Origin: Peptococcaceae bacterium BICA1-8
GTDB taxonomy: Bacteria > Bacillota > Peptococcia > Peptococcales > BICA1-8
NCBI GenBank assembly: GCA_000802045.1
Contig: JUEF01000135.1
Span: 8,287 to 72,286 of the forward strand
DNA: 64,000 nucleotides
Direction: 5' to 3'
Shown here: positions 1-64,000 of the stretch, in pieces
Layout of the letters: the number at the start of each line of letters is the position of its first letter
Numbering within the stretch: position 1 is the first letter of the stretch
Notes under the pieces: model-generated
What the model was told of the DNA's origin: nothing
Database searches by the model: none
Seen by the model: the letters and a program-made list of their open reading frames with translations, nothing else
Translations under genes and position numbers: made by a program

Positions 1-2
1 CC

Positions 3-449
3 CAAGAAAGATTGGCAGCTGGCCCTGTGGCTGTTATTGAATGTTTTCAAGAAATCCCCTGCAACCCCTGTTGGGAAGCATGTGCTAAGGGAGCCATTTT
101 AGGGATGGATGATATGAACAATATTCCTCAGCTAGATCTTGATAAATGCAACGGCTGTGGGACCTGTGCCCTGAAATGCCCAGGCTTAGCCATATTTATT
201 ATTGACTCATCCTATAGTTCTACTGAGGCTGTTGTCCGGCTTCCCTATGAATTCTATCCTCTTCCCGAGGTGGATGAAGAAGTAATAGGCTTGAATAGGG
301 CTGGGGAAAAGCTGGGTAAATTCAAGGTGATAAAAGTGCAAAAAGGTGGAAAACAAAATAAAACCGCCTTAATATGGATTGCTGTTCCCCACGAGTTAGC
401 TATGGAATTAAGAAATATTCGGATAGAAAGGGTGGTAAACGTTGGATAA
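3..449 (+). CDS. Fe-S protein, C-terminal part (4Fe-4S-type Cys motifs); reading frame is open to the left window edge
   Basis: Motifs CNPCWEAC and CNGCGTCALKCP. No stop between nt 3 and the listed start at 12. Overlaps the next ORF by 8 nt, suggesting translational coupling. Confidence 0.6.
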   Translation, partial: QERLAAGPVAVIECFQEIPCNPCWEACAKGAILGMDDMNNIPQLDLDKCNGCGTCALKCPGLAIFIIDSSYSSTEAVVRLPYEFYPLPEVDEEVIGLNRAGEKLGKFKVIKVQKGGKQNKTALIWIAVPHELAMELRNIRIERVVNVG

Positions 450-708
450 AGAAATATTTGTTTGCCGCTGTGAAGATATTACTTTAACTCAAATTAAGGA
501 ATTAATCAGTCAAGGTCATAGAACTATAGATGAGATAAAAAGGGTTAGCAGGGCTGGGATGGGTCCCTGTCAGGGTAGAACTTGTCGAATGCTCATAGCT
601 CAAGAATTGGCTAAAGCCTATGGGGTAAATGTAGAAGAGGTTTTAATGCCTTCTTTTCGGCCACCGGTAAAGCCAATAAAATTAGGGCTTTTGGCGGGAG
701 GGGAATAA
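442..708 (+). CDS. BFD-like (2Fe-2S)-binding small protein
   Basis: CRCEDIT...GPCQGRTC motif pattern typical of BFD-like [2Fe-2S] domains. TTG start with AAGGGTGG RBS 6 nt upstream. Confidence 0.8.
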   Translation: MDKEIFVCRCEDITLTQIKELISQGHRTIDEIKRVSRAGMGPCQGRTCRMLIAQELAKAYGVNVEEVLMPSFRPPVKPIKLGLLAGGE

Positions 709-709
709 T

Positions 710-1858
710 ATGCAGAAAACAAGCAGCATAGTGATCATTGGCGGTGGAGTAATTGGCTGTGCTTTAGCTTATCAGTTAGCAAGACGGGGTGTTAAAGATA
801 TTGTAGTTTTAGAAAAGGAATACTTAACATCTGGCGCTACTGGTCGTTGTGGGGCAGGTGTTAGACAGCAATGGGCTACTGAGACTAACTGTTTATTAGC
901 AAAAGAAAGTGTAAGAATGTTTGAAAACATGAATGAAGAACTAGGCTACTCCAAGGATATAGAATTTAAGCAGAAGGGATATCTCTTGTTAGCTTATACG
1001 GACGATCAGTGGAATCAGTTTAAAAAGAATGTGAAATTGCAGAAGAGCTTAGGTATCCCCGTTGAAATGGTCAAACCCCAAAAAGCAAAAGAGATTGTAC
1101 CCCATCTTAATATTGAAGGTCTTATTGGAGCTACATATTGCGGTACTGACGGCCATGCTAATCCTTTTCATGTAACATATGCTTATGCTGAGGCAGCACG
1201 GAAGTTAGGTGTAAAAATTGAAACCTATACTGAGGTTATTGGCTTTGAAGTAGAAAAGGGGAAAATTAAGAAAGTGAAAACAAACAGGGGGGATATTTAT
1301 GCTCCTATTGTGGTCAACTGTGCTGGTCCACATAGTGGTGAGATTGCTAAAATGGCTGGGGAAGAAATTCCTATTTATCCCGAACGGCACCAAGCCTTGG
1401 TAACAGAACCCGTAGAAAGTATCCAAGATCCGATGGTGATTTCATTTCACCACCATATCTATTGCCAACAGGTACCTCATGGGAGTTTTGTTATGGGAAT
1501 GGGAGACCCTAATGAACCAACCAGCTTTAATCAAAAATCAAGCTGGCAGTTTTTAGAAGAAATGGCTCAGAAGGTTGTAAGTATTCTGCCACCACTAAAG
1601 GATATTAGAGTTGTGCGGCAATGGGCAGGTTTATATGATATGAGCCCTGATGCCAATCCAGTCATAGATGAGTTAGCAAGCGTTAAAGGCTTTTATACAG
1701 TGGCTGGCTTTAGTGGCCACGGGTTTATGGTGGCGCCTATTACAGGTGTAATGGTAGCTCAGTTGATTTTAGGTGAAGAGACTTCTCTGCCTGTTCATCC
1801 TTTTGGTTTAGAGCGTTTTAAAAGAGGAGAGTATCTCTTGGAGCATTCAGTTGTTTAG
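710..1858 (+). CDS. FAD-dependent oxidoreductase, DAO family (sarcosine/proline/opine dehydrogenase beta-subunit-like)
   Basis: N-terminal Rossmann fingerprint VIIGGGVIGCALAYQLARRG. Length 382 aa. Tightly packed behind the two Fe-S ORFs. Confidence 0.85.
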   Translation: MQKTSSIVIIGGGVIGCALAYQLARRGVKDIVVLEKEYLTSGATGRCGAGVRQQWATETNCLLAKESVRMFENMNEELGYSKDIEFKQKGYLLLAYTDDQWNQFKKNVKLQKSLGIPVEMVKPQKAKEIVPHLNIEGLIGATYCGTDGHANPFHVTYAYAEAARKLGVKIETYTEVIGFEVEKGKIKKVKTNRGDIYAPIVVNCAGPHSGEIAKMAGEEIPIYPERHQALVTEPVESIQDPMVISFHHHIYCQQVPHGSFVMGMGDPNEPTSFNQKSSWQFLEEMAQKVVSILPPLKDIRVVRQWAGLYDMSPDANPVIDELASVKGFYTVAGFSGHGFMVAPITGVMVAQLILGEETSLPVHPFGLERFKRGEYLLEHSVV

Positions 1859-1865
1859 TGGAAAT

Positions 1866-2036
1866 GGGACACACCTCCTTAAAAGCTAGACTCTGGTGCC
1901 GAGGAATGTCCCCATCTGTATTGGACGCACCTCCTTTGTAGATGCTTAACTCTTAGGCTGAGGAATGTCCCGATCGGTATGGGACACACCTCCTAAAAGC
2001 TAGACTCTGGTGCCGAGGAATGTCCCCGATTAAAAA
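1866..2036 (+). repeat. Tandem ~57-bp repeat, three units (outer two near identical, middle one diverged)
   Basis: GGGACACACCTCC(T)TAAAAGCTAGACTCTGGTGCCGAGGAATGTCCCC occurs at 1866 and 1981, with a degenerate copy at 1923. Each unit starts GGGACA and ends TGTCCC. Confidence 0.9.
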
Positions 2037-2081
2037 GAATTGGTGATAAAAAAAATAAAGTAAATAAGTGGGGTGAAATAG

Positions 2082-2501
2082 ATGAAATTTCTGGATAAGA
2101 ATGAGGAGCTTTGTACAAAATGTCATCTTTGTGAGGAAGTTTGTGCTGCTGCTATCAATAAAAGTGATGACAGAGAAAAATCCGCTATCAGAATTGATGA
2201 TGAGAAAGATATAGGTATAATTAATGTCTGCAATCAGTGCGGGGAATGTATTGAGGTTTGTTCGGAACAGGCTATTTTCAAGGCAAAAAATGGAGTAATC
2301 CTCATAAATAAAAGTAAGTGTATTGGATGTCTGATTTGTGTAGGCTATTGTCCCAGCCTGTCTATGATTTTTCATGAAGATATACCTGCTCCATTTAAAT
2401 GTATTGCCTGTGGCAAATGTACAGATGAATGTCCCAGCGGAGCTATTTTCCTTAAGGAAATAATAGACGAAGAGCAGGTAGCAGCAGGTGTAGCGGAATA
2501 A
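2082..2501 (+). CDS. Polyferredoxin-type 4Fe-4S protein (likely electron partner of the downstream AOR)
   Basis: Several CxxCxxCxxxC(P) motifs (CTKCHLCEEVC, CNQCGECIEVC, CIGCLICVGYCP, CIACGKCTDECP). 19 nt upstream of the AOR gene. Confidence 0.85.
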   Translation: MKFLDKNEELCTKCHLCEEVCAAAINKSDDREKSAIRIDDEKDIGIINVCNQCGECIEVCSEQAIFKAKNGVILINKSKCIGCLICVGYCPSLSMIFHEDIPAPFKCIACGKCTDECPSGAIFLKEIIDEEQVAAGVAE

Positions 2502-2520
2502 AAAGTTAAGGAGGAAAAAA

Positions 2521-4695
2521 ATGAGTTGTATTTTGACTGCAGAACATGTTCACAAAATAAAAGCAGCCCGTAAAGTTCTCAAAGAGTTTAAATACGAGCC
2601 GGCTAAGCTTGAAAAAGGTTATGCCAACAAATCCTTATATATCAATATTAGTAATAACTCAATAGTATCCAAAGATGTTACAGAAAAAATGAAGGATGTC
2701 TTTATCGGTGGTAAAGGTTTTGGTTTATGGTATCTATGGAATGCAGTTAACCCTCTAACCAAATGGAATGACCCCGAAAATGAAATTGTTATTTCACCGG
2801 GTCCTATCGCTGGTATTACCCAATATCCTGGTGCGGGGAAATCTTTGGTTGTCAGTATATCACCTACCACGGGCTCCGTGGTGGACAGTAATGTAGGCGG
2901 TCATTTTGGACCATTTTTAAAGTTTTCCGGCTGGGATGCTTTAGAAATTCAAGGTAAGGCTGATCGGGAAGTGATAATTTTTATTGACGGAAACAAAGGA
3001 ACTATTTCAATAGAAGAGGCACCTCTTGAATCCGTTGACACCCACTTAATTATTGAAGAATTGACAGAAATGTATGCTGAATCAGATGAGGATAAGAGAA
3101 ATATTTCTGTAGTATCTTCCGGTACTGCTGCTCAAAATTCTTATATTGGTTTGCTTAATTTCAGTTTTTACGATAAAAGGAGAAAGTCTCCCAGGGTAAA
3201 ACAGGCAGGCCGGGGGGGTATTGGAACTGTATTCAGAGACAAGAAAATTAAAGCCATCGTTGTCAAATTCAATGGTGTTAAGGGTGATTTGAACAACCCC
3301 GTAGACCTTAAAAAAATTCAAGAACTGGGAATTAAACTTCATAAAGAAATCCATGATTTTGATGCTATCCAGACCCAAAAGCGAGAAGTAGGTACTGCCA
3401 ATCTGGTGGAGATAATGAATGATTATGACCTGCTGCCGGTTAATAATTTTAAATACGGCAATCATCCTGAGACTTGGAAAATAGATTCTAAGCAGATTAA
3501 GAAAAAAGTAACACAAAATATGCCCGACGGCTGCTGGTACGGTTGTTCCATGGCCTGTGCCAAGGCGGTAGACGGCTTTATACTAAAAACAGGTCCTTAT
3601 AAAGGTCAAAAGGTCTTAATTGACGGACCGGAATATGAGACTGTCGCAGCAGTAGGCAGTAACTTGGGTATCTTTAACTTGGATCATGTTTTAGAGTGCA
3701 ACTTCTATTGTGATACTTATGGGGTTGATACCATTTCTCTAGGTACTACCACAGCCTTCTTGATGGAGTGCTATGAAAGCAATATTCTCAATAAAGAAAT
3801 TACCGGAGGCTTAGAGTTGACCTTTGGCAATAAGGACGCTGCCATGGAACTTCTCCATCAAATGTCTCGAGGTGAAAGCTTTGGTAAGATTGCTGGTCTA
3901 GGTGTTAGAAAAATTAAAGAGCTTCTGGTTAAGGAGTATGGTGCCGAGCCACAATTTTTAAATGATATTGGAATGGAAAATAAAGGTATGGAGTATTCCC
4001 AGTATATCTCTAAGGAATCTTTAGCCCAACAGGGTGGTTATGCCATGACCAACAAGGGACCCCAGCATGACGAGGCTTGGCTGATATTTATGGATATGGT
4101 TAATAACCAAATTCCTAGCTTTGAAGATAAGGCAGAAGCCCTGCATTATTTCCCAATGTTCCGTACTTGGTTCGGCCTAATGGGCTTATGTAAGCTGCCC
4201 TGGAATGATATAGAACCTGCTAATAATAGGCAGACAAGTGAACCTGCCAAGGTTCCTGAGCATGTACAGAACTATGTAGAGTTATTTAACAGTGTAACTG
4301 GAAAAACTATTAATAAACAAGAATTGATAGTCCAGTCTGAGCGGGTTTATAACTTCCAGCGGATTTTTAATATCAAAATGGGCTTTGGGCAGAAGGTTCA
4401 TGACAATCCGCCTTACCGCTCTGTTGGACCTGTAACAGTTGAGGAATATCTATCTCGTCAGGACCGTTATGACCAGCAGATGAAGGAATTAATAGGTGTA
4501 GCTCCTGACGGGAAAACTATTGAAGAGAAAATTAAGATTACCCGTAAATATAGAGAAGACCAATACGAAGAGTTAAGACAGACGGTTTATAAGAGAAGGG
4601 GCTGGACGGAAAACGGTATTCCAACTCTGGAGCACATTAGAAATCTGGGTATAGATTTCCCAGAGGTTCTAGAAGTTGTAAATAAACATCTCTAA
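2521..4695 (+). CDS. Aldehyde:ferredoxin oxidoreductase family (tungstopterin enzyme), long 724-aa variant
   Basis: AOR N-terminal domain pattern (GYANKSLYINIS...GGKGFG) and Cys cluster GCWYGCSMAC. Strong GGAGG RBS. Confidence 0.9.
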   Translation: MSCILTAEHVHKIKAARKVLKEFKYEPAKLEKGYANKSLYINISNNSIVSKDVTEKMKDVFIGGKGFGLWYLWNAVNPLTKWNDPENEIVISPGPIAGITQYPGAGKSLVVSISPTTGSVVDSNVGGHFGPFLKFSGWDALEIQGKADREVIIFIDGNKGTISIEEAPLESVDTHLIIEELTEMYAESDEDKRNISVVSSGTAAQNSYIGLLNFSFYDKRRKSPRVKQAGRGGIGTVFRDKKIKAIVVKFNGVKGDLNNPVDLKKIQELGIKLHKEIHDFDAIQTQKREVGTANLVEIMNDYDLLPVNNFKYGNHPETWKIDSKQIKKKVTQNMPDGCWYGCSMACAKAVDGFILKTGPYKGQKVLIDGPEYETVAAVGSNLGIFNLDHVLECNFYCDTYGVDTISLGTTTAFLMECYESNILNKEITGGLELTFGNKDAAMELLHQMSRGESFGKIAGLGVRKIKELLVKEYGAEPQFLNDIGMENKGMEYSQYISKESLAQQGGYAMTNKGPQHDEAWLIFMDMVNNQIPSFEDKAEALHYFPMFRTWFGLMGLCKLPWNDIEPANNRQTSEPAKVPEHVQNYVELFNSVTGKTINKQELIVQSERVYNFQRIFNIKMGFGQKVHDNPPYRSVGPVTVEEYLSRQDRYDQQMKELIGVAPDGKTIEEKIKITRKYREDQYEELRQTVYKRRGWTENGIPTLEHIRNLGIDFPEVLEVVNKHL

Positions 4696-4717
4696 AATAA
4701 TAAACCGGAGTGATATA

Positions 4718-4915
4718 ATGATAAAGGTAAACAACAGGCCGGTAGAGTGGCAGGAGGGTATGACCATAAAAAAACTAATAAACATCCTCAAATACTCCTA
4801 CCCTGTACTGATTGTCACTATAAACGGCGAACATATCCCAAGGGAAAAATATGAAGCAGCTACCGTCTCAGACGGTGATGACGTAAAAATAATCCATCCT
4901 ATTGCAGGAGGATAA
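4718..4915 (+). CDS. ThiS/MoaD-like ubiquitin-fold sulfur-carrier protein
   Basis: 65 aa ending in the diagnostic C-terminal GG (..HPIAGG). Sits directly after the AOR gene. Confidence 0.8.
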   Translation: MIKVNNRPVEWQEGMTIKKLINILKYSYPVLIVTINGEHIPREKYEAATVSDGDDVKIIHPIAGG

Positions 4916-4917
4916 AA

Positions 4918-4954
4918 ACAAAGCCGGCCTTTTGGGGTCGGTTTTGTTTCGTTT
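4918..4954 (+). terminator. Putative intrinsic terminator after the AOR operon
   Basis: 10-bp stem ACAAAGCCGG/TCGGTTTTGT (with G-U pairs), 10-nt loop, then a T-rich tract. Confidence 0.55.
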
Positions 4955-5055
4955 GGAAAGGGAAGTACTTGCTATGTTAGCATATATTTAATAGATAGGG
5001 ATATAATTGTATCATGCTGAATCCCTGAAGCATTTTCATAATATTTTCCCGTTGG

Positions 5056-5088
5056 TAGGGGCAGACCTGTGTATGTGCGTCTGCCCTA
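5056..5088. repeat. REP-like GC-rich hairpin (TAGGGGCAGAC ... GTCTGCCCTA)
   Basis: Near-perfect inverted repeat. Belongs to the GTAGGGG-hairpin class also seen at 23396, 23549 and 34771. Confidence 0.7.
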
Positions 5089-5194
5089 TGGTATTTTGTA
5101 TTTAACAAATAAAATAATTTCCATGAAGGAATTTGTTCTAAATTGTTGAATAAACTATGTTTAATTCTGTTTTTATAATAAGGGAGGGAATATA

Positions 5195-5482
5195 ATGCAG
5201 GCTAAAGGAAGTACAAGGATAGTTGTTACAGTTGTTGGTAAAGACAAAGTAGGTATCATCGCTGGTGTGGCTAACGTGTTGAGTGACTTAAATGCAAATA
5301 TCTTAGACATAAGCCAAACGATTTTACAGGATTTCTTTACCATGATAATGATTGTAGATATTGCCAAGTGTAATGTAGATTTCAATACGCTCAAAACAAG
5401 ACTGGAGGATAAAGGACAGGGAATCGGAGTAAAAATATCAGCACAGCATGAGGATGTTTTCGAATTTATGCATCGGATCTAA
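5195..5482 (+). CDS. ACT domain protein (UPF0237-type)
   Basis: VVTVVGKDKVGIIAGV ACT fold signature. Conserved pairing with the downstream UPF0210 gene. Confidence 0.85.
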   Translation: MQAKGSTRIVVTVVGKDKVGIIAGVANVLSDLNANILDISQTILQDFFTMIMIVDIAKCNVDFNTLKTRLEDKGQGIGVKISAQHEDVFEFMHRI

Positions 5483-5497
5483 AGGAGGAAGAAACAA

Positions 5498-6865
5498 ATG
5501 CCAATTTCCATTACTACAGAAGAAATATTAGAAACTATTCGGATGGTGGAGGCTGAGAATCTCGATATCCGTACAATTACTATGGGAATTTCTTTACGGG
5601 ACTGTGCCCATTCTGACCTAAAAGTTACCTGTAGAAAAATATATGATAAGGTGACCCATACAGCAGGAGATCTGCTAAAAGTAGGAGCACAAATTGAGGC
5701 AGAATATGGAATACCCATTATAAATAAAAGAATCTCTGTTACTCCTATTGCCATTGTGGCGGAAGCGTGTGAGGCGGAAAATTATGTTGATATAGCTATA
5801 AGTCTTGATAAAGCAGCCAAAGAGGTCGGCGTGAATTTTATCGGAGGTTTTTCCGCTTTAGTACATAAGGGATTAACCAAAGGTGATGAGAAGCTAATCT
5901 ATTCTATACCTCAAAGCTTGGCCCAAACAGAAAGAGTTTGTGCTTCTGTTAATGTTGCCACAACTAAAGCAGGCATCAATATGGACGCTGTAAAAATAAT
6001 GGGAAGAATAATTAAAGAAACAGCAGAATTAACCAAAGAAAAAAATGGCTTGGGTTGTGCAAAACTGGTAGTTTTCTGTAATGTACCAGAAGACAATCCC
6101 TTTATGGCCGGAGCCTTTCATGGTATTGGCGAACCGGAAGCAGTTATTAATGTAGGTGTCAGTGGCCCCGGGGTTATCTTAAATGTAGTCAGAGCAAACC
6201 CTGATATTACCTTTGGTGTGCTAGCTAGCAGGATTAAGGAAACTGCCTTTAAAATAACTAGAATGGGAGAATTAGTGGGTAAGCAAGCGGCTAGAAGATT
6301 AGGTCTTCCTTTTGGTATTGTTGACCTTTCTCTAGCTCCTACTCCTGCCGTCGGTGACAGTGTTGCTGATATTCTAGAAGCTATGGGTCTGGAAAGATGT
6401 GGAACCCACGGAACAACGGCTGCCTTAGCCATGCTTAATGATGCGGTAAAAAAAGGTGGGGCTATGGCATCTTCTTATGTAGGAGGTTTAAGTGGTGCGT
6501 TTATTCCCGTTAGTGAAGATGCAGGGATGATTAGGGCCGTTGAAGAGGGTGCCTTAGATATAAATAAATTAGAAGCCCTGACCTGTGTCTGTTCTGTTGG
6601 ATTGGATATGATTGCAGTACCAGGTGATACCAGTGCTGCAACTCTTTCCGCAATTATTGCCGATGAAGCAGCTATTGGAATGATCAATAAGAAAACCACT
6701 GCTGTTCGAATTATTCCTGTTCCAGGTAAGCAGGTAGGTGAGATGGTAGTCTTTGGCGGGTTATTAGGACGTGCTCCTATTATGCCTGTAAATAAATTTA
6801 GCTCGGAAAGCTTTATTAATCGAGGAGGCAGGATACCAGCACCTATCCATGCCCTAAACAACTAA
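5498..6865 (+). CDS. UPF0210 / PFL-like (DUF711) family protein
   Basis: 455 aa. N-terminus [30 protein letters not shown] is typical of UPF0210. Coupled to the ACT gene. Confidence 0.9.
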
Positions 6866-6890
6866 AGATTATTTTTAAGTTATTAGCTTT

Positions 6891-6921
6891 TACCGTCCTA
6901 AGCAGGGCGGTATTTTTTTTT
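6891..6921 (+). terminator. Intrinsic terminator
   Basis: 9-bp stem TACCGTCCT/AGGGCGGTA, loop AAGC, followed by T9. Confidence 0.85.
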
Positions 6922-6962
6922 CTTAAATGGGGAAAATATCACTAAGATGGGGAGGAGTTAGG

Positions 6963-7259
6963 GTGCTAAACACTAACAAAAAAATCGAAGATTTGCTTAA
7001 AAAATTATCACTAGATATGGAAAAAATGAAATTAGCCGAATATATTGAGCTCCTAAATAACCCCAAAAGACTTCTTTGGGTAAATTTTATTGCAGGGGTT
7101 GCTAGAGGATTAGGTACCGCTATAGGATTTACAATTCTTTTTGCAATAATTCTTTACTTTTTGCAGAAACTAGTATTGTTAAAGCTACCTCTGATAAGTG
7201 ATTTTATAGCAGATATCGTAAGGATGGTACAAAACAATACTAGAATTCCTAAATATTGA
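6963..7259 (+). CDS. Small membrane protein (DUF5665-like)
   Basis: Motif NFIAGVARGLGTAIGFTI plus a TM helix. GTG at 6963 is preferred because of the GGAGGAG RBS 5 nt upstream; the ORF track starts at 6927. Confidence 0.6.
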   Translation: MLNTNKKIEDLLKKLSLDMEKMKLAEYIELLNNPKRLLWVNFIAGVARGLGTAIGFTILFAIILYFLQKLVLLKLPLISDFIADIVRMVQNNTRIPKY

Positions 7260-7278
7260 GAAGAGGAAGGTATTATGT

Positions 7279-8004
7279 ATGGACAATCTAAAACAAAAAA
7301 AATATAAAGACCTATTGGAAAAACTTAAAGGGGAGTATAGTGAATTAATTAACTCATTAGAACAAGGATTAAATGATCCAATGAGTTGGACAACTTCAGA
7401 GCTCTCTTTATATGATAACCATCCTGCTGATGTAGCTAGTGAAGTTTATGAAAGAGGGAAAGACATCGGCTTTAAAACTTACGCTTTAGAGCAGATTGAA
7501 AAGGTAGAAGATGCTTTAGAAAGATTAGAACAAGGGAAGTATGGCACTTGTGATAAATGCGGCCAGTTTATTCCTGAAGAAAGGCTAGATACAATTCCCT
7601 TAACAACAATGTGTGTTAAATGTCGAAAAGAGGAATGGGAGGATGGAACCCAATATAACCTAAAAGCCAGGAGACCTGTAGAAGAAGAAGTGGTAATGCC
7701 GCCCTTTGGTGGGGAAACCAACGATACCTTTGAAGACAAATTAGGACAAGGATTAGATCTTAATGAATTCGATGGCGAGGATTCTTGGCAAGCCGTTGCC
7801 CGTTATGGCACTTCTGAGTCCCCTAGTGATATAGGAAGTGTCCTCAATTATAACAATACATATTATGATTATGATGAGGATATAGGAACAGTGGAGACGT
7901 ATGAACAGATTCCCGTATACAAGGATGAGGATGGGCAGTTTTATCAAGATTTTAAAGGATTAGATGATGAGGATGGACCACCCGATGCCCATGATGAAGA
8001 TTAG
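7279..8004 (+). CDS. DksA/TraR C4 zinc-finger protein, YteA/YlyA-like, with acidic C-terminal tail
   Basis: CDKCGQFIPEERL...CVKC zinc finger. Position upstream of lspA matches Bacillus ylyA synteny. Confidence 0.8.
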   Translation: MDNLKQKKYKDLLEKLKGEYSELINSLEQGLNDPMSWTTSELSLYDNHPADVASEVYERGKDIGFKTYALEQIEKVEDALERLEQGKYGTCDKCGQFIPEERLDTIPLTTMCVKCRKEEWEDGTQYNLKARRPVEEEVVMPPFGGETNDTFEDKLGQGLDLNEFDGEDSWQAVARYGTSESPSDIGSVLNYNNTYYDYDEDIGTVETYEQIPVYKDEDGQFYQDFKGLDDEDGPPDAHDED

Positions 8005-8014
8005 GTAATCTATT

Positions 8015-8599
8015 ATGTATTTATATGCGGATCGAATTATACTCCAAATATTAGCATTTTCCTTAGGACCATTTTTAGGATTACTAACCGCAGCATTTGT
8101 TAACCCTTGGGCAGGTATAATTATTGGACTGACAGCCTTTATATTTATATTTTTTCAGCCGTTTTTTTCTGATTGTTGCTTGAAAAATACTGCAAAAGAC
8201 CTCGGGTTAGAAAAAATATTACTAGCTGAAGGTAATGTAAAGTATTATTCCAGAAGTTTAGATTTAACAGGAAAACTATATCTTTGTCGGGACAAGATAA
8301 CCTTCGTCATAAATAATAAGGTGGACATTATTCTGCCAGTAGAAAAAATTTTAAAGGTGCAGGGGGAAACTGAGCAAATCGATGAGGAAGCTCTCAAGTT
8401 AACTCCTATGTTTGAACGAAGATCCCCCAATCTTCCTCAAGTTACTCAGATGGTTACGGAAATAGCTGTGTTAAACTGTGGTATCTTACAGATAACTGTT
8501 GAACAGAGTATTTTTAGCAATGAATTCTGCTTCGAGGTATCTGATATTAATCTATGGGTAAAAAAGGTAATTGAACTACAAAAAAGCCGGGCGCTGTAA
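8015..8599 (+). CDS. Hypothetical membrane protein (two N-terminal TM helices plus a soluble domain)
   Basis: ORF with a hydrophobic N-terminus. No family recognised. Confidence 0.55.
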   Translation: MYLYADRIILQILAFSLGPFLGLLTAAFVNPWAGIIIGLTAFIFIFFQPFFSDCCLKNTAKDLGLEKILLAEGNVKYYSRSLDLTGKLYLCRDKITFVINNKVDIILPVEKILKVQGETEQIDEEALKLTPMFERRSPNLPQVTQMVTEIAVLNCGILQITVEQSIFSNEFCFEVSDINLWVKKVIELQKSRAL

Positions 8600-8619
8600 G
8601 CCTGGCTTTAACACCTATT

Positions 8620-8810
8620 ATTTAACCACGGGCCCCTTCAGGGCACACGGATATACACGGTTAAAAAAATAAATAATATTAAAAATTATTTGTCTATCCT
8701 GAATGAGGCAAAACCCTAATTCATTACTATGGAAGTACTTATTGTTGCTGTGTCATCTCCTAATCCATACCGTGTTCATCTGTGTGCCCCAGAGGGGCCC
8801 GTGGTTAAAT
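8620..8810. mobile_element. MITE/BIME-like 191-bp element bounded by 33-bp inverted repeats
   Basis: Left end is ATTTAACCACGGGCCCCTTCAGGGCACACGGAT. The reverse complement of the right end is ATTTAACCACGGGCCCCTCTGGGGCACACAGAT (29/33 identical). No ORF inside. Confidence 0.6.
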
Positions 8811-8902
8811 TAATGCCTTTGCCTCTTGAACGTTGTAGGCGATTTGTTATTTTTATGCTAAAATTACAGGGTACAGAAATTTTTGTTGGTTGAAGGAGTG
8901 AC

Positions 8903-9349
8903 TTGCAGTTGTTTTTTTGGATAACTATAGTAATTGTATTAATTATTGATCAAGGCACTAAAATATTGGTGAAAACCACCATGTCGTTGTATGAAAGCAT
9001 AGCGTTGATCCCTAATATCTTTCACTTAACTTATATAGAAAATCCCGGAGCTGCTTTTGGATTACTTGCTAATCAAAGAGTTTTTTTTATAGTTATAACA
9101 ACTATAATTTTACTGGCAGTTATCTATTTTTATAATCAATTAAAGGGTCAACACCTGTTATTGCGAATTGCTTTAGGAATGGTAGTAGGAGGAGCATTAG
9201 GTAATTTAGTTGATCGAGTACGAATGGGTACAGTAACAGATTTTTTTGACTTTAGAATTTGGCCTGTTTTTAATATCGCCGATTCAGCCATTGTTTTAGG
9301 AATGATTTATATCTCATACCAGCTTCTCTTTCAAGGGGAGGAATTTTAA
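8903..9349 (+). CDS. lspA: Lipoprotein signal peptidase II
   Basis: Motifs NPGAAFG and FNIADSAI. TTG start (8903 or 8909) after a GAAGGAG RBS. Confidence 0.85.
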   Translation: MQLFFWITIVIVLIIDQGTKILVKTTMSLYESIALIPNIFHLTYIENPGAAFGLLANQRVFFIVITTIILLAVIYFYNQLKGQHLLLRIALGMVVGGALGNLVDRVRMGTVTDFFDFRIWPVFNIADSAIVLGMIYISYQLLFQGEEF

Positions 9350-10272
9350 TGGATAAATTAACCTTTATAGTTGAAGAAGATGAACAAGAACAGCGCTTAG
9401 ATGTCTTTATCTCTGAAAATTTGGAGGCAATATCCCGTTCCTATATCCAAAAATTAATTAGTGAAGAATTAATAAAGGTTAATGGAAAAAAAGTAAAATC
9501 TAATTACCGTTTAAAAGAAGAAGATTTAATAGAAGCAGTTATACCCGATCCTCAGCCTTTGGTTATTGAGGCTGAGAATATTCCGTTAGAAATAGTTTAT
9601 GAAGATAGTGATTTACTAGTAGTAAATAAACCAATTAATATGGTAGTTCATCCTGCGGCAGGTAATTATTCTGGTACTTTAGTCAATGCTTTACTTTACC
9701 ATTGTCAAGACCTATCAGGTATCAACGGAAAACTGCGGCCAGGAATTGTCCATCGAATTGATAAAGATACTTCCGGTTTGTTAATGGTTGCAAAAAATGA
9801 TATTAGTCATCAACAGTTAGCAAGGCAATTAAAGGAGCATACTGTTGATCGTGCATATTTGGCATTAGTTCATGGGAATGTTTCGGAACCTGGTGGAATT
9901 ATTGATGCTCCTGTGGGTCGACATCCTACCGATCGAAAAAAAATGGCAGTTACTCTAAAGAATTCCAAGAATGCCATTACTAAATATATGATTAAAGAGC
10001 GTTTCCTTGACTATTCCTTTGTGGAATGCAGATTAGAAACCGGTAGAACCCATCAAATTAGAGTACATATGGCTTATATTAGTCATCCCTTAGTAGGCGA
10101 TTTACTGTATGGATATAATAAAAGGAATAGCCTGGGCTTTGATGGTCAGGCTTTACATGCTTATCTTATTGGCTTTGAACACCCTCGTACTAAAGAAAGA
10201 ATGCAATTTCAAATTGATTTGCCAGATAATTATCAAGAAATTCTAAATAAATTACGTAAGGAGGATTTTTAA
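9349..10272 (+). CDS. rluD: RluA-family 23S rRNA pseudouridine synthase D
   Basis: S4 domain plus the HRIDKDTSGLL catalytic motif. lspA-rluD-pyrR synteny. Confidence 0.9.
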   Translation: MDKLTFIVEEDEQEQRLDVFISENLEAISRSYIQKLISEELIKVNGKKVKSNYRLKEEDLIEAVIPDPQPLVIEAENIPLEIVYEDSDLLVVNKPINMVVHPAAGNYSGTLVNALLYHCQDLSGINGKLRPGIVHRIDKDTSGLLMVAKNDISHQQLARQLKEHTVDRAYLALVHGNVSEPGGIIDAPVGRHPTDRKKMAVTLKNSKNAITKYMIKERFLDYSFVECRLETGRTHQIRVHMAYISHPLVGDLLYGYNKRNSLGFDGQALHAYLIGFEHPRTKERMQFQIDLPDNYQEILNKLRKEDF

Positions 10273-10818
<546 letters not shown>

Positions 10819-10921
10819 TTTTCTAAACATTTTTTTGTTGAATGCCCGAAAGAAGGAATATGAGGAAATAATGGCGAAATAAAGGTAATAAAAAATTCTT
10901 ATAGTTTGGGGGCATTTGATA

Positions 10922-11833
10922 TTGGTTAATGATAGCATTAGGGTCTTTCTGGCGGTAGCAGACAAAAGGAACTTTTCTAAGGCTGCTAAATCCTTGTTTT
11001 TGACCCAACCTGCAGTAAGCTTTCAGATTCAGATGCTAGAACAATATTATGGCACAGTCTTATTTGACAGAGTCAATCGCAATATTACATTAACATCTGC
11101 TGGTGAACTCCTATTGAGTTATGCGCAGGAATTAAGTACTCTTCAAGCAAATCTTGAAAGAGAAATGCAGGAGCTTACCGGTACAATTAAGGGTAGGTTG
11201 ATGCTGGGCGCTAGCACAACCATAGGTGAATATGTTTTGCCCTACCTGGTAGGAGGATTTAAAAAGCAATTTCCCGAAGTTGACGTAAGCTTAGTGGTAG
11301 CTAATACTGAGGATATTGAAACAAGTATTCTCAATACTACTTTAGATGTAGCATTAGTAGAGGGTCCTGTGAGTGGTAAAGATCTGAATACGGAGAAGTT
11401 TCTTGATGATGAATTAGTATTAATTACTCCGATGGATCACCCTTGGGTAAATAATAAAAGAATCTCTGTTTTTGAGTTAAGCCAATATCCTTTTATCACT
11501 AGAGAGAAAGGTTCAGGAACAAGGCATATTATGGAGAATGCTTTTAAAAAGGTGGGTTTTAACCCAAATAATCTGAACATTATAATGGAATTAGGTAGTA
11601 CTACTGCTATTAAAGCAGCAGTATCTAGCGGATTAGGTGTTTCAATCATTTCTGAATGGGCCGCTAAGGATTTGGTAAAACAAAACAAGTTGGCGACTAT
11701 AGCTATACATGAAACAAAGTTTGAACGCCAATTTACTGTTATTTATCATGAGAAAAAATTTAGAACAAAGGCTGCATATGAATTTCTAAACTTTTTGCGT
11801 AGTGAAGAGGTCCATGATATGCTAAAACAATAA
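10922..11833 (+). CDS. LysR-family transcriptional regulator (paralog 1, YeiE-like context)
   Basis: HTH region FSKAAKSLFLTQPAVSFQIQMLE. Start set by alignment to paralog 2 and a GGGGG RBS; the ORF track starts at 10916. Confidence 0.85.
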   Translation: MVNDSIRVFLAVADKRNFSKAAKSLFLTQPAVSFQIQMLEQYYGTVLFDRVNRNITLTSAGELLLSYAQELSTLQANLEREMQELTGTIKGRLMLGASTTIGEYVLPYLVGGFKKQFPEVDVSLVVANTEDIETSILNTTLDVALVEGPVSGKDLNTEKFLDDELVLITPMDHPWVNNKRISVFELSQYPFITREKGSGTRHIMENAFKKVGFNPNNLNIIMELGSTTAIKAAVSSGLGVSIISEWAAKDLVKQNKLATIAIHETKFERQFTVIYHEKKFRTKAAYEFLNFLRSEEVHDMLKQ

Positions 11834-11858
11834 TTTATTAATAAGGCAGGGAACGTTC

Positions 11859-12746
11859 GTGCTGATACGTAATAGTCTAAGTAAGGTTTTAAGGGAAAAA
11901 GAGATAACATTAGCACAACTAGCAGAGGAGAATAACATCCCCATAGCAACCTTAGAACAAATTTATTTAGGACACAAAGAGTTTACTCCTGAAATCTTAA
12001 ATAAAATAGCAGATTACTTAAATATTTCCCAAGAAGCTATATTATTTGACAGTAAAAAAAATATTTATGATAATATTGGTATCCAGCTCAGACAAATTAG
12101 GGAAGAAAAGAAGATGACCTTAATTCAATTGGGTAAAATATCCGGTGTTTCTTATACTCATATCAGTGAAATTGAGCGAGGGAAAACCTGCGCTTCCCTA
12201 AAAACTTTAGAAAAACTGGCCATAGTTTTAGAAATTCCTACAAGATATTTTTTTCAACTTGAGGAAAATTTTACCTTGGGTGATAAAGTAAGAAGGTTAA
12301 GGGAGAAGCAGAATCTTACCCAGGTTCAGCTAGCAGAAAAATTTGGTGTATCCCTAAGTCTAATAGGGCAAATTGAAACTGGTAGGGTTAAGCCTGCATT
12401 AGATACTTTACAAAGCATTGCCAATGTTTTTGGAGTGAATATTTGTTATTTTCTTATGACAGAAACTGAGGAAATGTCTTTGAGACAGGCGAACTCTGGC
12501 TGTGCAACTTCCTATGATAAACTTATAGAATTAACTCAAGGAATTCAGCCCCAAGGTTTTGCTTTAATAATTGATTTAATAAATGTATTAAAAACCCACA
12601 ATCGTTTTAATATCAATGATGAAATTATAAATAACCAGACTAAAGAACTATTAGATATTATGGCTGATCTTTCTGAGGATGATAAAAATTATATTATTGA
12701 AAACGCCCGTTGGGTTTTAAAAAAAGCAAAATCAAATACGCAATAA
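11859..12746 (+). CDS. Protein with three tandem XRE-type HTH domains plus a ~90-aa C-terminal domain
   Basis: Three repeats of the XRE pattern: ..ITLAQLAEENNIPIATLEQIYLG.., ..MTLIQLGKISGVSYTHISEIERGK.., ..LTQVQLAEKFGVSLSLIGQIETGR... Confidence 0.8.
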   Translation: MLIRNSLSKVLREKEITLAQLAEENNIPIATLEQIYLGHKEFTPEILNKIADYLNISQEAILFDSKKNIYDNIGIQLRQIREEKKMTLIQLGKISGVSYTHISEIERGKTCASLKTLEKLAIVLEIPTRYFFQLEENFTLGDKVRRLREKQNLTQVQLAEKFGVSLSLIGQIETGRVKPALDTLQSIANVFGVNICYFLMTETEEMSLRQANSGCATSYDKLIELTQGIQPQGFALIIDLINVLKTHNRFNINDEIINNQTKELLDIMADLSEDDKNYIIENARWVLKKAKSNTQ

Positions 12747-12768
12747 ATCGCCCAAAAGGCGATTTTTC
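12745..12768 (+). terminator. Intrinsic terminator
   Basis: AAATCGCC-CAAAA-GGCGATTT followed by TT; begins on the last base (12745) of the final sense codon CAA (12743-12745), so the TAA stop codon (12746-12748) lies inside the 5' stem. Confidence 0.7.
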
Positions 12769-13073
12769 CTATTTAGTACCTTCTACACTAGTTATATTCT
12801 GATAAGTCTTGTTAAATAAATTTACATTAATGTGACCGAACTTTCTTTAGATAAAAAGAAGGGAATAATAAAATAATTGTTGAATGTTGTAAATTGGGGT
12901 GATAAGGGACAGTATAAACATACATTATTAAACAAATTTCTTTACTATATTTTTCTGCTAGAAGTTTCTAAAATGGTTTAGAAATAAATAGTAGGTATTC
13001 AACGAAAGAGTGTAAAATCTAATTAATAAATATAAAAAAACTATTAATTATTTATGAAAGGTGGAATACGACT

Positions 13074-13985
13074 TTGTTAAATGATAGTATTAGAGTATTT
13101 CTGACAGTTGTTGATAAAAAAAGTTTTTCTAAGGCTGCAAAAGCATTGTTTCTTACACAGCCAGCTATTAGTTTTCAAATTCAGATGCTTGAAGAATATT
13201 ATGGGACAAGACTTTTTGATAGGGTAAGTAGGAATATTTCTTTGACTCAGGCCGGGCATTTATTGCTTGGATATGCTAATCACATGACTAAATTGCAAAG
13301 TGAGCTAGAGAGAGAAATGCAAGAATTAACCGGAACTATCAAAGGACGGCTATTAATCGGTGCCAGTACAACTATTGGTGAATATATTGTTCCCTATCTT
13401 TTAGGTGCATTTAAGAAAAAATATCCTGAGGTAGAGCTCTCCTTAGAGGTTGGTAATTCAGAGGATATTGAAAATAAGATTCACGATACATCATTGGATA
13501 TAGGGCTTGTGGAAGGACCGGTAACCGTTAAGGATATTGAAAAGGAACTGTTTTTAAAAGACCAAATGGTTTTAGTAGTTTCCCATGACCACCCTTGGGC
13601 TCAACTGGATAAAATATCCGTATTTGAATTAGATAAATTCCCCTTTATTTCTAGAGAAAAGGGGTCAGGGACAAGAATTGAGACTGAGCAGCATTTGAAA
13701 AAGACGGGTTTTTCTGCAAATAATTTAAAAGTTATTATGGAATTGGGAAGTACTTCTGCGATAAAAGCAGCAGTGGAAAGCGGCTTAGGTATGTCTATTA
13801 TCTCTAAGTGGGCCGCAAAAGAAAAGGTTAAACTGGGGCAGCTTGCGCAGCTTAATTTCAAGGAGGATATTTTTGAGAGAGATTTTAATGTTATCCACCA
13901 TAAGAAAAAGTTCCGTACCCAGGCAGCTGATGAGTTTCTGCGTTTTATAAAAACAAGTGAGGCTTTAGATTTATTAGAAAGGTAG
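13074..13985 (+). CDS. LysR-family transcriptional regulator (paralog 2)
   Basis: Collinear with the 10922-11833 product along its whole length (same HTH and TGTIKGRL motif). TTG start after AAGGTGG. Confidence 0.85.
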   Translation: MLNDSIRVFLTVVDKKSFSKAAKALFLTQPAISFQIQMLEEYYGTRLFDRVSRNISLTQAGHLLLGYANHMTKLQSELEREMQELTGTIKGRLLIGASTTIGEYIVPYLLGAFKKKYPEVELSLEVGNSEDIENKIHDTSLDIGLVEGPVTVKDIEKELFLKDQMVLVVSHDHPWAQLDKISVFELDKFPFISREKGSGTRIETEQHLKKTGFSANNLKVIMELGSTSAIKAAVESGLGMSIISKWAAKEKVKLGQLAQLNFKEDIFERDFNVIHHKKKFRTQAADEFLRFIKTSEALDLLER

Positions 13986-14040
13986 GATATTCACAAAATT
14001 AGACCTACTGTATCTACAGAGTTAAATATTATTTTATATA

Positions 14041-14086
14041 AATAAAGAAGAAGCACATTAAATAGTGCTTCTTCTTCTTTATTTAT
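14041..14086. terminator. Bidirectional hairpin terminator between convergent genes
   Basis: AATAAAGAAGAAGCAC-ATTAAATA-GTGCTTCTTCTTCTTTATT, flanked by A/T runs on both sides. Confidence 0.75.
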
Positions 14087-14382
14087 TATTTCTTACTTTC
14101 CATCCAAGATATAAATTTAAAGCAGGCGTATCCCCAAAGGAAAAAAAGGCCGAAGAAGAGGAAGGGTTGCTTAGTTCCTAAAGTAATGCTCTTTTCTCCA
14201 AAAAATATTTCTTCCCATCCAGGGAGATCCGTATAATAATATTGACCAGGGCCAAAGTCCAGACCCTCAATCAGACCTATATTATTACGCATTATGTATA
14301 TTGCAACAATTAGTACTGAAGCTAGAACTAGGATACTTAGTATATTTAGCCTGCGGGTCGTAAGGAATTTCTGACTACCCAT
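14086..14382 (-). CDS. Small two-TM membrane protein, family A/B (paralog of 18098-18367)
   Basis: GAGGTG RBS. Shares GxGxYYY, GTKxP, FFxLFFxW and CxxFxxWME motifs with the other small ORF. Confidence 0.7.
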   Translation of the reverse strand: MGSQKFLTTRRLNILSILVLASVLIVAIYIMRNNIGLIEGLDFGPGQYYYTDLPGWEEIFFGEKSITLGTKQPFLFFGLFFLWGYACFKFISWMESKK

Positions 14383-14617
14383 AACAACACCTCAATATGA
14401 TATGATTTTATAACTTTATTATACTGCTAATTGATGAATTGAAAAGATAATTCCAAAAAAACATTATATTAAAAGCTGTCTTCCTTTTAAAGCTCGCCTC
14501 CTTCCAGTGGAGCTAAAACTATGGCAAAGGAATATGTTTTCCGCTTAATAATTAAATTATAAGCATAAAAGGAACTTATGCATATCCCTCTTTTGTACTA
14601 ATTGACGAAATTTGCTG

Positions 14618-14651
14618 AAAAAAAAGGGTCCATTCCGTAAAGAATGGACCC
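14618..14651 (-). terminator. Intrinsic terminator of YeiH paralog 1
   Basis: On the minus strand: GGGTCCATTC-loop-GAATGGACCC followed by T8. Confidence 0.85.
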
Positions 14652-14664
14652 TTTAAAGAAGCAA

Positions 14665-16002
14665 TTATACTGTTAATACTGGAATTGGGAATATAACGCC
14701 ACTGAGTAGTAACCAAGCAACTAATAAGGTTAATACTAGGTTAAAGCTTTGACCTACAATGTATAACCAAAGTGGCTTACCGCCTTGGACAAGCTCAGCC
14801 ATTTCTTTAAAGTTGGACTCAAGGCCGATACAGACAAATGCCATACAGAAGCACCAGCCCTTCCAGCCACCTGTTAGACCTAATAGAGTTTTTGTTTCTT
14901 TAGCACCAATTGCCGGCTCAACAATAAAGGAGAAGATTAAAGACGCACCAATAAAACCAAGGATAAATTTGGGGAAACGGTGCCAGATTTCATCTGCTCC
15001 CACAGAAGGTCCGTCAACATCTTTCTCAACTTTTGTTGCAAAAAATACAGCAATGGCAAAAGCAATAACACCAATTAATACGTTTTGAATCATTTTAACA
15101 AGAGCAGCAACCTGACCCCCTAGTGGCCCTAATGCTTCACCGGCTAATACAACAGCACCTGTTGCGTCAACTGTACCACCGATCCAAGCACCGCCAACCA
15201 TAGGATCCATACCAATAGCTTTAATAAAGATAGGCATACCAACCATCATTAAAACTGTAAAAATTAAGGATAAGCCAATTGCAAAGGTTAAATCGTCCTT
15301 TTTAGCTTTGGAAGCGGCTGCTGCAGCGATAGCGGCTGAAACACCACAAACAGAAGTAGCAGTAGCGATAACTATTACCATAGGCTTACTGGTCATTTTA
15401 AGTATTTTTGTACCATAATGCCACATGAAAATAATTACGATAGGAGTAACGAACCAAGCAATACCTAAACCATAGATACCAAATTTAACTACATTGGAGA
15501 AAAGAACCTCAGCACCCATTAAAACCAGACCGGTTTTAATGTAGTATTCAGTTTTTACAGCAGGCTTTAACCAATCGGGAGTTTTTACAGTATTACTTAC
15601 TAAAAGACCTACTGCTAATGCCCAGAAAGCATACTCTACATATTTTTTCATAGTTGCTTGAGCACCTAATATATAGGCAATTGTAGCTAAGAGGAATATT
15701 ACAGGGAAGGCAATTGCAAATTTAGGTACGTTTTCGCCCATAAATACTAATCCAATTGAAAAAAGAGCAGTTAATACAACCATTGTGATTAGTAAACTAG
15801 CAATATCAAAAGAACCTAAGAAACTTGGAACCTTTTCGGTTCCCCATGTTGCGATCTTGGATGCATTAAACTTAAAAGCTCCTGTGGATTTACTGATAGC
15901 AGCTATTATAATTACGATAAGTCCAAGCCAAATTGCCCACCAGTCTTCTTTCTTTATTAAATCCGACCATTTAAACTTACTAGCTGTTACGACATCTGAC
16001 AT
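14665..16002 (-). CDS. YeiH/UPF0324 family membrane transporter (putative sulfate-exporter family), paralog 1
   Basis: Polytopic, 445 aa. Start moved to MSDVV (16002) by alignment with the paralogs and a GGAGGTG RBS 8 nt upstream. Confidence 0.9.
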   Translation of the reverse strand: MSDVVTASKFKWSDLIKKEDWWAIWLGLIVIIIAAISKSTGAFKFNASKIATWGTEKVPSFLGSFDIASLLITMVVLTALFSIGLVFMGENVPKFAIAFPVIFLLATIAYILGAQATMKKYVEYAFWALAVGLLVSNTVKTPDWLKPAVKTEYYIKTGLVLMGAEVLFSNVVKFGIYGLGIAWFVTPIVIIFMWHYGTKILKMTSKPMVIVIATATSVCGVSAAIAAAAASKAKKDDLTFAIGLSLIFTVLMMVGMPIFIKAIGMDPMVGGAWIGGTVDATGAVVLAGEALGPLGGQVAALVKMIQNVLIGVIAFAIAVFFATKVEKDVDGPSVGADEIWHRFPKFILGFIGASLIFSFIVEPAIGAKETKTLLGLTGGWKGWCFCMAFVCIGLESNFKEMAELVQGGKPLWLYIVGQSFNLVLTLLVAWLLLSGVIFPIPVLTV

Positions 16003-16383
16003 ATAAAGCACCTCCAAAATTTAAAATATTTTATAGGGTATTTGAACAATTAATTTTTTTAATCCCTCCTTATAATTTAGATAAATAACGCCGCGGTACA
16101 GTCATTGAGCATATTGATGCTGTCATACACACAAATTTAGGGTGTGTTTTAATTATAAGTTATCAAAAAAAATCTTTATATCATTCTTTAATACCATCTT
16201 TATTAAATGCATTAGGAAAATTTATTAATTTAGGAAAAAGCATTTGTTGAACTAAAAAATTAAGATAATGCAGGTAGATGAAATTAGACTAAATCTCATA
16301 ATAATAAAATAAAGAGGCCAGATGGCCGCTTTAAAAGGAAATAATTATTCAATTATCATTTTTCGTAGTAGTAGCATTTTAGT

Positions 16384-16420
16384 GAAAAATGGCACCATTC
16401 CTGAAGGAATGGTGCCATTT
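16384..16420 (-). terminator. Intrinsic terminator of YeiH paralog 2
   Basis: On the minus strand: AAATGGCACCATTCC-TTCA-GGAATGGTGCCATTT followed by TT. The stem is related to the paralog 1 terminator, with compensatory changes. Confidence 0.8.
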
Positions 16421-16424
16421 GATA

Positions 16425-17768
16425 TTATACTGTTAATACTGGAATTGGGAAGATAACGCCGCTTAGTAATAACCAGGCTACTAATAAGGTTAATACTAAG
16501 TTAAAGCTTTGTCCCACGACATACAGCCAAAGTGGCTTACCACCTTGAACAAGCTCAGCCATGTCCTTGAAGTTAGACTCAAGACCAATTGATACGAAGG
16601 CCATGCAGAAGCACCATGCTTTCCAACTTCCAGATAAGGAAAGTATAGCTTTAGTATCCTTTGTACCTATTGAAGGCTCAACCAAGAAGGAGAATATTAT
16701 CGATCCTACAATAAAACCAAGAATAAATTTAGGGAAACGGTGCCAAATTTCATCGGCGCCCACAGAGGGTCCATCAACATCTTTTTCAACTTTTGTTGCA
16801 AAAAATACGGCAATGGCAAAAGCGATAACACCAATAAGAACGTTTTGAATCATTTTAACCAGAGCAGCAACTTGACCTGCTAATGGCCCTAAGGTTTCTC
16901 CGGCAAGTACAACTGCACCGGTAGCATCAATGGTTCCACCCATCCATGCTCCACCAAGCATCTCATTCATACCAATAGCTTTAATGAACATAGGCATGAA
17001 GACCATCATTAATACGGTGAAGATAAGGGTTAAACCGATGGCAAAGGTTAAGTCTTCTTTCTTTGCTTTAGAAGCAGCGGCAGCGGCAATAGCTGCAGAA
17101 ACCCCGCAAACCGAAGTAGCTGTCGCAATAACGATAACCATAGGTTTGCTGGTCATTTTCAAGATTTTGGTACCATAATACCACATAAAGACTATAACAA
17201 TTGGAGTAACAAACCAAGCAATACCTAGACCGTAGAAACCAAATTTAACAACATTGGAGAATAGTACTTCAGCACCCATCAGTACAAGACCTGTTTTAAT
17301 ATAGTATTCTGTTTTAACGGCCGGCTTTAGCCACTCGGGGGTTTTTACGGTATTACTTACCGCAAGTCCGACCACTAGTGCCCAGAAGGCGTACTCAATA
17401 TATTTTTTCATTGTGGCTTGAGCACCAAATACATAAGCAATTGTTGCTAAGATAAAAACAACAGGGAAGGCGATTAAGAAGCCTTTCACATCTTCTCCCA
17501 TAACTTTAAGACCGAGAGCAAATAATGCACCTAGTACAATTAGACTGAAAATTAATAAGCCTACTTGACCATTAAAAGCATCCATAATGCTAGGCGCCTT
17601 TTCATTTCCCCAAGTAGCTATTTTGGCGGCCTTAAAGGCGAAAGCACCTGTAAATTTACTTATTGCTGCTAAAGCTAATACAATGAATCCAAGCCAAATT
17701 GCCCACCAATCTTCTTTCTTTGTTAAATCAGACCATTTAAACTTACTAGCTGTTACGATATCTGACAT
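16425..17768 (-). CDS. YeiH/UPF0324 family membrane transporter, paralog 2
   Basis: 447 aa. Very similar to paralog 1, including an identical C-terminus LLSGVIFPIPVLTV. Confidence 0.9.
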   Translation of the reverse strand: MSDIVTASKFKWSDLTKKEDWWAIWLGFIVLALAAISKFTGAFAFKAAKIATWGNEKAPSIMDAFNGQVGLLIFSLIVLGALFALGLKVMGEDVKGFLIAFPVVFILATIAYVFGAQATMKKYIEYAFWALVVGLAVSNTVKTPEWLKPAVKTEYYIKTGLVLMGAEVLFSNVVKFGFYGLGIAWFVTPIVIVFMWYYGTKILKMTSKPMVIVIATATSVCGVSAAIAAAAASKAKKEDLTFAIGLTLIFTVLMMVFMPMFIKAIGMNEMLGGAWMGGTIDATGAVVLAGETLGPLAGQVAALVKMIQNVLIGVIAFAIAVFFATKVEKDVDGPSVGADEIWHRFPKFILGFIVGSIIFSFLVEPSIGTKDTKAILSLSGSWKAWCFCMAFVSIGLESNFKDMAELVQGGKPLWLYVVGQSFNLVLTLLVAWLLLSGVIFPIPVLTV

Positions 17769-18097
17769 TTAATACACCTCCATAAAATTTTAGATAAAGA
17801 CGGAAGAAAAACATAGTAAAAATTTTAGTCAGTCCTCACCACCCATATAAATGACTTATTTGATCGATAAATTATTACGATTATATTATATTAAAAATTG
17901 TTATACACTGATAATCCACCATTCTTACTATTTTTTGACAAAAAAGTAAGTCAGGTAATAAGGGGTTGCGCTATATATAAATTTAGTATAAAAACATAAA
18001 TAGGAAAATACTTGCGGCTACTTGTTTTATTCTTTTTTAGCAGGAAATTGGGTACTTTTAGTTGAAGTAAAGCATGAGGTGATATGAGGTGATAAAT

Positions 18098-18367
18098 ATG
18101 AAGCAGAGGCCAAAAATAAATAGTAAGTTAGGGAAAATGAGTTTATTGATAATTTTAATAATTATAGTAGTAATTGTTTATGCTATTGTAGTAGATCCTT
18201 GGAACATAAGTGAGGCGCCTTACGGCGCTGGGGATTATTATTATGATGAAGTAGAGGGTTATGATTTTAGCATAAGCATAGGTACTAAACATCCTATTAT
18301 ATTTTTCATTTTGTTTTTTGGCTGGGCTTTTGGCTGCTGGCATTTTTTAAAGTGGATGGAAAGATAA
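18098..18367 (+). CDS. Small two-TM membrane protein, family A/B (paralog of 14086-14382)
   Basis: ATG at 18098 lies 5 nt after GAGGTG. Shares motifs with the 14086-14382 product. Confidence 0.7.
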   Translation: MKQRPKINSKLGKMSLLIILIIIVVIVYAIVVDPWNISEAPYGAGDYYYDEVEGYDFSISIGTKHPIIFFILFFGWAFGCWHFLKWMER

Positions 18368-18463
18368 AGCTTGGGATTTTTGATAAAAAGGATCATAATT
18401 AAACTTCGTTATAAAAAAAATAGGTTAATGAGAGAAAAACAGTAATAATAATTGAGTGTAAAG

Positions 18464-18492
18464 AAAAAAAGCCGAGCTATTGCTCGGCTTTA
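18464..18492. terminator. Bidirectional terminator (small ORF on +, YeiH paralog 3 on -)
   Basis: A7-GCCGAGC-TATT-GCTCGGC-TTTAATT. Confidence 0.75.
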
Positions 18493-18499
18493 ATTAATT

Positions 18500-19843
18500 T
18501 TACATTGTTAAATTGGGTATTGGGAAGATAATTCCACTTAACAGCAACCAAGCCACTAAGAGAGTTAATACTAAGTTAAAGGTTTGACCAACAATGTATA
18601 ACATTAATGGCTTGCCGCCTTGTACAAGCTCAGCCATATCTTTAAAGTTAGATTCTAATCCTATACAGGTAAAGGCCAGACAGAAGCACCATCCTCTAAA
18701 GCCTTTAGCTAAGCCCGTAACGCCCTTTGTTCCAGCTGCACCCAAAACGGGTTCTACTATAAAGGAAAAAATGACTGAGGCTGCTATGAAACCAAGGATG
18801 AATTTTGGGAAGCGATGCCAGATTTCACTAGCTCCTACAGCAGGGCCGTCGACATCTTTGTCTACTTTAGTTGCAAAAAATACAGCTATGGCGAAGGCGA
18901 TAACGCCTATAAGTACGTTTTGAATCATTTTAACCATTGCAGCTACTTGACCAGCCAAAGGTCCCAATGCTTCTCCAGCAAGAACAACTGCACCGGTAGC
19001 ATCAATTGTTCCACCCATCCAGGCTCCACCTATCATTTCGTTCATGCCAATAGCTTTAATAATCATAGGCATGAAGATCATCATTATAACTGTAAAAATG
19101 AGGGTTAAACCAATGGCGAAAGTTAAATCTTCTTTTTTAGCTTTAGAAGCTGCAGCAGCGGCAATGGCTGCCGAAACACCACAAACAGAAGTCGCGGTAG
19201 CGATTACAATAATCATGGGTTTGCTAACCATTTTTAATACTCTAGTACCGTAATACCACATAAATATTACTACTATTGGAGTAACAAACCAGGCTATACC
19301 TAATCCGTAAATACCGAATTTTACAATGTTTGAAAAGAGAACTCCAGAACCCATTACAACCAAACCTGTTTTTATATAATACTCTGTCTTAACAGCTGGT
19401 TTTAGCCATTCAGGGGTCTTTATAGTATTGCTAACCAAAAGACCAATAGCCAGCGCCCAAAAAGCGTAGCCTAAATAGTTTTTTATGCCGGCATTAGCTG
19501 AAAAGAGATAGGCTAATGTTGAAAGAATGAATACTACCGGGAAACCAATGAGGAATTTCCCAACATCACCGCCCATTACTTTCAGACCGATAGCGAATAA
19601 AGCGCCTAGTATTATCATTGTTATTAATAATGATGGTAAAGTACCATTAAAGGAATCAAAAATACTAGGTGCTTTCTCTACACCCCAGGTATTAAGTTTA
19701 GCGGCTTTAAAGCTAAAAGTACCAGTAGTAGAACTAATAAATGAGAGAATAAGGATAATAAATCCAAGCCAAATTGCCCACCAATCTTCTTTATTGATAA
19801 GATCTTTCCATTCAAACTTACTAGTCGTTACGACATCAGACAT
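18500..19843 (-). CDS. YeiH/UPF0324 family membrane transporter, paralog 3 (most diverged)
   Basis: 447 aa, collinear with paralogs 1 and 2. AGGAGGTG RBS. Confidence 0.9.
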   Translation of the reverse strand: MSDVVTTSKFEWKDLINKEDWWAIWLGFIILILSFISSTTGTFSFKAAKLNTWGVEKAPSIFDSFNGTLPSLLITMIILGALFAIGLKVMGGDVGKFLIGFPVVFILSTLAYLFSANAGIKNYLGYAFWALAIGLLVSNTIKTPEWLKPAVKTEYYIKTGLVVMGSGVLFSNIVKFGIYGLGIAWFVTPIVVIFMWYYGTRVLKMVSKPMIIVIATATSVCGVSAAIAAAAASKAKKEDLTFAIGLTLIFTVIMMIFMPMIIKAIGMNEMIGGAWMGGTIDATGAVVLAGEALGPLAGQVAAMVKMIQNVLIGVIAFAIAVFFATKVDKDVDGPAVGASEIWHRFPKFILGFIAASVIFSFIVEPVLGAAGTKGVTGLAKGFRGWCFCLAFTCIGLESNFKDMAELVQGGKPLMLYIVGQTFNLVLTLLVAWLLLSGIIFPIPNLTM

Positions 19844-20330
19844 TTAAATACACCTCCTGAAAATTTGAGAAGCTTAATTGAATTAATCTAAAGAACCAGA
19901 CCCTCCTTTCGTTATGTAAAAATAATTACAAACAAGAGAACATTGATTAAAGACAAATAAAAAATACTTATAAATTAATTTAGCTATAACTAATTATAAG
20001 TATAAATTATATTTAATAAAACCCCTCGATTTTACTAGAACTGTAAATTAACTAAAAATAATGACGGAAATTATTTAAAATAATTACTGTTTTGAACTTA
20101 TTGGTATAAAATACTGGTTAATAAAGGGAATGAAAAGGTGCATGTTAAAATTAATTTTAAATATAGAGTAAAGAAGTAAACGTTATATAATATAAAATTA
20201 TTAATAATATAAAAAATTCTTATATATATACTTTTGATAGTTATGTAGGTTTTCGAAATCCTTGTGTAGAATAGTACAAATTAACTATGAAAATACATAG
20301 TACTTCCTACCTAATTGGAGTTGATTTGAT

Positions 20331-21662
20331 GTGAAAAATAATTTAGAAGACTATTATGTGAATATCAAATGGATGGCTTTTGTTATTCCAGTCCTATGGG
20401 TAGGCATTTATGAAGTGTTACGGTTTCAAATTCTAGGCAATATATTTACGCCAATCATTAATAGTGTCATATTAATATGTTCAGTTGGTTTTTTCGGACT
20501 TATTTTTTCGGCATATTTGTTTAGAAAGATTAGGACTATTCATAATTCACTTTTTTTAGAACAGCAAAAACTGAAAACTATCTTTCATCATACATCTGAC
20601 GGAATTATCGTTTTAGGAGAGAATTGTCAGATCCTTGATATCAACCCAGCCGTAGAAAAATTAACAGGGTGGAAAGCTAAAGAGGTAATTAAGAAAATTA
20701 CTTGTGAAGAAATGAACCGGTGTTTAAAGAGTACAGAGGCCTGTTGGAATTCTCAAAATCCCGAAGGCTGCATGAATGTAGACTGTGGGCATAGGGAGTG
20801 CTGGGGTAAGACTTGCCTGGAAAAACAAATTTCAGTTCCCCATGTAGAGATGTGTCTTGTTTGTAAAAATGGTAAGAAAATTAAGGTTGCCGCCAGTTAT
20901 TCTTACATACCTGCTGTAGGCGAGGAAAAGCCGTTGGTAAAGCTTGTTCTAAGAGATATCTCTGAAAAAAAAGAATTTGAAAAGGCTATTCAAAATTATG
21001 CTACTTTAGAGGAAAGATACAGACTAGCCAGAGAAATGCATGATGGATTAGCGCAAGCTTTAGTTTATTTAAATATTAAGGCTTATAATATTCAAAAGAA
21101 TTTAGAAAAGCATGGTAACCATGATTCTATTATTAATGACCTAGTTGAAATAAGGCAGGTTACCCAGGAGGCTGTTAATGAAGTCCGTCAGAATATTTTT
21201 GATTTAAAAACACCTCCTAGAGATGAAACTAGTTGTTTTAGGGTATGGATTGAGGATTATCTAAAAAACTTTGGTTTTATAAATCATTTAGATACTGAGT
21301 TTTTCTGTAATTGTCAGGCAGCACTTATATTACCTACTGATGTCAAAGTTCAATTAATTAGGATTATTCAGGAGGCTTTAACTAATATCAGAAAGCATGC
21401 TCGAGCTACAAAAATAAATATCTTTTTAACAAAGAATGAGAAGAAATTAATTATTAAAATTACTGATAATGGAAAAGGTATTGATTTAACTACTCTAAAT
21501 ATGGACACAAAGGAACATTTCGGATTAACTATAATGAAGGAAAGAGCTCAAATTATCGGAGGAGATATAAAAATTATTCCAGGTGAAGCCCGAGGAACTC
21601 TTGTAGAATTGACTTTGCCATTGATTAATGGATATGAAAGAAATAATAGGATAGCAAATTAG
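20331..21662 (+). CDS. Membrane sensor histidine kinase, HisKA_3/NarL-partner type, with a PAS-like domain carrying a nine-Cys insert
   Basis: Two N-terminal TM helices, H-box REMHDGLAQAL, and HATPase motifs (DNGKGI, GLTIMKERA). Cys-rich segment encoded at 20703-20864. GTG start. Confidence 0.85.
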   Translation: MKNNLEDYYVNIKWMAFVIPVLWVGIYEVLRFQILGNIFTPIINSVILICSVGFFGLIFSAYLFRKIRTIHNSLFLEQQKLKTIFHHTSDGIIVLGENCQILDINPAVEKLTGWKAKEVIKKITCEEMNRCLKSTEACWNSQNPEGCMNVDCGHRECWGKTCLEKQISVPHVEMCLVCKNGKKIKVAASYSYIPAVGEEKPLVKLVLRDISEKKEFEKAIQNYATLEERYRLAREMHDGLAQALVYLNIKAYNIQKNLEKHGNHDSIINDLVEIRQVTQEAVNEVRQNIFDLKTPPRDETSCFRVWIEDYLKNFGFINHLDTEFFCNCQAALILPTDVKVQLIRIIQEALTNIRKHARATKINIFLTKNEKKLIIKITDNGKGIDLTTLNMDTKEHFGLTIMKERAQIIGGDIKIIPGEARGTLVELTLPLINGYERNNRIAN

Positions 21663-21693
21663 TTGTACCGGCTGATTTAAAGGGGGCATTGAA

Positions 21694-22347
21694 ATGTTAA
21701 AGTTTAAAGTACTTTTAGTCGATGACCACGCTTTATTCCGTAAAGGGATGGCCAGTTTATTAAATGAACTTAAGGAACTAGAAATAATTGGCGAAGCAAG
21801 TAATGGTAAAGAAGGGGTTGAGAAAGCTAGAGAACTCAAGCCAGATATTATTATCATGGATGTGGAAATGCCTGAGATGACAGGAGTAGAGGCAGTAAAA
21901 GTTATTAAAGAGGAACTTCCACAGTGTAAAGTAGTTATGCTAACAATATCTGAGGATGATGACAATTTATTTAAATCAATTAAAAATGGAGCTCAAGGGT
22001 ATTTATTAAAGAGTATGGACCCTGATGATTTAATTAGACAAATAAAAGATTTGTTAAAGGGTGAGGCTGCTTTATCAAAGACGATAGCTAGTAAAATTTT
22101 AAAAGAATTTGCAAACCTTTCTAAAAAGCAAAAGGAAGTAGATTATCATAAATTTAATCTGACTGAAAGAGAGGGAGAGGTTTTAATTCAGGTAGCTCAG
22201 GGAATTACTAATAAGGAGATTGCTCTTGAACTGGCGATTACTGAGAATACAGTTAAGAATCACCTCTGCAATATCATGGAAAAACTCCACCTCCAGAATC
22301 GTGTCCAGTTAGCGACTTTTGCCTGGCGGGAAGGGTTTGTTGAATAA
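21694..22347 (+). CDS. NarL/LuxR-family response regulator
   Basis: Receiver domain (VLLVDDH...DIIIMDVEMPEMTG) plus a LuxR-type HTH (LTEREGEVLIQVAQGITNKEIA). Confidence 0.9.
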   Translation: MLKFKVLLVDDHALFRKGMASLLNELKELEIIGEASNGKEGVEKARELKPDIIIMDVEMPEMTGVEAVKVIKEELPQCKVVMLTISEDDDNLFKSIKNGAQGYLLKSMDPDDLIRQIKDLLKGEAALSKTIASKILKEFANLSKKQKEVDYHKFNLTEREGEVLIQVAQGITNKEIALELAITENTVKNHLCNIMEKLHLQNRVQLATFAWREGFVE

Positions 22348-22369
22348 TAGGTATATTGGATAAATATTT

Positions 22370-22412
22370 AAGATGATACTATTCTTAATTAAGAAAGTAT
22401 CATCTTTGTTTT
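22370..22412 (+). terminator. Intrinsic terminator
   Basis: AAGATGATACTATTCTT-AATT-AAGAAAGTATCATCTT followed by TGTTTT. Confidence 0.8.
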
Positions 22413-22526
22413 ATGGTCGTTATGGCTAGATAGAGTTAAATCGCCAAAAGGGGTTTAACATATGAAGTGAAGGGTATAATAATTTATAATATTTTAGTGA
22501 TAGCTAAGTTTAGAGGGGGATAATAT

Positions 22527-23399
22527 ATGGAATTTCCTCAATGGGATATTCTAATTATCGGTTGTGGGCCCGCTGGGCTTTCAGCGGCGGTAAATGCGAC
22601 AATTCGTAACAAAAAGGCAATAGTATATGGCGGAGAGTTTTGCAGTCCCAAGCTTCATAAAGCTCCACATGTCAATAACTATTTAGGTTTCTGGGATGTA
22701 TCAGGAGAAGAATTGCGGAAAAAATATCTCAATCATGTTCAACAGTTAGATATAAAAATGGAATGTCATAAAATTGATAATATTTACCCTGCCGGGAAAT
22801 CTTTTAATGTTGTCAGTAAGGGCAATATGATTATGTGTAATGCAATAATAATTGCAGTAGGCTTGCAAAATCCTAAATACCTGCCAGGAGAAGAGGAACT
22901 GTTGGGCAAGGGTGTGGGTTATTGTGCTACCTGTGATGGCCCTTTGTATAAAGGGAAAAAGGTTGCAGTAATTGGTTATAACACAGAGGCAGAGGAAGAG
23001 GTTAACTATTTGGCCGGGTTAGCTAGCCAAGTTATATATCTTCCGTTGTATCAAGGGCTAGGAAGTATCGACAGTAGAGTTCGAATTTTAAATGAAAGAC
23101 CCAAGGCTCTATTAGGTACAGATAGATTACAAGCACTAGAAACGGAAGGGGAAACCCTAGAACTAGATGGATTATTTATTATTCGGGATAGTGTTCCTCC
23201 AGCTCAGCTTTTGCCTGGCTTGGAGCTTGAGGAAAACGCAATAGTAGTAAATAGAAAAATGTCTACAAATATAACCGGTGTATTTGCTGCCGGTGACTGC
23301 ACCGGTGCCCCTTATCAGCTGGCCAAAGCAGTAGGTGAAGGAGCAGTTGCAGGACTAAGTGCTGTGAGTTATTTGGAAGAAATGAATAAGGGAAAGTAG
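22527..23399 (+). CDS. Thioredoxin-reductase-like flavoprotein with a CATC redox motif but no recognisable NADPH-binding motifs
   Basis: IIGCGPAGLSAA FAD fingerprint and a CATCDG active site. The position of GGGxSA reads GYNTEA, and no HRRxxxR motif follows. Confidence 0.8.
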   Translation: MEFPQWDILIIGCGPAGLSAAVNATIRNKKAIVYGGEFCSPKLHKAPHVNNYLGFWDVSGEELRKKYLNHVQQLDIKMECHKIDNIYPAGKSFNVVSKGNMIMCNAIIIAVGLQNPKYLPGEEELLGKGVGYCATCDGPLYKGKKVAVIGYNTEAEEEVNYLAGLASQVIYLPLYQGLGSIDSRVRILNERPKALLGTDRLQALETEGETLELDGLFIIRDSVPPAQLLPGLELEENAIVVNRKMSTNITGVFAAGDCTGAPYQLAKAVGEGAVAGLSAVSYLEEMNKGK

Positions 23400-23496
23400 G
23401 GGGGCGCATTGCGCGTCCTACCTCATTCTCTTGTGTAATAATCATCCTGTGAATATGATTAGGCATAATCATATGTTTTTCAATAGTAACACCTGC
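23396..23496 (-). pseudogene. Remnant of an IS200/IS605-type (COG1943/RAYT-like) Y1 transposase; HUH strand only
   Basis: The minus-strand frame reads AGVTIEKHMIMPNHIHRMIITQENEVGRAMRPP. MPNHIH is the HUH hallmark. The frame is bounded by a stop upstream and runs into the antisense of the TrxR-like gene. Confidence 0.5.
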
Positions 23497-23570
23497 TCAA
23501 AATTTTGAATCAAATTATCAATTTTTTACTGATATTGGATGACCCACTGACGCGCAATGCGCGCCCCTAC
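23396..23570. mobile_element. 175-bp element bounded by 22-bp inverted REP-like hairpins, containing an HUH-transposase fragment
   Basis: GTAGGGGGGCGCATTGCGCGTC at 23396. The reverse complement of 23549-23570 is GTAGGGGCGCGCATTGCGCGTC (21/22 identical). Confidence 0.65.
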
Positions 23571-23598
23571 GACATTAATAAAAAAGACACCCGCCTTA

Positions 23599-25389
23599 TC
23601 AGAGCCCGGTATCTTTTTTGAGTAATTCTAAAGCTTTTTCTTCATCAGGTGTAATATAAATGGTTTTTTGGTTTTCATATATTACCATACCTGGTTTTGC
23701 TCCCCCGGGTTTTTTTACATGTTTTCTTAAAGTATAGTCTACAGGTACCTGTGCGGAATAACGTCCCTTGCTATAATAGGCTGCAAGATTAGCGGCTGTG
23801 TCTAAGATGCTTTTGGGAATTTCTTTTTTATCAGGATTTTTAATAATTACATGGGAACCTGGGATATCCTTGACGTGGAGCCATAAGTCATCATTCTTAC
23901 CTAACTTAAAAGTTACATAGTCATTTTGTTTGTTGTTTTTTCCAAGCAATATCTTATAATCTGAAATAGCAATTGCTAGGGGCTCTGACTGAGCATTACT
24001 TTTAACCTTATTTTTATTTTTTTGCGGCCGGGCTTTAACATACCCGGCTTCTTCTAATTCCCATCTAATATCCTGCAGATCCTGGGGATTATCAGATCCA
24101 TCTAGACTATTCTTAATGCTTTCCAAATAACCTAATTCTTCAATTGTGATTTTGCTTTGTTCAAGGGTTTTTTCGGAACCTACTTTGGCTTTACTGTACT
24201 TTTTAAAATACTTTTGCGCATTTTCATTAGGCGTTAAGTTTGGTTCTAGAGTAATAGCAATATTCTCCAATTCCTCTGAGTAAAAATTGGAAACTATTGC
24301 CTCTTGCCCTTGCTTGAGATTGTGCAAATTTGCAGTAATAAGTTCTCCCCATAATTTATATTTGGCGGCTATCTCAACCTCTGCGATTTTTTCCAGCTGC
24401 AGAGCTAATTTACGCTGGCAGCGGTCTAGTTCTCTATCAATTATTTTATCTAGGTCTCCGGATTTTTGTTTAAAGAAATTTGTTTCCTCACTTTTACCGA
24501 TGAAAGATTCTATCAAATCACCCATAGAAGAATGTGTTTCTTGTACTAAACCGTCAAACTGCTGCAAGGAAAAGGGAGCAAAAGCAAAAGGCTTGCCCTC
24601 AGTATCTCTGACAAGTGTTGGTTGGTATGTCTGGGATAATATCAGGGTTTTTAACCAGTTTAGACTTTTCCAAAGACTTAAGTATTCATATTCACCTAAA
24701 AATTCCAGACTGTTTTCCAAATCAATTCCAGCTCGAACAGTTAATTCTTTAGCCGTTTGGGGTCCAAAACCTTCCATTATATTAAGTAAAGCTTTATGAA
24801 CCTTTTGTTCGGGGGGCAGATTTTGAAATCTCTCAACTAGGGTTTCTTCAGTTATTTCCTCAAGCTTAACTTTTTCCTGGGGTGGTGGAGAAATATAAGG
24901 GGCCCCCGGTAGTATTTCGCGGTATTGATTTACTGCATGACTTAAGCGTTTAATACTATCAAGAATTATTCTTTCGTTTTGTTTTATCAAAATTAGATTA
25001 CTGTGTTTTCCCATAAACTCTCCGATGAGAATTTTACTCACCTTATCTCCTAATTCATCAAAACCTTCTAATATAAAGTGAACAATTCTTTCTAAACCTT
25101 GTTGTTCAATATTTACAATTTTACTACCTTCTAGGTGCTTTCTCAGAACCATACAAAACAAGGGGGGCTGGAGAGGGTTTTGTCTGGCAGTATTGGTTAA
25201 ATTGAAGCGAGCACTTTGGGGTTTTACGGTAATTAAAAGCCGTAGGTTTTTACCTGGCTGTCTAATTGTCATAACTAGAGTATTGTGATCAGGCTGTTGT
25301 ATCTTATCTATTCTACCGCCAATTAACTGAGGCTTCAGTTCATCAACTAAAGCTCTTATGGCTATACCGTCTAATGACAAGTTAGTCAC
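23599..25389 (-). CDS. rqcH: NFACT-family ribosome quality control protein (fibronectin-binding protein A / YloA)
   Basis: 596 aa. N-terminus LDGIAIRALVDEL...RIDKIQQP and a C-terminal DUF814-type region. AGGAGGTG RBS. yloA-yloB synteny. Confidence 0.85.
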   Translation of the reverse strand: MTNLSLDGIAIRALVDELKPQLIGGRIDKIQQPDHNTLVMTIRQPGKNLRLLITVKPQSARFNLTNTARQNPLQPPLFCMVLRKHLEGSKIVNIEQQGLERIVHFILEGFDELGDKVSKILIGEFMGKHSNLILIKQNERIILDSIKRLSHAVNQYREILPGAPYISPPPQEKVKLEEITEETLVERFQNLPPEQKVHKALLNIMEGFGPQTAKELTVRAGIDLENSLEFLGEYEYLSLWKSLNWLKTLILSQTYQPTLVRDTEGKPFAFAPFSLQQFDGLVQETHSSMGDLIESFIGKSEETNFFKQKSGDLDKIIDRELDRCQRKLALQLEKIAEVEIAAKYKLWGELITANLHNLKQGQEAIVSNFYSEELENIAITLEPNLTPNENAQKYFKKYSKAKVGSEKTLEQSKITIEELGYLESIKNSLDGSDNPQDLQDIRWELEEAGYVKARPQKNKNKVKSNAQSEPLAIAISDYKILLGKNNKQNDYVTFKLGKNDDLWLHVKDIPGSHVIIKNPDKKEIPKSILDTAANLAAYYSKGRYSAQVPVDYTLRKHVKKPGGAKPGMVIYENQKTIYITPDEEKALELLKKDTGL

Positions 25390-25436
25390 CTCCTAATTTG
25401 CAAGTATACCATATTACTCACGGGTTTAGCTAGCAG

Positions 25437-25574
25437 GTCGGAAATACTTAGGGTCTAGCTTGAGCGTCTGACAATACTATGGGGACAAATTGTTGCGTCT
25501 GACATCGCTAATGGGTTGAGTTTTAGGGTCTGACAGTACTATGGGGACATTTTATTGCGTTTGACACTAGCTTT
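25437..25574 (+). repeat. Array of five ~31-bp units with GTCTGACA core (direct orientation)
   Basis: Core starts at 25437 (degenerate), 25466, 25497, 25528 and 25559. Spacings are 29, 31, 31 and 31 bp. Confidence 0.9.
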
Positions 25575-25584
25575 GAGATTTTTT

Positions 25585-25660
25585 CTGGGTACTGAACCCT
25601 GGGCCCTGGACACTAAGCACTTGAACACCGAGCACTTGAGCACAGCGCTCTGGACACGAA
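25585..25660 (+). repeat. CTGGG(T/C)ACTG...GGACACGAA low-complexity cassette (GAGCACT/GGACACT words)
   Basis: CTGGGTACTGAACCCTGGGCCCTGGACACTAAGCACTTGAACACCGAGCACTTGAGCACAGCGCTCTGGACACGAA. Confidence 0.85.
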
Positions 25661-25772
25661 TTTATCAGACGAGATATCTTCGCCCAGAAGTATGATCCCA
25701 GAAGTAAATGTCATTTTTCCCTTGATATTTGAATAAAAATTACTTAGTACTCTGCAAAGTGAGGGGAAACTT

Positions 25773-28526
25773 ATGGCAAATAGATTTTGGTACAATATGC
25801 ATGATTTAAAAGTTTTAGAAGAATTTCAGGTTGATGTAAAAAAGGGTCTAGACTCAAAAGAGGCTCAGCGCAGGTTGGAGTTGGTGGGTTTTAATCAATT
25901 GCGGGAAAAAGTAAAAACATCACCAATTAAAATGTTTTTTAATCAGTTCAAGGATTTTATGGTTATCGTGCTTTTAGCAGCTACAATTATCTCTGGTTTT
26001 TTAGGGGAGTATGCTGATGCTATTACCATAATGGCTATAGTCATTCTTAATTCAATTTTAGGTTTTGTGCAGGAATACCGAGCAGAGAAGTCTATGGAAG
26101 CTTTAAAAAAATTAATAGCTCCTGAAGCAATGGTTATCAGAGATGGTATAGAAAAGAAAATCCCTGCCCGGGAACTAGTTCCAGGTGAACTGGTTTTATT
26201 AGAAACCGGTGTTATAATTCCTGCGGATTTGCGTTTATTAGAAACAATTCAAATGGAAATAGAAGAATCTTCTTTGACTGGTGAATCTGTTCCTGCTAAA
26301 AAAATAGCCAGTGCAATATTTGAAACAAATACCAGCTTAGGTGATAGGAAGAATATGGCCTATATGGGTACTACCGTAACCCGGGGCAAAGGAATGGGCA
26401 TAGTTGTTGATACTGGTATGCAAACGGAAATGGGGCAGATTGCGGGACTAATTCAAAAGGTTGGTGATGAACAAACTCCGCTCCAAAGAAGGTTAGAACA
26501 ATTAGGCAGATGGCTAGTAGCTTTTTGTCTGTTAATTGTGCTGGTAGTTGTTGTTACAGGAATTCTCCGGGGTGAGCCTATTTACCAAATGTTCTTAGTG
26601 GGAGTCAGTCTGGCGGTGGCTGCTATTCCTGAAGGATTGCCTGCAATTGTTACAATTGCTTTAGCCGTAGGAGTTCAAAAAATGCTTAAAAGAAGAGCAA
26701 TTATTAGGAAGCTGCCTGCAGTAGAAACCTTGGGATGTGCCACAGTAATATGTTCTGATAAAACAGGTACCCTTACTCAAAATGAGATGACAGTGCGCAG
26801 GATTGTTATTAGTAATGAAACAATTCAAATTACAGGGGAAGGTTATGATCCTAAAGGAGAGGTGGTTGTTCCCGGGGATAAATCCCGTATGATGAGGAAT
26901 AAGGAATCCTTAAATATAGCCTTTAAAATTGCCGCCTTGTGTAATAACTCAAAGCTAAGAAAAACAGAAACAGTTATAGCCGGAATTTTTAGAAAGAAAA
27001 GCTCGAATCCTTGGCAGGTTTTAGGAGACCCCACTGAAGGAGCTCTCCTAGTTTTAGCAGCAAAAGCAGGTTTTTGGAGAGAACGTGTAGAAAAAGATGA
27101 GCAAAGAGTTTATGAAATGCCCTTCGATTCTGAACGCAAGAGAATGTCTGTTATCTATCAAAATAAAGATAAGCTTAACATTTATACCAAAGGGGCCCCG
27201 GATATTGTATTAGAAAATTGCAAATATGTTTGGTGGGAAGGGAAAATCGTTCTTTTAAACCGAGAACTAAAACAAAAAATATTAGAAAATAATGATAAGA
27301 TGGCTAATGAAGCCCTTCGAGTTTTAGCTCTAGCTTATAAACAAATTTCTGCCAATTTTGACTATGAAAGAAATGAGGCAGAGATTGAAAATGACCTGAT
27401 TTTTGTAGGATTAGCTGGAATGATTGATCCGCCCCGTCCTGCAGCAATTAAAGCTGTAGCTGTATGTAAAAACGCAGGGATAAAAACAGTTATGATAACC
27501 GGGGACCATAAAATCACTGCCCAGGCAATTGGTAAAGAACTAAAAATTTATAATGATCAGGACCTTATTTTAACGGGCAGCCAATTAGATGAAATGCCAG
27601 ACCCGGAATTAAATAAAATTATTAATAATGTAACCGTTTATGCCAGAGTATCACCAAAACATAAGCTCAGGATTGTTAAAGCCCTCAAAAAGCGGGGACA
27701 TGTGGTTGCAATGACAGGGGACGGAGTAAATGATGCCCCAGCAATTAAAGAGGCGGATATTGGAATTTCCATGGGAATAAATGGTACCGATGTAACAAAG
27801 GAATCTTCCTCTATGATTTTAGGGGATGATAATTTTGCAACTATTGTAGCTGCCGTTGAGGAAGGTCGGGCTATTTATGATAATATCAGGAAATTCATTA
27901 GATATCTTTTATCCTGTAATGTAGGTGAAGTTTTAACAATGTTTTTTGCTTCATTATTGGGATTGCCTTTGCCTTTATTGCCAATACAGATATTGTGGGT
28001 TAACTTAGTAACTGATGGATTGCCAGCAATGGCTTTAGGTGTTGATACAGCTGATCCTGATATCATGTACAGAAAACCTAGACATCCGAAAGAAAGCATT
28101 TTTGCCTATGGCTTGGCTAGACGCATAGCAGTAAGGGGAACATTAATAGGTGTCGGTACCCTTTTAGTATTTATGATAGGTTATTACTTAAATAAGAATT
28201 TAGATATAGCTAGAACTATGGCTTTTACAACACTTGTTTTCTCCCAGCTGTTTCATGTTTTTGATTGTCGTTCGGAAAAATATTCTATTTTTGAATTAGG
28301 CTTTTTCACCAACCCATTTTTAGTAGGCGCCGTAAGCTGTTCGGTAATAATGCATTTAATGGTAATTTATTTACCCTTTTTCCAAAAAATATTCAAAACT
28401 ACTCCTCTCTCTTTTAATAGCTGGCTGATTATAATTGCCGTTTCCGGTGGGTTAACAATTATGCAGAACGTGTATCGGAGCTTGAAAAGATATTATTTGA
28501 ATTTAGGGAGAACATTAAGGGCTTGA
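25773..28526 (+). CDS. yloB: P-type Ca2+-transporting ATPase (SERCA/YloB type)
   Basis: CSDKTGTLT phosphorylation motif plus TGDGVNDAPA, TGES and PEGL motifs. 917 aa. Confidence 0.9.
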   Translation: MANRFWYNMHDLKVLEEFQVDVKKGLDSKEAQRRLELVGFNQLREKVKTSPIKMFFNQFKDFMVIVLLAATIISGFLGEYADAITIMAIVILNSILGFVQEYRAEKSMEALKKLIAPEAMVIRDGIEKKIPARELVPGELVLLETGVIIPADLRLLETIQMEIEESSLTGESVPAKKIASAIFETNTSLGDRKNMAYMGTTVTRGKGMGIVVDTGMQTEMGQIAGLIQKVGDEQTPLQRRLEQLGRWLVAFCLLIVLVVVVTGILRGEPIYQMFLVGVSLAVAAIPEGLPAIVTIALAVGVQKMLKRRAIIRKLPAVETLGCATVICSDKTGTLTQNEMTVRRIVISNETIQITGEGYDPKGEVVVPGDKSRMMRNKESLNIAFKIAALCNNSKLRKTETVIAGIFRKKSSNPWQVLGDPTEGALLVLAAKAGFWRERVEKDEQRVYEMPFDSERKRMSVIYQNKDKLNIYTKGAPDIVLENCKYVWWEGKIVLLNRELKQKILENNDKMANEALRVLALAYKQISANFDYERNEAEIENDLIFVGLAGMIDPPRPAAIKAVAVCKNAGIKTVMITGDHKITAQAIGKELKIYNDQDLILTGSQLDEMPDPELNKIINNVTVYARVSPKHKLRIVKALKKRGHVVAMTGDGVNDAPAIKEADIGISMGINGTDVTKESSSMILGDDNFATIVAAVEEGRAIYDNIRKFIRYLLSCNVGEVLTMFFASLLGLPLPLLPIQILWVNLVTDGLPAMALGVDTADPDIMYRKPRHPKESIFAYGLARRIAVRGTLIGVGTLLVFMIGYYLNKNLDIARTMAFTTLVFSQLFHVFDCRSEKYSIFELGFFTNPFLVGAVSCSVIMHLMVIYLPFFQKIFKTTPLSFNSWLIIIAVSGGLTIMQNVYRSLKRYYLNLGRTLRA

Positions 28527-28552
28527 CATTTACTCACAGGTTAATATATTGG

Positions 28553-28655
28553 GTCTGACATATGCTTGGGGGTGAAATATCGCGTCTGACAATACTCCTG
28601 GGTGAACATTTTGCGTCTGACATTTTACTTTTGGGTTGAGATGCTGCGTCTGATG
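28553..28655 (+). repeat. Array of four ~31-bp GTCTGACA units (direct orientation)
   Basis: Cores at 28553, 28584, 28615 and 28648 (the last reads GTCTGATG). Confidence 0.9.
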
Positions 28656-28658
28656 AAT

Positions 28659-28696
28659 GGTGCTCTGTGCTCAGTGCTCAGTGTCCAGTGCCCAGT
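28659..28696 (-). repeat. Heptamer block GTGCTCA/GTGTCCA, the inverted copy of the CTGGGCACTGGACACTGAGCAC cassette
   Basis: The reverse complement reads ACTGGGCACTGGACACTGAGCACTGAGCACAGAGCACC. Confidence 0.85.
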
Positions 28697-28707
28697 AAAA
28701 AACTAAT

Positions 28708-28872
28708 AAAGCTAGTGTCAGACGCAATAAATTGTCCCCATAGTACTGTCAGACCTTACAGCTTAACCCATGAGTAATTGTCAGACGCCCAAGCTAGACC
28801 CTTGAGTATTGTCCGACCCTAAAACTTAACCTATAAGTAGATGTCAGAAACGCAAAAGCTAGACCCCTAAGT
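28708..28872 (-). repeat. Array of five ~31-bp GTCTGACA units in inverted orientation
   Basis: TGTCAGAC-type cores at 28716, 28747, 28779, 28810 (TGTCCGAC) and 28842. 28708-28755 is 46/48 identical to the reverse complement of 25527-25574. Confidence 0.9.
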
Positions 28873-28885
28873 AGAAAGGAAGTGT

Positions 28886-29734
28886 TTGAGAGTGAATTTT
28901 GTAAAAATGCATGGAGCAGGAAATGATTTTATTTTAATTAATTTATTAGAGGGAAATTCGCCGTTAGATTATTCCTTACTGGCTCCTAAGCTTTGCGACC
29001 GGAATTTTGGAATTGGTGCTGATGGACTTTTGTTCATTATGCCTTCCGAGACCGCTGATATTAAAATGAGGATTATTAATTCCGATGGTAGTGAAGCTGA
29101 AATGTGTGGTAATGGTATTAGATGTTTTGCAAAATTTGTTTATGAAGAGGGAATAATTAATAAAAATATAATAGAAGTAGAAACCCTAGCGGGTAAAATC
29201 ATCCCGGAAATTATTTTAAATAATAACAAAGTAGCTTCTGTCCGAGTTGATATGGGTGAGCCTAAGCTAGAAAGAAGCCAAATTCCAATGTTTGGAGAAG
29301 AGGGACGGGTAATTAAGGAGAAGTTAGTGATTGCTGAGAAAGAATTTGAAGTCACTGCTGTTAGTATGGGTAATCCCCATTGCGTTATTTTTGTACCTAA
29401 TATAAAAGAGATAGAAATAGAAAAATGGGGTCCTTTAATTGAAAAGCATCCAGTTTTCCCCCGAAAAACAAATGTAGAATTTGTCCAAGTTATTACCCCC
29501 TCTGAGGTTGTTATGCGAGTATGGGAAAGGGGTGCAGGCATAACTTTAGCCTGTGGTACAGGAGCGTGTGCAACCTTAACTGCGGGTGTTCTAAATAATT
29601 ATATTAATAGGAAGGCTTCTATAAAATTACTTGGTGGTGAATTAACTGTTGAATGGGAAGAAAATAATCACCTCTATATGACAGGTCCGGCGATTGAAGT
29701 ATTTCGCGGGGTAATTAGTATAGGTAGTCTATAG
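28886..29734 (+). CDS. dapF: Diaminopimelate epimerase
   Basis: FVKMHGAGNDF N-terminus and catalytic Cys motifs (MCGNGIRC, ACGTGACA). Start is TTG 28886 or GTG 28892. Confidence 0.9.
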   Translation: MRVNFVKMHGAGNDFILINLLEGNSPLDYSLLAPKLCDRNFGIGADGLLFIMPSETADIKMRIINSDGSEAEMCGNGIRCFAKFVYEEGIINKNIIEVETLAGKIIPEIILNNNKVASVRVDMGEPKLERSQIPMFGEEGRVIKEKLVIAEKEFEVTAVSMGNPHCVIFVPNIKEIEIEKWGPLIEKHPVFPRKTNVEFVQVITPSEVVMRVWERGAGITLACGTGACATLTAGVLNNYINRKASIKLLGGELTVEWEENNHLYMTGPAIEVFRGVISIGSL

Positions 29735-29773
29735 TCGATAGTCCATAATCGATAATTATAGCGAAAATTAGCT

Positions 29774-29799
29774 AAAAAACGCCGCTTTGGCGTTTTTTT
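29774..29799 (+). terminator. Intrinsic terminator after dapF
   Basis: AACGCC-GCTTT-GGCGTT followed by T7. Confidence 0.85.
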
Positions 29800-29902
29800 A
29801 TGCAGGAAATATTTTTTTAAAAGAGAATTGTTTCCATTATGCTTGATTTACTAGGTTTTGGTTAATTATAGTATATATATTTAATTTTAGGAGGAATAAA
29901 AT

Positions 29903-30778
29903 ATGCGCAGTATGACAGGTTATGGGCGTGGGGAAGCTGAGAACTTCGCTAAAAAGTTTATAGTAGAAATAAAATCAATTAATCATAGATATTCAGAAAT
30001 TATTGCTAAGCAGCCCAGACAGTATATGTTATTAGAGGATAATATCAGACGGTTGGTACAAAAATATATTCAGCGGGGTAGGGTAGAAATTTATTTTAAA
30101 GTAGAAGAAACAGGAGCAAAAAAACCAGAGATTAAAGTTGACAAAGACAATGCCATAGCTTATTATAAGTCTTTGAAGGATTTGGCTAGTTATCTTGAAA
30201 TTCCCCCAAATATCAATATTCACCAGTTAGTGGCTTTACCTGAAGTCATAAAATTAGAAGAGCTAGAAGAGGATTTGGCTGATATTTGGACAGTAATGGA
30301 GACAGCACTCACCAAAGCTCTCAATCAACTCATTGAAATGCGGCAAACAGAAGGGGAAGCCTTAAAAAATGATCTCAAACAGCGGATTCTTCTTTTAAAA
30401 AAATTTAGTGAGCAAATAAGTGCCCGAGGTCCGGTGGTAATAGAGGAGTATCGAGAAAAATTAAAGGTAAGGATTAAAGAATTATTGGATGAGACCCAGT
30501 ATGACGAAAATAGATTAACACAAGAAATTGTCTATATTGCTGAAAAATGCAGCATTACTGAAGAATTAGTTCGCCTAGAAAGCCATTATAAACAATTTAT
30601 AGATTCCTTAGGTTCAAGTGAAAGTGTTGGACGCAAGCTGGATTTTCTCGTTCAGGAATTGAATAGGGAAACTAATACAATAGGTTCTAAGTCCAACGAT
30701 TTAGAAATTTCTCAGATTGTTGTGGATATGAAGAGTGAAATAGAGAAAATTAGAGAACAGGTACAGAATATAGAATGA
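29903..30778 (+). CDS. yicC: YicC/YloC family endoribonuclease
   Basis: MRSMTGYGRG N-terminus and C-terminal DUF1732-type motif LVQELNRETNTIGSK. Confidence 0.85.
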   Translation: MRSMTGYGRGEAENFAKKFIVEIKSINHRYSEIIAKQPRQYMLLEDNIRRLVQKYIQRGRVEIYFKVEETGAKKPEIKVDKDNAIAYYKSLKDLASYLEIPPNINIHQLVALPEVIKLEELEEDLADIWTVMETALTKALNQLIEMRQTEGEALKNDLKQRILLLKKFSEQISARGPVVIEEYREKLKVRIKELLDETQYDENRLTQEIVYIAEKCSITEELVRLESHYKQFIDSLGSSESVGRKLDFLVQELNRETNTIGSKSNDLEISQIVVDMKSEIEKIREQVQNIE

Positions 30779-30888
30779 AATAGTGTGACGGCTATGTGGC
30801 TTACTGAATGACAGTGTGTAAGCTTAAGGGATATACAAATTGTCAGTGCTACAGTGCTACAGAAATTTAGTTGGTTTGTTTATTCTCC

Positions 30889-30916
30889 TAGTCACTAGTC
30901 ACTAGTCACCAGTAAC
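30889..30916 (+). repeat. Heptamer tandem TAGTCAC x3 plus a degenerate fourth unit, 18 nt upstream of the remA start
   Basis: TAGTCACTAGTCACTAGTCACCAGTAAC. An octamer pair AGTGCTAC x2 lies at 30845-30860. Confidence 0.9.
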
Positions 30917-30933
30917 TATATAAGGAGGGCAAA

Positions 30934-31209
30934 ATGGGTATTAAATTGATAAATATTGGATTTGGAAATATTGTTTCCGCCAACAGAATTGTAGCAATTG
31001 TCAGTCCTGAGTCTGCTCCTATAAAAAGAATAATTCAGGAAGCCCGGGATAGGGGTATGTTAGTAGATGCAACATATGGCCGAAGGACTAGGGCTGTAGT
31101 TATTACTGACAGTGACCATGTTATACTTTCCGCAGTCCAACCAGAAACTGTTGCCCATCGGTTGGCAGCTAAGGATGCTCCGGTACATAATGAAGAGCAG
31201 GAAGATTAA
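30934..31209 (+). CDS. remA: RemA/YlzA (DUF370) regulator
   Basis: [32 protein letters not shown] is the highly conserved RemA N-terminus. Confidence 0.85.
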
Positions 31210-31223
31210 AGGAGTTGTTGGAT

Positions 31224-31817
31224 ATGACAAATAGGGAAGGGTTATTATTAGTATTATCTGGTCCTTCCGGTGCGGGAAAAGGTACTATTTGTAAAAGCTT
31301 ATTGAGAGAAGCTGATATTCAATATTCAATTTCAGCTACTACACGGGGCCCTAGAACTGGTGAAAAGGATGGAAGGGAGTATTTTTTTCTCACTAAAGAT
31401 GATTTTGAAAATAAAATAAAAGAGAATGCTTTTTTAGAATGGGCTAAGGTTTATGACAACTACTATGGAACACCAAAAAAATTTGTTGAAGATATGCTTT
31501 TAAATGGTAAAGACTGTATTTTAGAAATCGATCCTCAAGGAGCACATAAAGTTAGAGCAAACAAGCCGGATGGAGTAATGGTTTTTATTGCACCTCCTTC
31601 ATTGCATGAATTGAAAAATCGCATTACAAATAGGGGAACAGAAAATATTTTAGAAATTCAAAAAAGGTTAAGCTGTGCAAAAGAAGAAATGTTATGTATG
31701 CATAATTATGACTATGTTGTAATAAATGATCAAGTAGAGGTGGCAGTAGAAAAAATTAAGGCCATACTTGTTGCAGAAAAATGCAGGATCCAAAGGAACA
31801 AATCTTGCTACTTATAG
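31224..31817 (+). CDS. gmk: Guanylate kinase
   Basis: P-loop SGPSGAGKGT. ATG at 31224 lies 9 nt after AAAGGAG; the ORF track starts at 31215. Confidence 0.9.
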   Translation: MTNREGLLLVLSGPSGAGKGTICKSLLREADIQYSISATTRGPRTGEKDGREYFFLTKDDFENKIKENAFLEWAKVYDNYYGTPKKFVEDMLLNGKDCILEIDPQGAHKVRANKPDGVMVFIAPPSLHELKNRITNRGTENILEIQKRLSCAKEEMLCMHNYDYVVINDQVEVAVEKIKAILVAEKCRIQRNKSCYL

Positions 31818-31828
31818 GAGGAATTATT

Positions 31829-32035
31829 ATGATTAGGCCTTCAATAGATGTTTTGGTTACCAAGGCTGATAGTAAATATTCACTGGTTGTTGCAACTGCC
31901 AAAAGGGCAAGAAGTATTGTAGAGGGTGCGCCTATAATGGTAACTACCGATTCTACTAAACCCGTTACTTGTGCATTATTTGAAATTGCAGCAGGTAAAA
32001 TAACATACGAAAGAACTAAAACCGGAATCAAATAA
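31829..32035 (+). CDS. rpoZ: DNA-directed RNA polymerase subunit omega
   Basis: MIRPSIDVLV..KYSLVVATAKRAR motif. ATG preceded by a TAGGAGG RBS; the listed longer ORF overlaps the gmk end. Confidence 0.85.
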   Translation: MIRPSIDVLVTKADSKYSLVVATAKRARSIVEGAPIMVTTDSTKPVTCALFEIAAGKITYERTKTGIK

Positions 32036-32086
32036 GTCTATTAGTGGGCGAGACTTTTGGGGAATCGATGGAGGGCAGTTTTATGG

Positions 32087-32240
32087 GATGCATCTACTCA
32101 TAGGCTTTACTGCAAGATGCATCAGATGAATGCCAATTTTTTTGATGCATCCTTTAAGTTAGACCGCAGAGCAGATGCCTCAATAGGATTTTACATGCAT
32201 AGGATGCATCCCAAAATGTATGCCAAAATAGGATTCTAGG
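32087..32240 (+). repeat. ~29-bp periodic array with GATGCATC palindromic core
   Basis: Cores at 32087, 32116, 32144, 32174 (GATGCCTC) and 32203. Preceded by TATTAGTGGGCGAG at 32038-32051. Confidence 0.85.
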
Positions 32241-32284
32241 TTGATTGAAATATTGACCAGTAACTATGATTGGGGTTTTTCCTA

Positions 32285-33478
32285 ATGTTAAGAAATAAAA
32301 CCATTGTTGTTGGTGTAACAGGAGGGATTGCAGCCTATAAAACTGCTGAAATAGTAAGTAGGCTAAAAAAGTTAGGTGCTGATGTTTATTGTATAATGAC
32401 AAAAGGTGCACAGGCTTTTCTTACGCCCCTTACTTTAAGTACTTTGTCAGGTAATCCTGTAATAACTGATATGTTTCAGAAACCTGAAAAATGGAATGTA
32501 GAACACATAGCACTTGCTGATAAGGCAGATTTCTTTTTGATAGCACCAGCGACCGCCAATGTTGTTGGTAAGGTTTCCTCTGGAATTGCAGATGATTTTT
32601 TAACAACAACCATAATGGCAACAAAAGCTAAAGTTATTTTTGCTCCGGCTATGAATGTGAATATGTATAATAATCCTATTTTCCAGGAAAATATGACTAA
32701 ACTGAAAAATCTAGGTTATTATTTTATTGAACCTCAGGAAGGCAATTTAGCTTGTGGCTACAGTGGAAAAGGAAAAATGGCTGAGCCAGAATCTATTATG
32801 AATTATTTATTGGATTTTTTGAAAAAGGACTTGGAAGGAAAAAATATTTTGATTACTGCAGGACCTACTAGAGAGCCAATTGACCCAGTCCGTTATTTGA
32901 CAAATAGAAGCAGCGGCAAAATGGGTTATGCTCTGGCTAGGTGTGCATATAGTAGAGGAGCCCAAGTCACTTTAATATCAGGACCTACTAACTTGGACAG
33001 GCCTCAGGGTGTAGTTTTTATTCCTGTTGAGTCTGCAGAAGAAATGTTTGTAGAAGTAAACAAGCATTATCTAGAACAGGATATAATTATTAAGGCTGCT
33101 GCTGTGGCTGATTATCGTCCCCAAAGCTACAATGGACAGAAAGTAAAGAAGCTAAATAATGATTTGCAATTACAGCTAGAGAGAACTACAGATATTCTAA
33201 GCTTTCTGGGAGAAAACAAAGGAAATAAGGTTTTGGTTGGATTTGCAGCAGAAACTAATGATATAAAAGAAAATGCTCAGAAAAAACTAATAAAAAAGAA
33301 TTTGGACTTCATCGTAGCTAATGATGTTACCGCAAAGGATGCTGGTTTTAATTATGATACCAATAAAGTGACCTTGTACTATAGAGATGGTAATCAACAG
33401 GACTTGCCTCTTTTAAGTAAAGATGAAGTTGCCAATTATATTCTTAATGAAGTAAGCAAGCTATTAAAAAAGGAGTGA
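32285..33478 (+). CDS. coaBC: Bifunctional phosphopantothenoylcysteine decarboxylase / synthetase
   Basis: [15 protein letters not shown] flavoprotein motif and a C-terminal CoaB domain. Start at the ATG at 32285 (MLRNK). Confidence 0.9.
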
Positions 33479-33483
33479 TTGTT

Positions 33484-34671
33484 TTGCGCAAATTTTTTAC
33501 TTCCGAATCGGTAACAGAGGGTCATCCTGATAAAATATGTGACCAGATTTCCGATGCTGTTTTGGACGCGATTTTCCAATGTGACCCTCAGGCTAGGGTT
33601 GCATGCGAAACTGCGGTAACTACCGGTTTGGTTTTAGTTATGGGTGAAATTACTACATCCTGTTATGTAGATATCCCAAAAATTGTTAGAGAAACACTTA
33701 GGGATATTGGCTATACTCGAGCTAAGTATGGTTTTGATTCTGACACTTGTGCTGTAATAACTTCCATTGATGAGCAATCTTCTGATATTGCTCTAGGTGT
33801 TGATAAGGCACTTGAAGCTAAAACAGGAGAAATGCTTGACGACCTCATTGAGGCAATTGGGGCAGGAGATCAAGGAATGATGTTTGGTTATGCTTCCAAT
33901 GAAACACCTGAGTATATGCCCTTACCAATATCCTTAGCACATAAGCTTACTAAAAAGCTCAGTGATGTTAGAAAGAATAATGAATTAGATTATTTATTAC
34001 CTGATGGCAAATCCCAGGTTACTGTTGAATATGAGGGGGATAATCCATTAAGGGTTGATACTGTTGTTATTTCTACACAGCATAGTTCAGCGGTAGATCT
34101 TGAGACAATAAGAAAAGATGTGATTGAGAAAGTAATAAAGCCTGTCATATCTGCTGAATTAATTGATGATAAAACCCGATATTTAATAAATCCTACCGGC
34201 CGTTTTGTCATTGGTGGTCCCCAAGGTGATTCTGGCTTAACTGGAAGGAAAATTATCGTAGATACATATGGTGGTATGGCTCGTCATGGTGGCGGAGCGT
34301 TTTCTGGTAAAGACCCCACTAAGGTTGACAGATCTGCTGCTTATGCTGCAAGATATGTGGCCAAAAATGTAGTAGCTGCTGGTTTAGCCGACCGCTGTGA
34401 AATTCAACTTGCTTATGCAATTGGTGTTGCTCACCCTGTGTCAGTTTTAGTTGAGACCTTTGGAACAAACAAGGTCGCTGAAGAGAAAATCTCCCACGCT
34501 ATTAATAAAGTATTCGACCTGCGGCCTGCAGCAATTATTAAAGATTTAGATTTGAGAAAGCCTATCTATAGGCAGATTGCAGCATATGGGCATTTTGGTC
34601 GACCCGATCTTGATTTACCCTGGGAGCGGCTAGACAGAGTTGAACAATTGAAAAAAGAAGTAGGTATGTAA
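33484..34671 (+). CDS. metK: S-adenosylmethionine synthetase
   Basis: [20 protein letters not shown] and [16 protein letters not shown] motifs. TTG at 33484 lies 8 nt after AGGAG; the ORF track starts at 33475. Confidence 0.92.
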
Positions 34672-34673
34672 TA

Positions 34674-34701
34674 AAAAGTTGGGCGCTGCCCAACTTTTTT
34701 A
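34674..34701 (+). terminator. Intrinsic terminator after metK
   Basis: AGTTGGGC-GCT-GCCCAACT followed by T6. Confidence 0.9.
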
Positions 34702-34708
34702 TTAACTA

Positions 34709-34966
34709 TATTAAACCACGGGCCCCAATGGGGCACACGGATAAATGTCCTGTTCTATCAGGTATTCTTTGTAGGGGCGCGCATTGCGCGTCCGACTTCA
34801 CTTCTTAGTCCATAATATGCTAAAATACAATTAACAAAAAATATCACCATGGACCATTCGCCAAACTAACATGACACAAAACGTCATCAACAGAATATGA
34901 ATATAGTTTAATCCCTAAATAATTAATCTGCGTTAACCGTGTGCCCTGTAGGGGCCCGTGGTTTGA
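34709..34966. mobile_element. Second MITE/BIME-like element (258 bp) with the same inverted ends as 8620-8810 and a nested GTAGGGGCGCGCATTGCGCG hairpin
   Basis: Left end is ATTAAACCACGGGCCCCAATGGGGCACACGGATA. The reverse complement of the right end is ATCAAACCACGGGCCCCTACAGGGCACACGGTTA. The interior is unrelated to the 8.6-kb copy. Confidence 0.6.
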
Positions 34967-34979
34967 TAAAATGCTTTTT

Positions 34980-35048
34980 CTGGGCACTGGACACTGAGGA
35001 CTGGTCACGAACCCCGAAAATTTCTACGGACTCGCCCACTCGCCCACT
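34980..35048 (+). repeat. CTGGGCACTG...CACGAACCCCGAAAA cassette plus octamer pair CGCCCACT x2, ending 25 nt before the priA start
   Basis: CTGGGCACTGGACACTGAGGACTGGTCACGAACCCCGAAAATTTCTACGGACTCGCCCACTCGCCCACT. Confidence 0.85.
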
Positions 35049-35072
35049 AAATAGACGTAGGAGGAAAAAGTT

Positions 35073-37517
35073 TTGCCGAAAATTGCAGCGGTTTGCGTTA
35101 ACATTACCACCAAAATAGACACTAAAGTATTTCATTATAATGTTCCTCCTTCTATGGAAGAAGTATTGCAGGTTGGCTGTCGTGTTCAAGTTCCTTTGGG
35201 ATTCCAGCTATGTGATGGTTTTGTGGTAGATTTTCCTAATTCTAGTGAAACAATGAATTTGAAAGAAATTAAAGATATTATTGATAAAGAACCGGTGATT
35301 TCCCAGGAAATGGTAGAATTAGCCCTTTGGGTTAGCAATTATTATCTTTCACCTTTACATAAAATATTAGAATACATTTTACCGCCTTATGCCAGAGTCC
35401 AAAAGGAAAAGTGGGTAAAGCTTGAAGATGCTTGCTCGTTAGGAGAAATAACCCAAACTTTAGCTCTATTAGATTCTTTGATAAAAGATATTATTGAGGC
35501 TTTAGGTAAGGGGCCGCAAAAAATTGATAAACTAATAAAAAGGTTTGGTTCAAACTGTAATAGTGCACTAGAAGATTTACAGTCTAGAGGAGTAGTAATT
35601 ATTTTCTGGCAGTTTATTCCTCTGGGTAAAGAAAAAATAATCACTTTTTATAGAGCTAAAGTCATCATAGAAGAAGAAATAACTAATCAATTTAAAAGAG
35701 CCCCTAAGCAAATGGAAGTTCTACAATACCTTATAAGAAATGGCCCGCAATCTAAAGCTCAGCTTACTAATATTTTAGGGAAAAATATTTATATCCTGAA
35801 TACTCTAGTCAATAAAGGAATAATTGAGAAGTACGAGTTTCGGGAGCAACGACTACCAGAATTGCATGAAGAGTTTGCTAATAACGTGGTCTTAGAGTTG
35901 AATAATTATCAAAAAGAGGCAATAAAGAGAATAATTGAAGCCTTAGATGCTAAAATCCATACAACCTTTTTAATACATGGCATAACAGGTAGTGGAAAAA
36001 CTGAGGTATATCTTACAAGTATTAAAGCTGCTATCATGAGGGGGCAGGGAGCCATACTGTTGGTTCCGGAAATAGCTTTGACTCCTCAAATAATTGGCCG
36101 CTTCAAAAGTATATTAGGAGATAAAGTGGTTGTGCTCCATAGCAACCTATCCCAAGGGGAAAGATTGGATGCTTGGGAGAGTCTGCGGGTAGGACAGGCT
36201 AAGGTTATTATTGGAGTACGAAGTGCAATTTTTGCTCCTGTACAAAGCTTGGGGTTGATCATAATTGATGAAGAACATGAAACAACATATAAACAAAGTG
36301 AGCCTGAACCTCGTTATCATGCCAGGGAAGTTGCTCTAAAAAGGGCACAATTGACAAATGCTGTTTTAGTTTTAGGGAGTGCTACCCCCTCAATAGAAAG
36401 TTATTTTTCTGCCCAAAAGGGTGATTATGACTTAATAGAAATGCCAGAAAGAGTTACCAAACATTCATTGCCAGATGTTAAGGTTGTTGACCTCAGAGAA
36501 GAATTTAAATTAGGAAATAAAAGTATTTTCAGTACGGCTCTTTCCGAGGCCATAACGGAAGCATTAAATAAATATGAACAAATAATTCTTTTCTTAAATC
36601 GACGAGGCTTTTCAACTTTTGTTTTATGTAGAGAATGCGGCAGTCCTCTAAAGTGTCGGAATTGTTCTATTTCTTTAACATATCATGCAGCTACTCTGGA
36701 AATGAAGTGCCATTATTGTAGTTATAAGACTAGAGTACCCCCACGTTGTCCAAATTGTGGCAGTTCTTTTATTCGTTATTTTGGTACGGGTACACAGCAG
36801 GTAGAACAGGAAATAAAGTCAATTTGGCCTCATGCTAGGGTCACACGTATGGACGTTGATACAACTGGTAATAAAAACGCCCATCAGAATTTACTAGCTC
36901 CATTTAAAAAAGGAGAATCAAATATTCTAGTAGGTACTCAAATGATCACTAAGGGCTTAGATTTTCCTAACGTAACCTTGGTAGGTGTTATAGCTGCCGA
37001 TATTTCCTTAAATCTTCCTGACTACACCTCCAGTGAGCGTACCTTTCAGCTGCTAACCCAGGTTGCTGGTAGAGCTGGACGGGGGGCAAAAAAAGGGCAG
37101 GTTATTATTCAAACATATAGCCCTGACAATTACTCGATTGTAGCTGGTAAAAACCAGGATTTTTTAGGATTTTATCGGCAGGAACTGGCTGCTAGAAAGA
37201 TTATGGATTATCCACCCTTTAGCTATCTAATTAGGATATTAGTTACTGATTATCACGAAAAAACAGTGATTCTTTATCTAGAAGCTTTTACTGAGATCAT
37301 CAAAAAGGATTTTGTGGATAATGTGGAAATATTAGGTCCTGCTCAAGCCCCAATAGGCAAAATAAAAAACCGCTACCGCTGGCAGATTATTTTGAAGGGC
37401 ATAGATTTGGAGCTTTTGAAAAATGCAGCCCTAAGGGGATTGCATCAAACTCAAAAAGGAGAAACTAATAAAACTCTTAGAGTTATTCTTGATGTTGAAC
37501 CGCAAAGTATTCTATAA
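35073..37517 (+). CDS. priA: Primosomal replication restart helicase PriA
   Basis: Walker A GITGSGKTEV, DEEH box and Cys4 zinc-binding region (CRECGSPLKCRNC...CHYC...CPNCGS). TTG start after TAGGAGG. Confidence 0.9.
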   Translation: MPKIAAVCVNITTKIDTKVFHYNVPPSMEEVLQVGCRVQVPLGFQLCDGFVVDFPNSSETMNLKEIKDIIDKEPVISQEMVELALWVSNYYLSPLHKILEYILPPYARVQKEKWVKLEDACSLGEITQTLALLDSLIKDIIEALGKGPQKIDKLIKRFGSNCNSALEDLQSRGVVIIFWQFIPLGKEKIITFYRAKVIIEEEITNQFKRAPKQMEVLQYLIRNGPQSKAQLTNILGKNIYILNTLVNKGIIEKYEFREQRLPELHEEFANNVVLELNNYQKEAIKRIIEALDAKIHTTFLIHGITGSGKTEVYLTSIKAAIMRGQGAILLVPEIALTPQIIGRFKSILGDKVVVLHSNLSQGERLDAWESLRVGQAKVIIGVRSAIFAPVQSLGLIIIDEEHETTYKQSEPEPRYHAREVALKRAQLTNAVLVLGSATPSIESYFSAQKGDYDLIEMPERVTKHSLPDVKVVDLREEFKLGNKSIFSTALSEAITEALNKYEQIILFLNRRGFSTFVLCRECGSPLKCRNCSISLTYHAATLEMKCHYCSYKTRVPPRCPNCGSSFIRYFGTGTQQVEQEIKSIWPHARVTRMDVDTTGNKNAHQNLLAPFKKGESNILVGTQMITKGLDFPNVTLVGVIAADISLNLPDYTSSERTFQLLTQVAGRAGRGAKKGQVIIQTYSPDNYSIVAGKNQDFLGFYRQELAARKIMDYPPFSYLIRILVTDYHEKTVILYLEAFTEIIKKDFVDNVEILGPAQAPIGKIKNRYRWQIILKGIDLELLKNAALRGLHQTQKGETNKTLRVILDVEPQSIL

Positions 37518-37532
37518 TTAAGATAAATTCGT

Positions 37533-37561
37533 CAATAGACAATAGACAATAGACCAAAGAC
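37533..37561 (+). repeat. Heptamer tandem CAATAGA x3 plus a degenerate unit, in the priA-def spacer
   Basis: CAATAGACAATAGACAATAGACCAAAGAC, followed by a TGTCCCCAGTCATTA word. Confidence 0.9.
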
Positions 37562-37604
37562 CATTCTATATGTCCCCAGTCATTAATCGTTAGGAGAGAG
37601 CAAG

Positions 37605-38060
37605 ATGGCAATTTATAATATTATTAAAAAAGAAGACCCTCAACTAAGGGAAAAATCAAAACGTGTTAAGGCGATAACACCCAATATTACTAAATTAGTA
37701 AAAAATATGTTAGAAACTATGTATGACGCAAATGGTGTAGGATTAGCGGCTCCCCAGATTGGGGTTTTAAAAAGAGTAATTGTAATTGACGTAGGAGAAG
37801 GAAGTATTGCCTTAATTAATCCTGAAATAATTGAGGCTAGTGGGGAAGAAACCGATACAGAAGGTTGTTTAAGCTGCCCCGGATTACTTGGAGAGGTTTC
37901 CAGAAATGCAAAGGTAAAGGTCAAGGCAATCAACACTGAAGGTAAAGAGGTAGTAATTGAAGGCGAGGGATTCCTAGCTAGAGCTTTACAACATGAAATA
38001 GACCATCTAGAGGGAATTGTCTTTTTAGATAAGGCTAAAAATATACGAACCCAGGATTAG
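37605..38060 (+). CDS. def: Peptide deformylase
   Basis: [15 protein letters not shown] and QHEIDHL motifs. Confidence 0.9.
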
Positions 38061-38070
38061 GAGGGTAGCT

Positions 38071-39018
38071 ATGGGTATAGTATTTATGGGAACACCCCAC
38101 TTTGCTGTTGAAACCTTTGAACAGCTTATACAAGCAGGTCATCAGATTTTGGGAGTAGTGACCCAACCTGATCGTCCTAAAGGACGGGGTAATAAGTTAA
38201 ATCCTTCTCCTGTAAAAGTAAAAGCTTTAGATTATGGGCTGCCTATCTATCAGCCTGAAAAGGTTAGAGATCCTATCTTTATTAAAAAACTAGCTGACCT
38301 TAAGCCGGAAGTAATAGTTGTTGTGGCTTATGGGCAGATATTACCTAAGGAGATATTGGAATTGCCGCCCTTAGGCTGTATTAATGTTCATGCTTCCCTT
38401 TTACCAAAATACCGGGGAGCTGCACCCATCCACTGGGCAATTATTAACGGAGAAAAGGAAACAGGAGTAACAACTATGCTGATGGATCAAGGATTAGATA
38501 CAGGCAATATGTTGCTTAATACTTCCGTGGAAATTGGCTCTGATGTGACAACCGGGGAACTACATGACAAATTAGCGGTATTAGGGGGCCAACTTCTAAC
38601 TAAAACCCTATATATGCTAGCCAAAGGAGAAATTACCCCTCAACCTCAAGATGATGGACAGGCTACCTATGCATCACTTATAAATAAAGAACATGAGCTA
38701 ATTAATTGGCAGAAGAAAGCCCAGGATATTCACAACTTAATTAGGGGTATGAATCCATGGCCTGGCGCATATTCCTTTTTTATGGGCACCAGGTTAAAAG
38801 TATGGGAGACATCTTTACAGGATTACCCCGGCTCAAATTCTGGCTCAATTGGTGAAATTGTCTATCAAGATGACCTAGGGTTTTGGGTCCAAACTGGTGA
38901 TAAACCAGTATTGATTAAAAAAATACAGCCTGCAGGGAAAAATATTATGACTGCCAATTCTTTTGTAAATGGTTATGGTCTGTCCCTGGGTCAGTTTTTA
39001 GGTGATAAAAATGAATGA
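38071..39018 (+). CDS. fmt: Methionyl-tRNA formyltransferase
   Basis: IVFMGTP..., HASLLPKYRGAAPI motif. Confidence 0.9.
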   Translation: MGIVFMGTPHFAVETFEQLIQAGHQILGVVTQPDRPKGRGNKLNPSPVKVKALDYGLPIYQPEKVRDPIFIKKLADLKPEVIVVVAYGQILPKEILELPPLGCINVHASLLPKYRGAAPIHWAIINGEKETGVTTMLMDQGLDTGNMLLNTSVEIGSDVTTGELHDKLAVLGGQLLTKTLYMLAKGEITPQPQDDGQATYASLINKEHELINWQKKAQDIHNLIRGMNPWPGAYSFFMGTRLKVWETSLQDYPGSNSGSIGEIVYQDDLGFWVQTGDKPVLIKKIQPAGKNIMTANSFVNGYGLSLGQFLGDKNE

Positions 39019-39772
39019 AGCAAGAAAGCGCCTTTTTGTTTTTTTAATGGCTTTTAGTCTTTTTGGAATCGCTTTAATTTCTTTATTTGCTTGGTGGTTA
39101 GTTTCTAAGCAATACTTACTTATGAATCAGATTATTCTAACCCTCACCTTGGTATTTTTTATCCTGCTTTTTCTTATTATATCAATAGGCGTTTTTTTAT
39201 TAATCTACAGTCTGTGGAGCTTTAGGGTTTATAAAGGAACAAACATATTTATCAGGAACGCCATAGATTTTCTTTTTCCATTGGCTTTAAAGTTAGGACA
39301 GTGGTTGGGCATTGAGGATGATAAAATAAAGAGTTCTTATATTCAAGTCAGCAATCAACTTGTTAAGCTTGAACAAAAAATTATTATGCCAGAAAAAATC
39401 CTAATTTTAGCACCACATTGTTTGCAAAGGGTTCAGTGTCCATATAAGATTACTGTTGATGTTAATAATTGCAAACAATGTGGTCAATGCCCGGTAGGTG
39501 ACTTGTTAGCATTAAGTAAAGAAAAAGGGACCCAAATGGTAGTAGCTACCGGAGGAACCTTTGCCCGCAAATTTATTAAAGAGAAAAGGCCACAAGCAAT
39601 AGTAGCAATTGCCTGTGAAAGGGATTTAACCAGTGGAATTCAGGACGTAGAGATTATTCCTGTAATTGGTGTTGTTAATGAAAGGCCTGAAGGCCCCTGT
39701 CATAACACCAGAGTAAATATGTGTCAAGTTGAAAGGGCAGTAAACTATTTTGCAGAAGGAGGAGAAGTATAA
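39011..39772 (+). CDS. DUF116 family membrane protein with Cys-rich C-terminal domain
   Basis: TM helices followed by APHCLQRVQCPYKITVDVNNCKQCGQCPVGDL. ATG at 39011 lies after AGGTGA; the ORF track starts at 39002. Confidence 0.75.
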   Translation: MNEARKRLFVFLMAFSLFGIALISLFAWWLVSKQYLLMNQIILTLTLVFFILLFLIISIGVFLLIYSLWSFRVYKGTNIFIRNAIDFLFPLALKLGQWLGIEDDKIKSSYIQVSNQLVKLEQKIIMPEKILILAPHCLQRVQCPYKITVDVNNCKQCGQCPVGDLLALSKEKGTQMVVATGGTFARKFIKEKRPQAIVAIACERDLTSGIQDVEIIPVIGVVNERPEGPCHNTRVNMCQVERAVNYFAEGGEV

Positions 39773-40474
39773 ATGTTTCCAGGCATGTTTTTTGACTCAA
39801 CGATGATATTACTAATTCCGGGTATTATTTTAGCTATGTATGCTCAGGGAAAGGTTAAGACTACATTTCATAAGTATTCTAAGGTTTTATCTAAAAGAGG
39901 TATCACTGGTGCCGAGACTGCTAGAAGAATTTTAGATGGTTATGGTTTACATGATGTACAGATAGAAATGACAGGGGGGCAATTATCTGACCATTATGAC
40001 CCCCGTTCCCGCAAGGTTAGATTGTCCAATGATGTTTACCGAGGCAGTTCTCTAGCTTCATTAGGAGTAGCAGCCCATGAAGTAGGGCATGCTATCCAAC
40101 ATGATACCGGATATGCTCCTCTTCATATCCGAAACAGTATTGTTCCTGTAACTCAGATTGGCTCAACCTTATCCTTTCCCCTATTACTTTTAGGTCTTTT
40201 TATGGGGATTCCTTCATTAGCTCAATTAGGTGTTCTATTGTTTACTGGGGTAGTGCTATTTCAGATTATTACCCTACCTGTGGAATTTAATGCTAGTTCT
40301 CGAGCCTTGGCTATTTTGGACCAGGAAGGCTTTTTAAGCAGCGAAGAATTAAATGGCACAAAAAAGGTGTTGGATGCTGCTGCATTAACATATGTTGCGG
40401 CAGCTTTAATGGCAGCCTTAAACTTATTAAGACTTTTAATAATTTCAGGTATGTTAGGTGGTAGAAGGGATTAA
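39773..40474 (+). CDS. Membrane zinc metallopeptidase (YugP/Zn_peptidase_2 type)
   Basis: HEVGHAIQH zinc motif and flanking TM helices. Confidence 0.8.
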   Translation: MFPGMFFDSTMILLIPGIILAMYAQGKVKTTFHKYSKVLSKRGITGAETARRILDGYGLHDVQIEMTGGQLSDHYDPRSRKVRLSNDVYRGSSLASLGVAAHEVGHAIQHDTGYAPLHIRNSIVPVTQIGSTLSFPLLLLGLFMGIPSLAQLGVLLFTGVVLFQIITLPVEFNASSRALAILDQEGFLSSEELNGTKKVLDAAALTYVAAALMAALNLLRLLIISGMLGGRRD

Positions 40475-41814
40475 TGGACGCCCGCCAATTTGCTCTAAAA
40501 GTTCTGTATCAGGTCAATGAAGAGGAAGCTTATGCTAATATTGCCTTAGATAAGGCTTTTTCTCAGTTCCAATTAGACGACCCTCGAGATAAAGGGTTGG
40601 CTACGGAACTGGTTTATGGTTGTATAAAATACAAGGGTCATTTAGATTGGGTTGTTAATAAATTTGCAAAGCCACAAGTGAATAAAATGGCACCTTGGAT
40701 CAGAAATATTATTAGACTGGGACTTTATCAGATTATGTTTTTAGATAAGGTCCCGGTTTCTGCTGCTATTAATGAATCAGTCAAGCTGGCAAAGAAATAT
40801 GGGCATCAGGGTACAGTTAAATTTGTGAACGGAGTCTTAAGAAATATAGAAAGAAATAGACAGAAAATAAATTACCCATCGTTGGCAAAAGAACCAGTTC
40901 AACATATTAGTATTGTTTATTCCTTTCCTGTCTGGCTGGTAGAAAGGTGGATTGGCGAATTTGGAGTAGAAAATACTATTAAGCTATGTGTTTTCTTTAA
41001 TAATCCATCTCCTTTATGGATAAGAACAAATACACTGCAAACAACCAGGAATGGCTTAAAAGAGGCTTTAGAAGCACAGGCAGTTAACTGCCAAGAAAGC
41101 ATGAAAACCCCTGAGGGATTAAGAATAATAAACAGTGTAGATATTAGCAAAATTGAAGCGTTTAAGGCCGGATTATTTACTGTCCAAGATGAAAGCTCAA
41201 TGCTTGTAAGCCATATTCTCTCACCACAAGCAGGCCAGCGTATTTTAGATGTCTGTAGCGGGCCGGGTGGTAAAACCAGCCATCTTGCTCAATTAATGAA
41301 CAATGACGGGGAAATTATCGCCTTTGATGTACATGAGCATCGTTTAGAATTGATTAGGGAAACTTGTGAGAGGCTGGGGATCACAATAGTAAAAACAGTG
41401 CTGCAGGATGCCAGAGCTGCAACCCAAATAGTACTAGAACAAGTCGATGCTGTTTTAGTTGATGCTCCTTGTACAGGCTTAGGGGTCTTAGGAAGGCGCC
41501 CTGATGCTAGGTGGCGTAAAAAGCCGGAGGATATAGCGGAGTTAGAGCATATTCAAAAGGAAATCTTAAAAGAAGCTTCTCGCCTGGTAAAATCCGGTGG
41601 TGCTTTGGTGTACAGTACTTGTACAATTAACCAGGAAGAAAATATTAATGTGATAAATGACTTTTTAAAGGACAACCCAGATTTTTCCCTTGATACAAAT
41701 TTATCTAAATATATACCTTATAGTACTGATGAAGGTCAAAAAGGCTGGATACAATTTCTGCCTTTTAGCCATAATATGGATGGATTTTTTATAGCTCGTA
41801 TGCAAAGGAATTGA
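40474..41814 (+). CDS. rsmB: 16S rRNA (cytosine967-C5)-methyltransferase
   Basis: NusB-like N-terminal domain, SAM motif DVCSGPGGKT and catalytic DAPCTGLG/YSTCT motifs. Confidence 0.9.
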   Translation: MDARQFALKVLYQVNEEEAYANIALDKAFSQFQLDDPRDKGLATELVYGCIKYKGHLDWVVNKFAKPQVNKMAPWIRNIIRLGLYQIMFLDKVPVSAAINESVKLAKKYGHQGTVKFVNGVLRNIERNRQKINYPSLAKEPVQHISIVYSFPVWLVERWIGEFGVENTIKLCVFFNNPSPLWIRTNTLQTTRNGLKEALEAQAVNCQESMKTPEGLRIINSVDISKIEAFKAGLFTVQDESSMLVSHILSPQAGQRILDVCSGPGGKTSHLAQLMNNDGEIIAFDVHEHRLELIRETCERLGITIVKTVLQDARAATQIVLEQVDAVLVDAPCTGLGVLGRRPDARWRKKPEDIAELEHIQKEILKEASRLVKSGGALVYSTCTINQEENINVINDFLKDNPDFSLDTNLSKYIPYSTDEGQKGWIQFLPFSHNMDGFFIARMQRN

Positions 41815-41819
41815 TCGAT

Positions 41820-42875
41820 ATGAAAAAAGACTTGCGTTCGATGAGTTTAGAAGAAATCAAAGAATTAATGATTGAGTTAAACGAACCAGCCTTTAGGGCA
41901 AAACAGCTATTTGAGTGGGTTCATAAAAAAGGTATAGATAGCCTAGAAGAGATCTCTAATTTCAGCAAGGAATTAAAAGATAAAATAGCACTGAATTTTA
42001 AAATTACCTGCTTTAACTTGATAACTAAACAAGTATCAGAAGATGGTACTATTAAATATCTTTTTGCTTTAGAAGATAACAATTATATTGAATGTGTACT
42101 GATGAGATATCGGGGTACGAAAAGCAAAAAGCGTAATACCTTATGTGTTTCTAGCCAGGTAGGTTGTGCCATGGGCTGTGGCTTTTGTGCAACTGGTCTA
42201 GGTGGATTTCAGCGGAACCTAACTGCTGGGGAAATTCTAAGTCAAGTTTATACTGTCAATAATTATTTAAAAATAGAAAATGATGATTTTATGGTAGGAA
42301 ATATAGTTTATATGGGAATGGGTGAACCACTCCTAAACTTTCAGAATCTGATTAAATCTATAAGATTATTAAATGAACTACTAGGTCAGAATATAAGTAT
42401 AAGAAGGATAACTATATCAACATGTGGAATAATACCCAAGATAATTGACTTGGCAGATTTAAATTTAGATCTAGTACTTGCTGTTTCTCTTCATGCTCCA
42501 ACAGACCAACTACGGTCACAGATAATGCCTGTTAATAATCAGTATCCTTTAAAAGTATTAAAAGATGCCTGCTTATATTATGTTGAGAAAACCCGAAGAC
42601 GGCTCACTTTTGAATATGCCTTAGTTAATAACTTTAATGATACTAAAGAGCATGCTTACCAATTAGCTGATTATTTAAAGGATATCTTTAGCCATGTTAA
42701 TCTAATTCCTGTTAACCCTACTGTCACCGAAAAATATCAAAGGCCTCAAAGAGTTAAAGTTCAAGACTTTTTAGAGGTACTTACCAGTTTAGGCATTGAA
42801 GCGAGTATCCGTGAGGAACGGGGTAAAGATATTGCTGCCGCTTGCGGACAATTAAGAGGGAAAGTGGTGGAGTAA
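41820..42875 (+). CDS. rlmN: 23S rRNA/tRNA adenine-C2 methyltransferase (radical SAM)
   Basis: CAMGCGFCATG radical-SAM cluster motif. ATG at 41820 (MKKDLRS). Confidence 0.9.
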   Translation: MKKDLRSMSLEEIKELMIELNEPAFRAKQLFEWVHKKGIDSLEEISNFSKELKDKIALNFKITCFNLITKQVSEDGTIKYLFALEDNNYIECVLMRYRGTKSKKRNTLCVSSQVGCAMGCGFCATGLGGFQRNLTAGEILSQVYTVNNYLKIENDDFMVGNIVYMGMGEPLLNFQNLIKSIRLLNELLGQNISIRRITISTCGIIPKIIDLADLNLDLVLAVSLHAPTDQLRSQIMPVNNQYPLKVLKDACLYYVEKTRRRLTFEYALVNNFNDTKEHAYQLADYLKDIFSHVNLIPVNPTVTEKYQRPQRVKVQDFLEVLTSLGIEASIREERGKDIAAACGQLRGKVVE

Positions 42876-43259
42876 GTGTGGTTATTAGCATATTGGTGGC
42901 AAGCTTTAATATTAATACTTTTATATAGTTTCCTGTTTTTAGTTTATAAAGAAATGAACAGAGAACATTTTAGAGAGCCTGCCGCCATACTTATGGTAAC
43001 TCAAGAGCCAATGGGCATAGAGGTAAATATATTTTCGGTAGGTCAAGCACTTTTAATATACCCTCAAGAACCTTTAGAAATACAGGATGAAAAAATATAT
43101 GTCCACAATGAAAATATTATTTTAGAGCGTAAAGGTGAAATAAAAAAGATATCTGCTGGAGAAGTTTTCGATTTTGCAGGTGGTACTCTAGAGCTGGTGA
43201 GGTGGAATAATGCACGTCAACTCATTAACAAATATCGGGCTGGTACGAAAAGCCAATGA
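42876..43259 (+). CDS. Hypothetical membrane-anchored protein (127 aa) overlapping the stp start by 50 nt
   Basis: GTG-start ORF with one N-terminal TM helix. No family recognised. Sits where FHA-domain proteins sit in related clusters. Confidence 0.45.
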   Translation: MWLLAYWWQALILILLYSFLFLVYKEMNREHFREPAAILMVTQEPMGIEVNIFSVGQALLIYPQEPLEIQDEKIYVHNENIILERKGEIKKISAGEVFDFAGGTLELVRWNNARQLINKYRAGTKSQ

Positions 43260-43932
43260 GGATAGTTTTCTCACTGACAAAAACAGAGGCCTTTTTGTGG
43301 TTGCTGATGGTATGGGAGGTCATGAAGCAGGAGAACTGGCAAGCAGCATAGCCATCAAAACATTAGACGATTTTTTAACCAGGGAAGTAATTACTAATCA
43401 AAAAAGTAAGGGCTTATGTCAGGCTATTCAGAAAGCTAATGAACTGGTTAATGAAGAATCCAGATTAAATACTAATTGCGCAGGTATGGGTACCACTATT
43501 ACAGCTGCTTTATTAATTGATAATATGCTATATATCGCGCATATTGGCGATAGCCGGGCTTATCTTGTTAGGGACAAAACGATTAGTTTATTGACAAAGG
43601 ATCATTCTCTCGTAGGAGAATTATTAAGACAGGGAGAGTTGACGGAAAGTGAAGCATATAGACATCCCCATCGTAATATTCTAACCCGAGCCTTAGGGAC
43701 AGAACGGGAAGTAGAAATTGACCAAGTAGAAATAAAAATAAACCCCGGGGATTTACTCCTTTTATGTACAGATGGTCTTTATAATTTAGTACATGATAAT
43801 GAAATTTTAAGGGAAATTATTCATAATAGCAGTGATATGAAAAAATCAGTAGATCAATTAGTACAAATAGCCCTTGACCGAGGAGGAGTCGATAATATTA
43901 CGATTATTTTGGTAAGTTGTGATGAGCAATAG
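43210..43932 (+). CDS. stp: PP2C-family Ser/Thr phosphatase
   Basis: TNIGLVRKANEDSF, VADGMGGHEAG and DNITIILV motifs. GAGGTGG RBS. Confidence 0.9.
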   Translation: MHVNSLTNIGLVRKANEDSFLTDKNRGLFVVADGMGGHEAGELASSIAIKTLDDFLTREVITNQKSKGLCQAIQKANELVNEESRLNTNCAGMGTTITAALLIDNMLYIAHIGDSRAYLVRDKTISLLTKDHSLVGELLRQGELTESEAYRHPHRNILTRALGTEREVEIDQVEIKINPGDLLLLCTDGLYNLVHDNEILREIIHNSSDMKKSVDQLVQIALDRGGVDNITIILVSCDEQ

Positions 43933-46504
43933 AATAAAGAGCAATATCTTCCTCTATTTGGCGGTTTTTATGGGGCTAGCTGGGTATATGTCTTTATCAA
44001 TTCATTTAGATTGGATGCAAAAATTATTTCTTCCTACTTTAATTTTAATATTTATCCTCTATCTAACCTTTTTTGCTGTGAAACACATCATGGGGGAAGT
44101 AAACATTCTGTTTTCATTGGTTACCTTTATGGTTATTATTGGCTGGCTGATTCTTATCAGATTACAGCCTCAGTTGGCATTAAGGCACTTGCTTTGGATA
44201 GCTTTGGGTTGTTTACTACTGATCGTATTTTTAAAAACTTTACATATATTACCCAATGATTTTATTTTAAAACACAAATTTTATTGGCTTTTACTAACTC
44301 TTGTTTTACTTCTTATACCTTTAGAGTTTGGGATTAGAATTGGTGGAGCTAAAAGTTGGGTGGATATCTTTGGCTTGCGTTTTCAGCCTTCAGAAGTCGC
44401 CAAACTCTCTTATCTGGTTTTTTTGGCCAGTTGGTTTAAAGATAATGCAAGGGGCGCATGGCAAAAGTCGTGGCCTGCCTGGTTGGGTACAATTGGCTGC
44501 ATAGCCTTACTTGTTTTACAAAGGGATTTAGGAACAGCCTTGATTTTCTATTTAGCATTTTTATTAATCTTATATCTGACATCAGGTAAATTACAGTATT
44601 CTTTTCAAGGCCTATTACTTTTAATAATCGGTTCAATAATTGCATATTTTTCTTTTACCCATGTTCGAGTTCGGGCCATAAGTTGGCTTAATCCTTGGTT
44701 GGAACCCGAAGGCAATGGATATCAAATTATCCAATCCCTTTTTGCTTTAGCCAATGGTGGGATTGTGGGAATGGGTTTAGGTGGTGGTTTCCCTAATAAT
44801 ATTCCTGAAGCACACACTGATTTCGTTTTTGCTGTAATCGGTGAACAGTTAGGTTTACTAGGAGCTACTGGTGTAGTTTTACTGTATCTATTTTTTGCCT
44901 TTTTTTCTTTGAAAAGGGCTCAGTTTATTTCTACTTTTGGGAGTAGGCTTTTGGCCTCAGGGTTAACTTTTGTGCTGGTAGTCCAAGCATTTGTAATAAT
45001 GGGTGGGGTTACGAAGCTGATTCCTTTAACTGGTTTACCCCTTCCCTTTATGGGCTATGGAGGCAGTTCCACTATTAGCAGCTTTGGCATGTTAGGAATT
45101 ATTATCTGGTTAGGTAGGGAAAAAGGTTTTGTATCATCAATGTCCAGAAGCCGATTAATCAATATTAATAAGCTGATTTGGTTTGTTTTTCTCCTCCTAA
45201 TATTGAACCTAGGATATTGGCAGGTAATAAAGGCACAAAATTTGATCGAGCATCCATTTAATGCTAGATCCCGACTTGTGGAAAAATTTACAACCAAAGG
45301 AGTTATTTATGCCGCTGATGGTTCTTTGCTAGCTGGAAATAATGATGAAGGTAACATTCGTTATTATCCTTTAAAAGAAGCGGCTGCTCATATTACGGGC
45401 TATGATTCATTAAAATATGGTAAAGCCGGATTAGAAAGTTCTTTAAATTCATTTTTATACGCAAAAACTCTGCTTAAACCAGGATTTATAGATAGAAAAA
45501 GTGTTGGATGGAATGTATACACCACTATTAATTCAGAATTACAAAAAACAGCATGGTTATTACATAGAGAAAAGGCAGGAGCATCTGTTGTAATAGAAGT
45601 AAAAACAGGTAATATATTAGCACTGGTTTCTAACCCCTCCTATGACCCTAACAGCCTATTAAAAGAATGGGAAAATTATATAGAAAATGAAAGTGGAGTT
45701 TTTTTAAATAGAGCAACTCAAGGCTTATATCCACCTGGTTCAGTGTTTAAAATTATCTCTGGTACAGCCTTATTACGATTAAAACCAGAGGTGGCACGAG
45801 AGTCAAGCTTTATAGAACCACAGATAAATGCTGGCGGTTATGTAATTAAAGATATGTTATACAGATCTAATTTAACTTTTCAAGAGGCTTTAGGTTATTC
45901 AAGTAATCTGTTTTTTGTTAAACATTTTCTTGACTTAGACTGGGAAGATGTTGCCCAGGAATTGCAAAATAGTTTTATGATTTCCAATGATTTTTCTAGT
46001 AAAGAAATCCCTCTTGCTAAGGCTCAACTTGGAAAAGTAATTGATCAAGTTGATGTAGCCTTTACTGTCATCGGACAGGGAGAAGTAGTTGTTACTCCTT
46101 TGCACATTGCAATTTGGGCTGGGGCTATAGCCAATGCGGGATTAATATTGCAGCCTAATATTATAGATAGAATTGTTGATCAGCATGGAATAATCATCGA
46201 AAAGAAAAAGCCCACTGTTTTAGGCAGAGCTTGTTCAGAGGAAAATGCCCAACTTGTTCTGGAAGGTCTAAAATACTCTGTTCAATCAGGAACCGGCAAA
46301 AATGCCAAAATCCCTGGTATGTCCATTGGCGGCAAAACAGGAACGGCTGAAAATATTCATGGTGATCCCCATGCTTGGTTTGTAGGTATAGGCCCTCTGG
46401 AGGATCCTAAAATTGTAGTAGTTACAATTGTAGAAAACGGGGGAAGAGGCGGGGACGCAGCTCTTCCAATAGCGAAAAGTTTGATAGAAGGAGCCCTTCG
46501 GTAA
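43919..46504 (+). CDS. Fusion protein: SEDS glycosyltransferase (RodA/FtsW) plus class B penicillin-binding transpeptidase
   Basis: Residues up to about 410 are polytopic SEDS (…GLPLPFMGYGGSS…). An extra TM helix follows, then a PBP domain with SVFK (SxxK), SSN (SxN) and KTGT motifs. Single uninterrupted 861-aa ORF. Confidence 0.85.
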   Translation: MMSNRIKSNIFLYLAVFMGLAGYMSLSIHLDWMQKLFLPTLILIFILYLTFFAVKHIMGEVNILFSLVTFMVIIGWLILIRLQPQLALRHLLWIALGCLLLIVFLKTLHILPNDFILKHKFYWLLLTLVLLLIPLEFGIRIGGAKSWVDIFGLRFQPSEVAKLSYLVFLASWFKDNARGAWQKSWPAWLGTIGCIALLVLQRDLGTALIFYLAFLLILYLTSGKLQYSFQGLLLLIIGSIIAYFSFTHVRVRAISWLNPWLEPEGNGYQIIQSLFALANGGIVGMGLGGGFPNNIPEAHTDFVFAVIGEQLGLLGATGVVLLYLFFAFFSLKRAQFISTFGSRLLASGLTFVLVVQAFVIMGGVTKLIPLTGLPLPFMGYGGSSTISSFGMLGIIIWLGREKGFVSSMSRSRLININKLIWFVFLLLILNLGYWQVIKAQNLIEHPFNARSRLVEKFTTKGVIYAADGSLLAGNNDEGNIRYYPLKEAAAHITGYDSLKYGKAGLESSLNSFLYAKTLLKPGFIDRKSVGWNVYTTINSELQKTAWLLHREKAGASVVIEVKTGNILALVSNPSYDPNSLLKEWENYIENESGVFLNRATQGLYPPGSVFKIISGTALLRLKPEVARESSFIEPQINAGGYVIKDMLYRSNLTFQEALGYSSNLFFVKHFLDLDWEDVAQELQNSFMISNDFSSKEIPLAKAQLGKVIDQVDVAFTVIGQGEVVVTPLHIAIWAGAIANAGLILQPNIIDRIVDQHGIIIEKKKPTVLGRACSEENAQLVLEGLKYSVQSGTGKNAKIPGMSIGGKTGTAENIHGDPHAWFVGIGPLEDPKIVVVTIVENGGRGGDAALPIAKSLIEGALR

Positions 46505-46516
46505 AGAGGTGGTAGC

Positions 46517-48418
46517 ATGATAGGAAAAAAAATAGGAAATAGATACGAAATATTAGCCCTTATCGGTGGAGGGGGTATGTCTTTAGTTTATCAAGCTAAA
46601 GATATATATTTAAATCGTATTGTGGCTGTAAAGATATTAAGGGAATATTTTACAAGTGACAATGAGTTTGTTCGGCGTTTTAGGCGAGAGGCTCAGGCAG
46701 TTGCCAGTTTATCCCATCCTAATATTGTAAATATTTATGATGTGGGTCAAGATGGAGATACCCATTATTTAGTGATGGAATATATCAAAGGTAAAACCTT
46801 AAAAGAGATAATTATTGAACAAGCTCCGATATCTCTAAATGAAACTATTGATATTGTTAAACAGATATGTGATGCCTTGGAACATGCTCATGAAAACTCT
46901 ATTGTCCATAGAGATATAAAACCCCATAACATCATCATAACTCGGGGTGGACGGGTCAAGGTAACGGATTTTGGTATTGCCAGGGCTGTAAGCACAGCTA
47001 CTGTTACCCATACTCGAGGTATAATAGGTTCTGTTCACTATTTTTCACCAGAGCAGGCTAAAGGTGAGGTTACCGGCGAAAAATCCGATATTTATTCACT
47101 GGGTATTGTCCTTTACGAAATGGTTACCGGTAAGCTTCCCTTTGAAGGGGAGTCACCTATTAGTGTTGCTTTAATGCATATTCAAAGTGAACCAGTGCCA
47201 CCATCTAGACACAATCCCAATCTTACCGATAATATTGAAAAGATTATTTTGAAAGCTATCAAGAAGAATCCTGATGAAAGATATGAAACAGTGGCTAAAC
47301 TTCGGTTAGACTTAAGGGCCTCACTGTTAGGGAAAATATCAGCCCCTGTTGGTGACGCTGGTGACCAACAGGTATTTAGGAATAAAAAATCAGTACAAAC
47401 TGTGTCAGATGATACCTTGGTACTTGATGATAAACCAAGCTTGAAAAATAAACCACCAGAAAAACAACATGGGGAAAAAACTAGAAAAATAAGACCTCTG
47501 GGATATTTGCTCTTAACGCTTCTAAGCCTATTAATTATTGGAGGAGCCATTTGGGGGCTGGGGAAGCTTTGGGTAAAAGAAGAAATTCTGGTTCCAGATA
47601 TTATTGAGCTGTCTGCACCTGAGGCTCAACGGATTCTTGCGGCTGAAAACCTGAAAATGGCCATTGAGAGAGAGATTCCTCATCCTGACATAAAGAAGGA
47701 TCATATTATTAGTCAAGACCCTCTTCCTGAAACAAGAACAAAATCGGGACGTACTATTCAGGTGCTAGTAAGCTCTGGACCTGCCTTAGTCCCAGTACCA
47801 AATGTTGTAGGCAGTTCCCAAATTATTGCTGATGTCAATATTACTAACGCTGGATTGACTGTCGGCAAGGTAGAGCAGCAATACAGTTCTCAATATGCAA
47901 ATGGTATAGTAATGGGTCAGTATCCTGAAGCAGGTGGGCTGGTTCCAGAAAAAAGTTCTATCGACCTTGTAGTTAGTAAGGGTCCCGAACCTCGTAATAT
48001 CTCAATGCCCCCTTTAATTGGGTTGGATTTAAATAACGTAGAAGCGAGGCTTCAGGAAACAGGATTGGAATTAGGTGAAATAACTAGACAAAAAAGTGAA
48101 TTATATCCCTATGATTTTGTTATAGAACAGAATCCTATGGCGGGTAAAGAGGTAATTCAAGGCTCAAAGGTTAACCTGGTGCTAAGTGATGGTCCAGGGC
48201 CTTCAACTCAGTCAGCTAGGGTAGTCCTTAAATTAAATGAATCAGGGCAAGTCAAAATCCAGGTACGGGATGTAAAGGGCGATAGGATTGCCTATGAAAA
48301 ATACCATGAACAAGGGGATGCCTTTGTTGTAAATGTTAATTATTTTGGGCAAGGACTCATAACAGTATATATTGATGATAAAAAGATTAAAGAACAAGTA
48401 GTGCCATCGGAACAATAA
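46517..48418 (+). CDS. pknB: PASTA-domain Ser/Thr protein kinase
   Basis: Hanks kinase motifs (VAVK, HRDIKPHN, DFG), a TM helix and three PASTA repeats. Confidence 0.9.
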   Translation: MIGKKIGNRYEILALIGGGGMSLVYQAKDIYLNRIVAVKILREYFTSDNEFVRRFRREAQAVASLSHPNIVNIYDVGQDGDTHYLVMEYIKGKTLKEIIIEQAPISLNETIDIVKQICDALEHAHENSIVHRDIKPHNIIITRGGRVKVTDFGIARAVSTATVTHTRGIIGSVHYFSPEQAKGEVTGEKSDIYSLGIVLYEMVTGKLPFEGESPISVALMHIQSEPVPPSRHNPNLTDNIEKIILKAIKKNPDERYETVAKLRLDLRASLLGKISAPVGDAGDQQVFRNKKSVQTVSDDTLVLDDKPSLKNKPPEKQHGEKTRKIRPLGYLLLTLLSLLIIGGAIWGLGKLWVKEEILVPDIIELSAPEAQRILAAENLKMAIEREIPHPDIKKDHIISQDPLPETRTKSGRTIQVLVSSGPALVPVPNVVGSSQIIADVNITNAGLTVGKVEQQYSSQYANGIVMGQYPEAGGLVPEKSSIDLVVSKGPEPRNISMPPLIGLDLNNVEARLQETGLELGEITRQKSELYPYDFVIEQNPMAGKEVIQGSKVNLVLSDGPGPSTQSARVVLKLNESGQVKIQVRDVKGDRIAYEKYHEQGDAFVVNVNYFGQGLITVYIDDKKIKEQVVPSEQ

Positions 48419-48430
48419 TGGAGGTTTTGC

Positions 48431-49306
48431 ATGTTAGAAGGAACTATTTTAAAAGGATACAGTGGTTTTTACTATGTCAAATATGAGGAAAAAACCTATG
48501 AATGCTCATTAAGGGGTAAAAACAGATTGAAAAAGGCAAAATTTCTCCCGGGTGATAATGTTGCTTTTGAAGTATTAACTGCTGATTCAGGGGTTATTGC
48601 TAGTATTTTACCTCGTAGGAATGAGTTGATAAGACCTCCAATAGCTAATGTAGAACAGGTAATAATTGTAAGTTCCCTAAACCCTGAACCTGACCTTTGG
48701 TTAATAGATCGGTTAACAATTTTAGCTTTATGGAATGATGTACAGCCTGTAATTTGTTTTAATAAGGCTGATCAGGTTAGCGAAGAAAGTATTTCCATTT
48801 ACCAGGATATATATATTAGTGCCCAGTTCCCTGTTATTGTTACCAGTACTAAAGATAGCAGGGGAATAGACCAGTTGAAAGCTATCCTAAAAAACCGTAT
48901 TTCTGTAGTTGCCGGAGCCTCGGGTGTAGGAAAATCCAGTCTTTTGAACGCTGTTCAACCTGGCCTAAAGCTTCAGACCGGAGAAGTAAGCCAAAAACTA
49001 AAAAGAGGCAGACATACTACACGCCATGTAGAATTATTGCCCTTATCTTCAGGGGGATTAGTTGCTGATACCCCTGGTTTTAGTTCTTTAAATTTACCTC
49101 CAGAAATAATAAGAGAAGAATTATCTTCTTTGTTTCCTGATTTTCAGGAGTTTCGGGAAAATTGTAAATTTTCAACCTGCCAGCATAGGGTAGAGCCGAA
49201 ATGTAGTGTGCGGGAAGCAGTTTCAGAAGGTAAATTATCTGTAAATAGGTATAATAATTACTTAACTTTTTTAGATGAAGTAATTAAACAAGAAAGGAGC
49301 TTTTAA
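48431..49306 (+). CDS. rsgA: Ribosome small-subunit-dependent GTPase A
   Basis: GASGVGKSSL P-loop and C-terminal Cys zinc knuckle (CKFSTCQHRVEPKC). Confidence 0.9.
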   Translation: MLEGTILKGYSGFYYVKYEEKTYECSLRGKNRLKKAKFLPGDNVAFEVLTADSGVIASILPRRNELIRPPIANVEQVIIVSSLNPEPDLWLIDRLTILALWNDVQPVICFNKADQVSEESISIYQDIYISAQFPVIVTSTKDSRGIDQLKAILKNRISVVAGASGVGKSSLLNAVQPGLKLQTGEVSQKLKRGRHTTRHVELLPLSSGGLVADTPGFSSLNLPPEIIREELSSLFPDFQEFRENCKFSTCQHRVEPKCSVREAVSEGKLSVNRYNNYLTFLDEVIKQERSF

Positions 49307-49957
49307 GTGACGATCATTGCGCCTTCATTATTATCTGCAGATTTTAGCATTTTACAAAGTGAAGTACAAAGTATAGAAAATGGAGGTGCGGATTGGCTCC
49401 ATCTAGATATTATGGATGGACATTTTGTACCTAATATTACCTTTGGGCCTATAGTTATTCAATCCCTACGGGCTCACAGTCGTCTTTTTTTTGATTGCCA
49501 TTTAATGATTGAAAAGCCTGATGCATATATAGAAGATTTTGTTAATGCTGGTTCTGATTTGATTACTATTCATGCTGAGACTGTAAATCATTTGCATCGT
49601 TCAATTCAGATTATAAAAAGTTATGGTGTTAAGGCAGGGATTTCTTTAAATCCTGCTACACCTCTTTCGAGCTTAGAATATGTATTAGAAGAGATAGACT
49701 TGGTTTTATTAATGAGTGTCAATCCCGGATTTGGAGGGCAAAAATTTATTCCACAGGTTTTACCAAAAATTAAAATGTTAAAACAAATGATTATGGACCG
49801 TGGGTTAAGTACTGATATTCAGGTTGATGGCGGGGTAAATGCTCAAACAGCTCCCCAAATTGTTAGTGCAGGTGCCAATGTTCTTGTGGCAGGCTCCTTT
49901 GTATTTGGCAGTGATAATAGAGCACAGGCTATATCAGAGTTGAAAAATTTTATTTAA
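49307..49957 (+). CDS. rpe: Ribulose-phosphate 3-epimerase
   Basis: [22 protein letters not shown] and [12 protein letters not shown] motifs. GTG start. Confidence 0.9.
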
Positions 49958-49962
49958 TTTTA

Positions 49963-49991
49963 TTGACATTACCCACCGTTTTACTTAATAT
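49963..49991 (+). promoter_or_regulatory. Sigma-A-type promoter for the FMN riboswitch/ribU transcript
   Basis: TTGACA (49963-49968), 17-nt spacer, TAATAT (49986-49991), about 20 nt upstream of the aptamer. Confidence 0.7.
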
Positions 49992-50011
49992 TATATTAAA
50001 GTTAATAATTT

Positions 50012-50121
50012 ACTCTTTCGGGGTTAGGTGCAATTCCTTACCGGCGGTATAGCCCGCGAGCCAAATGGCAGATCCGGTTTAATTCCGGAGCCGACAGTTA
50101 AAGTCTGGATGGAAGAAAGAG
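50012..50121 (+). promoter_or_regulatory. FMN riboswitch (RFN element) aptamer
   Basis: Matches the RFN core: CTCTTTCGGGGTTAGGTGCAATTCCTTACCGGCGGT..AGCCCGCGAGCC...GGTTTAATTCCGGAGCCGACAGTTAAAGTCTGGATGGAAGAAAGAG. The P1 stem closes CTCTTTC with GAAAGAG. Confidence 0.92.
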
Positions 50122-50176
50122 ATTGATTACTATTCATTGCATTTTTGCTTTTGAATGGTAATTATCTTGTTTTATT

Positions 50177-50212
50177 GCCCCGAAGCTCTTATTGCTTCGG
50201 GGCTTATTTGTG
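50177..50212 (+). terminator. Riboswitch expression-platform terminator
   Basis: GCCCCGAAGC-TCTTATT-GCTTCGGGGC followed by TTATTTGTG. Confidence 0.75.
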
Positions 50213-50214
50213 TA

Positions 50215-50500
50215 GTTTTATTAGTGGGCGAGTGGGCGAGAAGTATTATTTAACCACGGGCCCCTCCGGGGCACACCGATAAACACTGTTAAACGATAAG
50301 TGACTAAATTAATGGTTGATGCATCCCTTAAGTTAGACCTTTGAGCAGATGCATCCTGTAATTTTCACTTGCATCGGGTGCCTCCTAATCGGTGACACGG
50401 TAGCACGTCAAGGAAAGCTAGACATTCATGTTCACACGTCCTTACTAGTCACAGATCCCCGGCCACTGAGTACGAATCCCGAAAGACTGTCCCCTAATAC
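50215..50500 (+). repeat. Composite of dispersed repeat modules between the riboswitch terminator and ribU
   Basis: TAGTGGGCGAGTGGGCGAG (50222-50240). Solo ATTTAACCACGGGCCCCTCCGGGGCACACCGAT end (50248-50281). GATGCATC units (50318, 50348). AAGCTAGAC, TAGTCAC, TACGAATCCCGAAAG and TGTCCCC words (50415-50495). Confidence 0.85.
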
Positions 50501-50523
50501 AAAAAACGAGGAGCGATTTTAAA

Positions 50524-51087
50524 ATGACTACAAAAATTTTAGCAAGGATTTCATTACTAGCGGCATTTGGGCTTATTCTGCAGTTTTTTAGCTTTCCATT
50601 ACCATTTTTTCCAGAATACCTTCGTTATGATGCAGCCGAGGTTCCGGCACTTATTGCAGCCTTTGCCATTGGTCCTTGGGCTGGAGTATTGGTGGATTTA
50701 GGAAAAAATCTACTTTCTTTTCTAATTGGTAATGCTCCTGCTGGCATAATCGGAATTACAGCTAATTTTATTGCTGGTGCAACATTCGCTTTTGTTGCTG
50801 GGGTAATTTACTCTATAAATAAAACTAAAGGCAGGGCTGTCTTTGCACTAAGCTGTGGTGTTATTGCCACTACAATAGTAATGGTTGTATCTAATTATTA
50901 TTGGCTTTTACCCTTATGGGGAATACCCAGAAATGCTATCTTGCCATTATTAACTGCATCAATAATCCCCTTTAATCTTTTTAAAGGGGGCTTAACAGGC
51001 TTATTTACTTTTGTTCTTTATAAAAAAGTAAAAGGTTATTTAGAACCGGCGGTAAGTCGGAAAAATGAAGCCTTGGCGGAAAAATAA
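50524..51087 (+). CDS. ribU: ECF-transporter S component for riboflavin (RibU/YpaA type)
   Basis: 187-aa six-TM protein downstream of an FMN riboswitch. GAGGAG RBS. Confidence 0.8.
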   Translation: MTTKILARISLLAAFGLILQFFSFPLPFFPEYLRYDAAEVPALIAAFAIGPWAGVLVDLGKNLLSFLIGNAPAGIIGITANFIAGATFAFVAGVIYSINKTKGRAVFALSCGVIATTIVMVVSNYYWLLPLWGIPRNAILPLLTASIIPFNLFKGGLTGLFTFVLYKKVKGYLEPAVSRKNEALAEK

Positions 51088-51096
51088 GTTACTGGC

Positions 51097-51125
51097 TAGT
51101 GACTAGTGACTAGTGACTGGTGACT
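51097..51125 (-). repeat. Heptamer tandem TAGTGAC x3 plus TGGTGAC (reverse complement of the TAGTCAC family)
   Basis: TAGTGACTAGTGACTAGTGACTGGTGACT. Confidence 0.9.
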
Positions 51126-51131
51126 GGTAAT

Positions 51132-51166
51132 AAGGCTATAGTCCATTGACTATAGTCTATAGCCTT
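51132..51166. repeat. Perfect 10-bp-stem hairpin made of CTATAG words (possible weak ribU terminator)
   Basis: AAGGCTATAG-15 nt-CTATAGCCTT. Contains the ATAGTCCAT word also seen at 29739, 34808 and 52453. Confidence 0.6.
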
Positions 51167-51276
51167 TAGCCGATAGTCAATAGACTATAGTAGAAGTTTT
51201 TAATGACCTGCTTAGCAGGTCTTTTCTTTATCATAAATTGACTATATACTGATTGTTTTTCATAAAGGTCCTTTAT

Positions 51277-51347
51277 CTGGGCACTAGTCACTGAACAACT
51301 AGTCACTGAACAACTAGTCACTGAACAACTGGACACGAAACCAAAAA
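51277..51347 (+). repeat. CTGGGCACT cassette containing an exact 15-bp tandem repeat x3, ending GGACACGAAACCAAAAA
   Basis: AGTCACTGAACAACT at 51286, 51301 and 51316 (exact copies). Confidence 0.95.
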
Positions 51348-51522
51348 TTAGCACAATCACCAGTCATTAGTTACTAATAACCATTGACCATCAACTATCG
51401 TCCAGCGTCCCCAACAAAGCTATTTCTTGTCTTATCCAGATTCTTGTATTAAACTAGTATATGTTTGCAATTATAATAACAAATAACAACTATTAGCTTA
51501 ATTGTACTTGGAGGTTGAATTA

Positions 51523-52395
51523 ATGTGGGATAGTATAGTAAGGGCAACAGCACTAAATAATACCATTAGAGTTTCGGCTGTGGTTACTACAAAGCTGACA
51601 AATGAGGCTAGTTTAAGACATCAAACCTTTCCGGTTGCTACTGCTGCTTTGGGCAGGGTTATGAGTGCCGCTTTATTATTAACTTGGGGTTTAAAAGGAG
51701 AGGGCGCAATTACGGTACGGGTTTTTGGTGATGGACCTTTAGGTGGAATAATTGCTGATGCCAATACTGAAGGTGAAGTAAGGGGTTATGTACAAAACCC
51801 CCATGTTGATTTGCCCTTAAATAATAAAGGCAAGTTAGATGTAGGTGGGGGAGTAGGGGTCGGTAATCTTTATATTACAAAAGATATAGGTTTAAAAGAA
51901 GCATATACTGGCAGTATCCCTCTTGTTTCTGGGGAAATAGGTGAAGATATTGCTAGTTATCTAACAAGGTCGGAGCAAATACCATCATTAGTTTCTTTAG
52001 GTGTTTTAGTAAATCCTGATTTTTCTGTTGAAGCTAGTGGAGGGATTATTATCCAGGTATTACCGGACACTCCTGAAGAGGTTCTCGTGAAAATAGAAGA
52101 AAATACTGCTGAGCTTAAGCCTATTAGCACATTGATTAATGAAGGCAATGGACCGAAAGAATTAATTGCTTTATACCTAAAGGGTATAGATATTAATTAC
52201 TTAGAAGAAAAGCCAGTAAACTTTCGGTGTAAATGCAGCGAAGATAGGATTAAAAATATTTTAGTAAGCTTAGGAGAAGAAGAACTAAAGGATATGATAA
52301 AAAAAGATGGCAAAGGTGAAGTTACCTGCCATTTTTGTAATGAAATATATACCTTAAGTAAAGCAGAGCTAGAAGATATTCTGGAAAATATATAA
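51523..52395 (+). CDS. hslO: Redox-regulated chaperone Hsp33
   Basis: C-terminal zinc centre CKCS...CHFC. ATG at 51523 lies 7 nt after GGAGGT; the ORF track starts at 51502. Confidence 0.9.
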   Translation: MWDSIVRATALNNTIRVSAVVTTKLTNEASLRHQTFPVATAALGRVMSAALLLTWGLKGEGAITVRVFGDGPLGGIIADANTEGEVRGYVQNPHVDLPLNNKGKLDVGGGVGVGNLYITKDIGLKEAYTGSIPLVSGEIGEDIASYLTRSEQIPSLVSLGVLVNPDFSVEASGGIIIQVLPDTPEEVLVKIEENTAELKPISTLINEGNGPKELIALYLKGIDINYLEEKPVNFRCKCSEDRIKNILVSLGEEELKDMIKKDGKGEVTCHFCNEIYTLSKAELEDILENI

Positions 52396-52399
52396 ATAG

Positions 52400-52473
52400 T
52401 TGAGAATTGAGAATGGTCGATGGTATATAGTTATTGGACTAACCCCGTAGGCCATAGTCCATGGGCTATCGAC
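52400..52473. repeat. Heptamer pair TGAGAAT x2 followed by a segment with GTCGAT...ATCGAC inverted ends
   Basis: TGAGAATTGAGAATGGTCGATGGTATATAG...GGCCATAGTCCATGGGCTATCGAC. Confidence 0.75.
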
Positions 52474-52480
52474 GTTATAT

Positions 52481-52513
52481 AAAAAAGATCACCCTGTTGG
52501 GGTGATCCTTTTT
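52481..52513. terminator. Bidirectional terminator between convergent hslO and rpmB
   Basis: A6-GATCACCC-TGTT-GGGGTGATC-CTTTTT. Confidence 0.8.
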
Positions 52514-52703
52514 ATACAGCACGCTTTACTTTTCCGGAACGTAAACAACGGGTGCATACAGTAACTCTTTTGGGAGTACCTTTAACAATCGCTCTTACTT
52601 TTTGTAAGTTAGGCGCCCATTTTTTCTTAGTTCTGATATGGGAGTGACTAACCTGCATACCAGTCATAACACCTTTTCCACAAACATCACATACTCTTGC
52701 CAC
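52512..52703 (-). CDS. rpmB: 50S ribosomal protein L28
   Basis: ARVCDVCGKG...HSHIRTKKKW. GTG start at 52703 lies 8 nt after GGAGGTG; the listed ORF extends further upstream to 52730. Confidence 0.9.
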   Translation of the reverse strand: MARVCDVCGKGVMTGMQVSHSHIRTKKKWAPNLQKVRAIVKGTPKRVTVCTRCLRSGKVKRAV

Positions 52704-52927
52704 GGTGCGCACACCTCCTTCAGTAAACAATCAATCTATTACAAATTAAAAGAAAAATCACTGTTTAATTCTAACAAAAAGCCATGCCCATTGCAAGGTC
52801 AAAAATGATTAAGTACAATATATTTAAAATAAAACCGATGGGTATTATTATATTTTCCTTATGATAAGTGTTTTAAAGCATATAAATGGTATAAAATTAA
52901 ACAAGCTCCCTACTTCTACCTTGGAGA

Positions 52928-53926
52928 GTGATCAATGTGAAAATTAAAATATTAAAAGTTTTAAGCAATTCGGAGGATTTTATTTCCGGGGAACGATTAA
53001 GTGAATTATGTGGTGTATCCCGTACTGCCATTTGGAAGAATATTAATAGTCTTAAAGAAGAAGGTTATGAGATAGAAACACAACCACGTTGGGGATATCG
53101 GCTGATAAGCCGGCCAGATGCTTTATTAAAGACAGAGATACTCAACAATCTGCAAACTGAAAAATGGGGAAAGGAATTTTTATTTACCTTTGATGAAGTT
53201 GATTCAACAAATGCTCTAGCTAAAGCATATGCAGCTTCAGGTAAACCAGAAGGAACTGTTGTTATTGCTGAAAAACAGCGGCAGGGTAAAGGGAGACTAG
53301 GTAGAGCCTGGGATTCTCCTAAAGGAAAAGGAATTTGGGTTTCAGTCCTTTTGCGTCCTGAGATTCCACCTACTAGTGCTCCACAAATTTCATTTGTTTT
53401 AGCAGTAGGTATGGTTAGAGCTTTAGAAAAAGCTCTGGGAGTTAACGCAGGAATAAAGTGGCCCAATGATATACTTATTAATAAGCAAAAAGTAGCAGGT
53501 ATTTTAACGGAGTTATCAGCAGAAATCGAAAGGGTAAATTATATTGTCTTTGGAATAGGGGTAAATGTTAACCAAGGCAAGGAGGAATTTCCTGAAAAAT
53601 TTAGGGATAATGCTACCTCATTAAAAATAGCTTTAGGCCATTTAGTATCTAGAGTTCAAGTTTTTCAAGCCATGCTTGAGGAAATAGAAAAAACTTATAA
53701 TCAATATTTAGAGCAGGGTTTCTCTTTTATTATAGAAGAATGGAAAAGAAATTCGGTGACTCTGGGGGAAGATGTACTAATAATAATGCCTCAGGAAAGA
53801 TTAGAAGGGAAAGCAGTTGATGTGGATAGGGACGGTTTTCTAATTGTAAGAGATAACAACAATGACTTACATCGCATCCTTGTTGGTGATGTGTCATTAA
53901 GAAATTCACAAGGGAAATATGCATAA
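52928..53926 (+). CDS. birA: Bifunctional biotin operon repressor / biotin-protein ligase
   Basis: N-terminal HTH (ISGERLSELCGVSRTAIWKNI) and ligase motif GKGRLGRAW. Start is GTG 52928 or GTG 52937. Confidence 0.88.
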   Translation: MINVKIKILKVLSNSEDFISGERLSELCGVSRTAIWKNINSLKEEGYEIETQPRWGYRLISRPDALLKTEILNNLQTEKWGKEFLFTFDEVDSTNALAKAYAASGKPEGTVVIAEKQRQGKGRLGRAWDSPKGKGIWVSVLLRPEIPPTSAPQISFVLAVGMVRALEKALGVNAGIKWPNDILINKQKVAGILTELSAEIERVNYIVFGIGVNVNQGKEEFPEKFRDNATSLKIALGHLVSRVQVFQAMLEEIEKTYNQYLEQGFSFIIEEWKRNSVTLGEDVLIIMPQERLEGKAVDVDRDGFLIVRDNNNDLHRILVGDVSLRNSQGKYA

Positions 53927-54127
53927 AGTGATAGTGAAAAGTTTAATTATGAAGGATTTTGCTTTCCATGGGCGAATATTTTATAGTTAAGAATTTTCAG
54001 GAAAAATGCTAATGATTATAAATATAAATATAAATATTATGTGAAAAATGGTACCAACAAATTTAAGTTAGGCGTATAATTTGCTTATATGTTTATTAAA
54101 TTAAAGACAGGAAGGAGAGTAGATAAT

Positions 54128-55819
54128 ATGTATGACAAAGAGAAATTAGAAAAGATTAAACAAGACAATCGTAATTATGAAGCCGATTGGGAAAAAGGTG
54201 TTGAAAAACTAGCAGCTAAAGGTAAAAAGGGAGAGCGCAAGGATAAATTTGTGACAGGCTCAGGAGCTTCTGTAAATCAACTTTATACGCCCTTAGATAT
54301 TGATATTGATTATAGAAGTGAGATTGGTTTTCCCGGACAATACCCCTTTACTAGAGGGGTACAGCCTAATATGTATAGGGGTCGTTTCTGGACTATGCGT
54401 CAGTATGCCGGCTTTTCCTCGGCAGAAGAATCCAATGCTCGTTATAAATATTTATTAGAACAGGGTCAAACAGGGCTTTCCGTAGCTTTTGACCTACCAA
54501 CCCAAATAGGTTATGACTCAGATCATCCTATGTCTGAAGGTGAAGTAGGCAAAGTCGGAGTTGCCATTGACTCTTTAGCTGATATGGAAATTTTATTTAA
54601 CGGGATTCCTTTGGATAAAGTAAGTACCTCAATGACGATTAATGCACCTGCTTCTGTTTTATTGGCTTTTTACATAGCGGTTGGTGAAAAACAGGGTGTT
54701 ACACCAGATAAATTAAATGGTACAATTCAAAATGATATACTAAAAGAATACTCAGCTCGGGGAACTTATATCTTTCCGCCTACCCCATCCATGCGTTTGA
54801 TTACAGATATTTTTGACTTTTGTACTAGGAATGTCCCAAATTGGAATACAATTAGTATTTCTGGTTATCACATTAGAGAAGCAGGTTCAACTGCTTCTCA
54901 GGAAGTAGCCTTTACTTTAGCTGATGGTATTGCTTATGTTAATGCGGCTATTATTGCCGGGTTAGATGTTGATACCTTTGCTGGACGTTTATCATTTTTC
55001 TTTAACGCTCACAATGACCTGTTAGAGGAGGTTGCTAAATTTAGAGCTGCCCGCCGAATATGGGCTAAGCTAATGAAGGAACGTTTCAAGGCAAAAAGTG
55101 AACGTTCTATGATGCTCCGTTTTCATACTCAAACAGGGGGCTCAACCCTTACTGCACAACAGCCAGATAATAATATTGTTCGGGTTGCCATTCAAACCTT
55201 GGCTGCAGTACTAGGTGGCACCCAATCCTTACATACTAACTCAAAAGATGAAGCGTTAGCACTACCTGCAGAAGATTCAGTTCGCATAGCATTACGTACA
55301 CAACAAATTGTTGCCTATGAAAGTGGTGTTACTGAGACAGTAGATCCATTAGCTGGTTCATATTATGTAGAAGCTTTAACAAAGCGTATTGAGGATGAAG
55401 CCTGGGCTTACATCAATAAAATTGATGAATTAGGAGGAGCTGTTAAAGCAATAGAGCAGGGCTATATTCAAAAGGAAATTCAGGATGCTGCATATGAATA
55501 CCAAAAAGAAGTTGAAGCTGGCAAACGGGTTGTTGTCGGTATGAACAAATTTCAGATAAAAGAGAAACCACCCCAAGGACTTTTAAGAGTAGATCCAAGT
55601 ATGGGTTTTTTACAGGCTAAAAAGGTTGCGGAAATGAAGTCAAAGCGGGATGGTAATATGGTCCAAGCTATCCTTGATGAACTAAGGTCAGCAGCAAAAG
55701 GCAATGATAATATGATGCCCATCATGCTGAAGGCTGCCAAAGCTTATTGTACTGAGGGTGAAATATGTGATGTACTACGGGAAGTATTTGGTGAATACAC
55801 ACCAATTCAGGTACTTTAA
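54128..55819 (+). CDS. Methylmalonyl-CoA mutase, catalytic (large) subunit
   Basis: [10 protein letters not shown] and RQYAGF motifs. ATG at 54128 lies after GGAAGGAGAG; the ORF track starts at 54089. Confidence 0.9.
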
Positions 55820-55841
55820 TATCTGGTATTAGGAGGTTAGT

Positions 55842-56243
55842 ATGATGACTGAGAGGAAAATTAGAGTCCTGGTTGCTAAGCCAGGCTTAGATGGTCATGA
55901 TCGTGGTGCAAAAATAATTGCCCGTGCTTTTCGGGATGCTGGTTTTGAAGTTATCTATACAGGATTAAGGCAAACTCCTGAACAAATAGTTGCTGTTAGT
56001 ATTCAAGAAGACGTTGATGTGGTGGCTATTAGCTTATTATCCGGTGCCCACGGGACTTTGATGCCTAAAGTGGTTAAATTATTGCGAGAAAAGGGTGCAG
56101 ATGACAAACTAATAATCGGAGGTGGAGTAATACCAGATGATGATATTCCCGCTCTAAAAGAGGCGGGAGTAGCGGAAATATTTACTCCTGGCACACCTAC
56201 CTCTGTTCCCATTGAATTTATTAAAGCCAATGTCAGGCAATAA
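55842..56243 (+). CDS. Methylmalonyl-CoA mutase, cobalamin-binding (small) subunit
   Basis: B12-binding DxHxxG motif: [10 protein letters not shown]. Confidence 0.9.
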
Positions 56244-56273
56244 GATGATATTCTAGTAAAAGGCGGTGGAATA

Positions 56274-57212
56274 ATGGATTTGGTGCAACTGGTTAAGGAA
56301 GGCAATCGTGTTGCTATCGCCCGCCTCATAACAAAAGCTGAAAATGAAGCCCCAGAAGCCGCCATAGCCATGCGGCAACTTTATTCCGAAACAGGTAAGG
56401 CTTTTTTGATAGGCATCACTGGACCTCCAGGTTCAGGGAAAAGTACCTTGACCGACAAAATGGTTAAAGAGTTGCGTAAAAGAGGTAAGACTGTTGGAGT
56501 AATTGCTGTTGATCCCAGTAGTCCCTTTACTGGTGGGGCAATTCTTGGTGATAGAATTCGCATGTCAGATTTAGCTTTGGATGACGGGGTATTTATCAGA
56601 AGCATGGGCACAAGAGGCAGTTTAGGGGGCCTTTCCAAAGCAACCTATGATACTATAAAAATATTGGATGCTGCTGGATTTGAGTATATTTTAATTGAAA
56701 CTGTTGGTGTAGGCCAGTCGGAAGTTGATATTGTCAAGACTGCTGATACAACAGTTGTAGTTTCTGTTCCAGGGTTAGGTGATGATATTCAAGCTATAAA
56801 GGCTGGTATAATGGAGATCGGTGATGTATTTGTTGTCAATAAAGCTGATCGCGAAGGAGCAGAAAGAGTAGTTATAGAATTAGCTCAAATGCTGGAACTC
56901 AATGCAAATATGGGCGATTGGTTCCCGCCGATTCTAAAAACTGTAGCTGTCCGCAATGAAGGTATTGTGGAAGTAGTGGATAAGATTATGGAGCATCGAG
57001 AATTTTTGACATCTTCAGGTGAATTGCGCAACCGAAGAAAAGAAAGAATTAGTAATGAACTTTTTAATCTTATTTTAAAAAAGGTGTCAGCTAAAATTTC
57101 CACTAAGCTTTCTGAGGAAAATTTTTGGGATAGTCAACTGGATGAGATTATAGAAAATCAGAAAAATCCCTATGATGTTATAGACCGTGTTATAGACGGG
57201 ATATTACAATAA
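56274..57212 (+). CDS. meaB: Methylmalonyl-CoA mutase-associated G-protein chaperone (ArgK/MeaB)
   Basis: P-loop GPPGSGKST and NKAD specificity motif. Confidence 0.9.
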   Translation: MDLVQLVKEGNRVAIARLITKAENEAPEAAIAMRQLYSETGKAFLIGITGPPGSGKSTLTDKMVKELRKRGKTVGVIAVDPSSPFTGGAILGDRIRMSDLALDDGVFIRSMGTRGSLGGLSKATYDTIKILDAAGFEYILIETVGVGQSEVDIVKTADTTVVVSVPGLGDDIQAIKAGIMEIGDVFVVNKADREGAERVVIELAQMLELNANMGDWFPPILKTVAVRNEGIVEVVDKIMEHREFLTSSGELRNRRKERISNELFNLILKKVSAKISTKLSEENFWDSQLDEIIENQKNPYDVIDRVIDGILQ

Positions 57213-57250
57213 AAATTTGGTTAAATTTAATCAAAGGAGGTTAAAATGGG

Positions 57251-57655
57251 ATGCAGGTTTTAAAAATAGATCATATTGGAATTGCTGTAAAAAACTTAGA
57301 AGAAAGTCTAAGTTTTTATACTGATGTTCTAGGTCTTAAATGTCAAGGAATAGAACTAGTTGAAGAACAAAAAGTAAAAGTTGCTTTTCTACCTTGTGGT
57401 GAAAGTGAACTAGAATTATTGGAATCGACATCACCTGAGGGACCAATAGCAAGATTTATTGAAAAAAATGGCGAGGGTATTCAGCATATTGCTCTACAAG
57501 TTGAGAACATTGAAGAAGCATTAGAATATCTAAAAGAGCAGGGTATGCGTCTAATAGATGAAAAACCCCGTTATGGTGCCGGTGGGGCTAAGATAGCCTT
57601 CCTTCACCCGAAAGCTACAAAAGGAATACTTTTAGAGTTATCTGAAAGGGCGTAG
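57251..57655 (+). CDS. mce: Methylmalonyl-CoA epimerase (VOC/glyoxalase fold)
   Basis: IDHIGIAV...GIQHIAL pattern, 134 aa, in the mutase/decarboxylase cluster. Confidence 0.88.
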
Positions 57656-57692
57656 ATTATATTTTAGAAAGAAGTGAGGGGAGTTTCCAAAC

Positions 57693-59243
57693 ATGAGTAC
57701 TCGAGCAAAATTAGAAGAACTACGGTTAAGAAACCAAGAAATTGAGCTAGGTGGTGGCGCCAAGGCCATAGAAAAACAGCATGAGCGAGGTAAATATACG
57801 GCTCGCGAGCGTTTAACGCTGCTTTTTGATGAAGGCTCTTTTACGGAGCTGGATAAGTTTGTTACACACCGCTGCGTTAATTTTGGTATGGAAAATATTT
57901 CTACACCAGCTGAAGGTGTTGTTACCGGTTATGGTACTATTGATGGAAGATTAGTTTATGCTTTTGCTCAAGACTTTACAGTGGTAGGTGGTTCTTTAGG
58001 AGAAATGCATGCCAAGAAAATCTGTAAAGTATTAGACTTAGCGTTAAAAATGGGCGCTCCCTGTATTGGTATAAATGATTCTGGTGGAGCCCGAATCCAA
58101 GAAGCGGTAGATGCTCTTAGCGGTTATGGTGATATTTTCTATCGAAATACTATTGCTTCCGGTGTAATACCGCAGATTTCTGTAATTATGGGACCCTGTG
58201 CAGGGGGAGCGGTATACTCCCCAGCAATAACCGATTTTGTATTCATGGTTAAAAATACTTCTCAAATGTTTATAACCGGACCGCAGGTTATTAAGGCAGT
58301 AACCGGAGAAGAGGTAAGTGCTGAAAAGCTAGGTGGAGCCATGACTCATAACAGTGTTAGTGGGGTTGCTCACTTTGCCGCAGAAAATGAAGAAGACTGC
58401 ATATTGCAGATCCGGGCTTTACTAAGCTATATTCCCAACAACAATTTAGAGGAAGCACCAGTCTTTGATACCGGTGATGATCCTGAACGTCGGGATGAAA
58501 CTCTAAATGATATTATACCCGATAACCCCAATGCTCCTTATGATATCAAAGACGTAATAATAAAAATTGCTGATAGTGGCGAGATCTTTGAAGTGCAGCC
58601 CTATTATGCTCAGAATATAGTCACCGCCTATATCCGACTAAATGGGAAAAGTATAGGAGTTATAGCCAACCAACCCAAATTTATGGCTGGTTGCTTAGAC
58701 ATTAATGCTAGTGATAAATCAGCAAGATTTATTCGTTTCTGTGATGCTTTCAATATTCCAATATTAACTGTAGTAGATGTTCCAGGATTTTTACCTGGGG
58801 TCAACCAGGAATTTGGCGGTATAATTCGCCATGGTGCTAAAATGCTCTATGCTTATTCGGAAGCAACTGTACCCAAAGTTACCTTAATTACCAGAAAGGC
58901 TTATGGGGGAGCTTATATCGCGATGTCTTCACGCCACCTGGGAGGTGACCAGGTAATTGCCTGGCCTACAGCTGAGATTGCCGTTATGGGTGCTGGAGGT
59001 GCTGCAAACATCATTTTCCGTAAGGATATTGAAGCTGCTCAAGATAAAGAAGCCAAACGAACTGAAATAATTAAGCAGTATGAAGAACGATTTGCTACAC
59101 CTTATGTTGCCGCTGAAAGAGGTTATGTGGACATGGTTATCGAGCCTGCTGTAACAAGACCAGTTCTAATAAACGCTTTTGAAATGCTATCTACCAAACG
59201 GGAAACCCGTCCTGCCAAAAAACACGGCAATATTCCTTTGTAA
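57693..59243 (+). CDS. mmdA: Methylmalonyl-CoA decarboxylase alpha subunit / acyl-CoA carboxyltransferase
   Basis: 516-aa carboxyltransferase fold (GGARIQE, GPCAGGAVYSPA). Confidence 0.9.
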   Translation: MSTRAKLEELRLRNQEIELGGGAKAIEKQHERGKYTARERLTLLFDEGSFTELDKFVTHRCVNFGMENISTPAEGVVTGYGTIDGRLVYAFAQDFTVVGGSLGEMHAKKICKVLDLALKMGAPCIGINDSGGARIQEAVDALSGYGDIFYRNTIASGVIPQISVIMGPCAGGAVYSPAITDFVFMVKNTSQMFITGPQVIKAVTGEEVSAEKLGGAMTHNSVSGVAHFAAENEEDCILQIRALLSYIPNNNLEEAPVFDTGDDPERRDETLNDIIPDNPNAPYDIKDVIIKIADSGEIFEVQPYYAQNIVTAYIRLNGKSIGVIANQPKFMAGCLDINASDKSARFIRFCDAFNIPILTVVDVPGFLPGVNQEFGGIIRHGAKMLYAYSEATVPKVTLITRKAYGGAYIAMSSRHLGGDQVIAWPTAEIAVMGAGGAANIIFRKDIEAAQDKEAKRTEIIKQYEERFATPYVAAERGYVDMVIEPAVTRPVLINAFEMLSTKRETRPAKKHGNIPL

Positions 59244-59358
59244 AAACTGACTAAGTGTCAGTTTTAAGGCTAAGGCTAAGGCCTGTGTTTATGTGTTTCC
59301 ATTGTTGTATATTTCTGGGCACTGAACACCAGTCACCGGGCACGATAACCCGAAAAAT
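59243..59358 (+). repeat. Repeat insertion inside the mmd operon: hairpin, AAGGCT x3 and a CTGGGCACTG...CACGATAACCCGAAAAAT cassette
   Basis: AAAACTGAC-TAAGT-GTCAGTTTT (59243-59265). AAGGCTAAGGCTAAGGCC (59266-59283). Cassette at 59315-59358. Confidence 0.85.
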
Positions 59359-59404
59359 CCACTATCACACTAAAACACTTACGTTACAAGGAGGGGATTA
59401 CAGA

Positions 59405-59749
59405 ATGATAATATATGGGTTAAAGGTTGCTTTGTTAGGGATGGGTATAGTTTTTGTCGCATTATTAATTTTGATGTTTTTGATTCAGGTCCAATCCAGT
59501 TTCCTAGCACCAAAGCCCAAAAGGAAAGAAGAACTGAAAATAGCAGATAACTCTAATAAAGAACAGTCACTGGCTGTTGAAATAGTAGAAAATGATGATA
59601 CTGATGAAATTGCAGCAGTAATCTCGGCAGCCATAGCCGCCTGTGGTCAACAGGTTGTTATCAAAGCTATTACTCGTATTTCCGGAACAGACGGTTCGGC
59701 TTGGGCCCAAAGAGGTCGTACTGAAGCTATGAACCTGCGTCAACTATAA
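59405..59749 (+). CDS. OadG-like gamma/delta subunit of the Na+-translocating decarboxylase
   Basis: N-terminal TM helix LKVALLGMGIVFVALLILMFLI. ATG at 59405 lies 7 nt after GGAGGGG. The listed ORF start at 59255 reads through the repeats. Confidence 0.7.
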   Translation: MIIYGLKVALLGMGIVFVALLILMFLIQVQSSFLAPKPKRKEELKIADNSNKEQSLAVEIVENDDTDEIAAVISAAIAACGQQVVIKAITRISGTDGSAWAQRGRTEAMNLRQL

Positions 59750-59775
59750 TAAAGCAGATTGGAAGGAGAATGAAG

Positions 59776-60162
59776 ATGAGAAAGTTTAACATAACTGTTA
59801 ATGGAAAAACCTATGAAGTAGAAGTGGAAGAAGTGGGGGGGGTTGCAGCTCCAGTTAGAATGGCACCAATTAGTGCACCTAAAGCTAGCGTACCAGCTGC
59901 GCCAACCCCGGCAGCAGCACAACCTAAGACTCAAGCTCCGGTAACTGGTGGAGAATCGGTAACAGCTCCAATGCCCGGTAAAGTATTTAAGGTTATTAAA
60001 GGCGAGGGAACGCAGGTTAAAAATGGCGAAGTAGTTATGATTTTAGAAGCGATGAAAATGGAAAACGAAATTACAGCTCCTGTAGATGGGACTGTTCAAC
60101 AAATCACGGCCAAAGAAGGAGCTGCCGTTAATCCTGGTGATGTTTTGTTTATAATTGGCTAG
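59776..60162 (+). CDS. mmdC: Biotin carboxyl carrier subunit
   Basis: Biotinylation motif EAMKMENEI and an Ala/Pro-rich linker. ATG at 59776 lies 7 nt after AAGGAG. Confidence 0.85.
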   Translation: MRKFNITVNGKTYEVEVEEVGGVAAPVRMAPISAPKASVPAAPTPAAAQPKTQAPVTGGESVTAPMPGKVFKVIKGEGTQVKNGEVVMILEAMKMENEITAPVDGTVQQITAKEGAAVNPGDVLFIIG

Positions 60163-60229
60163 TGCTCCTATAGGACAAGCATTAATACCAATAACTTTTT
60201 AAAGCAGAGAGAGGAGTTGAACTAGCTTA

Positions 60230-61405
60230 ATGGATTACCAAATGGACCTGGGTAAGGCTCTTATACAGCTTATTAATAGCACAGGTTTTCTGACTATCAG
60301 TATAGGGCAAATAATAATGATAATTATATCTTTTATTTTATTATATTTGGCCATTGTTAAAAAATACGAACCATTACTTTTATTACCAATAGCTTTTGGA
60401 ATGCTGTTAACTAACTTTCCGGGAACTGGGATTATGGATCCACCCATCTATGACCCTAATGACTCACATAATGTATTGCAACCAGGGGGCTTGCTTTACT
60501 ATTTATACTTGGGAGTAAAGTTAGGTATTTATCCTCCCTTAATCTTCTTAGGTGTAGGGGCAATGACCGATTTCGGTCCCTTAATTGCAAATCCAAAAAC
60601 ATTGCTTTTGGGTGCAGCTGCCCAATTTGGTATATTCACAACTTTTATTGGTGCACTTTTTTTAGGTTTTACTCCCCAAGAAGCTTCTTCTATAGGTATA
60701 ATTGGTGGAGCTGACGGTCCAACGGCTATTTATTTAACAAGTAAACTAGCACCCCACCTTTTAGGGCCGATAGCTGTTGCTGCTTATTCCTATATGGCCT
60801 TGGTACCTATTATCCAGCCGCCAATTATGAAGGCTTTAACTACTAAAAAGCAGCGTCAGGTGGTTATGGAACAGTTACGTCCTGTTTCCAAGGTGGAAAG
60901 AGTTGTTTTCCCCATCATGGTTAGTATAGTTTGTGTTTTGTTCTTACCAAGTGCTGCACCATTAATTGGCATGCTCATGCTAGGGAACCTTTTTAGAGAA
61001 TCAGGTGTTGTAGAACGATTGAATGATACTGCCCAAAATGCCTTAATAAATATTGTAACTATCGCTTTAGGCACAACTGTAGGGGCAACTGCAACGGCAG
61101 CAAAGTTTTTGACACCTGCAACTCTTAAGATAATTGTTATGGGCTTGCTAGCCTTTTCCATTGGAACGGCTGCCGGGGTACTTTTAGGTCGTCTAATGTA
61201 TGTACTGACTGGTGGAAAAGTAAATCCTTTGATTGGTTCTGCAGGAGTGTCTGCTGTACCTATGGCTGCAAGGGTTTCGCAGGTAGTGGGACAAAAAGAA
61301 AATCCCCGCAATTTCCTATTAATGCATGCCATGGGACCTAATGTCGCCGGTGTTATCGGTTCTGCTGTGGCAGCAGGTGCCCTTTTATCCTTATTTGGTA
61401 GTTAA
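60230..61405 (+). CDS. mmdB: Na+-translocating decarboxylase beta subunit (OadB/MmdB family)
   Basis: Polytopic, 391 aa, with conserved OadB-family regions ([24 protein letters not shown]). Confidence 0.9.
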
Positions 61406-61430
61406 ATATAATATTATTAATGCAAATTAT

Positions 61431-61466
61431 AAGAAGGATGACTTAGGTCATCCTTCTTAGTTTTAG
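61431..61466 (+). terminator. Intrinsic terminator after the mmd operon
   Basis: AAGAAGGATGAC-TTAG-GTCATCCTTCTT followed by AGTTTT. Confidence 0.7.
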
Positions 61467-61551
61467 ACAGCTATCTATGGAATTTATTTAAGACTATCTA
61501 AAGGAGAAAACAGTAACAATAAAGAATAGACTTTAGTATAAACAATAAGCT

Positions 61552-61596
61552 AAAAAAGTGACTAGTCACCAGTCACTAGTAACTAGTCACTTTTTT
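61552..61596. repeat. Perfect 15-bp-stem hairpin built from TAGTCAC-family words and flanked by A6/T6
   Basis: AAAAAAGTGACTAGT-CACCAGTCACTAGTA-ACTAGTCACTTTTTT, ending 21 nt before the next start codon. Confidence 0.85.
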
Positions 61597-61616
61597 AATA
61601 AGGGAGAGTGGTTTGA

Positions 61617-61823
61617 ATGATAAATAAAAATATGTCAATAACAGAACTACTACAAGCCCATCCGCAAACAGCCGGTATATTAAAAGAAGTAGGTATGGCG
61701 TGTTCTCTTTGTATGGGAGCCTCTACAGAAACCTTAGAACAGGGTATTAAAGCCCACGGTCTAAAACTAGAAGAAGTATTAAGACAGTTAAATGCTGTTA
61801 TAAATGAAAATAATGGTGTTTAA
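61617..61823 (+). CDS. DUF1858-type small protein (ScdA N-terminal-like; CxxC)
   Basis: 68 aa with the ITELLQAHPQTAGILKEVGMACSLCMGA pattern. Confidence 0.75.
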   Translation: MINKNMSITELLQAHPQTAGILKEVGMACSLCMGASTETLEQGIKAHGLKLEEVLRQLNAVINENNGV

Positions 61824-61849
61824 CTATTTGAAGCATATAGGAGAAAAAA

Positions 61850-64000
61850 ATGTTAAATGAAGAACAAAAAAATTTAATAGCTAAGGCAATTAAAGCAGAA
61901 TTAAAATTAAATTTATCAAATGGTGGAGTAATAGGGGGCTTTAATAATTTCCTGCTAGATTTTTTTAACAAAACATTTACATTAGAGGAACTAGGTGATT
62001 TACCACAACGCTTAAGCCGATATAATTCTTTATTACGAAAAGAAAAGTTTGAACTATTAAAGGACTTGGAAATTTGGATAGAAAAAGGAATTGTTACAGA
62101 AAAAAGAGCTAAACCAAAAGAAGCTAAGAGTATTTTAACTAAAAAAGCAGGGGATATACTAAATATCCCTGGTATAGGTAAAAAGAGGCAGGAGGATTTA
62201 GCGAAGCTTGGCTTAAAGAGCATTGAAGACTTCCTATATTACATACCCCGTAGGTATGAAGATAGATCACAATTAAAGCCTTTTAGTAAATTAGTAAATG
62301 GAAATGTAGAAACTGTTTTGGGAACTATAAGTAAAGTGGAGATCTTACGGCCGAAAAAACATGTTAGTATTTTCAAAATTATTTTGCATAATAACTGGCA
62401 AAGTATAGCTGCCGTTTGGTTTAATCAGACTTTTTTGAAAAATAGATTAAAGCAGGGCATGCAAGTGATTGTTACTGGAAAAGTTGATCTCCGTTTTGAA
62501 AAACAAATCGTGGTAAGTGATTATGAAGTATACTATCCTGATGGGGAGCAGCTGCATACTGCCAGAATTGTACCAGTATATTCGGGCTCGGAACAAATTA
62601 CTTCCAAATTTTTGAGGGATGTTATTTATAATATTTTAGAAAAATCCCTGCATAATATTACAGAGATTATTCCCGAGGAAATAATCAACAAATATAATTT
62701 GCTGAGTCTTAGGGAAGCTATTAAAGAAATGCATTTTCCTAGCAGTTGGCAGGTATTAAAAAGAGCCCGTTATCGAATGGCTTTTGAAGAACTGCTCCTT
62801 TTACAGCTGGGTATTAAAAGCCTACGAAGTAAGCTCGTAAATTTAGTTGGGATTAGCCATTCTAAAGACAAAAAATTACCAGATAGTCTAAATAAAAGTA
62901 TTCCATTTTCCTTAACCCAGGCTCAATTACGAGTAATCTCAGAAGTTAATAAGGACATGGAAGAAAATAAGGTTATGAACCGCCTCGTACAAGGTGATGT
63001 CGGATCAGGGAAAACTATTATAGCCGCTTGGTCTTTAGTCAAAGCTTTAGGCGGCGGATACCAAGGTGCTTTAATGGCACCTACTGAGATTTTAGCTGAG
63101 CAGCATTATCTAAGCTTAAAAGAAATGCTAGCGCCTTTAGGGATTGAACCTGTTTTACTAACGGGCAGTCTAACACTCAATGAAAAAAGAAAAAAACTTT
63201 ATCATATTTTACAAGGTGATATAAAATTAGTAATAGGAACCCATGCTTTAATTCAAGATGAGGTTGTTTTCCGCAATTTAGGATTAGTGGTTATAGATGA
63301 GCAACATCGATTTGGAGTTAAACAGCGCTTGGCTTTACAAGAAAAAGGCTTAAATACAGATATTTTAGTAATGACTGCTACTCCTATACCTAGGTCCTTA
63401 GCCTTAACATTATATGGTGATATGGATTTATCTGTTATCGATGAACTGCCTCCGGGCAGACAACCAGTAAAAACACACCATATCTCGGAAAGTATGCGTC
63501 CTAAGGTGTACAATTTAATTAATAGAGAAATCAAAAATGGACAGCAGGTCTATATCGTTTGTCCTTTAATTGAAGAATCGGAGAAGCTTGACTTAGAAAA
63601 TGCGATAAGGTTGGCCGAGTATTTAAAAACAAATATCTTTCCTCAGTTTGAAATTGGTATTTTGCATGGCAGGATGAGGATGGAAGAAAAAGAAAAGGTA
63701 ATGGCTCAATTACGGACTGGTAAGATAGCAATTTTGGTTACTACTACAGTAATTGAAGTAGGAGTAAATGTGCCTAATGCTACTGTAATAGTAATAGAGA
63801 ATGCCGAAAGATTTGGTCTTGCACAGCTGCATCAACTAAGAGGCAGGGTCGGTCGGGGAGATAAGCAGGCTTACTGCATATTAATTTCGGACCCGAAAAC
63901 TGAGGAAGGGAAAGCTAGGATGGAAGTAATGACCCAAAGCTGTGATGGCTTTTATATTGCAGAACAGGATTTAAAAATAAGAGGACCTGGTGAAATTTTT
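61850..64000 (+). CDS. recG: ATP-dependent DNA helicase RecG (3' end beyond the window)
   Basis: My own translation from ATG 61850 (RBS AGGAG) is open to the window end. It contains GDVGSGKT (Walker A), VIDEQHRFGV (DEQH box) and the wedge-domain region. It is absent from the ORF track because no stop lies in the window. Confidence 0.9.
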   Translation, partial: MLNEEQKNLIAKAIKAELKLNLSNGGVIGGFNNFLLDFFNKTFTLEELGDLPQRLSRYNSLLRKEKFELLKDLEIWIEKGIVTEKRAKPKEAKSILTKKAGDILNIPGIGKKRQEDLAKLGLKSIEDFLYYIPRRYEDRSQLKPFSKLVNGNVETVLGTISKVEILRPKKHVSIFKIILHNNWQSIAAVWFNQTFLKNRLKQGMQVIVTGKVDLRFEKQIVVSDYEVYYPDGEQLHTARIVPVYSGSEQITSKFLRDVIYNILEKSLHNITEIIPEEIINKYNLLSLREAIKEMHFPSSWQVLKRARYRMAFEELLLLQLGIKSLRSKLVNLVGISHSKDKKLPDSLNKSIPFSLTQAQLRVISEVNKDMEENKVMNRLVQGDVGSGKTIIAAWSLVKALGGGYQGALMAPTEILAEQHYLSLKEMLAPLGIEPVLLTGSLTLNEKRKKLYHILQGDIKLVIGTHALIQDEVVFRNLGLVVIDEQHRFGVKQRLALQEKGLNTDILVMTATPIPRSLALTLYGDMDLSVIDELPPGRQPVKTHHISESMRPKVYNLINREIKNGQQVYIVCPLIEESEKLDLENAIRLAEYLKTNIFPQFEIGILHGRMRMEEKEKVMAQLRTGKIAILVTTTVIEVGVNVPNATVIVIENAERFGLAQLHQLRGRVGRGDKQAYCILISDPKTEEGKARMEVMTQSCDGFYIAEQDLKIRGPGEIF

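Follow-up and report, generated by a model that had tools for sequence, protein, structure and literature searches.

What kind of repeat stands twice as an inverted pair and once alone between the genes of a 64,000-nucleotide stretch of Peptococcaceae bacterium BICA1-8 DNA (the whole of which is referred to here as the window)? A first-pass annotation of the sequence offered two readings, REP/BIME-type paired palindromic units and MITEs whose cargo has been replaced. The first has held up: short GC-rich imperfect palindromes are found in AT-rich intergenic DNA, some alone and some in inverted dimers whose spacers vary, and they join other repeat modules in a set order. The second has not fared well against interiors that are unique and local and singles that outnumber pairs by ~3:1; no target duplication was seen, and no parent IS was found in the window or among the loci compared.

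The repeat unit and its range

Five copies of a 27-nt core, AACCACGGGCCCC-N4-GGGCACACGG, lie in the window, for which 100 shuffles give an expectation of 0.00. A scan with the pattern AACCACGGGCCCCNNNNGGGCACACGG, allowing up to three mismatches, matches them with 0-1 mismatches at 8624-8650(+), 8780-8806(-), 34714-34740(+), 34937-34963(-) and 50252-50278(+), which is where the first-pass annotation had put them. A profile HMM built from 47 copies recovers the same five and no sixth in the window at E<=10. The central tetranucleotides read TTCA, TCTG, AATG, TACA and TCCG, also as originally noted. The annotation was right about the repeat itself and short on its length, given as ~33 bp: alignment of the window copies with those of related genomes gives a full unit of ~45 nt, with a third CACGG box, of the form (T)ATTT-AACCACGG-GCCCC-NNN-GGGGC-ACACGG-ATAA-ACACGG-T(T/A)AAA. 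It also overlooked that the CACGG boxes are three and direct, that hairpin-less variants exist, and that the GTAG hairpin referred to below belongs to a second, more classical REP-like family.

A one-genome-per-species scan (185,579 species) yields 26 loci. The MAG Clostridiaceae bacterium BRH_c20a, whose DNA matches the window at 88-91% identity wherever the two were compared, accounts for 22 of these and a Peptococcales MAG (JBMNUR01) for 3; the remaining one is a chance match in a high-GC actinobacterium. No credible match was found in any other species of that collection. A metagenome scan mostly retrieved the same organism again (three of its loci are chance matches in high-GC DNA), the plasmid and phage collections have no match to the unit or to similar ends, and a literature search with sequence strings of the unit turned up unrelated primer matches only. 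The CACGG unit is a lineage-restricted repeat of a few uncultured Peptococcaceae-like bacteria. After removal of redundancy, BRH_c20a-type DNA holds at least 38 distinct hairpin-bearing units, so the further copies on which the first-pass annotation had staked its reading do exist, and in number, in the genome of this close relative. The copy number is at the low end of REP family sizes, and within the range of the small families of 20-100 units that have been reported (PMC3733652).

The three CACGG boxes of each unit all face the same way, with ~19 nt from box 1 to box 2 and 10 nt from box 2 to box 3, and the small GC hairpin is placed between the first two. Across the 47 copies boxes and stem are almost invariant; the loop varies after a near-invariant first T (TCC in 14 copies, TTC in 10, TAC in 8, plus others). 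The hairpin stem is under structural constraint: 94.7% of stem cells are paired, a share that sliding the partner column brings down to 50.5% or less, and there are compensatory changes (at stem pair 16-27, 43 copies have C-G and 4 have U-A; at pair 17-26, a single copy has G-C). The palindrome test finds a stem-loop in the 27-nt core, made of the 5-bp GC stem and outer C-G pairs; a more distal outer stem, TTTAACC/GGTTAAA, was discarded, being 70.8% paired and not clearly above controls. A lone unit shows no folding advantage over its shuffles (z = -1.4 and -1.9), in contrast to the paired element A, which folds as a single long hairpin of 40 bp (z = -10.9). Rfam has no match to the unit (only an FMN riboswitch scores above threshold), and pair A draws only sub-threshold matches to plant miRNA hairpins.

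There are variants with a shorter stem, GCCC-N3-GGGC, and others with no hairpin at all, which are three tandem decamers (for example AACCACGG ATAAACACTG ATAAACACGG); TRF scores the 3' half of the unit as a period-10 repeat. The notion that the hairpin is an independent mini-element was dropped because GCCCC-N3-GGGGC is confined to units and is not seen outside the CACGG context. Neither strand of the consensus, AACCACGGGCCCC-N3-GGGGCACACGG, carries a GTAG or CGTC tag.

Placement, pairing and mosaics

Features of the window and related loci (window coordinates unless a locus number is given)
Feature	Position	Strand	Remarks
Unit A-left	8620..8665	+	ATTT-AACCACGG-hairpin(GCCC CTTCA GGGC)-ACACGG-ATAT-ACACGG-TTAAA
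Pair A spacer	8666..8768	.	AT-rich unique DNA; no similarity to other pair spacers
Unit A-right, inverted partner	8769..8810	-	Head outward, toward lspA
Pair A neighbours			Left: unknown ORF; right: lspA
Unit B-left	34709..34744	+	Directly after metK terminator
Pair B spacer	34745..34932	.	Unique DNA with promoter-like site
Nested GTAG hairpin GTAGGGGCGCGCATTGCGCGTC	34771-34792	+	Separate REP-like family, not part of the CACGG unit
Unit B-right, inverted partner	34933..34968	-	Upstream on its own strand: CAGTGCC-type heptamers and linker GAAAAAGCATTTTATCA
Pair B neighbours			Left: metK; right: priA
Tandem octamer array AGTGGGCG	50223..50240	+	Head side of unit C
Unit C, single	50248..50293	+	No partner within 400 nt
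31-nt-period module, core GATGCATCC	50316..50377	+	After unit C
Unit C neighbours			Left: FMN riboswitch terminator, downstream of rpe; right: ribU start codon
ribU (riboflavin transporter) ORF	50524-51087		100% identical to JM58_16895 of BICA1-8
Composite: unit, then 31-mers with core GATGCATCC	Window C, L007, L016
Composite: unit, then 31-mer arrays with core TGTCAGACGC	L005, L020, L026
Composite: unit, then GGTTAAG-type heptamers and CTAGCGAA..GAAA module	L003, L009 and others
Bracketed by inverted units	L013, 148-2324		CodY and ComF-like protein
Bracketed by inverted units	L009, 4176-5247		Alpha/beta hydrolase
Bracketed by inverted units	L024, 5112-6368		DnaJ-like protein
Bracketed by inverted units	L014, 58-1449		SGNH-like protein beside MBOAT-like protein, by sequence alone

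The family is strictly extragenic: all 38 of the 38 copies scored are intergenic, and their settings include the gap between convergent genes, the DNA just past a terminator, and a 5' leader. Measured against the genes on both sides, their orientation is without bias (13 the same, 13 opposite, the rest mixed). The head of the unit (the AACCACGG side) mostly points toward the nearer gene or terminator, with a further 100-300 nt of non-coding DNA on the other side. The window copies have housekeeping genes as neighbours. Unit A-left starts ~10 nt past a terminator-like hairpin of the upstream ORF and is identical in its BRH_c20a orthologue. The interior of pair B probably holds the promoter of the downstream gene; its promoter-like site (34797-34826) is conserved in BRH_c20a. 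Between 50010 and 50524, the FMN riboswitch (50010-50124) and its terminator are followed by ~290 nt of repeat mosaic before the ribU start, so that read-through at the riboswitch would carry transcription into unit C and its mosaic leader.

The inverted arms of the window pairs are 36-42 nt long and 86% complementary. Nine pairs were detected, from seven independent loci, and all are head-out, for which the chance under random orientation is, by our calculation, (1/4)^7. Their length is 106-253 bp, with spacers of ~26-173 nt between 40-nt arms. The interiors of A and B are not similar, as the first-pass annotation had it, and neither is like the interior of any other pair. Comparing the seven independent interiors all against all gives matches between orthologues only; the pairs are therefore not copies of a single element or a single MITE, and each consists of two units bracketing local DNA.

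True singles, with nothing partner-like within 400 nt on the inner side, number ~30, and their ratio to inverted pairs is ~3:1. Seven of 32 singles match the consensus perfectly; singles differ from it by 2.1 mismatches on average and paired copies by 3.2 (p = 0.08), though the copies were found with an exact pattern, and this tilts the set toward canonical singles. Singles are the left edge of composite repeats that are common to unlinked loci at 67-75% identity, and in a three-way alignment of composites the similarity starts exactly between ATTT and AACCACGG. Behind unit C, the GATGCATCC module has the order and orientation that it also has behind the units of L007 and L016. On the head side of many copies, CAGTGCC heptamers or GTGGGCGA octamers and a short linker precede the unit.

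The nested hairpin that the first-pass annotation had pointed out in one element is GTAGGGGCGCGCATTGCGCGTC, inside pair B, and it has a perfect reverse-complement copy at 23549-23570(-). Other copies of its family are in the window at 23396-23417(+) and elsewhere at L007 (1918/2144), L021 (3980/4050) and L031 (3456/3522), mostly as close inverted doublets with compensating stems (GCGCGC/GCGCGT versus GCGCCC/GGGCGT). The separate GTAGGGGCGCGC... family does carry the GTAG tag, and a classical GTAG-tagged REP-like family coexists with the CACGG unit in the same genomes; with its doublets, the GTAGGGGCGCGCATTGCGCGTC family has the look of a classical REP/REPIN family, here in a member of the Bacillota. 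In the Peptococcales MAG (L071), the spacer between rpe and ribU is likewise full of GTAG-headed hairpins.

Other repeat modules share these spacers. Arrays of TGTCAGACGC with 3-5 repeats and a 31-nt period lie at 25451-25584, 28524-28623 and 28716-28873 of the window, as well as at L005, L020 and L026. They fill the spacers on either side of a P-type ATPase gene (25773-28526), and in the downstream spacer two of them face each other across a heptamer array. (This 3.3-kb stretch, at 25.4-28.9 kb, was considered as a transposon flanked by inverted arrays, but all it contains is the P-type ATPase gene with a spacer full of repeats on each side.) Related 31-mers with the GATGCATCC core are found at 50316-50377 and 32142-32181. 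The 31-nt arrays resemble multiple protein-binding sites. Tandem arrays of 7-8-nt repeats, together with one 15-mer, occupy many of the intergenic regions, at 28660-28696, 29725-29754, 30888-30918, 35030-35048, 37533-37561, 50223-50240, 51096-51191, 51283-51330 and 61557-61591, and are like the STRR heptamers of heterocystous cyanobacteria. Their copy number differs between BICA1-8 and BRH_c20a (by 14 nt for one array next to pair B), and heptamer arrays are also present in L077, a relative that lacks the CACGG unit. Small GTCCC-N4-GGGAC hairpins stand directly against AACCTCA/AGGCTAA-type heptamer arrays (L005 6894, L007 5053, L042 1262, L066 1274); possibly they are one more class of small repeats that sits within tandem arrays.

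Sites compared between relatives

BICA1-8 and BRH_c20a have five orthologous units in common, namely the two arms of pair A, the two of pair B, and a copy upstream of codY. By our count, in which the numbers are small, the orthologous cores differ at ~5/108 positions, compared with ~10-11% for the surrounding DNA. What has changed between the two genomes has changed by segment replacement. At the left unit of pair B, ~60 nt including the third CACGG box, which BRH_c20a keeps, have been replaced in the window by a segment with the GTAG hairpin, so that the left ~60 nt of the spacer differ; next to comF, the two genomes have different modules.

The first-pass annotation had suggested a search for empty sites, and more distant relatives have sites that are empty or differently filled. 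No units were found in 16.7 + 5.5 kb of a relative whose CodY is 89% identical, a span that takes in the sites where BRH_c20a has five units (three singles and one pair) and the site of window unit C. Its flgM and flgN are 10 nt apart, whereas BRH_c20a has a 175-nt tandem-array mosaic there, with a unit mid-way. In the same relative, and likewise in another (such loci are L067 and L075), the FMN-riboswitch terminator gives way directly to the ribU ribosome-binding site. The relative represented by L073 has the octamer array of the window (50223..50240) with no unit beside it, then unrelated modules; a degenerate unit lies in its next spacer, where the window has none. Units are stable over ~10% sequence divergence and are gained or lost over larger distances.

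Every comparison of filled with empty sites involves whole mosaic segments and none is a clean single-unit insertion. Exact insertion boundaries were not obtained from these sites; the differences are whole-segment replacements. The first-pass annotation had also proposed a check for target-site duplications, and no consistent one appears at any pair or filled-versus-empty site: no end register gives matching flanks at pairs A, B, L013, L014 or L022 (the AT-rich flanks limit the power of this comparison), and the flgM-flgN site has none.

Candidate origins

The first-pass annotation had reported no cognate transposase in the window, and we also see none, either among the 17 of 52 ORFs that were run against Pfam or, for Y1 enzymes, by tblastn. 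A RAYT or a full-length transposase flanked by the repeat ends, which it had proposed to look for, was not found: tblastn gives no match to a Y1/RAYT transposase in ~614 kb of DNA (~10-15% of the genome, and the genomes are MAGs) that includes the flanks of all exact-match units, the queries being IS200, IS608 and E. coli RAYT proteins. No repeat of more than 300 bp links the loci, and there is therefore no IS among them. The candidates for an autonomous element, in which inverted units bracket 1-2 kb, enclose ordinary genes and no transposase. The paralogous genes of the window code for PF03601 membrane proteins and LysR regulators: three tandem PF03601 (YeiH-like) paralogues, 67-84% identical in DNA, lie on the minus strand at 14665-16017, 16425-17768 and 18500-19843 (within 10916-19843), and just upstream of them are two LysR regulator genes, paralogous to each other. 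At 1880-2049, a 56-nt repeat (TAAAAGCTAGACTCTGGTGCCGAGGAATGTCCCC...) in three direct copies partly overlies a 140-aa minus-strand ORF that has no Pfam match.

On balance, and with moderate confidence, we take the CACGG units for a lineage-restricted, ~45-nt intergenic repeat family of REP/BIME-like organisation, whose non-autonomous members would be moved in trans by a protein able to read both hairpin and CACGG boxes, with no target duplication left behind. The anatomy and distribution described above are observed, and this mode of spread is what we infer. The candidate mobiliser would recognise the hairpin together with the flanking boxes, and the best precedent would be the action of a RAYT/IS200-type single-strand DNA transposase on REPs. 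Most units are singles, each forming one edge of a mosaic, with a minority of head-out inverted dimers around ordinary intergenic DNA. If the units spread in this way, any effect on the host would be limited to the formation of hairpins in DNA or in transcripts that run through the units.

The likeness to REPs and BIMEs lies in short GC-rich imperfect palindromes that are only extragenic and have stems kept by compensatory change, in the occurrence of singles and of inverted dimers with variable spacers, in mosaics that combine the palindromic unit with other motifs in a fixed order, and in the lack of target duplication. These traits match the published descriptions (PMC3733652, PMC3116915). 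The differences are a 5-bp stem with a 3-nt loop, three direct boxes, and no RAYT found. Two large REP superfamilies are defined by a GTAG or a CGTC tag (PMC3733652), and the CACGG family is outside both because it has neither. It also misfits the REPIN model: singles are the majority and show no greater visible decay than paired copies, whereas REPINs have the reverse pattern (PMC3116915), in what is an ascertainment-biased comparison; doublets are neither over-represented nor better conserved, and pair lengths (106-253 bp) are not conserved.

Some features count against this reading. No mobilising enzyme turned up in the ~614 kb searched, no clean gain of a single unit was seen, a lone unit does not outfold its shuffles, and both REP tags are missing. 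The stem is only 5 bp, and the genes that inverted units bracket are housekeeping genes. Insertion into the lagging-strand template would be expected to leave a bias that singles, which have no strand bias relative to gene direction, do not show. Much of the conservation falls on the direct repeats that flank the palindrome, as one would sooner expect of a set of sites bound by a protein on duplex DNA.

The first of the rival explanations, which we regard as unlikely, is a MITE family derived from a DDE-type insertion sequence, with terminal inverted repeats of ~40 bp that each carry three transposase-binding decamers, the pairs being mobile and the singles remnants left after loss of one end. 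The spacing of the boxes (10 nt, and ~19 nt across the hairpin) is that of binding sites on one face of the helix, ends made only of three tandem decamers do occur, and the flanks are AT-rich. In its head-out paired form (106-253 bp, non-coding, intergenic, with inverted ends of 36-42 nt and a long hairpin) the element is also like Correia/CREE, RUP and Nezha. This reading fails because the pairs have no common interior, no target duplication and no parent IS that could be found in the window or among the loci. Different pairs share nothing between their interiors (or in length), and so cannot all be copied from a single progenitor. Single ends make up most of the copies, ~3:1 over pairs with 7/32 perfect (ascertainment favours canonical singles), and what singles have in common with each other is instead their adjoining modules. 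No repeat of more than 300 bp recurs among the loci to represent an IS, and plasmid and phage records are without similar ends.

A host-functional element under selection, which we judge quite improbable and rank next, would be a binding array for a DNA-binding protein with an affinity for CACGG decamers, for instance one of the nucleoid or a transposase that the host has domesticated, or else an RNA hairpin that protects or processes transcripts. Boxes and stem that are nearly invariant while the loop varies, orthologous cores that differ less than the DNA around them (on small numbers), and the place of unit C in a ribU leader that is transcribed on riboswitch read-through all speak for it. 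Against it, the units bear no relation to gene orientation, promoters or 3' ends, have no match in Rfam, and are found in a few related genomes only, with a sister lineage that lacks them at the same sites.

Very doubtful, to our mind, is an origin with no dedicated enzyme, in which a decamer array that gained a hairpin was spread passively with mosaic segments by illegitimate recombination, template switching or gene conversion, the same process that would generate the 7-8-nt and 31-nt arrays. It would account for hairpin-less forms that are plain three-fold decamers (and the period of 10 in the 3' half), for units embedded among tandem arrays, and for differences between genomes that are whole-segment replacements and not clean insertions. 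It is hard to see, however, how slippage would produce a sharp, constant 5' boundary and a constant hairpin position in ~45 dispersed copies, and L077, with heptamer arrays and no units, indicates that the two are separable. Equally doubtful is the broader proposal that an undescribed system assembles mosaic repeats between the genes of this Peptococcaceae lineage and that the CACGG unit is one visible part of it, with the 7-8-nt arrays, the 31-nt TGTCAGACGC/GATGCATCC arrays and the GTCCC..GGGAC hairpins as its other parts and the STRR/SDR repeats as a parallel; its driver would be something other than a classical transposase, such as a decamer-reading DNA-binding or nicking protein or an RNA-templated process.

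Modular repeats of other lineages offer partial likenesses. The pneumococcal BOX elements are hairpin-forming boxA-boxB-boxC intergenic repeats of a Bacillota genome, with modules of 45-59 nt; we know of no cognate transposase for them, nor of any association of their modules with 7-8-nt tandem arrays. Short modules in a fixed order and a Bacillota host are what the CACGG family shares with BOX; the sequences are unrelated and the CACGG unit also occurs alone. Elhai et al. are said to have described, in 2008, cyanobacterial SDR hairpin repeats that lie in or next to heptamer tandem arrays (STRR) and are nested in other repeats; to our knowledge, how SDR spread has not been established. Phylum and sequences differ in this case, and the CACGG hairpin, never being seen outside the CACGG context, is not an independently mobile mini-element. 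Integron attC sites are bounded by RYYYAAC ... GTTRRRY, measure 57-141 nt and form same-orientation arrays of promoterless cassettes by an integrase gene. The unit has the edges ATTTAAC and GTTAAAY, but it is ~45 nt long and occurs in mixed orientations with housekeeping genes between copies and no integrase seen, and it was rejected as an attC site; resemblances to a sigma-54 promoter, a DnaA box and an intrinsic terminator were likewise rejected on inspection.

If the REP/BIME-like reading is correct, it adds a family of this kind from Bacillota, a phylum in which such repeats are poorly documented: the text of the 2013 survey never mentions Firmicutes or Clostridia (PMC3733652). A family with no GTAG/CGTC tag and no RAYT found could point to a different mobilising activity. 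No long-standing open question turns on it, and its importance is modest. The repeats lengthen 5' leaders, as in the ~290 nt between the FMN riboswitch and ribU, and they mark fast-changing intergenic segments that could serve in strain typing. They also appear to break short-read assemblies, MAGs included: the BICA1-8 contig that carries codY (L076, 7583 nt) has its 3' end inside the mosaic that adjoins comF, and it is there that an inverted pair of units stands in BRH_c20a.

Follow-up and report, generated by a model that had tools for sequence, protein, structure and literature searches.

This study points to the locus downstream of pyrR in a subsurface Peptococcaceae bacterium as an inducible chromosomal module for sulfite (sulfur-oxyanion) homeostasis and transport, a reading that, together with the transporter–partner and regulator scheme proposed below, we favour with modest confidence. 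The main new point is a protein of ~95 aa with two transmembrane (TM) segments that is tied to long-form YeiH transporters. Gene content, paralogy, the linkage of transporter and small protein, the kept pocket residues, and the occurrence of the regulators and of one transporter type beside dsr genes were all observed. Within the 64-kb window (the whole stretch of DNA analysed), the gene inventory of the first-pass annotation was right, every listed gene being where it had been placed, and its interpretation was supported in part.

Three genes on the reverse strand encode long-form PSE/YeiH transporters: YeiH1 (14665-16017, b-type; PF03601, E=3.3e-45), YeiH2 (16425-17768, b-type, a recent tandem copy; E=1.8e-47) and YeiH3 (18500-19843, a-type, adjoining the kinase gene; E=3.3e-46). 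The suggested assignment to PF03601 thus held for all three, but on TIGR00698, the other model proposed, they scored 62-70 bits, under the cut-off of 232.6, which places them at a distance from the E. coli and Salmonella YeiH proteins that have been tested. Pairwise identity was 79-84% for protein and 72-84% for DNA, with repeat spacings of 1760 and 2075 nt, and YeiH2 was 84% identical to YeiH1. The true start of YeiH1 is probably the sixth codon, at 16002, which would give 445 aa, the length in the L001 annotation. The earlier description of a triplication was correct in the number of copies, but the phylogeny showed an old split into two types (YeiH3 versus YeiH1/YeiH2) plus one recent duplication. 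YeiH1 clustered with L002_c, and the YeiH1/YeiH2 pair has an orthologous pair in L002 and a single copy in L083; YeiH3 clustered with L002_a, L083_a and L089, and next with the dsr-linked L090 and also with L084 and L088. The AlphaFold model of YeiH2 was all-helical (pLDDT 76.7), with CitS as the nearest solved fold and Na+/H+ antiporters also among the nearest.

The two small membrane proteins had been treated as side items, but they are the sole component linked to long-form YeiH across phyla. Small1 (14086-14382, reverse strand, 98 aa) has hydrophobic segments at residues 12-30 and 74-92 and is the proposed partner subunit of the b-type YeiH1/YeiH2; small2 (18089-18367, forward strand, 92 aa) likewise has two TM segments and is the proposed partner of the a-type YeiH3. 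They are paralogs (41% identity over 58 aa) and matched no Pfam or NCBIfam family, and the small protein carries a conserved motif, DFGxGxYYY. In 75 of the 80 distant genome loci, long-form YeiH is followed immediately, on the same strand, by a small-protein homolog; contig ends account for four of the five exceptions, leaving 75 of 76 informative genomes. All nine metagenome loci with at least 66% identity and room for a small protein have one, and in 22 loci the two genes are separated by 0-6 nt. Each of the two small-protein types goes with one transporter type, a or b, small2-type genes adjoining a-type YeiH in L084, L088 and L090, while small2 itself is at another position in L002 and L083. 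Since the small protein adjoins long-form YeiH in nearly all informative genomes, the gene order suggests that the two form a two-subunit transporter.

Also counted for the partner role is a 38-nt relic of a YeiH 3' end (14418..14455, reverse strand), 35 nt upstream of small1, which is 71-74% identical to the final 38 nt of the three YeiH genes (direct-repeat family D7) and, read off the sequence, translates as ...GIIFSIHQLAV-stop. Against it stand the terminator-like hairpins between YeiH1 and small1 and the location of small2 on the other strand, so that the putative subunits are not co-transcribed here. The first-pass description of the three YeiH genes as co-oriented holds, but small2 has the opposite orientation. 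Two weak hints for the sulfite reading were seen at other loci: one small protein carries a fused siroheme-synthase-type NAD_binding_7 domain, and in 12 Bacteroidales loci an anion-type porin (Porin_O_P) lies directly upstream.

Compared with the YeiE–YeiH system of Salmonella, E. coli and Cronobacter, the locus shares a PF03601 transporter beside a LysR with a CsYeiE-type pocket and the expected logic, in which sulfite-bound LysR activates the transporter gene (PMC12880088). However, the transporters here are of the long form (~447 aa, with ~100 extra N-terminal residues), a small partner protein is present where none is known for E. coli YeiH, and two LysRs, an XRE protein, a two-component system and three transporter genes take the place of a simple divergent LysR–transporter pair. 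YeiH1-3 share their Pfam family with the PSE family (TCDB 2.A.98), and both the hydropathy profile and the model fit PSE_2, the 11-TM topology class with two extra N-terminal helices (bioRxiv 2020.11.05.368662), although the PSE descriptions consulted include no partner subunit such as the one proposed here. LrgAB/CidAB and LysA/LysB, which share the reentrant-helix-reentrant fold with PSE (bioRxiv 2020.11.05.368662), also encode a larger transporter with a ~100-aa membrane partner. In contrast to these systems, the small protein here has its own DFGxGxYYY motif, its association with the transporter is a proposed one, and a search of Pfam, including the LrgA/LysA partner families, gave no match at E<=0.01. 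TauZ of taurine degraders, a putative sulfate/sulfite exporter, is presumably also a PSE member.

The long regions upstream of each YeiH gene reported earlier were confirmed (gaps of 407, 320 and 487 nt), as was a separate terminator for each. A terminator-like hairpin follows YeiH1 (14623..14654, reverse strand; a 14-pair stem then a T-run), a terminator follows YeiH2 (~16385..16416, reverse strand; stem GGCACCATTCC-TTCA-GGAATGGTGCC then a T-run, read from the sequence and repeat pair I1), and a bidirectional terminator lies between small2 and YeiH3 (18468..18491, both strands, hairpin scan). The scan also gave a bidirectional terminator-like hairpin between LysR2 and small1 (14044..14077, both strands). 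Every transporter gene would be a separate transcription unit. No riboswitch signal was found in the long upstream regions, and an operator shared within the locus received no statistical support on testing. The divergent control region between YeiH2 and small2 (17769..18088) carries promoter-like sites, and L002 and L083 keep its promoter-proximal blocks in their orthologous regions. A block at 20245..20324, immediately before the kinase gene and containing the near-palindrome AGGTTTTCGAAATCCT and TGTGTAGAATAGTACAAATTAACTA, hardly varies among the window, L002, L083 and L089 and is retained in part in L169; we infer it to be a promoter or operator.

Concerning the regulators, two LysR paralogs (HTH_1 and LysR_substrate; 65% identical) are encoded on the forward strand: LysR1 (10916-11833), which is YeiE-like with an intact sulfite-type pocket, and LysR2 (13074-13985), convergent with small1. 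The ligand-lining residues of CsYeiE are S96, S97, N126, S127, E145, R191, S195 and T197, with Glu145 telling sulfite from sulfate (PMC8931317). All eight positions are kept in both paralogs, as S,T,N,T,E,R,S,T in LysR1 and S,T,N,S,E,R,S,T in LysR2, while CbbR departs from this pocket at four of the eight. The expected LysR–YeiH link was correct. On NF040786 (LysR_Se/HrsM), LysR1 scored 272 bits and LysR2 280 bits (cut-off 250), and the second-best model for LysR1 was YeiE; the LysRs of L169, L170 and L090 also pass NF040786 and so form one NCBIfam family with LysR1 and LysR2. Unlike LysR_Se/HrsM, the LysRs here and in L169, L170 and L090 have sulfite-related neighbours (dsr, YeiH-type) rather than Sec-decoding ones, and the pocket matches that of the sulfite binder. 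An XRE-type regulator (11859-12746, forward strand) with three HTH_3 stretches and a C-terminal extension of ~90 aa has orthologs in L002, L083 and L091, and in L170 a two-HTH form lies between LysR and kinase.

In the histidine kinase (20331-21662, forward strand), two hydrophobic segments at the N-terminus precede a PAS domain, which holds a Cys-rich insert, and the HisKA_3 and HATPase_c domains. Across 13 homologs, reaching as low as 44% identity, C125, C131, C147, C152, H154, C157 and C175 did not vary; taken at full length the family is a narrow one of about 25 clusters, and no solved homolog of the insert was found. The adjacent NarL/GerE-type response regulator (21694-22347, forward strand; Response_reg and GerE) has a homolog divergent from an a-type YeiH in L084 and another upstream of dsrA in L169. 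NreB–NreC, in which an Fe-S PAS kinase works with a NarL-type regulator, similarly joins a HisKA_3 kinase whose PAS sensor bears Cys residues to a GerE-type regulator, whereas the kinase here is membrane-anchored and its six invariant Cys and one His, in an insert, are differently spaced. A TrxR-like flavoprotein disulfide reductase with a CATC motif (22527-23399, forward strand; Pyr_redox_2) scored 192 bits on TIGR01292, under the cut-off of 343, and its gene is at the equivalent position in L002 and L083. In line with the first suggestion, this gene recurs with the same LysR type and forms a divergent pair with LysR in L090; it is a probable regulon member.

The sulfite-reductase context came from two independent loci. 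In L169 the order is lspA-rluD-pyrR-LysR-kinase-regulator-ferredoxin-dsrA-dsrB-...-dsrM-dsrK-dsrC-dsrN, with dsrD also in the operon. In L085/L090 it is dsrAB...dsrC-dsrN-small2-type-YeiH, the YeiH being a-type and 72% identical; 6.6 kb downstream come LysR and, divergent from it, a TrxR-like gene. The regulators had been taken for extra layers on YeiH; they instead form a lineage-specific module that flanks dsr in a relative. Conserved linkage was found for YeiH and the small protein across the wider set and for LysR and kinase in relatives, but LysR, XRE, kinase and TrxR-like genes were absent from the 80 distant YeiH loci. The hypothesis of an inducible sulfur-anion module gained support; the sulfur reading is now much better grounded by the YeiE-type pocket, the L169 module upstream of dsr and the L085/L090 transporter after dsrN. 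The remark that the substrate is poorly defined is partly outdated: YeiE binds sulfite (PMC8931317), and Salmonella YeiH is induced by YeiE plus sulfite and required for sulfite resistance (PMC12880088). A YeiH-family mutant of Bordetella was cultured with supplements of sulfite and sulfate, and the authors name the protein a sulfite exporter (bioRxiv 2026.04.22.720190). Experimental data on the PF03601 family concern sulfite only. Because the regulators adjoin sulfite-reductase genes in related bacteria, sulfite transport is the most likely function.

An accessory or mobile island recently inserted after pyrR, as first proposed, is hardly credible, and the locus is a stable chromosomal one. 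Its G+C (0.30-0.38) is slightly under much of the window, yet only slightly below the window average, and the genes after the regulators do vary among relatives (dsr in L169, YeiH here). However, the pyrR–LysR junction and layout recur in related MAGs, being kept in L002, L083, L091, L169 and L170, and the layout also in L089. PyrR (10273..10818, forward strand; Pribosyltran) is a conserved left boundary outside the module, with orthologs at the equivalent position in L002, L083, L169 and L170, and its adjacency to LysR persists where kinase identity falls to 44-45% (L169, L170). L002 and L083 share the gene order from the DUF5665 to the Ca-ATPase gene, with proteins 70-90% identical, the flanking genes are housekeeping, no tRNA was found, and the ORFs include no integrase or transposase.

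Among other functions, uptake of sulfite or thiosulfate to supply a cytoplasmic dissimilatory sulfite reductase with its electron acceptor, with dsr-linked regulators co-inducing uptake and reduction, is doubtful. The a-type transporter and small partner directly after dsrN in L085/L090 and the kinase–regulator pair, beside YeiH3 here and dsrAB in L169, would suit it, and we know of no sulfite importer identified in sulfite-respiring Firmicutes; but no dsr gene lies within the 64-kb window, gut Bacteroidales pair loci have none in their 10-kb flanks, and the only phenotypes of the family, sulfite-sensitive mutants, fit export (PMC12880088). That transporter and small protein carry another organic or inorganic anion, with sulfur-linked regulators as neighbours by history only, is improbable. 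The pair alone is conserved in distant loci, in gut Bacteroidales it sits among housekeeping genes, which indicate no substrate, with a CpXC protein, an SNF-family symporter and a porin also encoded nearby, and a citrate symporter provides the nearest solved fold, whereas regulators and transporters stay linked in five related genomes/contigs, the transporter is dsr-adjacent in L090, and characterised members act on sulfite. Selenite is kept as a candidate because the LysRs pass NCBI's 'selenium metabolism-associated LysR' model. Selenite and sulfite have the same pyramidal shape, and selenite could be a substrate for reduction by the TrxR-like enzyme. Presence of the LysR_Se subfamily correlates with that of SelD in genomes (PMC5322559). 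A selenium module, with LysRs sensing selenite or other Se species and transporters moving selenite/selenate for selenoprotein synthesis or detoxification, is nevertheless improbable: the same NCBIfam LysRs adjoin dsr operons, the YeiE-like pocket is that of a measured sulfite binder, and Pfam found no selD, selA, selB, yedE or yedF in the window downstream of the module, while upstream of lspA the ORFs were read from the L002/L083 annotation.

For the favoured sulfite module, we propose the following on what is carried and in which direction, on physical contact between YeiH and the small protein, and on which regulator acts on which gene. YeiH1 and YeiH2 would work with small1 as the b-type unit, and YeiH3 with small2 as the a-type unit. 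The two YeiE-like LysRs may bind cytoplasmic sulfite in their conserved pocket and then activate the TrxR-like gene as well as the b-type genes. A redox or sulfur-state input would come from the membrane-anchored kinase, through its cytoplasmic Cys-rich PAS domain, and the NarL-type regulator; these two would control the a-type gene beside them as well as the promoter from which they are themselves expressed. The XRE protein may contribute repression. The transporters would move sulfite across the membrane, with export more likely than import, and such export would relieve sulfite stress in this bacterium.

The locus that follows pyrR is best read, from its sequence, as an inducible module that transports sulfite or a closely related sulfur oxyanion. 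This reading draws on the experimental data linking the transporter family with sulfite, the linkage of a small membrane protein to the transporter, the presence of two transporter types, and the context of the regulators. All genes named in the first-pass annotation were confirmed by the ORF list and by profile searches, and its proposal of a module for a sulfur or redox-active anion was partly supported and sharpened by the sulfite pocket of the LysR regulators and by the dsr context found in relatives.

The window carries proteins identical to those of Peptococcaceae bacterium BICA1-8 and to those on a JGI borehole metagenome contig, and the same gene order was found in two MAGs (L002 and L083) at 70–90% protein identity. 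The shared order begins with DUF5665, DksA-like, lspA, rluD, and pyrR, continues through the module as LysR-XRE-small-LysR-small-YeiH(n)-kinase-regulator-TrxR-like, and ends with NFACT and Ca-ATPase; the YeiH copy number is three in L002 and two in L083. Parts of the same layout were found in L089 and L091. Housekeeping genes make up the remainder of the window (dapF, gmk, coaBC, metK, priA, def, fmt, rsmB, rlmN, and others), and neither a tRNA in the window nor an integrase or transposase among its ORFs was found. Therefore, the earlier description of the locus as an accessory island is not supported, and a mobile or genomic island was rejected, since synteny is also kept in L002, L083, and L091.

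Several observations were made elsewhere in the window. An FMN riboswitch (50010–50124, plus strand; 117 bits, well above the gathering score) is followed by an ECF-transporter S component ORF (50524–51087), presumably a riboflavin transporter, with about 400 nt between the aptamer and the mechanically called start. A single 861-aa ORF (43919–46504, plus strand), flanked by a PP2C phosphatase and a PASTA Ser/Thr kinase, combines an FtsW/RodA (SEDS) domain with a penicillin-binding transpeptidase domain, functions usually encoded by two separate genes. At 54089–61405 (plus strand), methylmalonyl-CoA mutase (large and B12 subunits), MeaB, and an epimerase-like glyoxalase-family protein are grouped with four subunits of a Na+-translocating methylmalonyl-CoA/oxaloacetate-type decarboxylase; judged from its genes, this cluster is a succinate-to-propionate pathway.

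Concerning the transporters, YeiH1, YeiH2, and YeiH3 are proteins of 445–450 aa encoded on the minus strand, with a mutual identity of 79–84%, and their DNA repeats, spaced by 1760 and 2075 nt, are 72–84% identical. All three matched PF03601 at 155–162 bits (cut-off 24.5) along profile positions 2–303 of 304, but their scores for TIGR00698, the YeiH subfamily, were 62.6–70.6 bits and did not reach the curated cut-off of 232.6. By these scores, the three proteins belong to a distant clade outside the E. coli-type YeiH subfamily. The AlphaFold model of YeiH2, obtained from 49 homologs (pLDDT 76.7, pTM 0.72), is all-helical with about 20 helices, of which those at residues 19–40 and 69–90 precede the Pfam domain, whose start lies near residue 100. 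Compared with the PDB, the model was closest to CitS, followed by NapA/NHA2-type antiporters and ASBT, at low TM-scores of about 0.27, and no solved structure related to the transporter was detectable by sequence search. PSE was previously placed in the CPA/AT superfamily as a family derived from 2HCT that occurs in a 9-TM and an 11-TM form (bioRxiv 2020.11.05.368662); in agreement with this published view, a CPA/AT-type fold with two extra N-terminal helices (the PSE_2 form) fits the YeiH2 model.

The triplication noted earlier stands as a count of PF03601 genes, but the distance tree resolved two transporter types, a and b, of which the b-type was duplicated. The a-type unites YeiH3 with L089 and with those copies of L002 and L083 that adjoin the kinase gene, with L084, L088, and the dsr-linked L090 clustering beside this core, and the b-type comprises YeiH1, YeiH2, and their orthologs. 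As YeiH1 and YeiH2 are each matched by an ortholog in L002 but only one b copy is present in L083, the duplication is, on this distribution, recent. Since the small proteins also fall into two types, the locus can be described from its gene content as a duplicated and a single-copy system of transporter and partner. A transporter variant still further removed, of 570–590 aa, 46–52% identical and with about 130 additional residues inside the matched region, was observed in marine and sediment metagenome contigs (L110–L148); in L111, L113, L118, and L120, it is followed by an ORF of 112–121 aa weakly similar to the small protein (E 1e-4 to 6e-3).

The small membrane proteins small1 and small2, of about 95 aa, are 41% identical and have two hydrophobic segments each; they are recognised by the motif DFGxGxYYY(T/A)D, by a helix at the N-terminus, and by a second one, with many Phe and Trp residues, at the C-terminus. 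They matched no family in Pfam or NCBIfam, and their database annotation is "hypothetical". An exhaustive profile search recovered 92 representative clusters of relatives, whereas a word-indexed protein search recovered only 12. For a broad survey, one genome per species was scanned with an alignment of long-form homologs (the clade with the extended N-terminus), giving 80 loci at 52–67% identity, mostly from gut and rumen Bacteroidales, with some from Lachnospiraceae, Peptococcaceae, Lentisphaerae, and others. A phmmer search with the window proteins placed a small1 homolog in 75 of the 80, every time on the same strand and immediately 3' of the transporter gene. In four of the other five, the contig ends less than 300 nt from the transporter stop codon, leaving L070 as the only locus truly without a small gene. 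The gap between the two genes is 0–6 nt in 22 loci, and the mechanically called ORFs overlap in 41 more. None of the 80 loci gave a phmmer match to the LysR, XRE, kinase, or TrxR-like proteins.

The arrangement of the small genes follows the transporter types: small1-type genes come after b-type and distant transporters, and small2-type genes adjoin a-type transporters, convergently in L084 and the window and directly upstream in L088 and L090. A 38-nt relic of a transporter 3' end, stop codon included, lies 35 nt before small1, which indicates at the sequence level that small1 once closely followed a transporter gene, as elsewhere. In L002 (14417–14689) and L083 (12965–13240), the XRE gene and LysR2 enclose the small2-type gene; the corresponding 327-nt gap of the window (12747–13073) is empty, and small2 is instead between YeiH2 and YeiH3. 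Besides the 38-nt relic, no other remnant of small or YeiH genes was found within the window, and the position of small2 is, by comparison of the gene orders, a local rearrangement without detectable remnant. LrgAB and LysAB, fold relatives of PSE, are two-protein systems with a partner of about 100 aa (bioRxiv 2020.11.05.368662). Two candidate transporter-small fusions were rejected: a 518-aa Rosetta-stone match (P0217) was a repeat protein and a false positive, and the extra length of the 570–590-aa variants consists of internal insertions rather than a fused small domain.

Further variation was observed around the small genes. In 25 loci (L011, L018, L049, and 22 other Bacteroidales), the small gene is followed by one for a CpXC-domain protein of about 208 aa (PF14353; e.g., L049:11639–12265), whose C-terminal 65 or so residues show a weak similarity to the small protein in its first helix and motif (E ~1e-4); L037 and L066 encode proteins in which the small domain occurs twice. 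Immediately 5' of the transporter, some Bacteroidales loci (L008–L082) carry a gene for Porin_O_P, an anion-selective porin family (n = 12, e.g., L032:8831–9952), for an SNF-family symporter (n = 10), or for an unannotated protein of about 1034 aa (n = 23). L093 has a different kinase-regulator pair (522 and 236 aa; 3272–5553) ahead of the transporter-small pair and a second small1-type gene 1.7 kb downstream on the opposite strand (9541–9831). In a 280-aa metagenome protein (P0150), a single case and possibly a gene-calling artefact, a small-protein homolog is fused to NAD_binding_7, a domain that occurs in siroheme synthase (precorrin-2 dehydrogenase), the enzyme for the cofactor siroheme of sulfite reductases.

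Both LysR regulators carry HTH_1 and LysR_substrate domains and are 65% identical to each other. They scored 272 and 280 bits for NF040786, the "selenium metabolism-associated" LysR model (cut-off 250), with YeiE as the next-best model. Since their scores for the YeiE equivalog NF040889 were 197 and 209 bits, far under the cut-off of 480, they are, as judged by profile, relatives rather than orthologs of YeiE. YeiE binds sulfite, and in the crystal structure of the Cronobacter protein, eight residues line the bound ion, with Glu145 excluding sulfate (PMC8931317). When the LysRs were aligned to a YeiE chain (8sbh), these positions, Glu145 included, read S,T,N,T,E,R,S,T in LysR1 and S,T,N,S,E,R,S,T in LysR2, the only changes being Ser to Thr. 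All eight are also kept in the orthologs of L002, L083, L169, and L170, and seven in the LysR of L090 (Leu at S97), while four of the eight differ in CbbR. No divergent LysR-transporter pair is present here: LysR2 is convergent with small1 and YeiH1, and LysR1 lies two genes further off.

The remaining regulators are an XRE protein with three HTH_3 domains and a NarL-family two-component system, in which a HisKA_3 and HATPase_c kinase, also with a PAS domain, adjoins a Response_reg and GerE regulator; the TrxR-like gene product is a flavoprotein. With about 25 full-length clusters, the family of the kinase is narrow, and six Cys and one His of the PAS insert are invariant down to 44% identity; the spacing of these residues appears to differ from that in NreB, an Fe-S PAS sensor with four Cys cluster ligands. 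No homolog of this insert was found among PDB structures. Because the PAS domain is placed after two hydrophobic segments, it should face the cytoplasm.

The dsr context emerged from the loci of those full-length kinase homologs that are most distant. The genes of L169 are arranged as lspA-rluD-pyrR-LysR-kinase-regulator-ferredoxin-dsrA-dsrB-(65 aa)-(53 aa)-dsrM-dsrK-dsrC-dsrN, and in L170 it is pyrR-LysR-XRE (two HTH)-kinase-regulator. In an independent case (L085/L090), an a-type transporter (72% identical) and a small2-type partner come after dsrAB...dsrC-dsrN, and an NF040786-family LysR gene, divergent from a TrxR-like homolog, lies 6.6 kb beyond the transporter. Between the regulator and the TrxR-like gene, L002 (4923–5669) and L083 (4653–5396) contain an ORF of 247–248 aa with no Pfam or NCBIfam match, which is absent from the window, where the gap is 179 nt.

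As described in the first-pass annotation, each transporter gene has its own long upstream region (407, 320, and 487 nt) and its own terminator, a hairpin with a T-run (that of YeiH2 read from the sequence). The YeiH DNA repeats end at the ribosome-binding sites, so the three upstream regions are unrelated to each other, and no similarity among them was found. A riboswitch or structured leader in these 320–490-nt regions was rejected on every test: no Rfam match at the gathering score was obtained, only chance-level ones; orthologous regions conserve promoter-proximal blocks, not a leader; the leader fold z-scores were unremarkable (-2.5, 0.0, and -1.2); and two strong whole-region z-scores were terminators of preceding genes. 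As a shared operator, TTAGNCTAA seemed conserved upstream of b-type genes in three genomes but occurs once in the window against 2.8 expected, and ATAGTA-type patterns were not clearly enriched, the spaced pattern having been searched with the wrong spacing. The only solid candidate control element is a block of 80 nt immediately preceding the kinase gene, nearly unchanged across four genomes and retained in part in L169; with its near-palindrome and -10-like TAGAAT, it is probably an autoregulated promoter or operator.

A yeiH mutant has been shown to be highly sulfite-sensitive (PMC12880088). In Bordetella, excess cysteine induces a YeiH-family gene; a mutant of this gene was cultured with sulfite and sulfate added to the medium, and the authors termed the gene product a sulfite exporter (bioRxiv 2026.04.22.720190). 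From such data together with the gene content, linkage, and residue conservation observed here, we infer the substrate and the direction of transport, and export has, in our estimation, slightly better than even chances. The transporters might instead import sulfite for respiration, as the dsr genes adjoining the L090 transporter would allow; set against the sulfite sensitivity of the yeiH mutant, this seems unlikely. A selenium role would accord with the name of the NF040786 model, but selD, selA, selB, yedE, and yedF were found neither downstream of the module, where the window was annotated with Pfam, nor in the annotated flanks of L002, L083, L169, and L170, the ORFs upstream of lspA being judged from the annotation of L002 and L083. 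We regard such a role as very improbable. An unrelated substrate could be accommodated by the lack of the regulators in the 80 distant loci; given the dsr-linked transporter of L090 and the sulfite data on the family, it is quite improbable.

In the proposed sulfite module, each transporter would act together with a small partner protein, the LysR proteins would sense sulfite, and the kinase-regulator pair would supply a second signal, one that in relatives would act on the dsr operon; which regulator is paired with which promoter is likewise tentative. Compared with the YeiE-YeiH sulfite system, the transporter here belongs to a distant long-form clade and occurs in two types, its small partner is unannotated and looks obligate, and the regulators are shared with dissimilatory sulfite reduction. 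It is conceivable, although doubtful, that the long-form PSE/YeiH protein combines with the ~95-aa DFGxGxYYY protein into an undescribed heteromeric transporter for sulfite (or a chalcogen oxyanion) that is part of a dsr regulon in sulfite-metabolising Firmicutes, run by "selenium-associated" LysRs acting as sulfite sensors and by a new Cys-rich PAS kinase reporting the sulfur or redox state.

For anaerobes that produce or respire sulfite, its passage across the membrane is poorly understood, as is the regulation of dsr genes in Firmicutes. The locus supplies concrete candidates, namely a transporter, a partner subunit from a family that current pipelines leave unannotated as "hypothetical", two LysRs with a sulfite pocket, and a Cys-rich kinase. 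For LysRs encoded beside dsr or YeiH-type genes, "selenium metabolism-associated" may be a misleading NCBIfam name. Bacteroidales of gut and rumen widely carry the transporter together with the small protein, as do Clostridia, including Lachnospiraceae, and in gut and rumen, the sulfite that stems from the diet, the host, and taurine metabolism poses a real stress. If the heteromer and dsr-regulon reading is true, these proteins would be candidates for the sulfite transporter of dissimilatory sulfite reducers and for their dsr regulators.

What the first reader, a model, noticed from the sequence alone, without database searches (positions are those of the whole stretch)
14086..14382. A pair of paralogous small two-TM proteins accompanies the YeiH paralogs; possible accessory subunit
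The 98-aa product of 14086-14382 (-) and the 89-aa product of 18098-18367 (+) share a distinctive architecture. Each has an N-terminal TM helix and a short loop with GxGxYYY (GPGQYYY / GAGDYYY). Next come (L/I)GTK(Q/H)P and a second hydrophobic stretch FFxLFFxW, then a C-terminal CxxFxxWME (CFKFISWME / CWHFLKWME). Both have good RBSs (GAGGTG). Each lies next to a YeiH gene, one downstream of paralog 1 and the other between paralogs 2 and 3. I do not recognise the family. Conservation of the motifs between two diverged copies argues that they are real genes.
Basis: partly seen in the sequence, partly recalled or inferred. Interest (0 to 1): 0.6.

Follow-up and report, generated by a model that had tools for sequence, protein, structure and literature searches.

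The report
Small membrane partner of YeiH-type transporters
Two small two-helix membrane proteins in this window belong to an unnamed family whose genes almost always sit directly beside one branch of YeiH-type (probably sulfite) transporter genes in many anaerobic bacteria, so they are most likely a previously unrecognised accessory subunit of that transporter.

Summary
Both ORFs exist as described, are 41% identical (E 7e-15) and evolve under purifying selection (dN/dS about 0.1-0.25).

They belong to an unnamed family: no Pfam, NCBIfam or PDB match, and every source calls them hypothetical. Relatives were confirmed at 515 sites in species-representative genomes from several phyla.

In 74 of the best 80 loci the small gene lies directly downstream of a long (445-465 aa) PF03601 gene, often overlapping its stop codon. 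In the reverse test, seeded on the transporter, all 51 loci carrying the small gene have it directly downstream. A more distant transporter clade has a single-helix small gene with a similar motif (FYTEVxGW). In two contigs that motif is fused to the transporter's C-terminus.

Two small-protein subtypes track two transporter clades, even within one genome.

Neighbouring genes (sulfite-reductase-like, siroheme, dsrMKJOP, sulfonate genes, YeiE-like LysR regulators) and published YeiH genetics point to sulfite or a related oxyanion.

Best reading: a dedicated accessory membrane subunit. Physical contact, substrate and transport direction remain inferred.

The parts
14086..14382 (-). small1: 98-aa two-TM protein, type 1 (DFGPGQYYYTDLPGW loop)
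   Evidence: ORF and sequence. Family profile hit E 3.9e-36. 100% identical to a hypothetical protein of Peptococcaceae bacterium BICA1-8. AF2 model has helices 4-32 and 73-97. dN/dS 0.22 against the L008 orthologue.
18098..18367 (+). small2: 89-aa two-TM protein, type 2 (PYGAGDYYYDEVEGY loop). It deviates from its orthologues (YYYTDVEGF) at the near-invariant T and D.
   Evidence: Family profile hit E 4.7e-26. Orthologues in L001, L002, L011, L088 and L036.
14665..16017 (-). PF03601 paralog 1 (450 aa): long 'PSE_2' form, clade A, the presumed partner of small1
   Evidence: Pfam E 3.3e-45. AF2 pLDDT 82.5, pTM 0.78, with two extra N-terminal helices at 24-45 and 72-93. Aligns to E. coli YeiH only from residue 133. 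Clade from the tree.
16425..17768 (-). PF03601 paralog 2 (447 aa), clade A, 84% identical to paralog 1
18500..19843 (-). PF03601 paralog 3 (447 aa), clade B. It is convergent with small2 and groups with transporters that have only a type-2 small gene nearby.
   Evidence: Same tail-to-tail layout in Desulfonispora thiosulfatigenes (L088).
14623..14654 (-). Intrinsic-terminator-like hairpin plus T-run just after paralog 1. It separates paralog 1 from small1 in this genome.
   Evidence: sequence.
14418..14445 (-). Promoter-like TTTTCA-16 nt-TATAAT upstream of small1. It overlaps a 38-nt relic (14418-14455) resembling the 3' end of the PF03601 genes.
   Evidence: 10 of 12 matches. Repeat family D5 at 71-74% identity, in register with all three gene ends. 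Alignment.
14044..14077 (-). Terminator-like hairpin after small1, shared with the convergent LysR gene
18468..18491 (.). Bidirectional terminator-like hairpin between small2 and paralog 3
13074..13985 (+). LysR regulator, YeiE-like (32% identity to E. coli YeiE). Above threshold for NF040786, 'selenium metabolism-associated LysR'.
   Evidence: 280.5 bits against a cutoff of 250; E 1e-50.
10916..11833 (+). Second LysR regulator of the same NF040786 type
   Evidence: 272.2 bits against a cutoff of 250.
11859..12746 (+). 295-aa protein with three HTH_3 domains, syntenic with the cluster in relatives. A similar gene sits next to a NIR_SIR gene and a type-2 pair in L091.
20331..22347 (+). PAS/HisKA_3 histidine kinase with a Cys-rich insert, plus a NarL-type response regulator. 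They flank the cluster and are syntenic in relatives.

Best explanation
The two small proteins are dedicated membrane partners, most likely stoichiometric accessory subunits, of the long 'PSE_2' branch of PF03601/YeiH secondary transporters.

Each small protein is a hairpin. The N-terminus is inside, TM1 crosses outward, a conserved acidic and aromatic loop (G-L-x-x-G-L-D-F-G-x-G-x-Y-Y-Y-T-D-I/V-P-G-W) lies on the outer face, TM2 crosses back, and a short basic C-terminus is inside.

The proposed mechanism is inferred. The hairpin packs against the transporter in the membrane. The loop docks on the transporter's extracytoplasmic face near its C-terminal tail, where it is needed for assembly, stability or gating of an elevator-type carrier.

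Type 1 (small1) serves clade-A paralogs 1 and 2. Type 2 (small2) serves clade-B paralog 3.

The substrate is probably sulfite or a closely related oxyanion (thiosulfate, sulfate, selenite, molybdate), under control of YeiE-like LysR regulators. Transport direction is not resolved.

Shown: the family exists, evolves under constraint, is linked to the transporter gene in both search directions, and its subtypes track transporter clades. A distantly similar motif, whose homology to this family is unproven, is fused to the transporter in two contigs.

Inferred: physical contact, the role in transport, and the substrate.
For: 1. Forward linkage. The motif scan of species-representative genomes confirmed 515 sites. 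In 74 of the best 80 loci a PF03601 homologue of 430-930 bits ends just upstream on the same strand, and in one more it lies just downstream. Of 68 measured gaps, 25 are overlaps, 22 are 1-30 nt, 13 are 31-100 nt and 8 are 101-300 nt. Taxa include Clostridia, Lachnospiraceae, Bacteroidales, Kiritimatiellia, Lentisphaeraceae, Synergistaceae and Verrucomicrobia.

2. Reverse linkage. In 80 metagenome loci seeded on the transporter, 51 carry the 2-TM gene, always directly downstream (28 overlaps, 19 at 1-30 nt). These are nearly all transporters scoring at least 480 bits.

3. The more distant transporter clade has a single-TM small ORF in the same position in 14 loci, with the motif DATALFYTEVDGW. 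In L157 and L166 that motif is the transporter's own C-terminal tail. Another member overlaps a PF03601 stop codon by 4 nt. Profile-profile comparison aligns this motif with the YYYTDIPGW loop at E 7e-4 to 1e-3.

4. Paralog-specific pairing. Clade-A transporters have a type-1 small gene downstream. Clade-B transporters (paralog 3, L088, L036) have a type-2 small gene convergent or upstream. P0016 and P0037, which carry the type-2 motif, likewise sit just upstream of a PF03601 gene whose clade was not determined.

5. Coding constraint: dN/dS 0.1-0.25.

6. E. coli YeiH, the short PSE_1 form, has no room for such a gene.

7. Substrate context. NIR_SIR sulfite-reductase-like genes occur in 11 loci, and siroheme genes, dsrMKJOP plus a CbiA/DsrN-like gene, rhodanese, and SsuA ABC plus HpsG also occur. 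YeiH confers sulfite resistance in Salmonella under the sulfite-binding regulator YeiE (PMC12880088). A Bordetella YeiH homologue is reported as a sulfite exporter (bioRxiv 10.64898/2026.04.22.720190).

8. In D. vulgaris, disrupting the PSE gene DVU0543 or the adjacent 133-aa single-TM gene DVU0544 gives the same positive fitness under molybdate (PMC10102598).
Against: There is no direct evidence of physical interaction.

In this window neither small gene is in an operon with a transporter gene. small1 is separated from paralog 1 by a terminator-like hairpin and has its own promoter-like site. small2 is on the opposite strand.

There are three transporter paralogs but only two small genes.

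Four of the 80 forward loci have a small gene with no PF03601 gene within about 6 kb (L019, L023, L050, L084).

Eleven distant PSE_2 loci in the reverse sample have no separate small ORF nearby. Two of these (L157-type L166 among them) carry the motif as a fused tail and one (L169) has a possible small ORF upstream, so about 8 show no recognisable partner.

The link between the 2-TM and single-TM families rests on a 15-18 residue motif with only 21-26% hhalign probability.

Whether DVU0544 belongs to either family could not be tested. The substrate is inferred from context only.
Confidence: 0.68

Rival explanations
1. The small protein is a regulator of the transporter rather than a structural subunit. 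It would be a small membrane protein that inhibits, activates or stabilises the carrier under certain conditions, in the manner of AcrZ, KdpF, MgtS or SgrT. It could be expressed independently and sub-stoichiometrically.
For: In this window and its close relatives, small1 has its own promoter-like site and is separated from paralog 1 by a terminator-like hairpin. small2 is convergent or divergent with its neighbours. There are three transporters for two small genes. Orphan copies exist, such as L050 next to a sulfonate ABC transporter and HpsG.
Against: In most taxa the start codon overlaps or lies within 30 nt of the transporter's stop codon, the pattern of translationally coupled subunits. 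The related motif is covalently fused to the transporter in L157 and L166, which fits a constitutive structural element better than a conditional regulator.
Confidence: 0.17
2. The small protein has its own function in the same pathway and does not bind the transporter. It might be a membrane-anchored extracytoplasmic peptide that binds or handles the substrate or a metal, or that anchors another periplasmic factor. Gene linkage would then reflect a shared pathway only.
For: The most conserved part is an extracytoplasmic Tyr, Asp and Trp-rich loop. A few small genes occur without a PF03601 neighbour but next to other transporters or sulfonate genes (L019, L023, L050, L084).
Against: Small-protein subtype co-diversifies with transporter clade within single genomes. 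The motif is fused to the transporter's own tail. No third conserved gene is shared across phyla.
Confidence: 0.1
3. The small protein is the detached missing part of the transporter: a split-off helix, re-entrant loop and helix that completes the truncated second repeat of the PSE fold. This would resemble the way LrgA and LrgB split one transporter between two genes.
For: PF03601 was proposed to be a truncated 2HCT-like transporter, and the related LrgAB and LysO families exist as two-gene forms (PMC8396727). The small gene usually lies at the 3' side. Its loop has a GxG motif like those at the tips of re-entrant hairpins (my own recollection of CitS, not tested here).
Against: hhalign finds no similarity between the small family and any part of the transporter. 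The AF2 model shows an extended, low-confidence loop rather than a hairpin. The single-TM and fused-tail variants carry only the motif and no second helix. E. coli and Salmonella YeiH function without any such partner.
Confidence: 0.05

Closest known systems
YeiH / PSE family (PF03601, TC 2.A.98): E. coli and Salmonella YeiH, Bordetella BP2808
   Same: The large partner genes are PF03601 members. They are paired with a YeiE-like LysR regulator (32% identity). They sit in sulfur-oxyanion contexts that match the published sulfite phenotypes.
   Different: The characterised proteins are the short PSE_1 form (349 aa) and act alone; E. coli yeiH has no small gene beside it. The window proteins are the PSE_2 form with two extra N-terminal helices. 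They are only 23% identical to YeiH and fall below the TIGR00698 cutoff. They come with a small partner.
DVU0543/DVU0544 of Desulfovibrio vulgaris Hildenborough
   Same: A PSE-family transporter gene is followed by a small transmembrane protein gene. Both give the same fitness phenotype under molybdate (PMC10102598). A histidine kinase and response regulator pair is adjacent, as in the window.
   Different: DVU0544 is described as 133 aa with one TM helix, whereas the window proteins have two. Its homology to either small family could not be tested here. The paper assigns it no role.
LrgA/LrgB (CidA/CidB) two-gene transporters
   Same: They are placed in the same 're-entrant-helix-re-entrant' fold class as PF03601, and they consist of a small membrane protein plus a larger carrier encoded by adjacent genes (PMC8396727).
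   Different: In the paper's table LrgA is listed separately from LrgB, and an LrgAB form combines them, so LrgA is part of the transporter architecture. The proteins here have two helices, show no Pfam match of any kind, and show no similarity to the carrier.
TRAP transporter small subunit DctQ
   Same: It works like this in concept: a small membrane protein that accompanies an elevator-type carrier and extends its static scaffold (established knowledge of TRAP transporters, not tested here).
   Different: It is an unrelated family with four helices and no conserved extracytoplasmic motif. No Pfam hit.
YjcH (DUF485) with ActP, and YhdT with PanF
   Same: These are roughly 100-aa proteins with about two TM helices, encoded next to a secondary transporter gene and of unknown role (my own knowledge).
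   Different: The partner transporter family is different (sodium:solute symporters). There is no sequence relationship and no Pfam hit.

Membership tests
PF03601 (Cons_hypoth698 / PSE / YeiH) - large partner genes | Pfam PF03601 domain above the gathering score | tested here: met
   154.8, 162.2 and 158 bits against a cutoff of 24.5.
PF03601 (Cons_hypoth698 / PSE / YeiH) - large partner genes | [quoted passage not shown] | tested here: not met
   62.6-70.6 bits against a cutoff of 232.6. These proteins form a distinct subfamily, not the YeiH subfamily proper.
PF03601 (Cons_hypoth698 / PSE / YeiH) - large partner genes | PSE_2 topology: two extra N-terminal helices relative to PSE_1 | tested here: met
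   AF2 helices at 24-45 and 72-93 precede the region that aligns to E. coli YeiH from residue 133. PSE_1 and PSE_2 are defined in PMC8396727.
PF03601 (Cons_hypoth698 / PSE / YeiH) - large partner genes | Transport of sulfite or a sulfur oxyanion | not testable with these tools
   Only context is available: NIR_SIR, siroheme, dsrMKJOP and sulfonate genes, and a YeiE-like LysR.
Unnamed 2-TM small-protein family (alignment A2) | Loop motif [FY]G[APC]GxYYY[TA]D between two hydrophobic helices, followed by LFxxWG in helix 2 | tested here: met
   small1 matches fully. small2 has YGAGDYYYDE (T to D, D to E) but still hits the family profile at E 4.7e-26.
Unnamed 2-TM small-protein family (alignment A2) | Gene adjacent to a PSE_2-type PF03601 gene | tested here: met
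   small1 starts 282 nt downstream of paralog 1. small2 ends 132 nt from the end of paralog 3. Family-wide: 75 of 80 forward loci, and 51 of 51 reverse loci that carry the gene.
Any described small transporter-partner family in Pfam or NCBIfam (DUF485/YjcH, LrgA, DctQ, others) | Profile match at E <= 0.01 | tested here: not met
   No family for small1. For small2 only chance-level hits far below their cutoffs. Among 39 family members, three unrelated single hits at E 0.002-0.007. No PDB sequence match at E <= 10.
Single-TM PSE_2-partner family (alignments A5, A6) | Profile-level homology to the 2-TM family | tested here: inconclusive
   hhalign gives E 1e-3 and 7e-4, with probability 21% and 26%. 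Only the 15-18 residue motif aligns. Genomic position and predicted topology are the same.
NF040786 selenium metabolism-associated LysR regulator (neighbouring genes) | Score above the curated equivalog cutoff | tested here: met
   280.5 and 272.2 bits against a cutoff of 250.

The most novel reading that the evidence does not exclude
The PSE_2 transporter plus its small partner is an obligate two-component carrier for sulfite or a closely related oxyanion. It would be the unidentified sulfite uptake or exchange system of sulfite-respiring Firmicutes and of many gut and rumen anaerobes. The extracytoplasmic YYYTD(I/V)PGW loop, or its FYTEVxGW equivalent in single-TM and fused forms, would be a new modular element that forms part of the outer gate or substrate vestibule of an elevator transporter. 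It can be supplied in trans by a hairpin, in trans by a single-helix anchor, or in cis as a tail.
Probability: 0.25. Interest if true: 0.75.

Novelty: new variant of a known kind. Interest (0 to 1): 0.62.

Why it matters
YeiH-type transporters are among the most widespread poorly characterised bacterial membrane proteins. They have only recently been tied to sulfite stress in Salmonella and Bordetella.

A large branch of the family appears to need a small partner: 515 confirmed genomic sites in species-representative genomes, including abundant gut and rumen Bacteroidales and Lachnospiraceae and dsr-carrying Firmicutes. This changes how these carriers should be expressed, assayed and modelled, because a structure or transport assay of the large protein alone may fail.

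It gives about a hundred sequence clusters of 'hypothetical' small proteins a testable role. It links them to sulfite, sulfonate and selenium metabolism in anaerobes. It also offers a natural series (hairpin in trans, single helix in trans, tail in cis) for dissecting how a short extracytoplasmic motif contributes to an elevator-type transporter.

It may explain why DVU0543 and DVU0544 share a phenotype in D. vulgaris.

Tried and rejected
1. Complex prediction. The decisive interface test therefore could not be run.

2. Split-transporter idea. hhalign of the small family against the PSE_2 alignment found nothing (6 columns, probability 0.2%).

3. Known families. Pfam and NCBIfam scans of both proteins and of 39 family members, and a PDB sequence search with the profile, gave no credible match.

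4. Solved structure of the large partner. There is no sequence hit. Foldseek gives only weak CitS and Na+/H+ antiporter similarity (E about 1e-2, TM 0.25-0.41).

5. Regulatory RNA in the long intergenic regions. Rfam at E <= 1 returned only sub-threshold hits on terminators.

6. Fusions among close PSE_2 homologues. The 477-494 aa hits have only N-terminal extensions.

7. Literature searches for a sulfite importer or a PSE accessory subunit found nothing beyond the passing DVU0544 remark.

8. I suspected a selenoprotein or missed ORF in the 12747-13073 gap, where relatives carry the type-2 gene. No family hit exists there at E <= 10, so the gene has simply moved.

9. A residue-level coevolution analysis was considered and not run. 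About 120 phylogenetically clustered pairs are too few.

Full report
**The observation**

The window comes from the MAG 'Peptococcaceae bacterium BICA1-8'; small1 is 100% identical to one of its hypothetical proteins.

ORF 14086-14382 (-) encodes 98 aa and ORF 18098-18367 (+) encodes 89 aa, as described. Each has GAGGTG 6-7 nt before the ATG, and every quoted motif is present. The two products align at 41% identity over 58 residues, E 7e-15.

Three 447-450 aa genes (14665-16017, 16425-17768 and 18500-19843, all on the minus strand) are PF03601 members. small1 lies downstream of the first. small2 lies between the second and third, convergent with the third.

An AF2 model of small1 (pLDDT 82) has helices at 4-32 and 73-97 and a less confident loop at 33-72. 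The ends are basic and the loop is acidic, so I infer N-in/C-in with the conserved loop outside.

Against orthologues, dN/dS is 0.1-0.25 wherever dS is not saturated. Both are real genes.

**The family**

No Pfam or NCBIfam model matches either protein or any of 39 relatives. No PDB chain matches the family profile. Sources call members hypothetical or uncharacterised, including RefSeq WP_053985773.1 (Niameybacter massiliensis) and WP_084052413.1 (Desulfonispora thiosulfatigenes).

A word-index search found 12 relatives. A profile search of 1.84 billion cluster representatives found 92 at E <= 1e-3.

Of these, 515 were confirmed by tblastn. They come from Clostridia, Lachnospiraceae, Bacteroidales, Kiritimatiellia, Lentisphaeraceae, Synergistaceae and Verrucomicrobia.

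Family-wide, the conserved core is G-L-x-x-G-L-D-F-G-x-G-x-Y-Y-Y-T/A-D-I-P-G-W, then L-F-x-x-W-G in helix 2.

**Linkage to PF03601, tested from both sides**

*Seeded on the small gene.* I searched the best 80 loci with the window's transporter paralogs.
- In 74 loci a homologue of 430-930 bits ends just upstream on the same strand.
- In one (L036) it starts just downstream.
- One locus is broken by insertion sequences (L027).
- Four loci have none within about 6 kb (L019, L023, L050, L084).
- Of 68 measured gaps, 25 are overlaps, 22 are 1-30 nt, 13 are 31-100 nt and 8 are 101-300 nt.
- The long gaps belong to the window's own Peptococcaceae relatives.

*Seeded on the transporter.* I took 80 metagenome loci found with RFPKFI[LI]G and VCG[VT]SAAIA.
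- 51 carry the 2-TM gene, always directly downstream (28 overlaps, 19 at 1-30 nt).
- These are almost exactly the transporters scoring at least 480 bits against the window paralogs.

E. coli yeiH, the short 349-aa form, is followed by nfo after 73 nt, so there is no room for such a gene.

**A second partner form and a natural fusion**

Transporters scoring below about 475 bits lack the 2-TM gene. In 14 of them a different small ORF sits in the same place. It has a basic N-terminus, one helix, and then PGxxGExLRxNxxxDxDA(T/S)xLFYTEV(D/E)(G/N)(W/M).

This single-helix family has at least 356 clusters, all unnamed. One member overlaps a PF03601 stop codon by 4 nt.

In two independent contigs (L157, L166) the same motif, without the helix, is the C-terminal tail of the transporter itself: '...FGGVLFDRIPVTSEDIAARSVIRHNIDTDIEATALFYTEVPGWGEWMRRE'.

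PF03601 proteins of this form are predicted to be N-in with 11 helices (PMC8396727). YeiH is described as having a periplasmic C-terminus (PMC12880088). So the motif is extracytoplasmic in the tail, the single-helix protein and the hairpin.

Profile-profile comparison aligns 'aGxYYYTDIPgW' with 'ASpLFYtEVenM/dgW' at E 1e-3 and 7e-4, with only 21-26% probability. I treat homology as plausible but unproven. The positional and topological equivalence is clear.

**Paralog-specific pairing**

A tree of the transporters separates two clades.
- Clade A contains window paralogs 1 and 2 and the genes directly upstream of type-1 small genes.
- Clade B contains window paralog 3, its orthologues in related MAGs, and the only transporters of Desulfonispora (L088) and a Thermoanaerobacteraceae MAG (L036).

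Both of the latter have only a type-2 small gene (PYGAGDYYYTD), convergent or upstream. Two further type-2 genes (P0016, P0037) sit 29-72 nt upstream of their PF03601 gene.

Co-diversification of partner types within one genome is hard to explain by shared ancestry of neighbouring genes alone.

**The large partner**

The AF2 model of paralog 1 (pLDDT 82.5, pTM 0.78) has two helices (24-45, 72-93) ahead of the region that aligns with E. coli YeiH. That alignment is 23% identical and starts at residue 133. This is the PSE_2 topology of Sudha and co-workers (PMC8396727).

No PF03601 structure has been solved. Foldseek finds only weak resemblance to CitS and Na+/H+ antiporters, which are elevator-type CPA/AT carriers. 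The small family shows no similarity to any part of the carrier.

**The likely substrate**

Both LysR genes beside the cluster exceed the cutoff of NF040786, 'selenium metabolism-associated LysR'. One is 32% identical to YeiE. YeiE is the sulfite-binding activator of yeiH in Salmonella, where yeiH is the main determinant of sulfite resistance (PMC12880088). A Bordetella YeiH homologue is reported as a sulfite exporter.

Recurrent neighbours of the pair elsewhere are:
- NIR_SIR sulfite-reductase-like genes in 11 loci, and siroheme or haem biosynthesis genes.
- dsrMKJOP-like genes, a CbiA/DsrN-like gene and rhodanese around type-2 pairs.
- In Bacteroidales, an anion porin upstream and a threonine-synthase/cysteate-synthase-like PLP enzyme downstream.
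- One orphan small gene next to an SsuA-type ABC transporter and the glycyl-radical enzyme HpsG.

In D. vulgaris, disrupting the PSE gene DVU0543 or the adjacent 133-aa single-helix gene DVU0544 both improve fitness under molybdate (PMC10102598). This hints at oxyanion uptake and at a shared function. I could not test whether DVU0544 belongs to the families described here. Transport direction remains open.

**Local peculiarities of the window**

Here the pair is not an operon.
- A strong terminator-like hairpin follows paralog 1 (14654-14623).
- A TTTTCA-16-TATAAT site precedes small1.
- Hairpins follow small1 and lie between small2 and paralog 3.

The 38 nt at 14418-14455 resemble the last codons of all three transporter genes at 71-74% identity, in register with their stop codons. 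This suggests small1 once lay about 36 nt behind a transporter gene and was displaced by tandem duplication.

In relatives the type-2 gene sits between the LysR and triple-HTH genes. In the window that gap is empty and small2 lies among the transporters.

**Verdict**

These are members of an undescribed small-protein family that is a near-obligate genomic partner of one large clade of YeiH-type transporters. A related motif is delivered in other clades by a single-helix protein or by the transporter's own tail.

A dedicated accessory subunit acting at the outer face of the carrier is the best-supported mechanism. Physical association, role in transport, substrate and direction still need structure prediction of the complex and experiments.

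Noticed in passing
window 14418-14455: A 38-nt stretch just upstream of small1 resembles the 3' ends of all three PF03601 genes (71-74% identity, in register with their stop codons). It now overlaps the promoter-like TATAAT. It looks like a relic of an ancestral arrangement in which small1 lay about 36 nt behind a transporter gene, later split by tandem duplication.
   Followed up: partly
L157 973-2694 and L166 2920-4437 (metagenome contigs): PF03601 proteins whose C-terminal tail carries the FYTEV(P/E)GWG motif that is otherwise found in a separate single-helix small protein. This is a natural fusion.
   Followed up: partly
L156 1176-2861 and L160 2950-4677: PSE_2 variants of about 560-575 aa with an insertion of about 130 aa between the two extra N-terminal helices. 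They have no small partner gene and no tail motif. The insert might replace the partner.
   Followed up: no
L050 5962-11474: An orphan 2-TM small gene without a PF03601 neighbour lies upstream of an SsuA-type sulfonate ABC transporter and a glycyl-radical enzyme scoring 1497 bits for HpsG (sulfopropanediol enzyme). The same MAG has a normal transporter and small-gene pair on another contig (L055).
   Followed up: partly
L039, L068, L070, L080, L058, L085 (Bacteroidales loci): A conserved arrangement: phosphate-selective-type porin, PSE_2, small gene, then a 406-417 aa PLP enzyme with a zinc-ribbon-like N-terminus. The enzyme is related to threonine synthase and cysteate synthase but below both cutoffs. 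This may be an uptake-plus-assimilation module, perhaps towards cysteate or sulfonolipids. In 11 other Bacteroidales loci a CpXC-domain protein follows instead.
   Followed up: partly
window 10916-13985: Two paralogous LysR genes, both above the NF040786 'selenium metabolism-associated' cutoff, flank a 295-aa protein with three HTH_3 domains. The same trio is syntenic in relatives. A similar triple-HTH gene sits beside a NIR_SIR gene and a type-2 pair in L091.
   Followed up: partly
window 20331-21662: The histidine kinase next to the cluster has a Cys-rich segment inside its PAS region (CEEMNRCLKSTEACWNSQNPEGCMNVDCGHRECWGKTC), suggesting a metal or Fe-S redox sensor. It is syntenic with a NarL-type regulator and a thioredoxin-reductase-like gene (22527-23399) in relatives.
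   Followed up: no
window 12747-13073 compared with L001 9360-9635, L002 9296-9568 and L011 2211-2498: Relatives carry the type-2 small gene between the LysR and triple-HTH genes. The window has an empty 327-nt gap there, and its type-2 gene lies between transporter paralogs 2 and 3. The small gene has therefore been relocated within the cluster.
   Followed up: partly
window 18098-18367: small2 reads GDYYYDEVEGYD where all its orthologues read GDYYYTDVEGFD. It has changed the family's near-invariant Thr and Asp.
   Followed up: no

Follow-up and report, generated by a model that had tools for sequence, protein, structure and literature searches.

The window, as the whole stretch of 64,000 nucleotides analysed here is called, contained a sensor histidine kinase gene at positions 20331-21662 of the plus strand, a 443-aa ORF with a GTG start. 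According to Pfam and the full-length AF2 model, a membrane hairpin of two helices comes first in its domain order, then a PAS domain on the cytoplasmic side, and finally HisKA_3 and HATPase_c. The hairpin covered residues ~3-65 (20337-20525, +), with Kyte-Doolittle peaks at ~14-32 and ~41-65, K/R residues after helix 2, AF2 helices at 3-38 and 41-87 and a very short outer loop (less than ~10 residues). Given these two hydrophobic segments and the AF2 helices, the kinase was considered membrane-anchored, and its PAS domain is cytoplasmic. The latter spanned residues ~78-212 (20562-20966, +; Pfam PAS, PAS_9 and PAS_8), the Pfam PAS match itself lying at residues 80-212. It was followed by the dimerisation/phosphoacceptor domain HisKA_3 (residues 228-295; 21012-21215, +), in which H237 was encoded at 21039-21041, and by the catalytic domain HATPase_c (residues 339-431; 21345-21623, +). 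A gene for the cognate response regulator (REC plus GerE/LuxR HTH, NarL type in Pfam and NCBIfam; 21694-22347, +) was located directly 3' of the kinase gene in this and every other locus examined. A sequence-only reading of the same DNA had described a membrane-anchored kinase of the NarL type, and the hairpin, the HisKA_3 and HATPase_c core and the adjacent REC plus GerE regulator agree with that description.

The homologue search yielded about 25 full-length orthologues of the kinase, and the aligned set (n = 25, 44-100% identity) came entirely from uncultured Peptococcaceae-like Bacillota. H237, N352, D379, G381 and G383 were invariant in this alignment, as was the EMHDGLAQ stretch of HisKA_3. 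Both N-terminal hydrophobic helices were kept in all orthologues, with R31 of helix 1 invariant and E28 nearly so, and this conserved hairpin could be the true input site. It must be noted that the kinase family has few members, all of them from metagenomes.

The best NCBIfam matches to the HisKA_3/HATPase_c core were NarX/NarQ and LiaS-type kinases, which share that core. Identity with NarX/NarQ was rejected, as the scores (111 bits for NarQ with a cut-off of 553, and 92 for NarX with a cut-off of 578) came from the core only. In addition, neither a periplasmic P-box sensor nor a HAMP domain was found in the kinase from Pfam and the length of the outer loop. The LiaS model scored 78 bits (cut-off 450); the kinase resembles this type in its two transmembrane helices and minimal outer loop but, unlike the LiaS-type intramembrane-sensing kinases, carries a full cytoplasmic PAS sensor after the hairpin.

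Upstream, on the minus strand, there were three yeiH paralogs in tandem, all assigned to PF03601: paralog 1 at 14665-16017, paralog 2 at 16425-17768 and paralog 3 (also TIGR00698) at 18500-19843. The last is divergent from the kinase gene, as the sequence-only reading had noted. This divergent yeiH was kept in 8 of the 11 lineages that carry the kinase-regulator pair, and genuine dsrA/dsrB/DsrK/DsrC were adjacent to the pair or within 10 kb of it in five of the 11. The family is thus linked not only to yeiH but also, beyond what the sequence-only reading had noted, to dissimilatory sulfite reductase operons, the linked dsr genes being dsrAB/dsrMK/dsrC. Lineage L052 had neither yeiH nor dsr nearby, and no nar, nir, sqr or pdo genes were found near the kinase in the loci examined. 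Since the rluD-pyrR-lysR ... NFACT neighbourhood recurs, some of the association with yeiH/dsr may have been inherited as synteny. Paralog 3 of yeiH is a likely regulatory target.

Downstream of the regulator gene, a thioredoxin-reductase-like flavoprotein was encoded at 22527-23399 (+; Pfam, with NCBIfam below the TrxB cut-off), in which the CATC motif was kept and the NADPH motif lost. A terminator-like hairpin (22370-22406) separates both genes, and the flavoprotein gene is probably a separate transcript from that of the regulator. It was present only in the window and in lineages L001/L002, L011, L012 and L052, and absent from L003, L007, L009, L014, L049 and L050. Its restriction to the close clade and its position behind the hairpin led us to reject it as a core component; it is possibly an accessory gene of this clade.

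Phylogenetic footprinting over six loci delimited a conserved non-coding block upstream of the kinase (block B, 20247-20314, +), a candidate promoter/operator. It consisted of a near-palindrome, AGGTTTTCGAAATCCT, followed by GAATAGTACAAATTAACTA and, 26 nt beyond the first TAGTAC, by another copy of this word. Ten loci had the 19-mer of block B in front of the kinase, and its only two other matches in 268 kb were both upstream of dsr operons. Since an Rfam scan of 14-24 kb gave only sub-threshold noise, block B does not correspond to an RNA element already described. A second footprint, block A (19990-20038, -), was located in the promoter region of yeiH paralog 3 and read TAGTAAAAT..GGGGTTT..TATAAT on the minus strand. 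In 2.3 kb of DNA upstream of dsr, the words GTACTA/TAGTAC were counted 11 times versus 1.07 expected, these word enrichments having been noticed a posteriori and many sites being orthologous and not independent. The 7-mer ATAGTAC showed no enrichment window-wide. An AGGTTT-N4-AAACCT palindrome was also considered as operator and rejected, given its many background matches with two mismatches and no clear enrichment.

A cysteine-rich stretch lies within the PAS domain of the kinase. The translation of 20703-20864 (+) is CEEMNRCLKSTEACWNSQNPEGCMNVDCGHRECWGKTCLEKQISVPHVEMCLVC, 54 residues with nine Cys (C125, C131, C138, C147, C152, C157, C162, C175, and C178) in the spacing x5-x6-x8-x4-x4-x4-x12-x2, exactly as the earlier reading had given it. 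Nine Cys in 54 residues corresponds to a binomial P of 6e-9 against a Cys background of 1.06%, calculated from window ORFs of at least 200 aa, and the sole comparably dense stretch in the window was a CxxC-rich zinc-finger-like segment at 36621-36782. The same reading had regarded the stretch as an insert, and several alignments bear this out. The 103 positions of the PAS_9 model were stretched over 124 kinase residues in Pfam, and therefore the PAS domain contains an insertion; a Microaerobacter kinase (P0032, 33% identical) left a gap over the whole Cys segment, and B. licheniformis NreB is ~23 residues shorter at this place.

Conservation among the 25 orthologues was concentrated on part of the cysteines. 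C125, C131, C147, C152, C157 and C175 were invariant, while C138 and H154 were each kept in 24 of 25, the third Cys of orthologue P0025 being displaced by four residues yet retained. On the other hand, C162 was variable (15/25) and C178 was present only in the two closest sequences. A lack of Cys conservation in orthologues, which the sequence-only reading had named as its refuting outcome, was hence not observed: seven of the nine Cys, plus one His, were kept down to 44% identity, and C162 and C178 were not. As these two are not conserved, the functional unit, judged by the alignment, is probably Cys7His (C125, C131, C138, C147, C152, H154, C157, and C175; 20703-20855, +) and not nine Cys. 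The 64 columns of the Cys segment included 12 invariant ones, six of them Cys, and neighbouring positions varied. With a density P of 6e-9 and six Cys invariant plus two ligand positions kept in 24/25 across 44-100% identity, it has a negligible probability that the insertion arose by chance, or as a low-complexity stretch private to one lineage, and plays no part in sensing; this reading is effectively refuted, in spite of the loss of C162 and C178 and of a family that is small and metagenome-only.

In silico searches for relatives of the segment did not show any match to Pfam when it was used in isolation (E up to 10), and the conserved core of the orthologue alignment did not contain any CxxC pair. 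A word-indexed search with the 64-residue Cys-segment profile returned a 77-aa fragment only, even the family members already known being missing from its output; no other domain architecture with the Cys module was found in it, which is a weak negative. The PAS-alignment profile, searched against the whole library, gave P0004 and P0025 as the only single-domain full matches amid many giant multi-PAS proteins. More distant single-domain Cys-rich relatives of the kinase may exist.

With respect to solved structures, the profile of the 25 PAS regions matched by far best the PAS domain of B. licheniformis NreB (9wex_A, E 1.1e-14), the next match having an E value of 3e-6, and hhalign aligned this family with NreB PAS over 120 columns with a probability of 98.5% (E 4e-15). 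The likeness to NreB that had been suggested thus gains in strength: from these profile alignments, the two PAS domains are homologous and not merely analogous. Used as a query, the B. licheniformis NreB PAS sequence returned six fragments only. All three NreB ligand Cys fell on or beside C125, C131 and C138/C157 of the kinase, although the hmmsearch and hhalign alignments differed on which 'CW' corresponds to C78 of NreB. Relative to 9wex, the hmmsearch alignment left residues 140-162 of the kinase as an extra module, NSQNPEGCMNVDCGHRECWGKTC (20748-20816, +), the hhalign gap being slightly displaced. These ~23 added residues contain the motif C-x4-C-G-H-x2-C-W and carry C147, C152, H154 and C157 together with the variable C162.

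The Cys motif of S. carnosus NreB is C-x2-C-x11-C-x2-C. The arrangement in the kinase, C-x5-C-x6-C-x8-C-x4-C-x-H-x2-C...C, is unlike the C-x2-C-x11-C of NreB, whether or not x2-C is appended to it, and the counterparts of the three NreB Cys are offset. As had been pointed out from the sequence, both number and spacing differ from NreB, and neither NreB motif was matched.

The AF2 model of the PAS domain (mean pLDDT 81.9) showed a canonical PAS fold, and Foldseek related it to the PAS domains of LOV, FixL and DosP, which bind cofactors (TM 0.6-0.7). The Cys loop with its extra module was modelled as coil with pLDDT 42-64 on an otherwise confident scaffold, and was placed, at this low confidence, on the cofactor side of the fold. 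Such low confidence is as expected for a loop that would need a cofactor to fold, but the shallowness of the alignment, with 25 sequences, may be explanation enough.

There are established examples of PAS sensors that bind Fe-S with three or four Cys. S. carnosus NreB is described as an O2-labile [4Fe-4S] PAS kinase, as cited in PMC13478379 and PMC8359166, and OrpR of Desulfovibrio vulgaris holds a redox-sensitive [4Fe-4S] cluster in a cytoplasmic PAS with three conserved Cys (PMC8359166). Compared by description, the S. carnosus NreB/NreC system resembles that of the window in domain order and regulator type and, so far as its cited description goes, offers the analogy of a respiratory reductase switched on together with its anion transporter. 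It differs in that NreB has four Cys, is cytoplasmic, has the nitrate receptor NreA as partner and controls nitrate/nitrite respiration. OrpR shares with the kinase a cytoplasmic Cys-bearing PAS, and its host is a sulfate reducer, but it is a sigma-54 enhancer-binding protein with C52, C61 and C65 whose regulon is the orp operons. B. licheniformis NreB binds a [2Fe-2S] cluster in its PAS through three Cys and is a sulfide sensor with a labile SH ligand (PMC13478379). Like the kinase, it consists of PAS, HisKA_3 and HATPase_c with an adjacent NarL/GerE regulator (PDB 9wex; PMC13478379, PMC9918477), and its ligand Cys are in the same segment, from the early helices to the G-beta strand; its control of sulfur-metabolism genes in response to sulfide recalls the sulfur gene context of the kinase. 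In contrast, this NreB is soluble, holds one [2Fe-2S] on three Cys (C63-x2-C66-x11-C78) and controls sqr-pdo in an aerobe, whereas the kinase has a membrane hairpin, Cys7His in another spacing, ~23 extra residues, a yeiH/dsr context and anaerobic hosts. The two NreB PAS domains are only 26.7% identical to each other. The nearest precedent is the three-Cys B. licheniformis NreB (PMC13478379), which goes beyond the four-Cys staphylococcal NreB of the earlier comparison.

In attention to the observed anatomy and conservation, the NreB PAS homology, the cytoplasmic location of the domain, the gene linkage and the common upstream words, we give about an even chance to the kinase being a membrane-tethered PAS sensor of the NreB type, with an iron-sulfur (or metal) centre and with sulfite handling under its control. 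The enlarged Cys loop would offer eight potential ligands, seven Cys and one His, on the cofactor-binding face and would ligate one or more iron-sulfur clusters. One site may correspond to that of the NreB cluster (C125 and C131 with C138 or C157), and the C-x4-C-G-H-x2-C-W module, together with C175 on the G-beta strand, could supply extra ligands or a second site. The cluster would respond to a signal from the cytoplasm, either a sulfur species (candidates are sulfide and sulfite) or a redox cue (redox potential/O2), through a change of ligand, oxidation state or integrity, which would be transmitted by the PAS-to-DHp helix to the autophosphorylation of His237. The phosphorylated NarL-type regulator would then act on its own operon and on the yeiH-type transporter genes divergent from it, with the dsrAB/dsrMK/dsrC operon as a further target in related lineages, which makes the pair a candidate regulator of sulfite respiration. 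A more elaborate version, somewhat unlikely in our estimation, would have two coupled centres (an NreB-like Fe-S centre plus a Cys3His site), direct sensing of cytoplasmic sulfite/sulfide and a master switch for dsrAB/dsrMK/dsrC and YeiH-type transport in Gram-positive sulfite/sulfate reducers.

It must be considered that Fe-S, Zn and thiol chemistry of such a Cys loop look alike at the level of sequence. The loop might form two structural Zn sites (Cys4 and Cys3His) that stabilise the insert, the signal being perceived elsewhere, by the membrane hairpin, by co-sensing with YeiH or by Zn occupancy itself as in WalK; we regard this as unlikely. The conserved ligands are exactly eight, seven Cys and one His, a number that two structural Zn sites would suit equally well, and WalK is a precedent for Zn on a cytoplasmic PAS. 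The hairpin, as conserved as the PAS (R31, E28) and with a tiny outer loop, resembles those of intramembrane-sensing kinases, the kinase adjoins a transporter gene or dsr except in L052, and the other Cys-dense stretch of the window is zinc-finger-like. Nevertheless, in the nearest homologue, NreB, this segment holds an Fe-S cluster, and the loop has neither the paired CxxC knuckles that characterise zinc ribbons nor any Pfam match, zinc-finger or other, from which it does not follow that zinc fails to bind. AF2 mostly folds zinc modules with confidence and the Cys loop was of low confidence, a weak point given the shallow alignment.

Distinctly unlikely, in our judgement, is a metal-free thiol switch in which disulfides, persulfide/polysulfide bridges or S-sulfonation by sulfite (sulfitolysis) would remodel the PAS and the thioredoxin-reductase-like flavoprotein would reset it. 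The Cys density and the sulfur-metabolism context fit such a switch, a CxxC flavoprotein of this family is encoded immediately 3' in the window, L001, L011, L012 and L052, and persulfide-sensing regulators that form Cys-Cys bridges, e.g., CstR/YrkD, are known. However, two or three Cys usually suffice for these switches as against seven conserved Cys and a His here, the flavoprotein gene is absent from most lineages and probably transcribed separately, and homology favours a cluster-binding PAS. Heme-c binding was rejected, given the lack of a CxxCH motif and the cytoplasmic location of the domain.

Regarding the transporter, YeiH confers sulfite stress resistance in Salmonella (PMC12880088) and sulfite resistance also in Bordetella (bioRxiv 10.64898/2026.04.22.720190). 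In Salmonella/E. coli, as at the kinase locus, a regulator gene is divergent from yeiH (PMC12880088); there it encodes YeiE, a sulfite-binding LysR protein, and here the two-component system occupies the divergent position. LysR genes were found near the kinase locus, but not divergent from yeiH.

In the literature searched, no account of the control of dsr genes in Gram-positive sulfate/sulfite reducers and their relatives was found. To our knowledge, Fe-S clusters were established as sensors of sulfur species only with the NreB structure of 2026. The PAS domain of the kinase offers about twice as many ligands as is usual, and gene order ties the kinase to dsr operons and YeiH transporters. 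If the loop binds zinc only, it would be a distinctive yet ordinary structural insertion. If it binds clusters, in line with the NreB-type reading, it would add to what is known of coordination chemistry in PAS sensors and give access (regulator, operator and inducer) to the sulfite respiration of Peptococcaceae from the subsurface, organisms of nuclear-waste host rock among them. The host lineages of the kinase were anaerobes carrying dsr genes.

The kinase ORF (window 20331-21662, + strand; 443 aa, GTG start) encodes a membrane-anchored sensor histidine kinase in which Pfam places a PAS domain at residues 80-212, HisKA_3 at 228-295 and HATPase_c at 339-431, and the next gene (21694-22347, +) encodes a NarL-type response regulator with REC and GerE domains. 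NCBIfam matches of the kinase to NarQ, NarX, LiaS and UhpB covered the kinase core alone and were far under the cut-offs. N-terminal to the PAS domain are two hydrophobic segments, at about residues 14-32 and 41-65, with positive residues after the second. In the full-length AlphaFold model, helices 3-38 and 41-87 form a hairpin continuing into the PAS N-cap, followed by the PAS core (88-210), a single long helix that bears H237 (211-260), a helix at 265-293 and the ATPase domain (303-430). The outer loop consists of just a few residues; therefore, the PAS domain and its Cys are cytoplasmic, and an extracytoplasmic sensor is absent. Since the catalytic residues H237, N352, D379, G381 and G383 are invariant among the orthologues, the kinase should be active. 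In addition, Arg R31 is invariant and Glu E28 near-invariant in the first membrane helix (window 20412-20423), and the DHp-to-ATPase linker contains the semi-conserved C302, C326 and C328 (23, 19 and 16 of 25 orthologues, respectively; codons at window 21234-21236 and 21306-21314).

Translation of window 20703-20864 (+) gave exactly the 54 residues quoted in the sequence-only reading, with nine Cys (C125, C131, C138, C147, C152, C157, C162, C175 and C178) in the spacing given there. Against a background of 1.06% Cys in the long ORFs of the window, such a density has a binomial P of 6e-9. The only other comparably Cys-dense stretch of the window, 36621-36782 (+; 8 Cys in 54 residues, in zinc-finger-like CxxC pairs, within the ORF 35073-37517, +), resembles the part of PriA-type helicases that binds zinc. 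Among 5.8 billion proteins searched, about 25 were full-length kinase orthologues (44-100% identity), all of metagenome or MAG origin and labelled Bacillota, Clostridia or Peptococcaceae; matches past these had the kinase core alone in common. C125, C131, C147, C152, C157 and C175 were present in 25/25 orthologues, and C138 in 24/25 (P0025, one of these related proteins, has a Cys 4 residues further on), so that the conservation holds for seven of the nine Cys, but not for C162 (15/25) or C178 (2/25). H154 was found in 24/25, G153 and W158 were invariant, and R155 and E156 occurred in at least 90%. Since Cys account for six of the 12 invariant columns across the 64-column segment, the functional unit of the loop, as judged from this alignment, is Cys7His, with eight potential ligands (C-x5-C-x6-C-W-x7-C-x4-C-G-H-x2-C-W ... 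E-M-C). Its C-x5-C-x6-C part presumably resembles the Rrf2 (IscR/NsrR) cluster motif, and we take C-x-H-x2-C to share the spacing of Rieske box I; several [2Fe-2S] sensors are typically ligated by 3Cys+1His. The family is narrow, being present in 4 of 185,579 GTDB species representatives ('Clostridiaceae bacterium BRH_c20a' from Opalinus Clay, locus L011, and three Peptococcaceae MAGs), and full single-domain matches fell into two clusters only among 1.84 billion 50%-identity representatives. The isolated Cys segment had no Pfam match, and a profile search with it turned up no other protein architecture.

By alignment and in the predicted models, the Cys stretch is inserted into the PAS fold on its cofactor side. 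The 103 PAS_9 model positions are stretched over 124 kinase residues, and in the Microaerobacter kinase P0032 (33% identical) the alignment gap spans the entire Cys segment. The PAS-only AlphaFold model is a canonical PAS domain (mean pLDDT 81.9), for which Foldseek retrieved the LOV, FixL and DosP PAS domains (TM 0.6-0.7); its sole coil of low confidence, at residues of about 130-157 (pLDDT 42-64), is the same in the full-length model. The segment lies after the early helices and before the helix preceding the G-beta strand, a PAS region that hosts FMN, heme or the NreB cluster in other PAS domains. The proposed kinship with NreB was borne out: the best solved match of the kinase PAS, both by sequence (E 3e-9) and by profile (E 1.1e-14; next match DosP, 3e-6), is PDB 9wex, which hhalign aligned with 98.5% probability over 120 columns. 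That structure is of the NreB PAS domain from B. licheniformis, which senses sulfide and in which Cys63, Cys66 and Cys78, together with a labile SH ligand, bind a [2Fe-2S] cluster (PMC13478379). The placement of the NreB Cys differs slightly between aligners: hmmsearch puts C78-Y79 on C138-W139 and C63/C66 near C125, leaving residues 140-162 (NSQNPEGCMNVDCGHRECWGKTC) as an extra module, and hhalign pairs C63 with C125, C66 with C131 and 'GEERCY' with 'GHRECW' (C157). By either, all three NreB ligands have counterparts, to which the kinase adds four conserved Cys and H154. Three or four Cys serve in other Fe-S PAS sensors, namely S. carnosus NreB, described in papers citing the original work as a four-Cys, O2-labile [4Fe-4S] sensor, and the three-Cys OrpR of Desulfovibrio (PMC8359166). 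The kinase resembles NreB in the homology of its PAS domain, in kinase class and in the type of regulator, and would work like it, but it departs from NreB, a soluble protein, in solubility, ligand motif and predicted regulon. For these reasons it is better regarded as a variant of the Fe-S-PAS/NreB kind than as NreB proper. The sequence-only reading is supported in part: anatomy, NreB kinship and Cys conservation stand, but not the relevance of all nine Cys; seven matter.

The reading with the best support, which we consider about an even call, is a sensor kinase of the NreB type in which the Cys7His loop of the cytoplasmic PAS domain ligates one or more Fe-S clusters. Sulfide, sulfite or redox/O2 would set the cluster state and this, in turn, would gate autophosphorylation; the regulator would then act on yeiH-type transporters and, in some lineages, also on dissimilatory sulfite reductase. 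Such logic parallels that of NreBC, by which staphylococci regulate nitrate/nitrite reductases and a nitrate transporter. Two structural Zn sites in the loop, with sensing via the conserved membrane hairpin or a transporter partner, seem rather unlikely, and it must be noted that the choice between Fe-S and Zn, like the identity of the signal, is beyond what sequence data can decide. Somewhat less probable still is a switch that relies on thiol, persulfide or sulfitolysis chemistry and no metal, and that the thioredoxin-reductase-like flavoprotein encoded downstream (window 22527-23399, +) might reset. This protein keeps a CATC redox pair, but its NADPH-binding GGGxxA motif is replaced by GYNTEA (score 191.7, TrxB cut-off 343); it looks like an NADPH-independent, perhaps ferredoxin-linked, TrxR relative. 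An insertion without function is refuted by the Cys conservation and can hardly be entertained. The kinase, which stays within a known sensor class, is a credible candidate, amenable to experiment, for an unusual PAS metal centre with multiple ligands.

Kinase and regulator genes were adjacent in every locus of the eleven lineages with readable flanks. A PF03601/YeiH gene was divergent from the kinase in 8/11 (the window, L001, L003, L009, L011, L012, L049 and L050), with one to three yeiH copies per locus. In L007 and L014 yeiH is absent, and the pair lies directly upstream of, and on the same strand as, ferredoxin-dsrA-dsrB-...-dsrM-dsrK-dsrC. In L003, L049 and L050 a dsrMK-(CoADR-rhodanese)-ferredoxin-dsrAB cluster is less than 10 kb from the yeiH/kinase unit; L052 has neither yeiH nor dsr nearby. 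In the L007 and L014 clusters, DsrA, DsrB and DsrK exceeded NCBIfam equivalog cut-offs and DsrC its subfamily cut-off, while DsrM was below its own. The yeiH/dsr association persists through several rearrangements; rluD-pyrR-lysR on one side and NFACT plus Ca-ATPase on the other are plain synteny. Salmonella needs YeiH to resist sulfite stress, and YeiE, the LysR regulator encoded divergently from it there, binds sulfite (PMC12880088); a Bordetella homologue is implicated in sulfite export (bioRxiv 10.64898/2026.04.22.720190). No paper on this kinase family, or on a two-component regulator beside Peptococcaceae dsr genes, was found in the literature, and the pair is a candidate for the missing sulfite-respiration regulator of Gram-positive anaerobes.

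Alignment of the yeiH-kinase spacer from six loci revealed two footprints amid otherwise 22% GC DNA: block A (19990-20038), within the promoter region of yeiH3, and block B (20247-20314), just 5' of the kinase, which holds GAATAGTACAAATTAACTA and has two copies of TAGTAC at a distance of 26 nt. The 19-mer of block B was upstream of the kinase in 10/10 loci with sequence there. Allowing up to four mismatches, 268 kb contained two further matches only, each 5' of a dsr operon: about 20 nt ahead of the start of the ferredoxin gene heading the L007 dsrAB operon, and in the L049 yeiH-dsrM spacer, where two TAGTAC words are also 26 nt apart. Over 2,276 nt of DNA 5' of dsr, GTACTA/TAGTAC was counted 11 times (1.07 expected). 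A related word, T[AG][GT][TA]CTAA[AT]TT, is found 5' of yeiH1 and yeiH2 (window 16281-16291 and 17980-17990, -), and this word (TGTACTAATTT) recurs 5' of dsrM in L003 (6206-6216), L049 (13572-13582) and L050 (5475-5485), within a strongly conserved element, CAATTTTACATAG..CTTGTACTAATTTACACTAAA. These patterns fit one common regulator of the kinase operon, yeiH and dsr; given their post hoc discovery and the orthology of many sites, we treat the regulon as inferred. No clear enrichment elsewhere was seen for the AGGTTT-N4-AAACCT palindrome of block B.

Other traits of these loci were also noted. The three tandem yeiH paralogs of the window (14665-16017, 16425-17768 and 18500-19843, -) encode about 447-450 aa each, of which some 100 N-terminal residues extend beyond the Pfam match, and have their own AT-rich upstream regions. 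A hydrophobic 92-aa ORF (18089-18367, +) lies between yeiH2 and yeiH3, and yeiH likewise has small unannotated ORFs beside it in L003, L049 and L050. In L001 (12043-12789) and L012 (11843-12586) a conserved ORF of 247-248 aa, with no Pfam or NCBIfam match and absent from the window and L011, separates the regulator from the TrxR-like gene. The dsr clusters of Peptococcaceae-like MAGs include a pyridine-nucleotide disulfide oxidoreductase plus rhodanese protein of about 560 aa (CoADR-RHD/persulfide-reductase-like), located between dsrK and ferredoxin-dsrAB in L003 (1857-3536) and L050 (1227-2897), directly after dsrK in L049 (16266-17305, running past the locus end) and after dsrC and a CbiA-like gene in L007 (19560-21248). 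Just 3' of the regulator gene, a perfect AT-rich hairpin (AAGATGATACT...AGTATCATCTT) followed by TGTTTTAT (window 22370-22406, +) is likely an intrinsic terminator missed by the GC-based scan. Upstream in the window, genes for an aldehyde:ferredoxin oxidoreductase (AFOR_N/AFOR_C; 2521-4695, +) and a DAO-family FAD oxidoreductase (710-1858, +) are consistent with a strictly anaerobic host.
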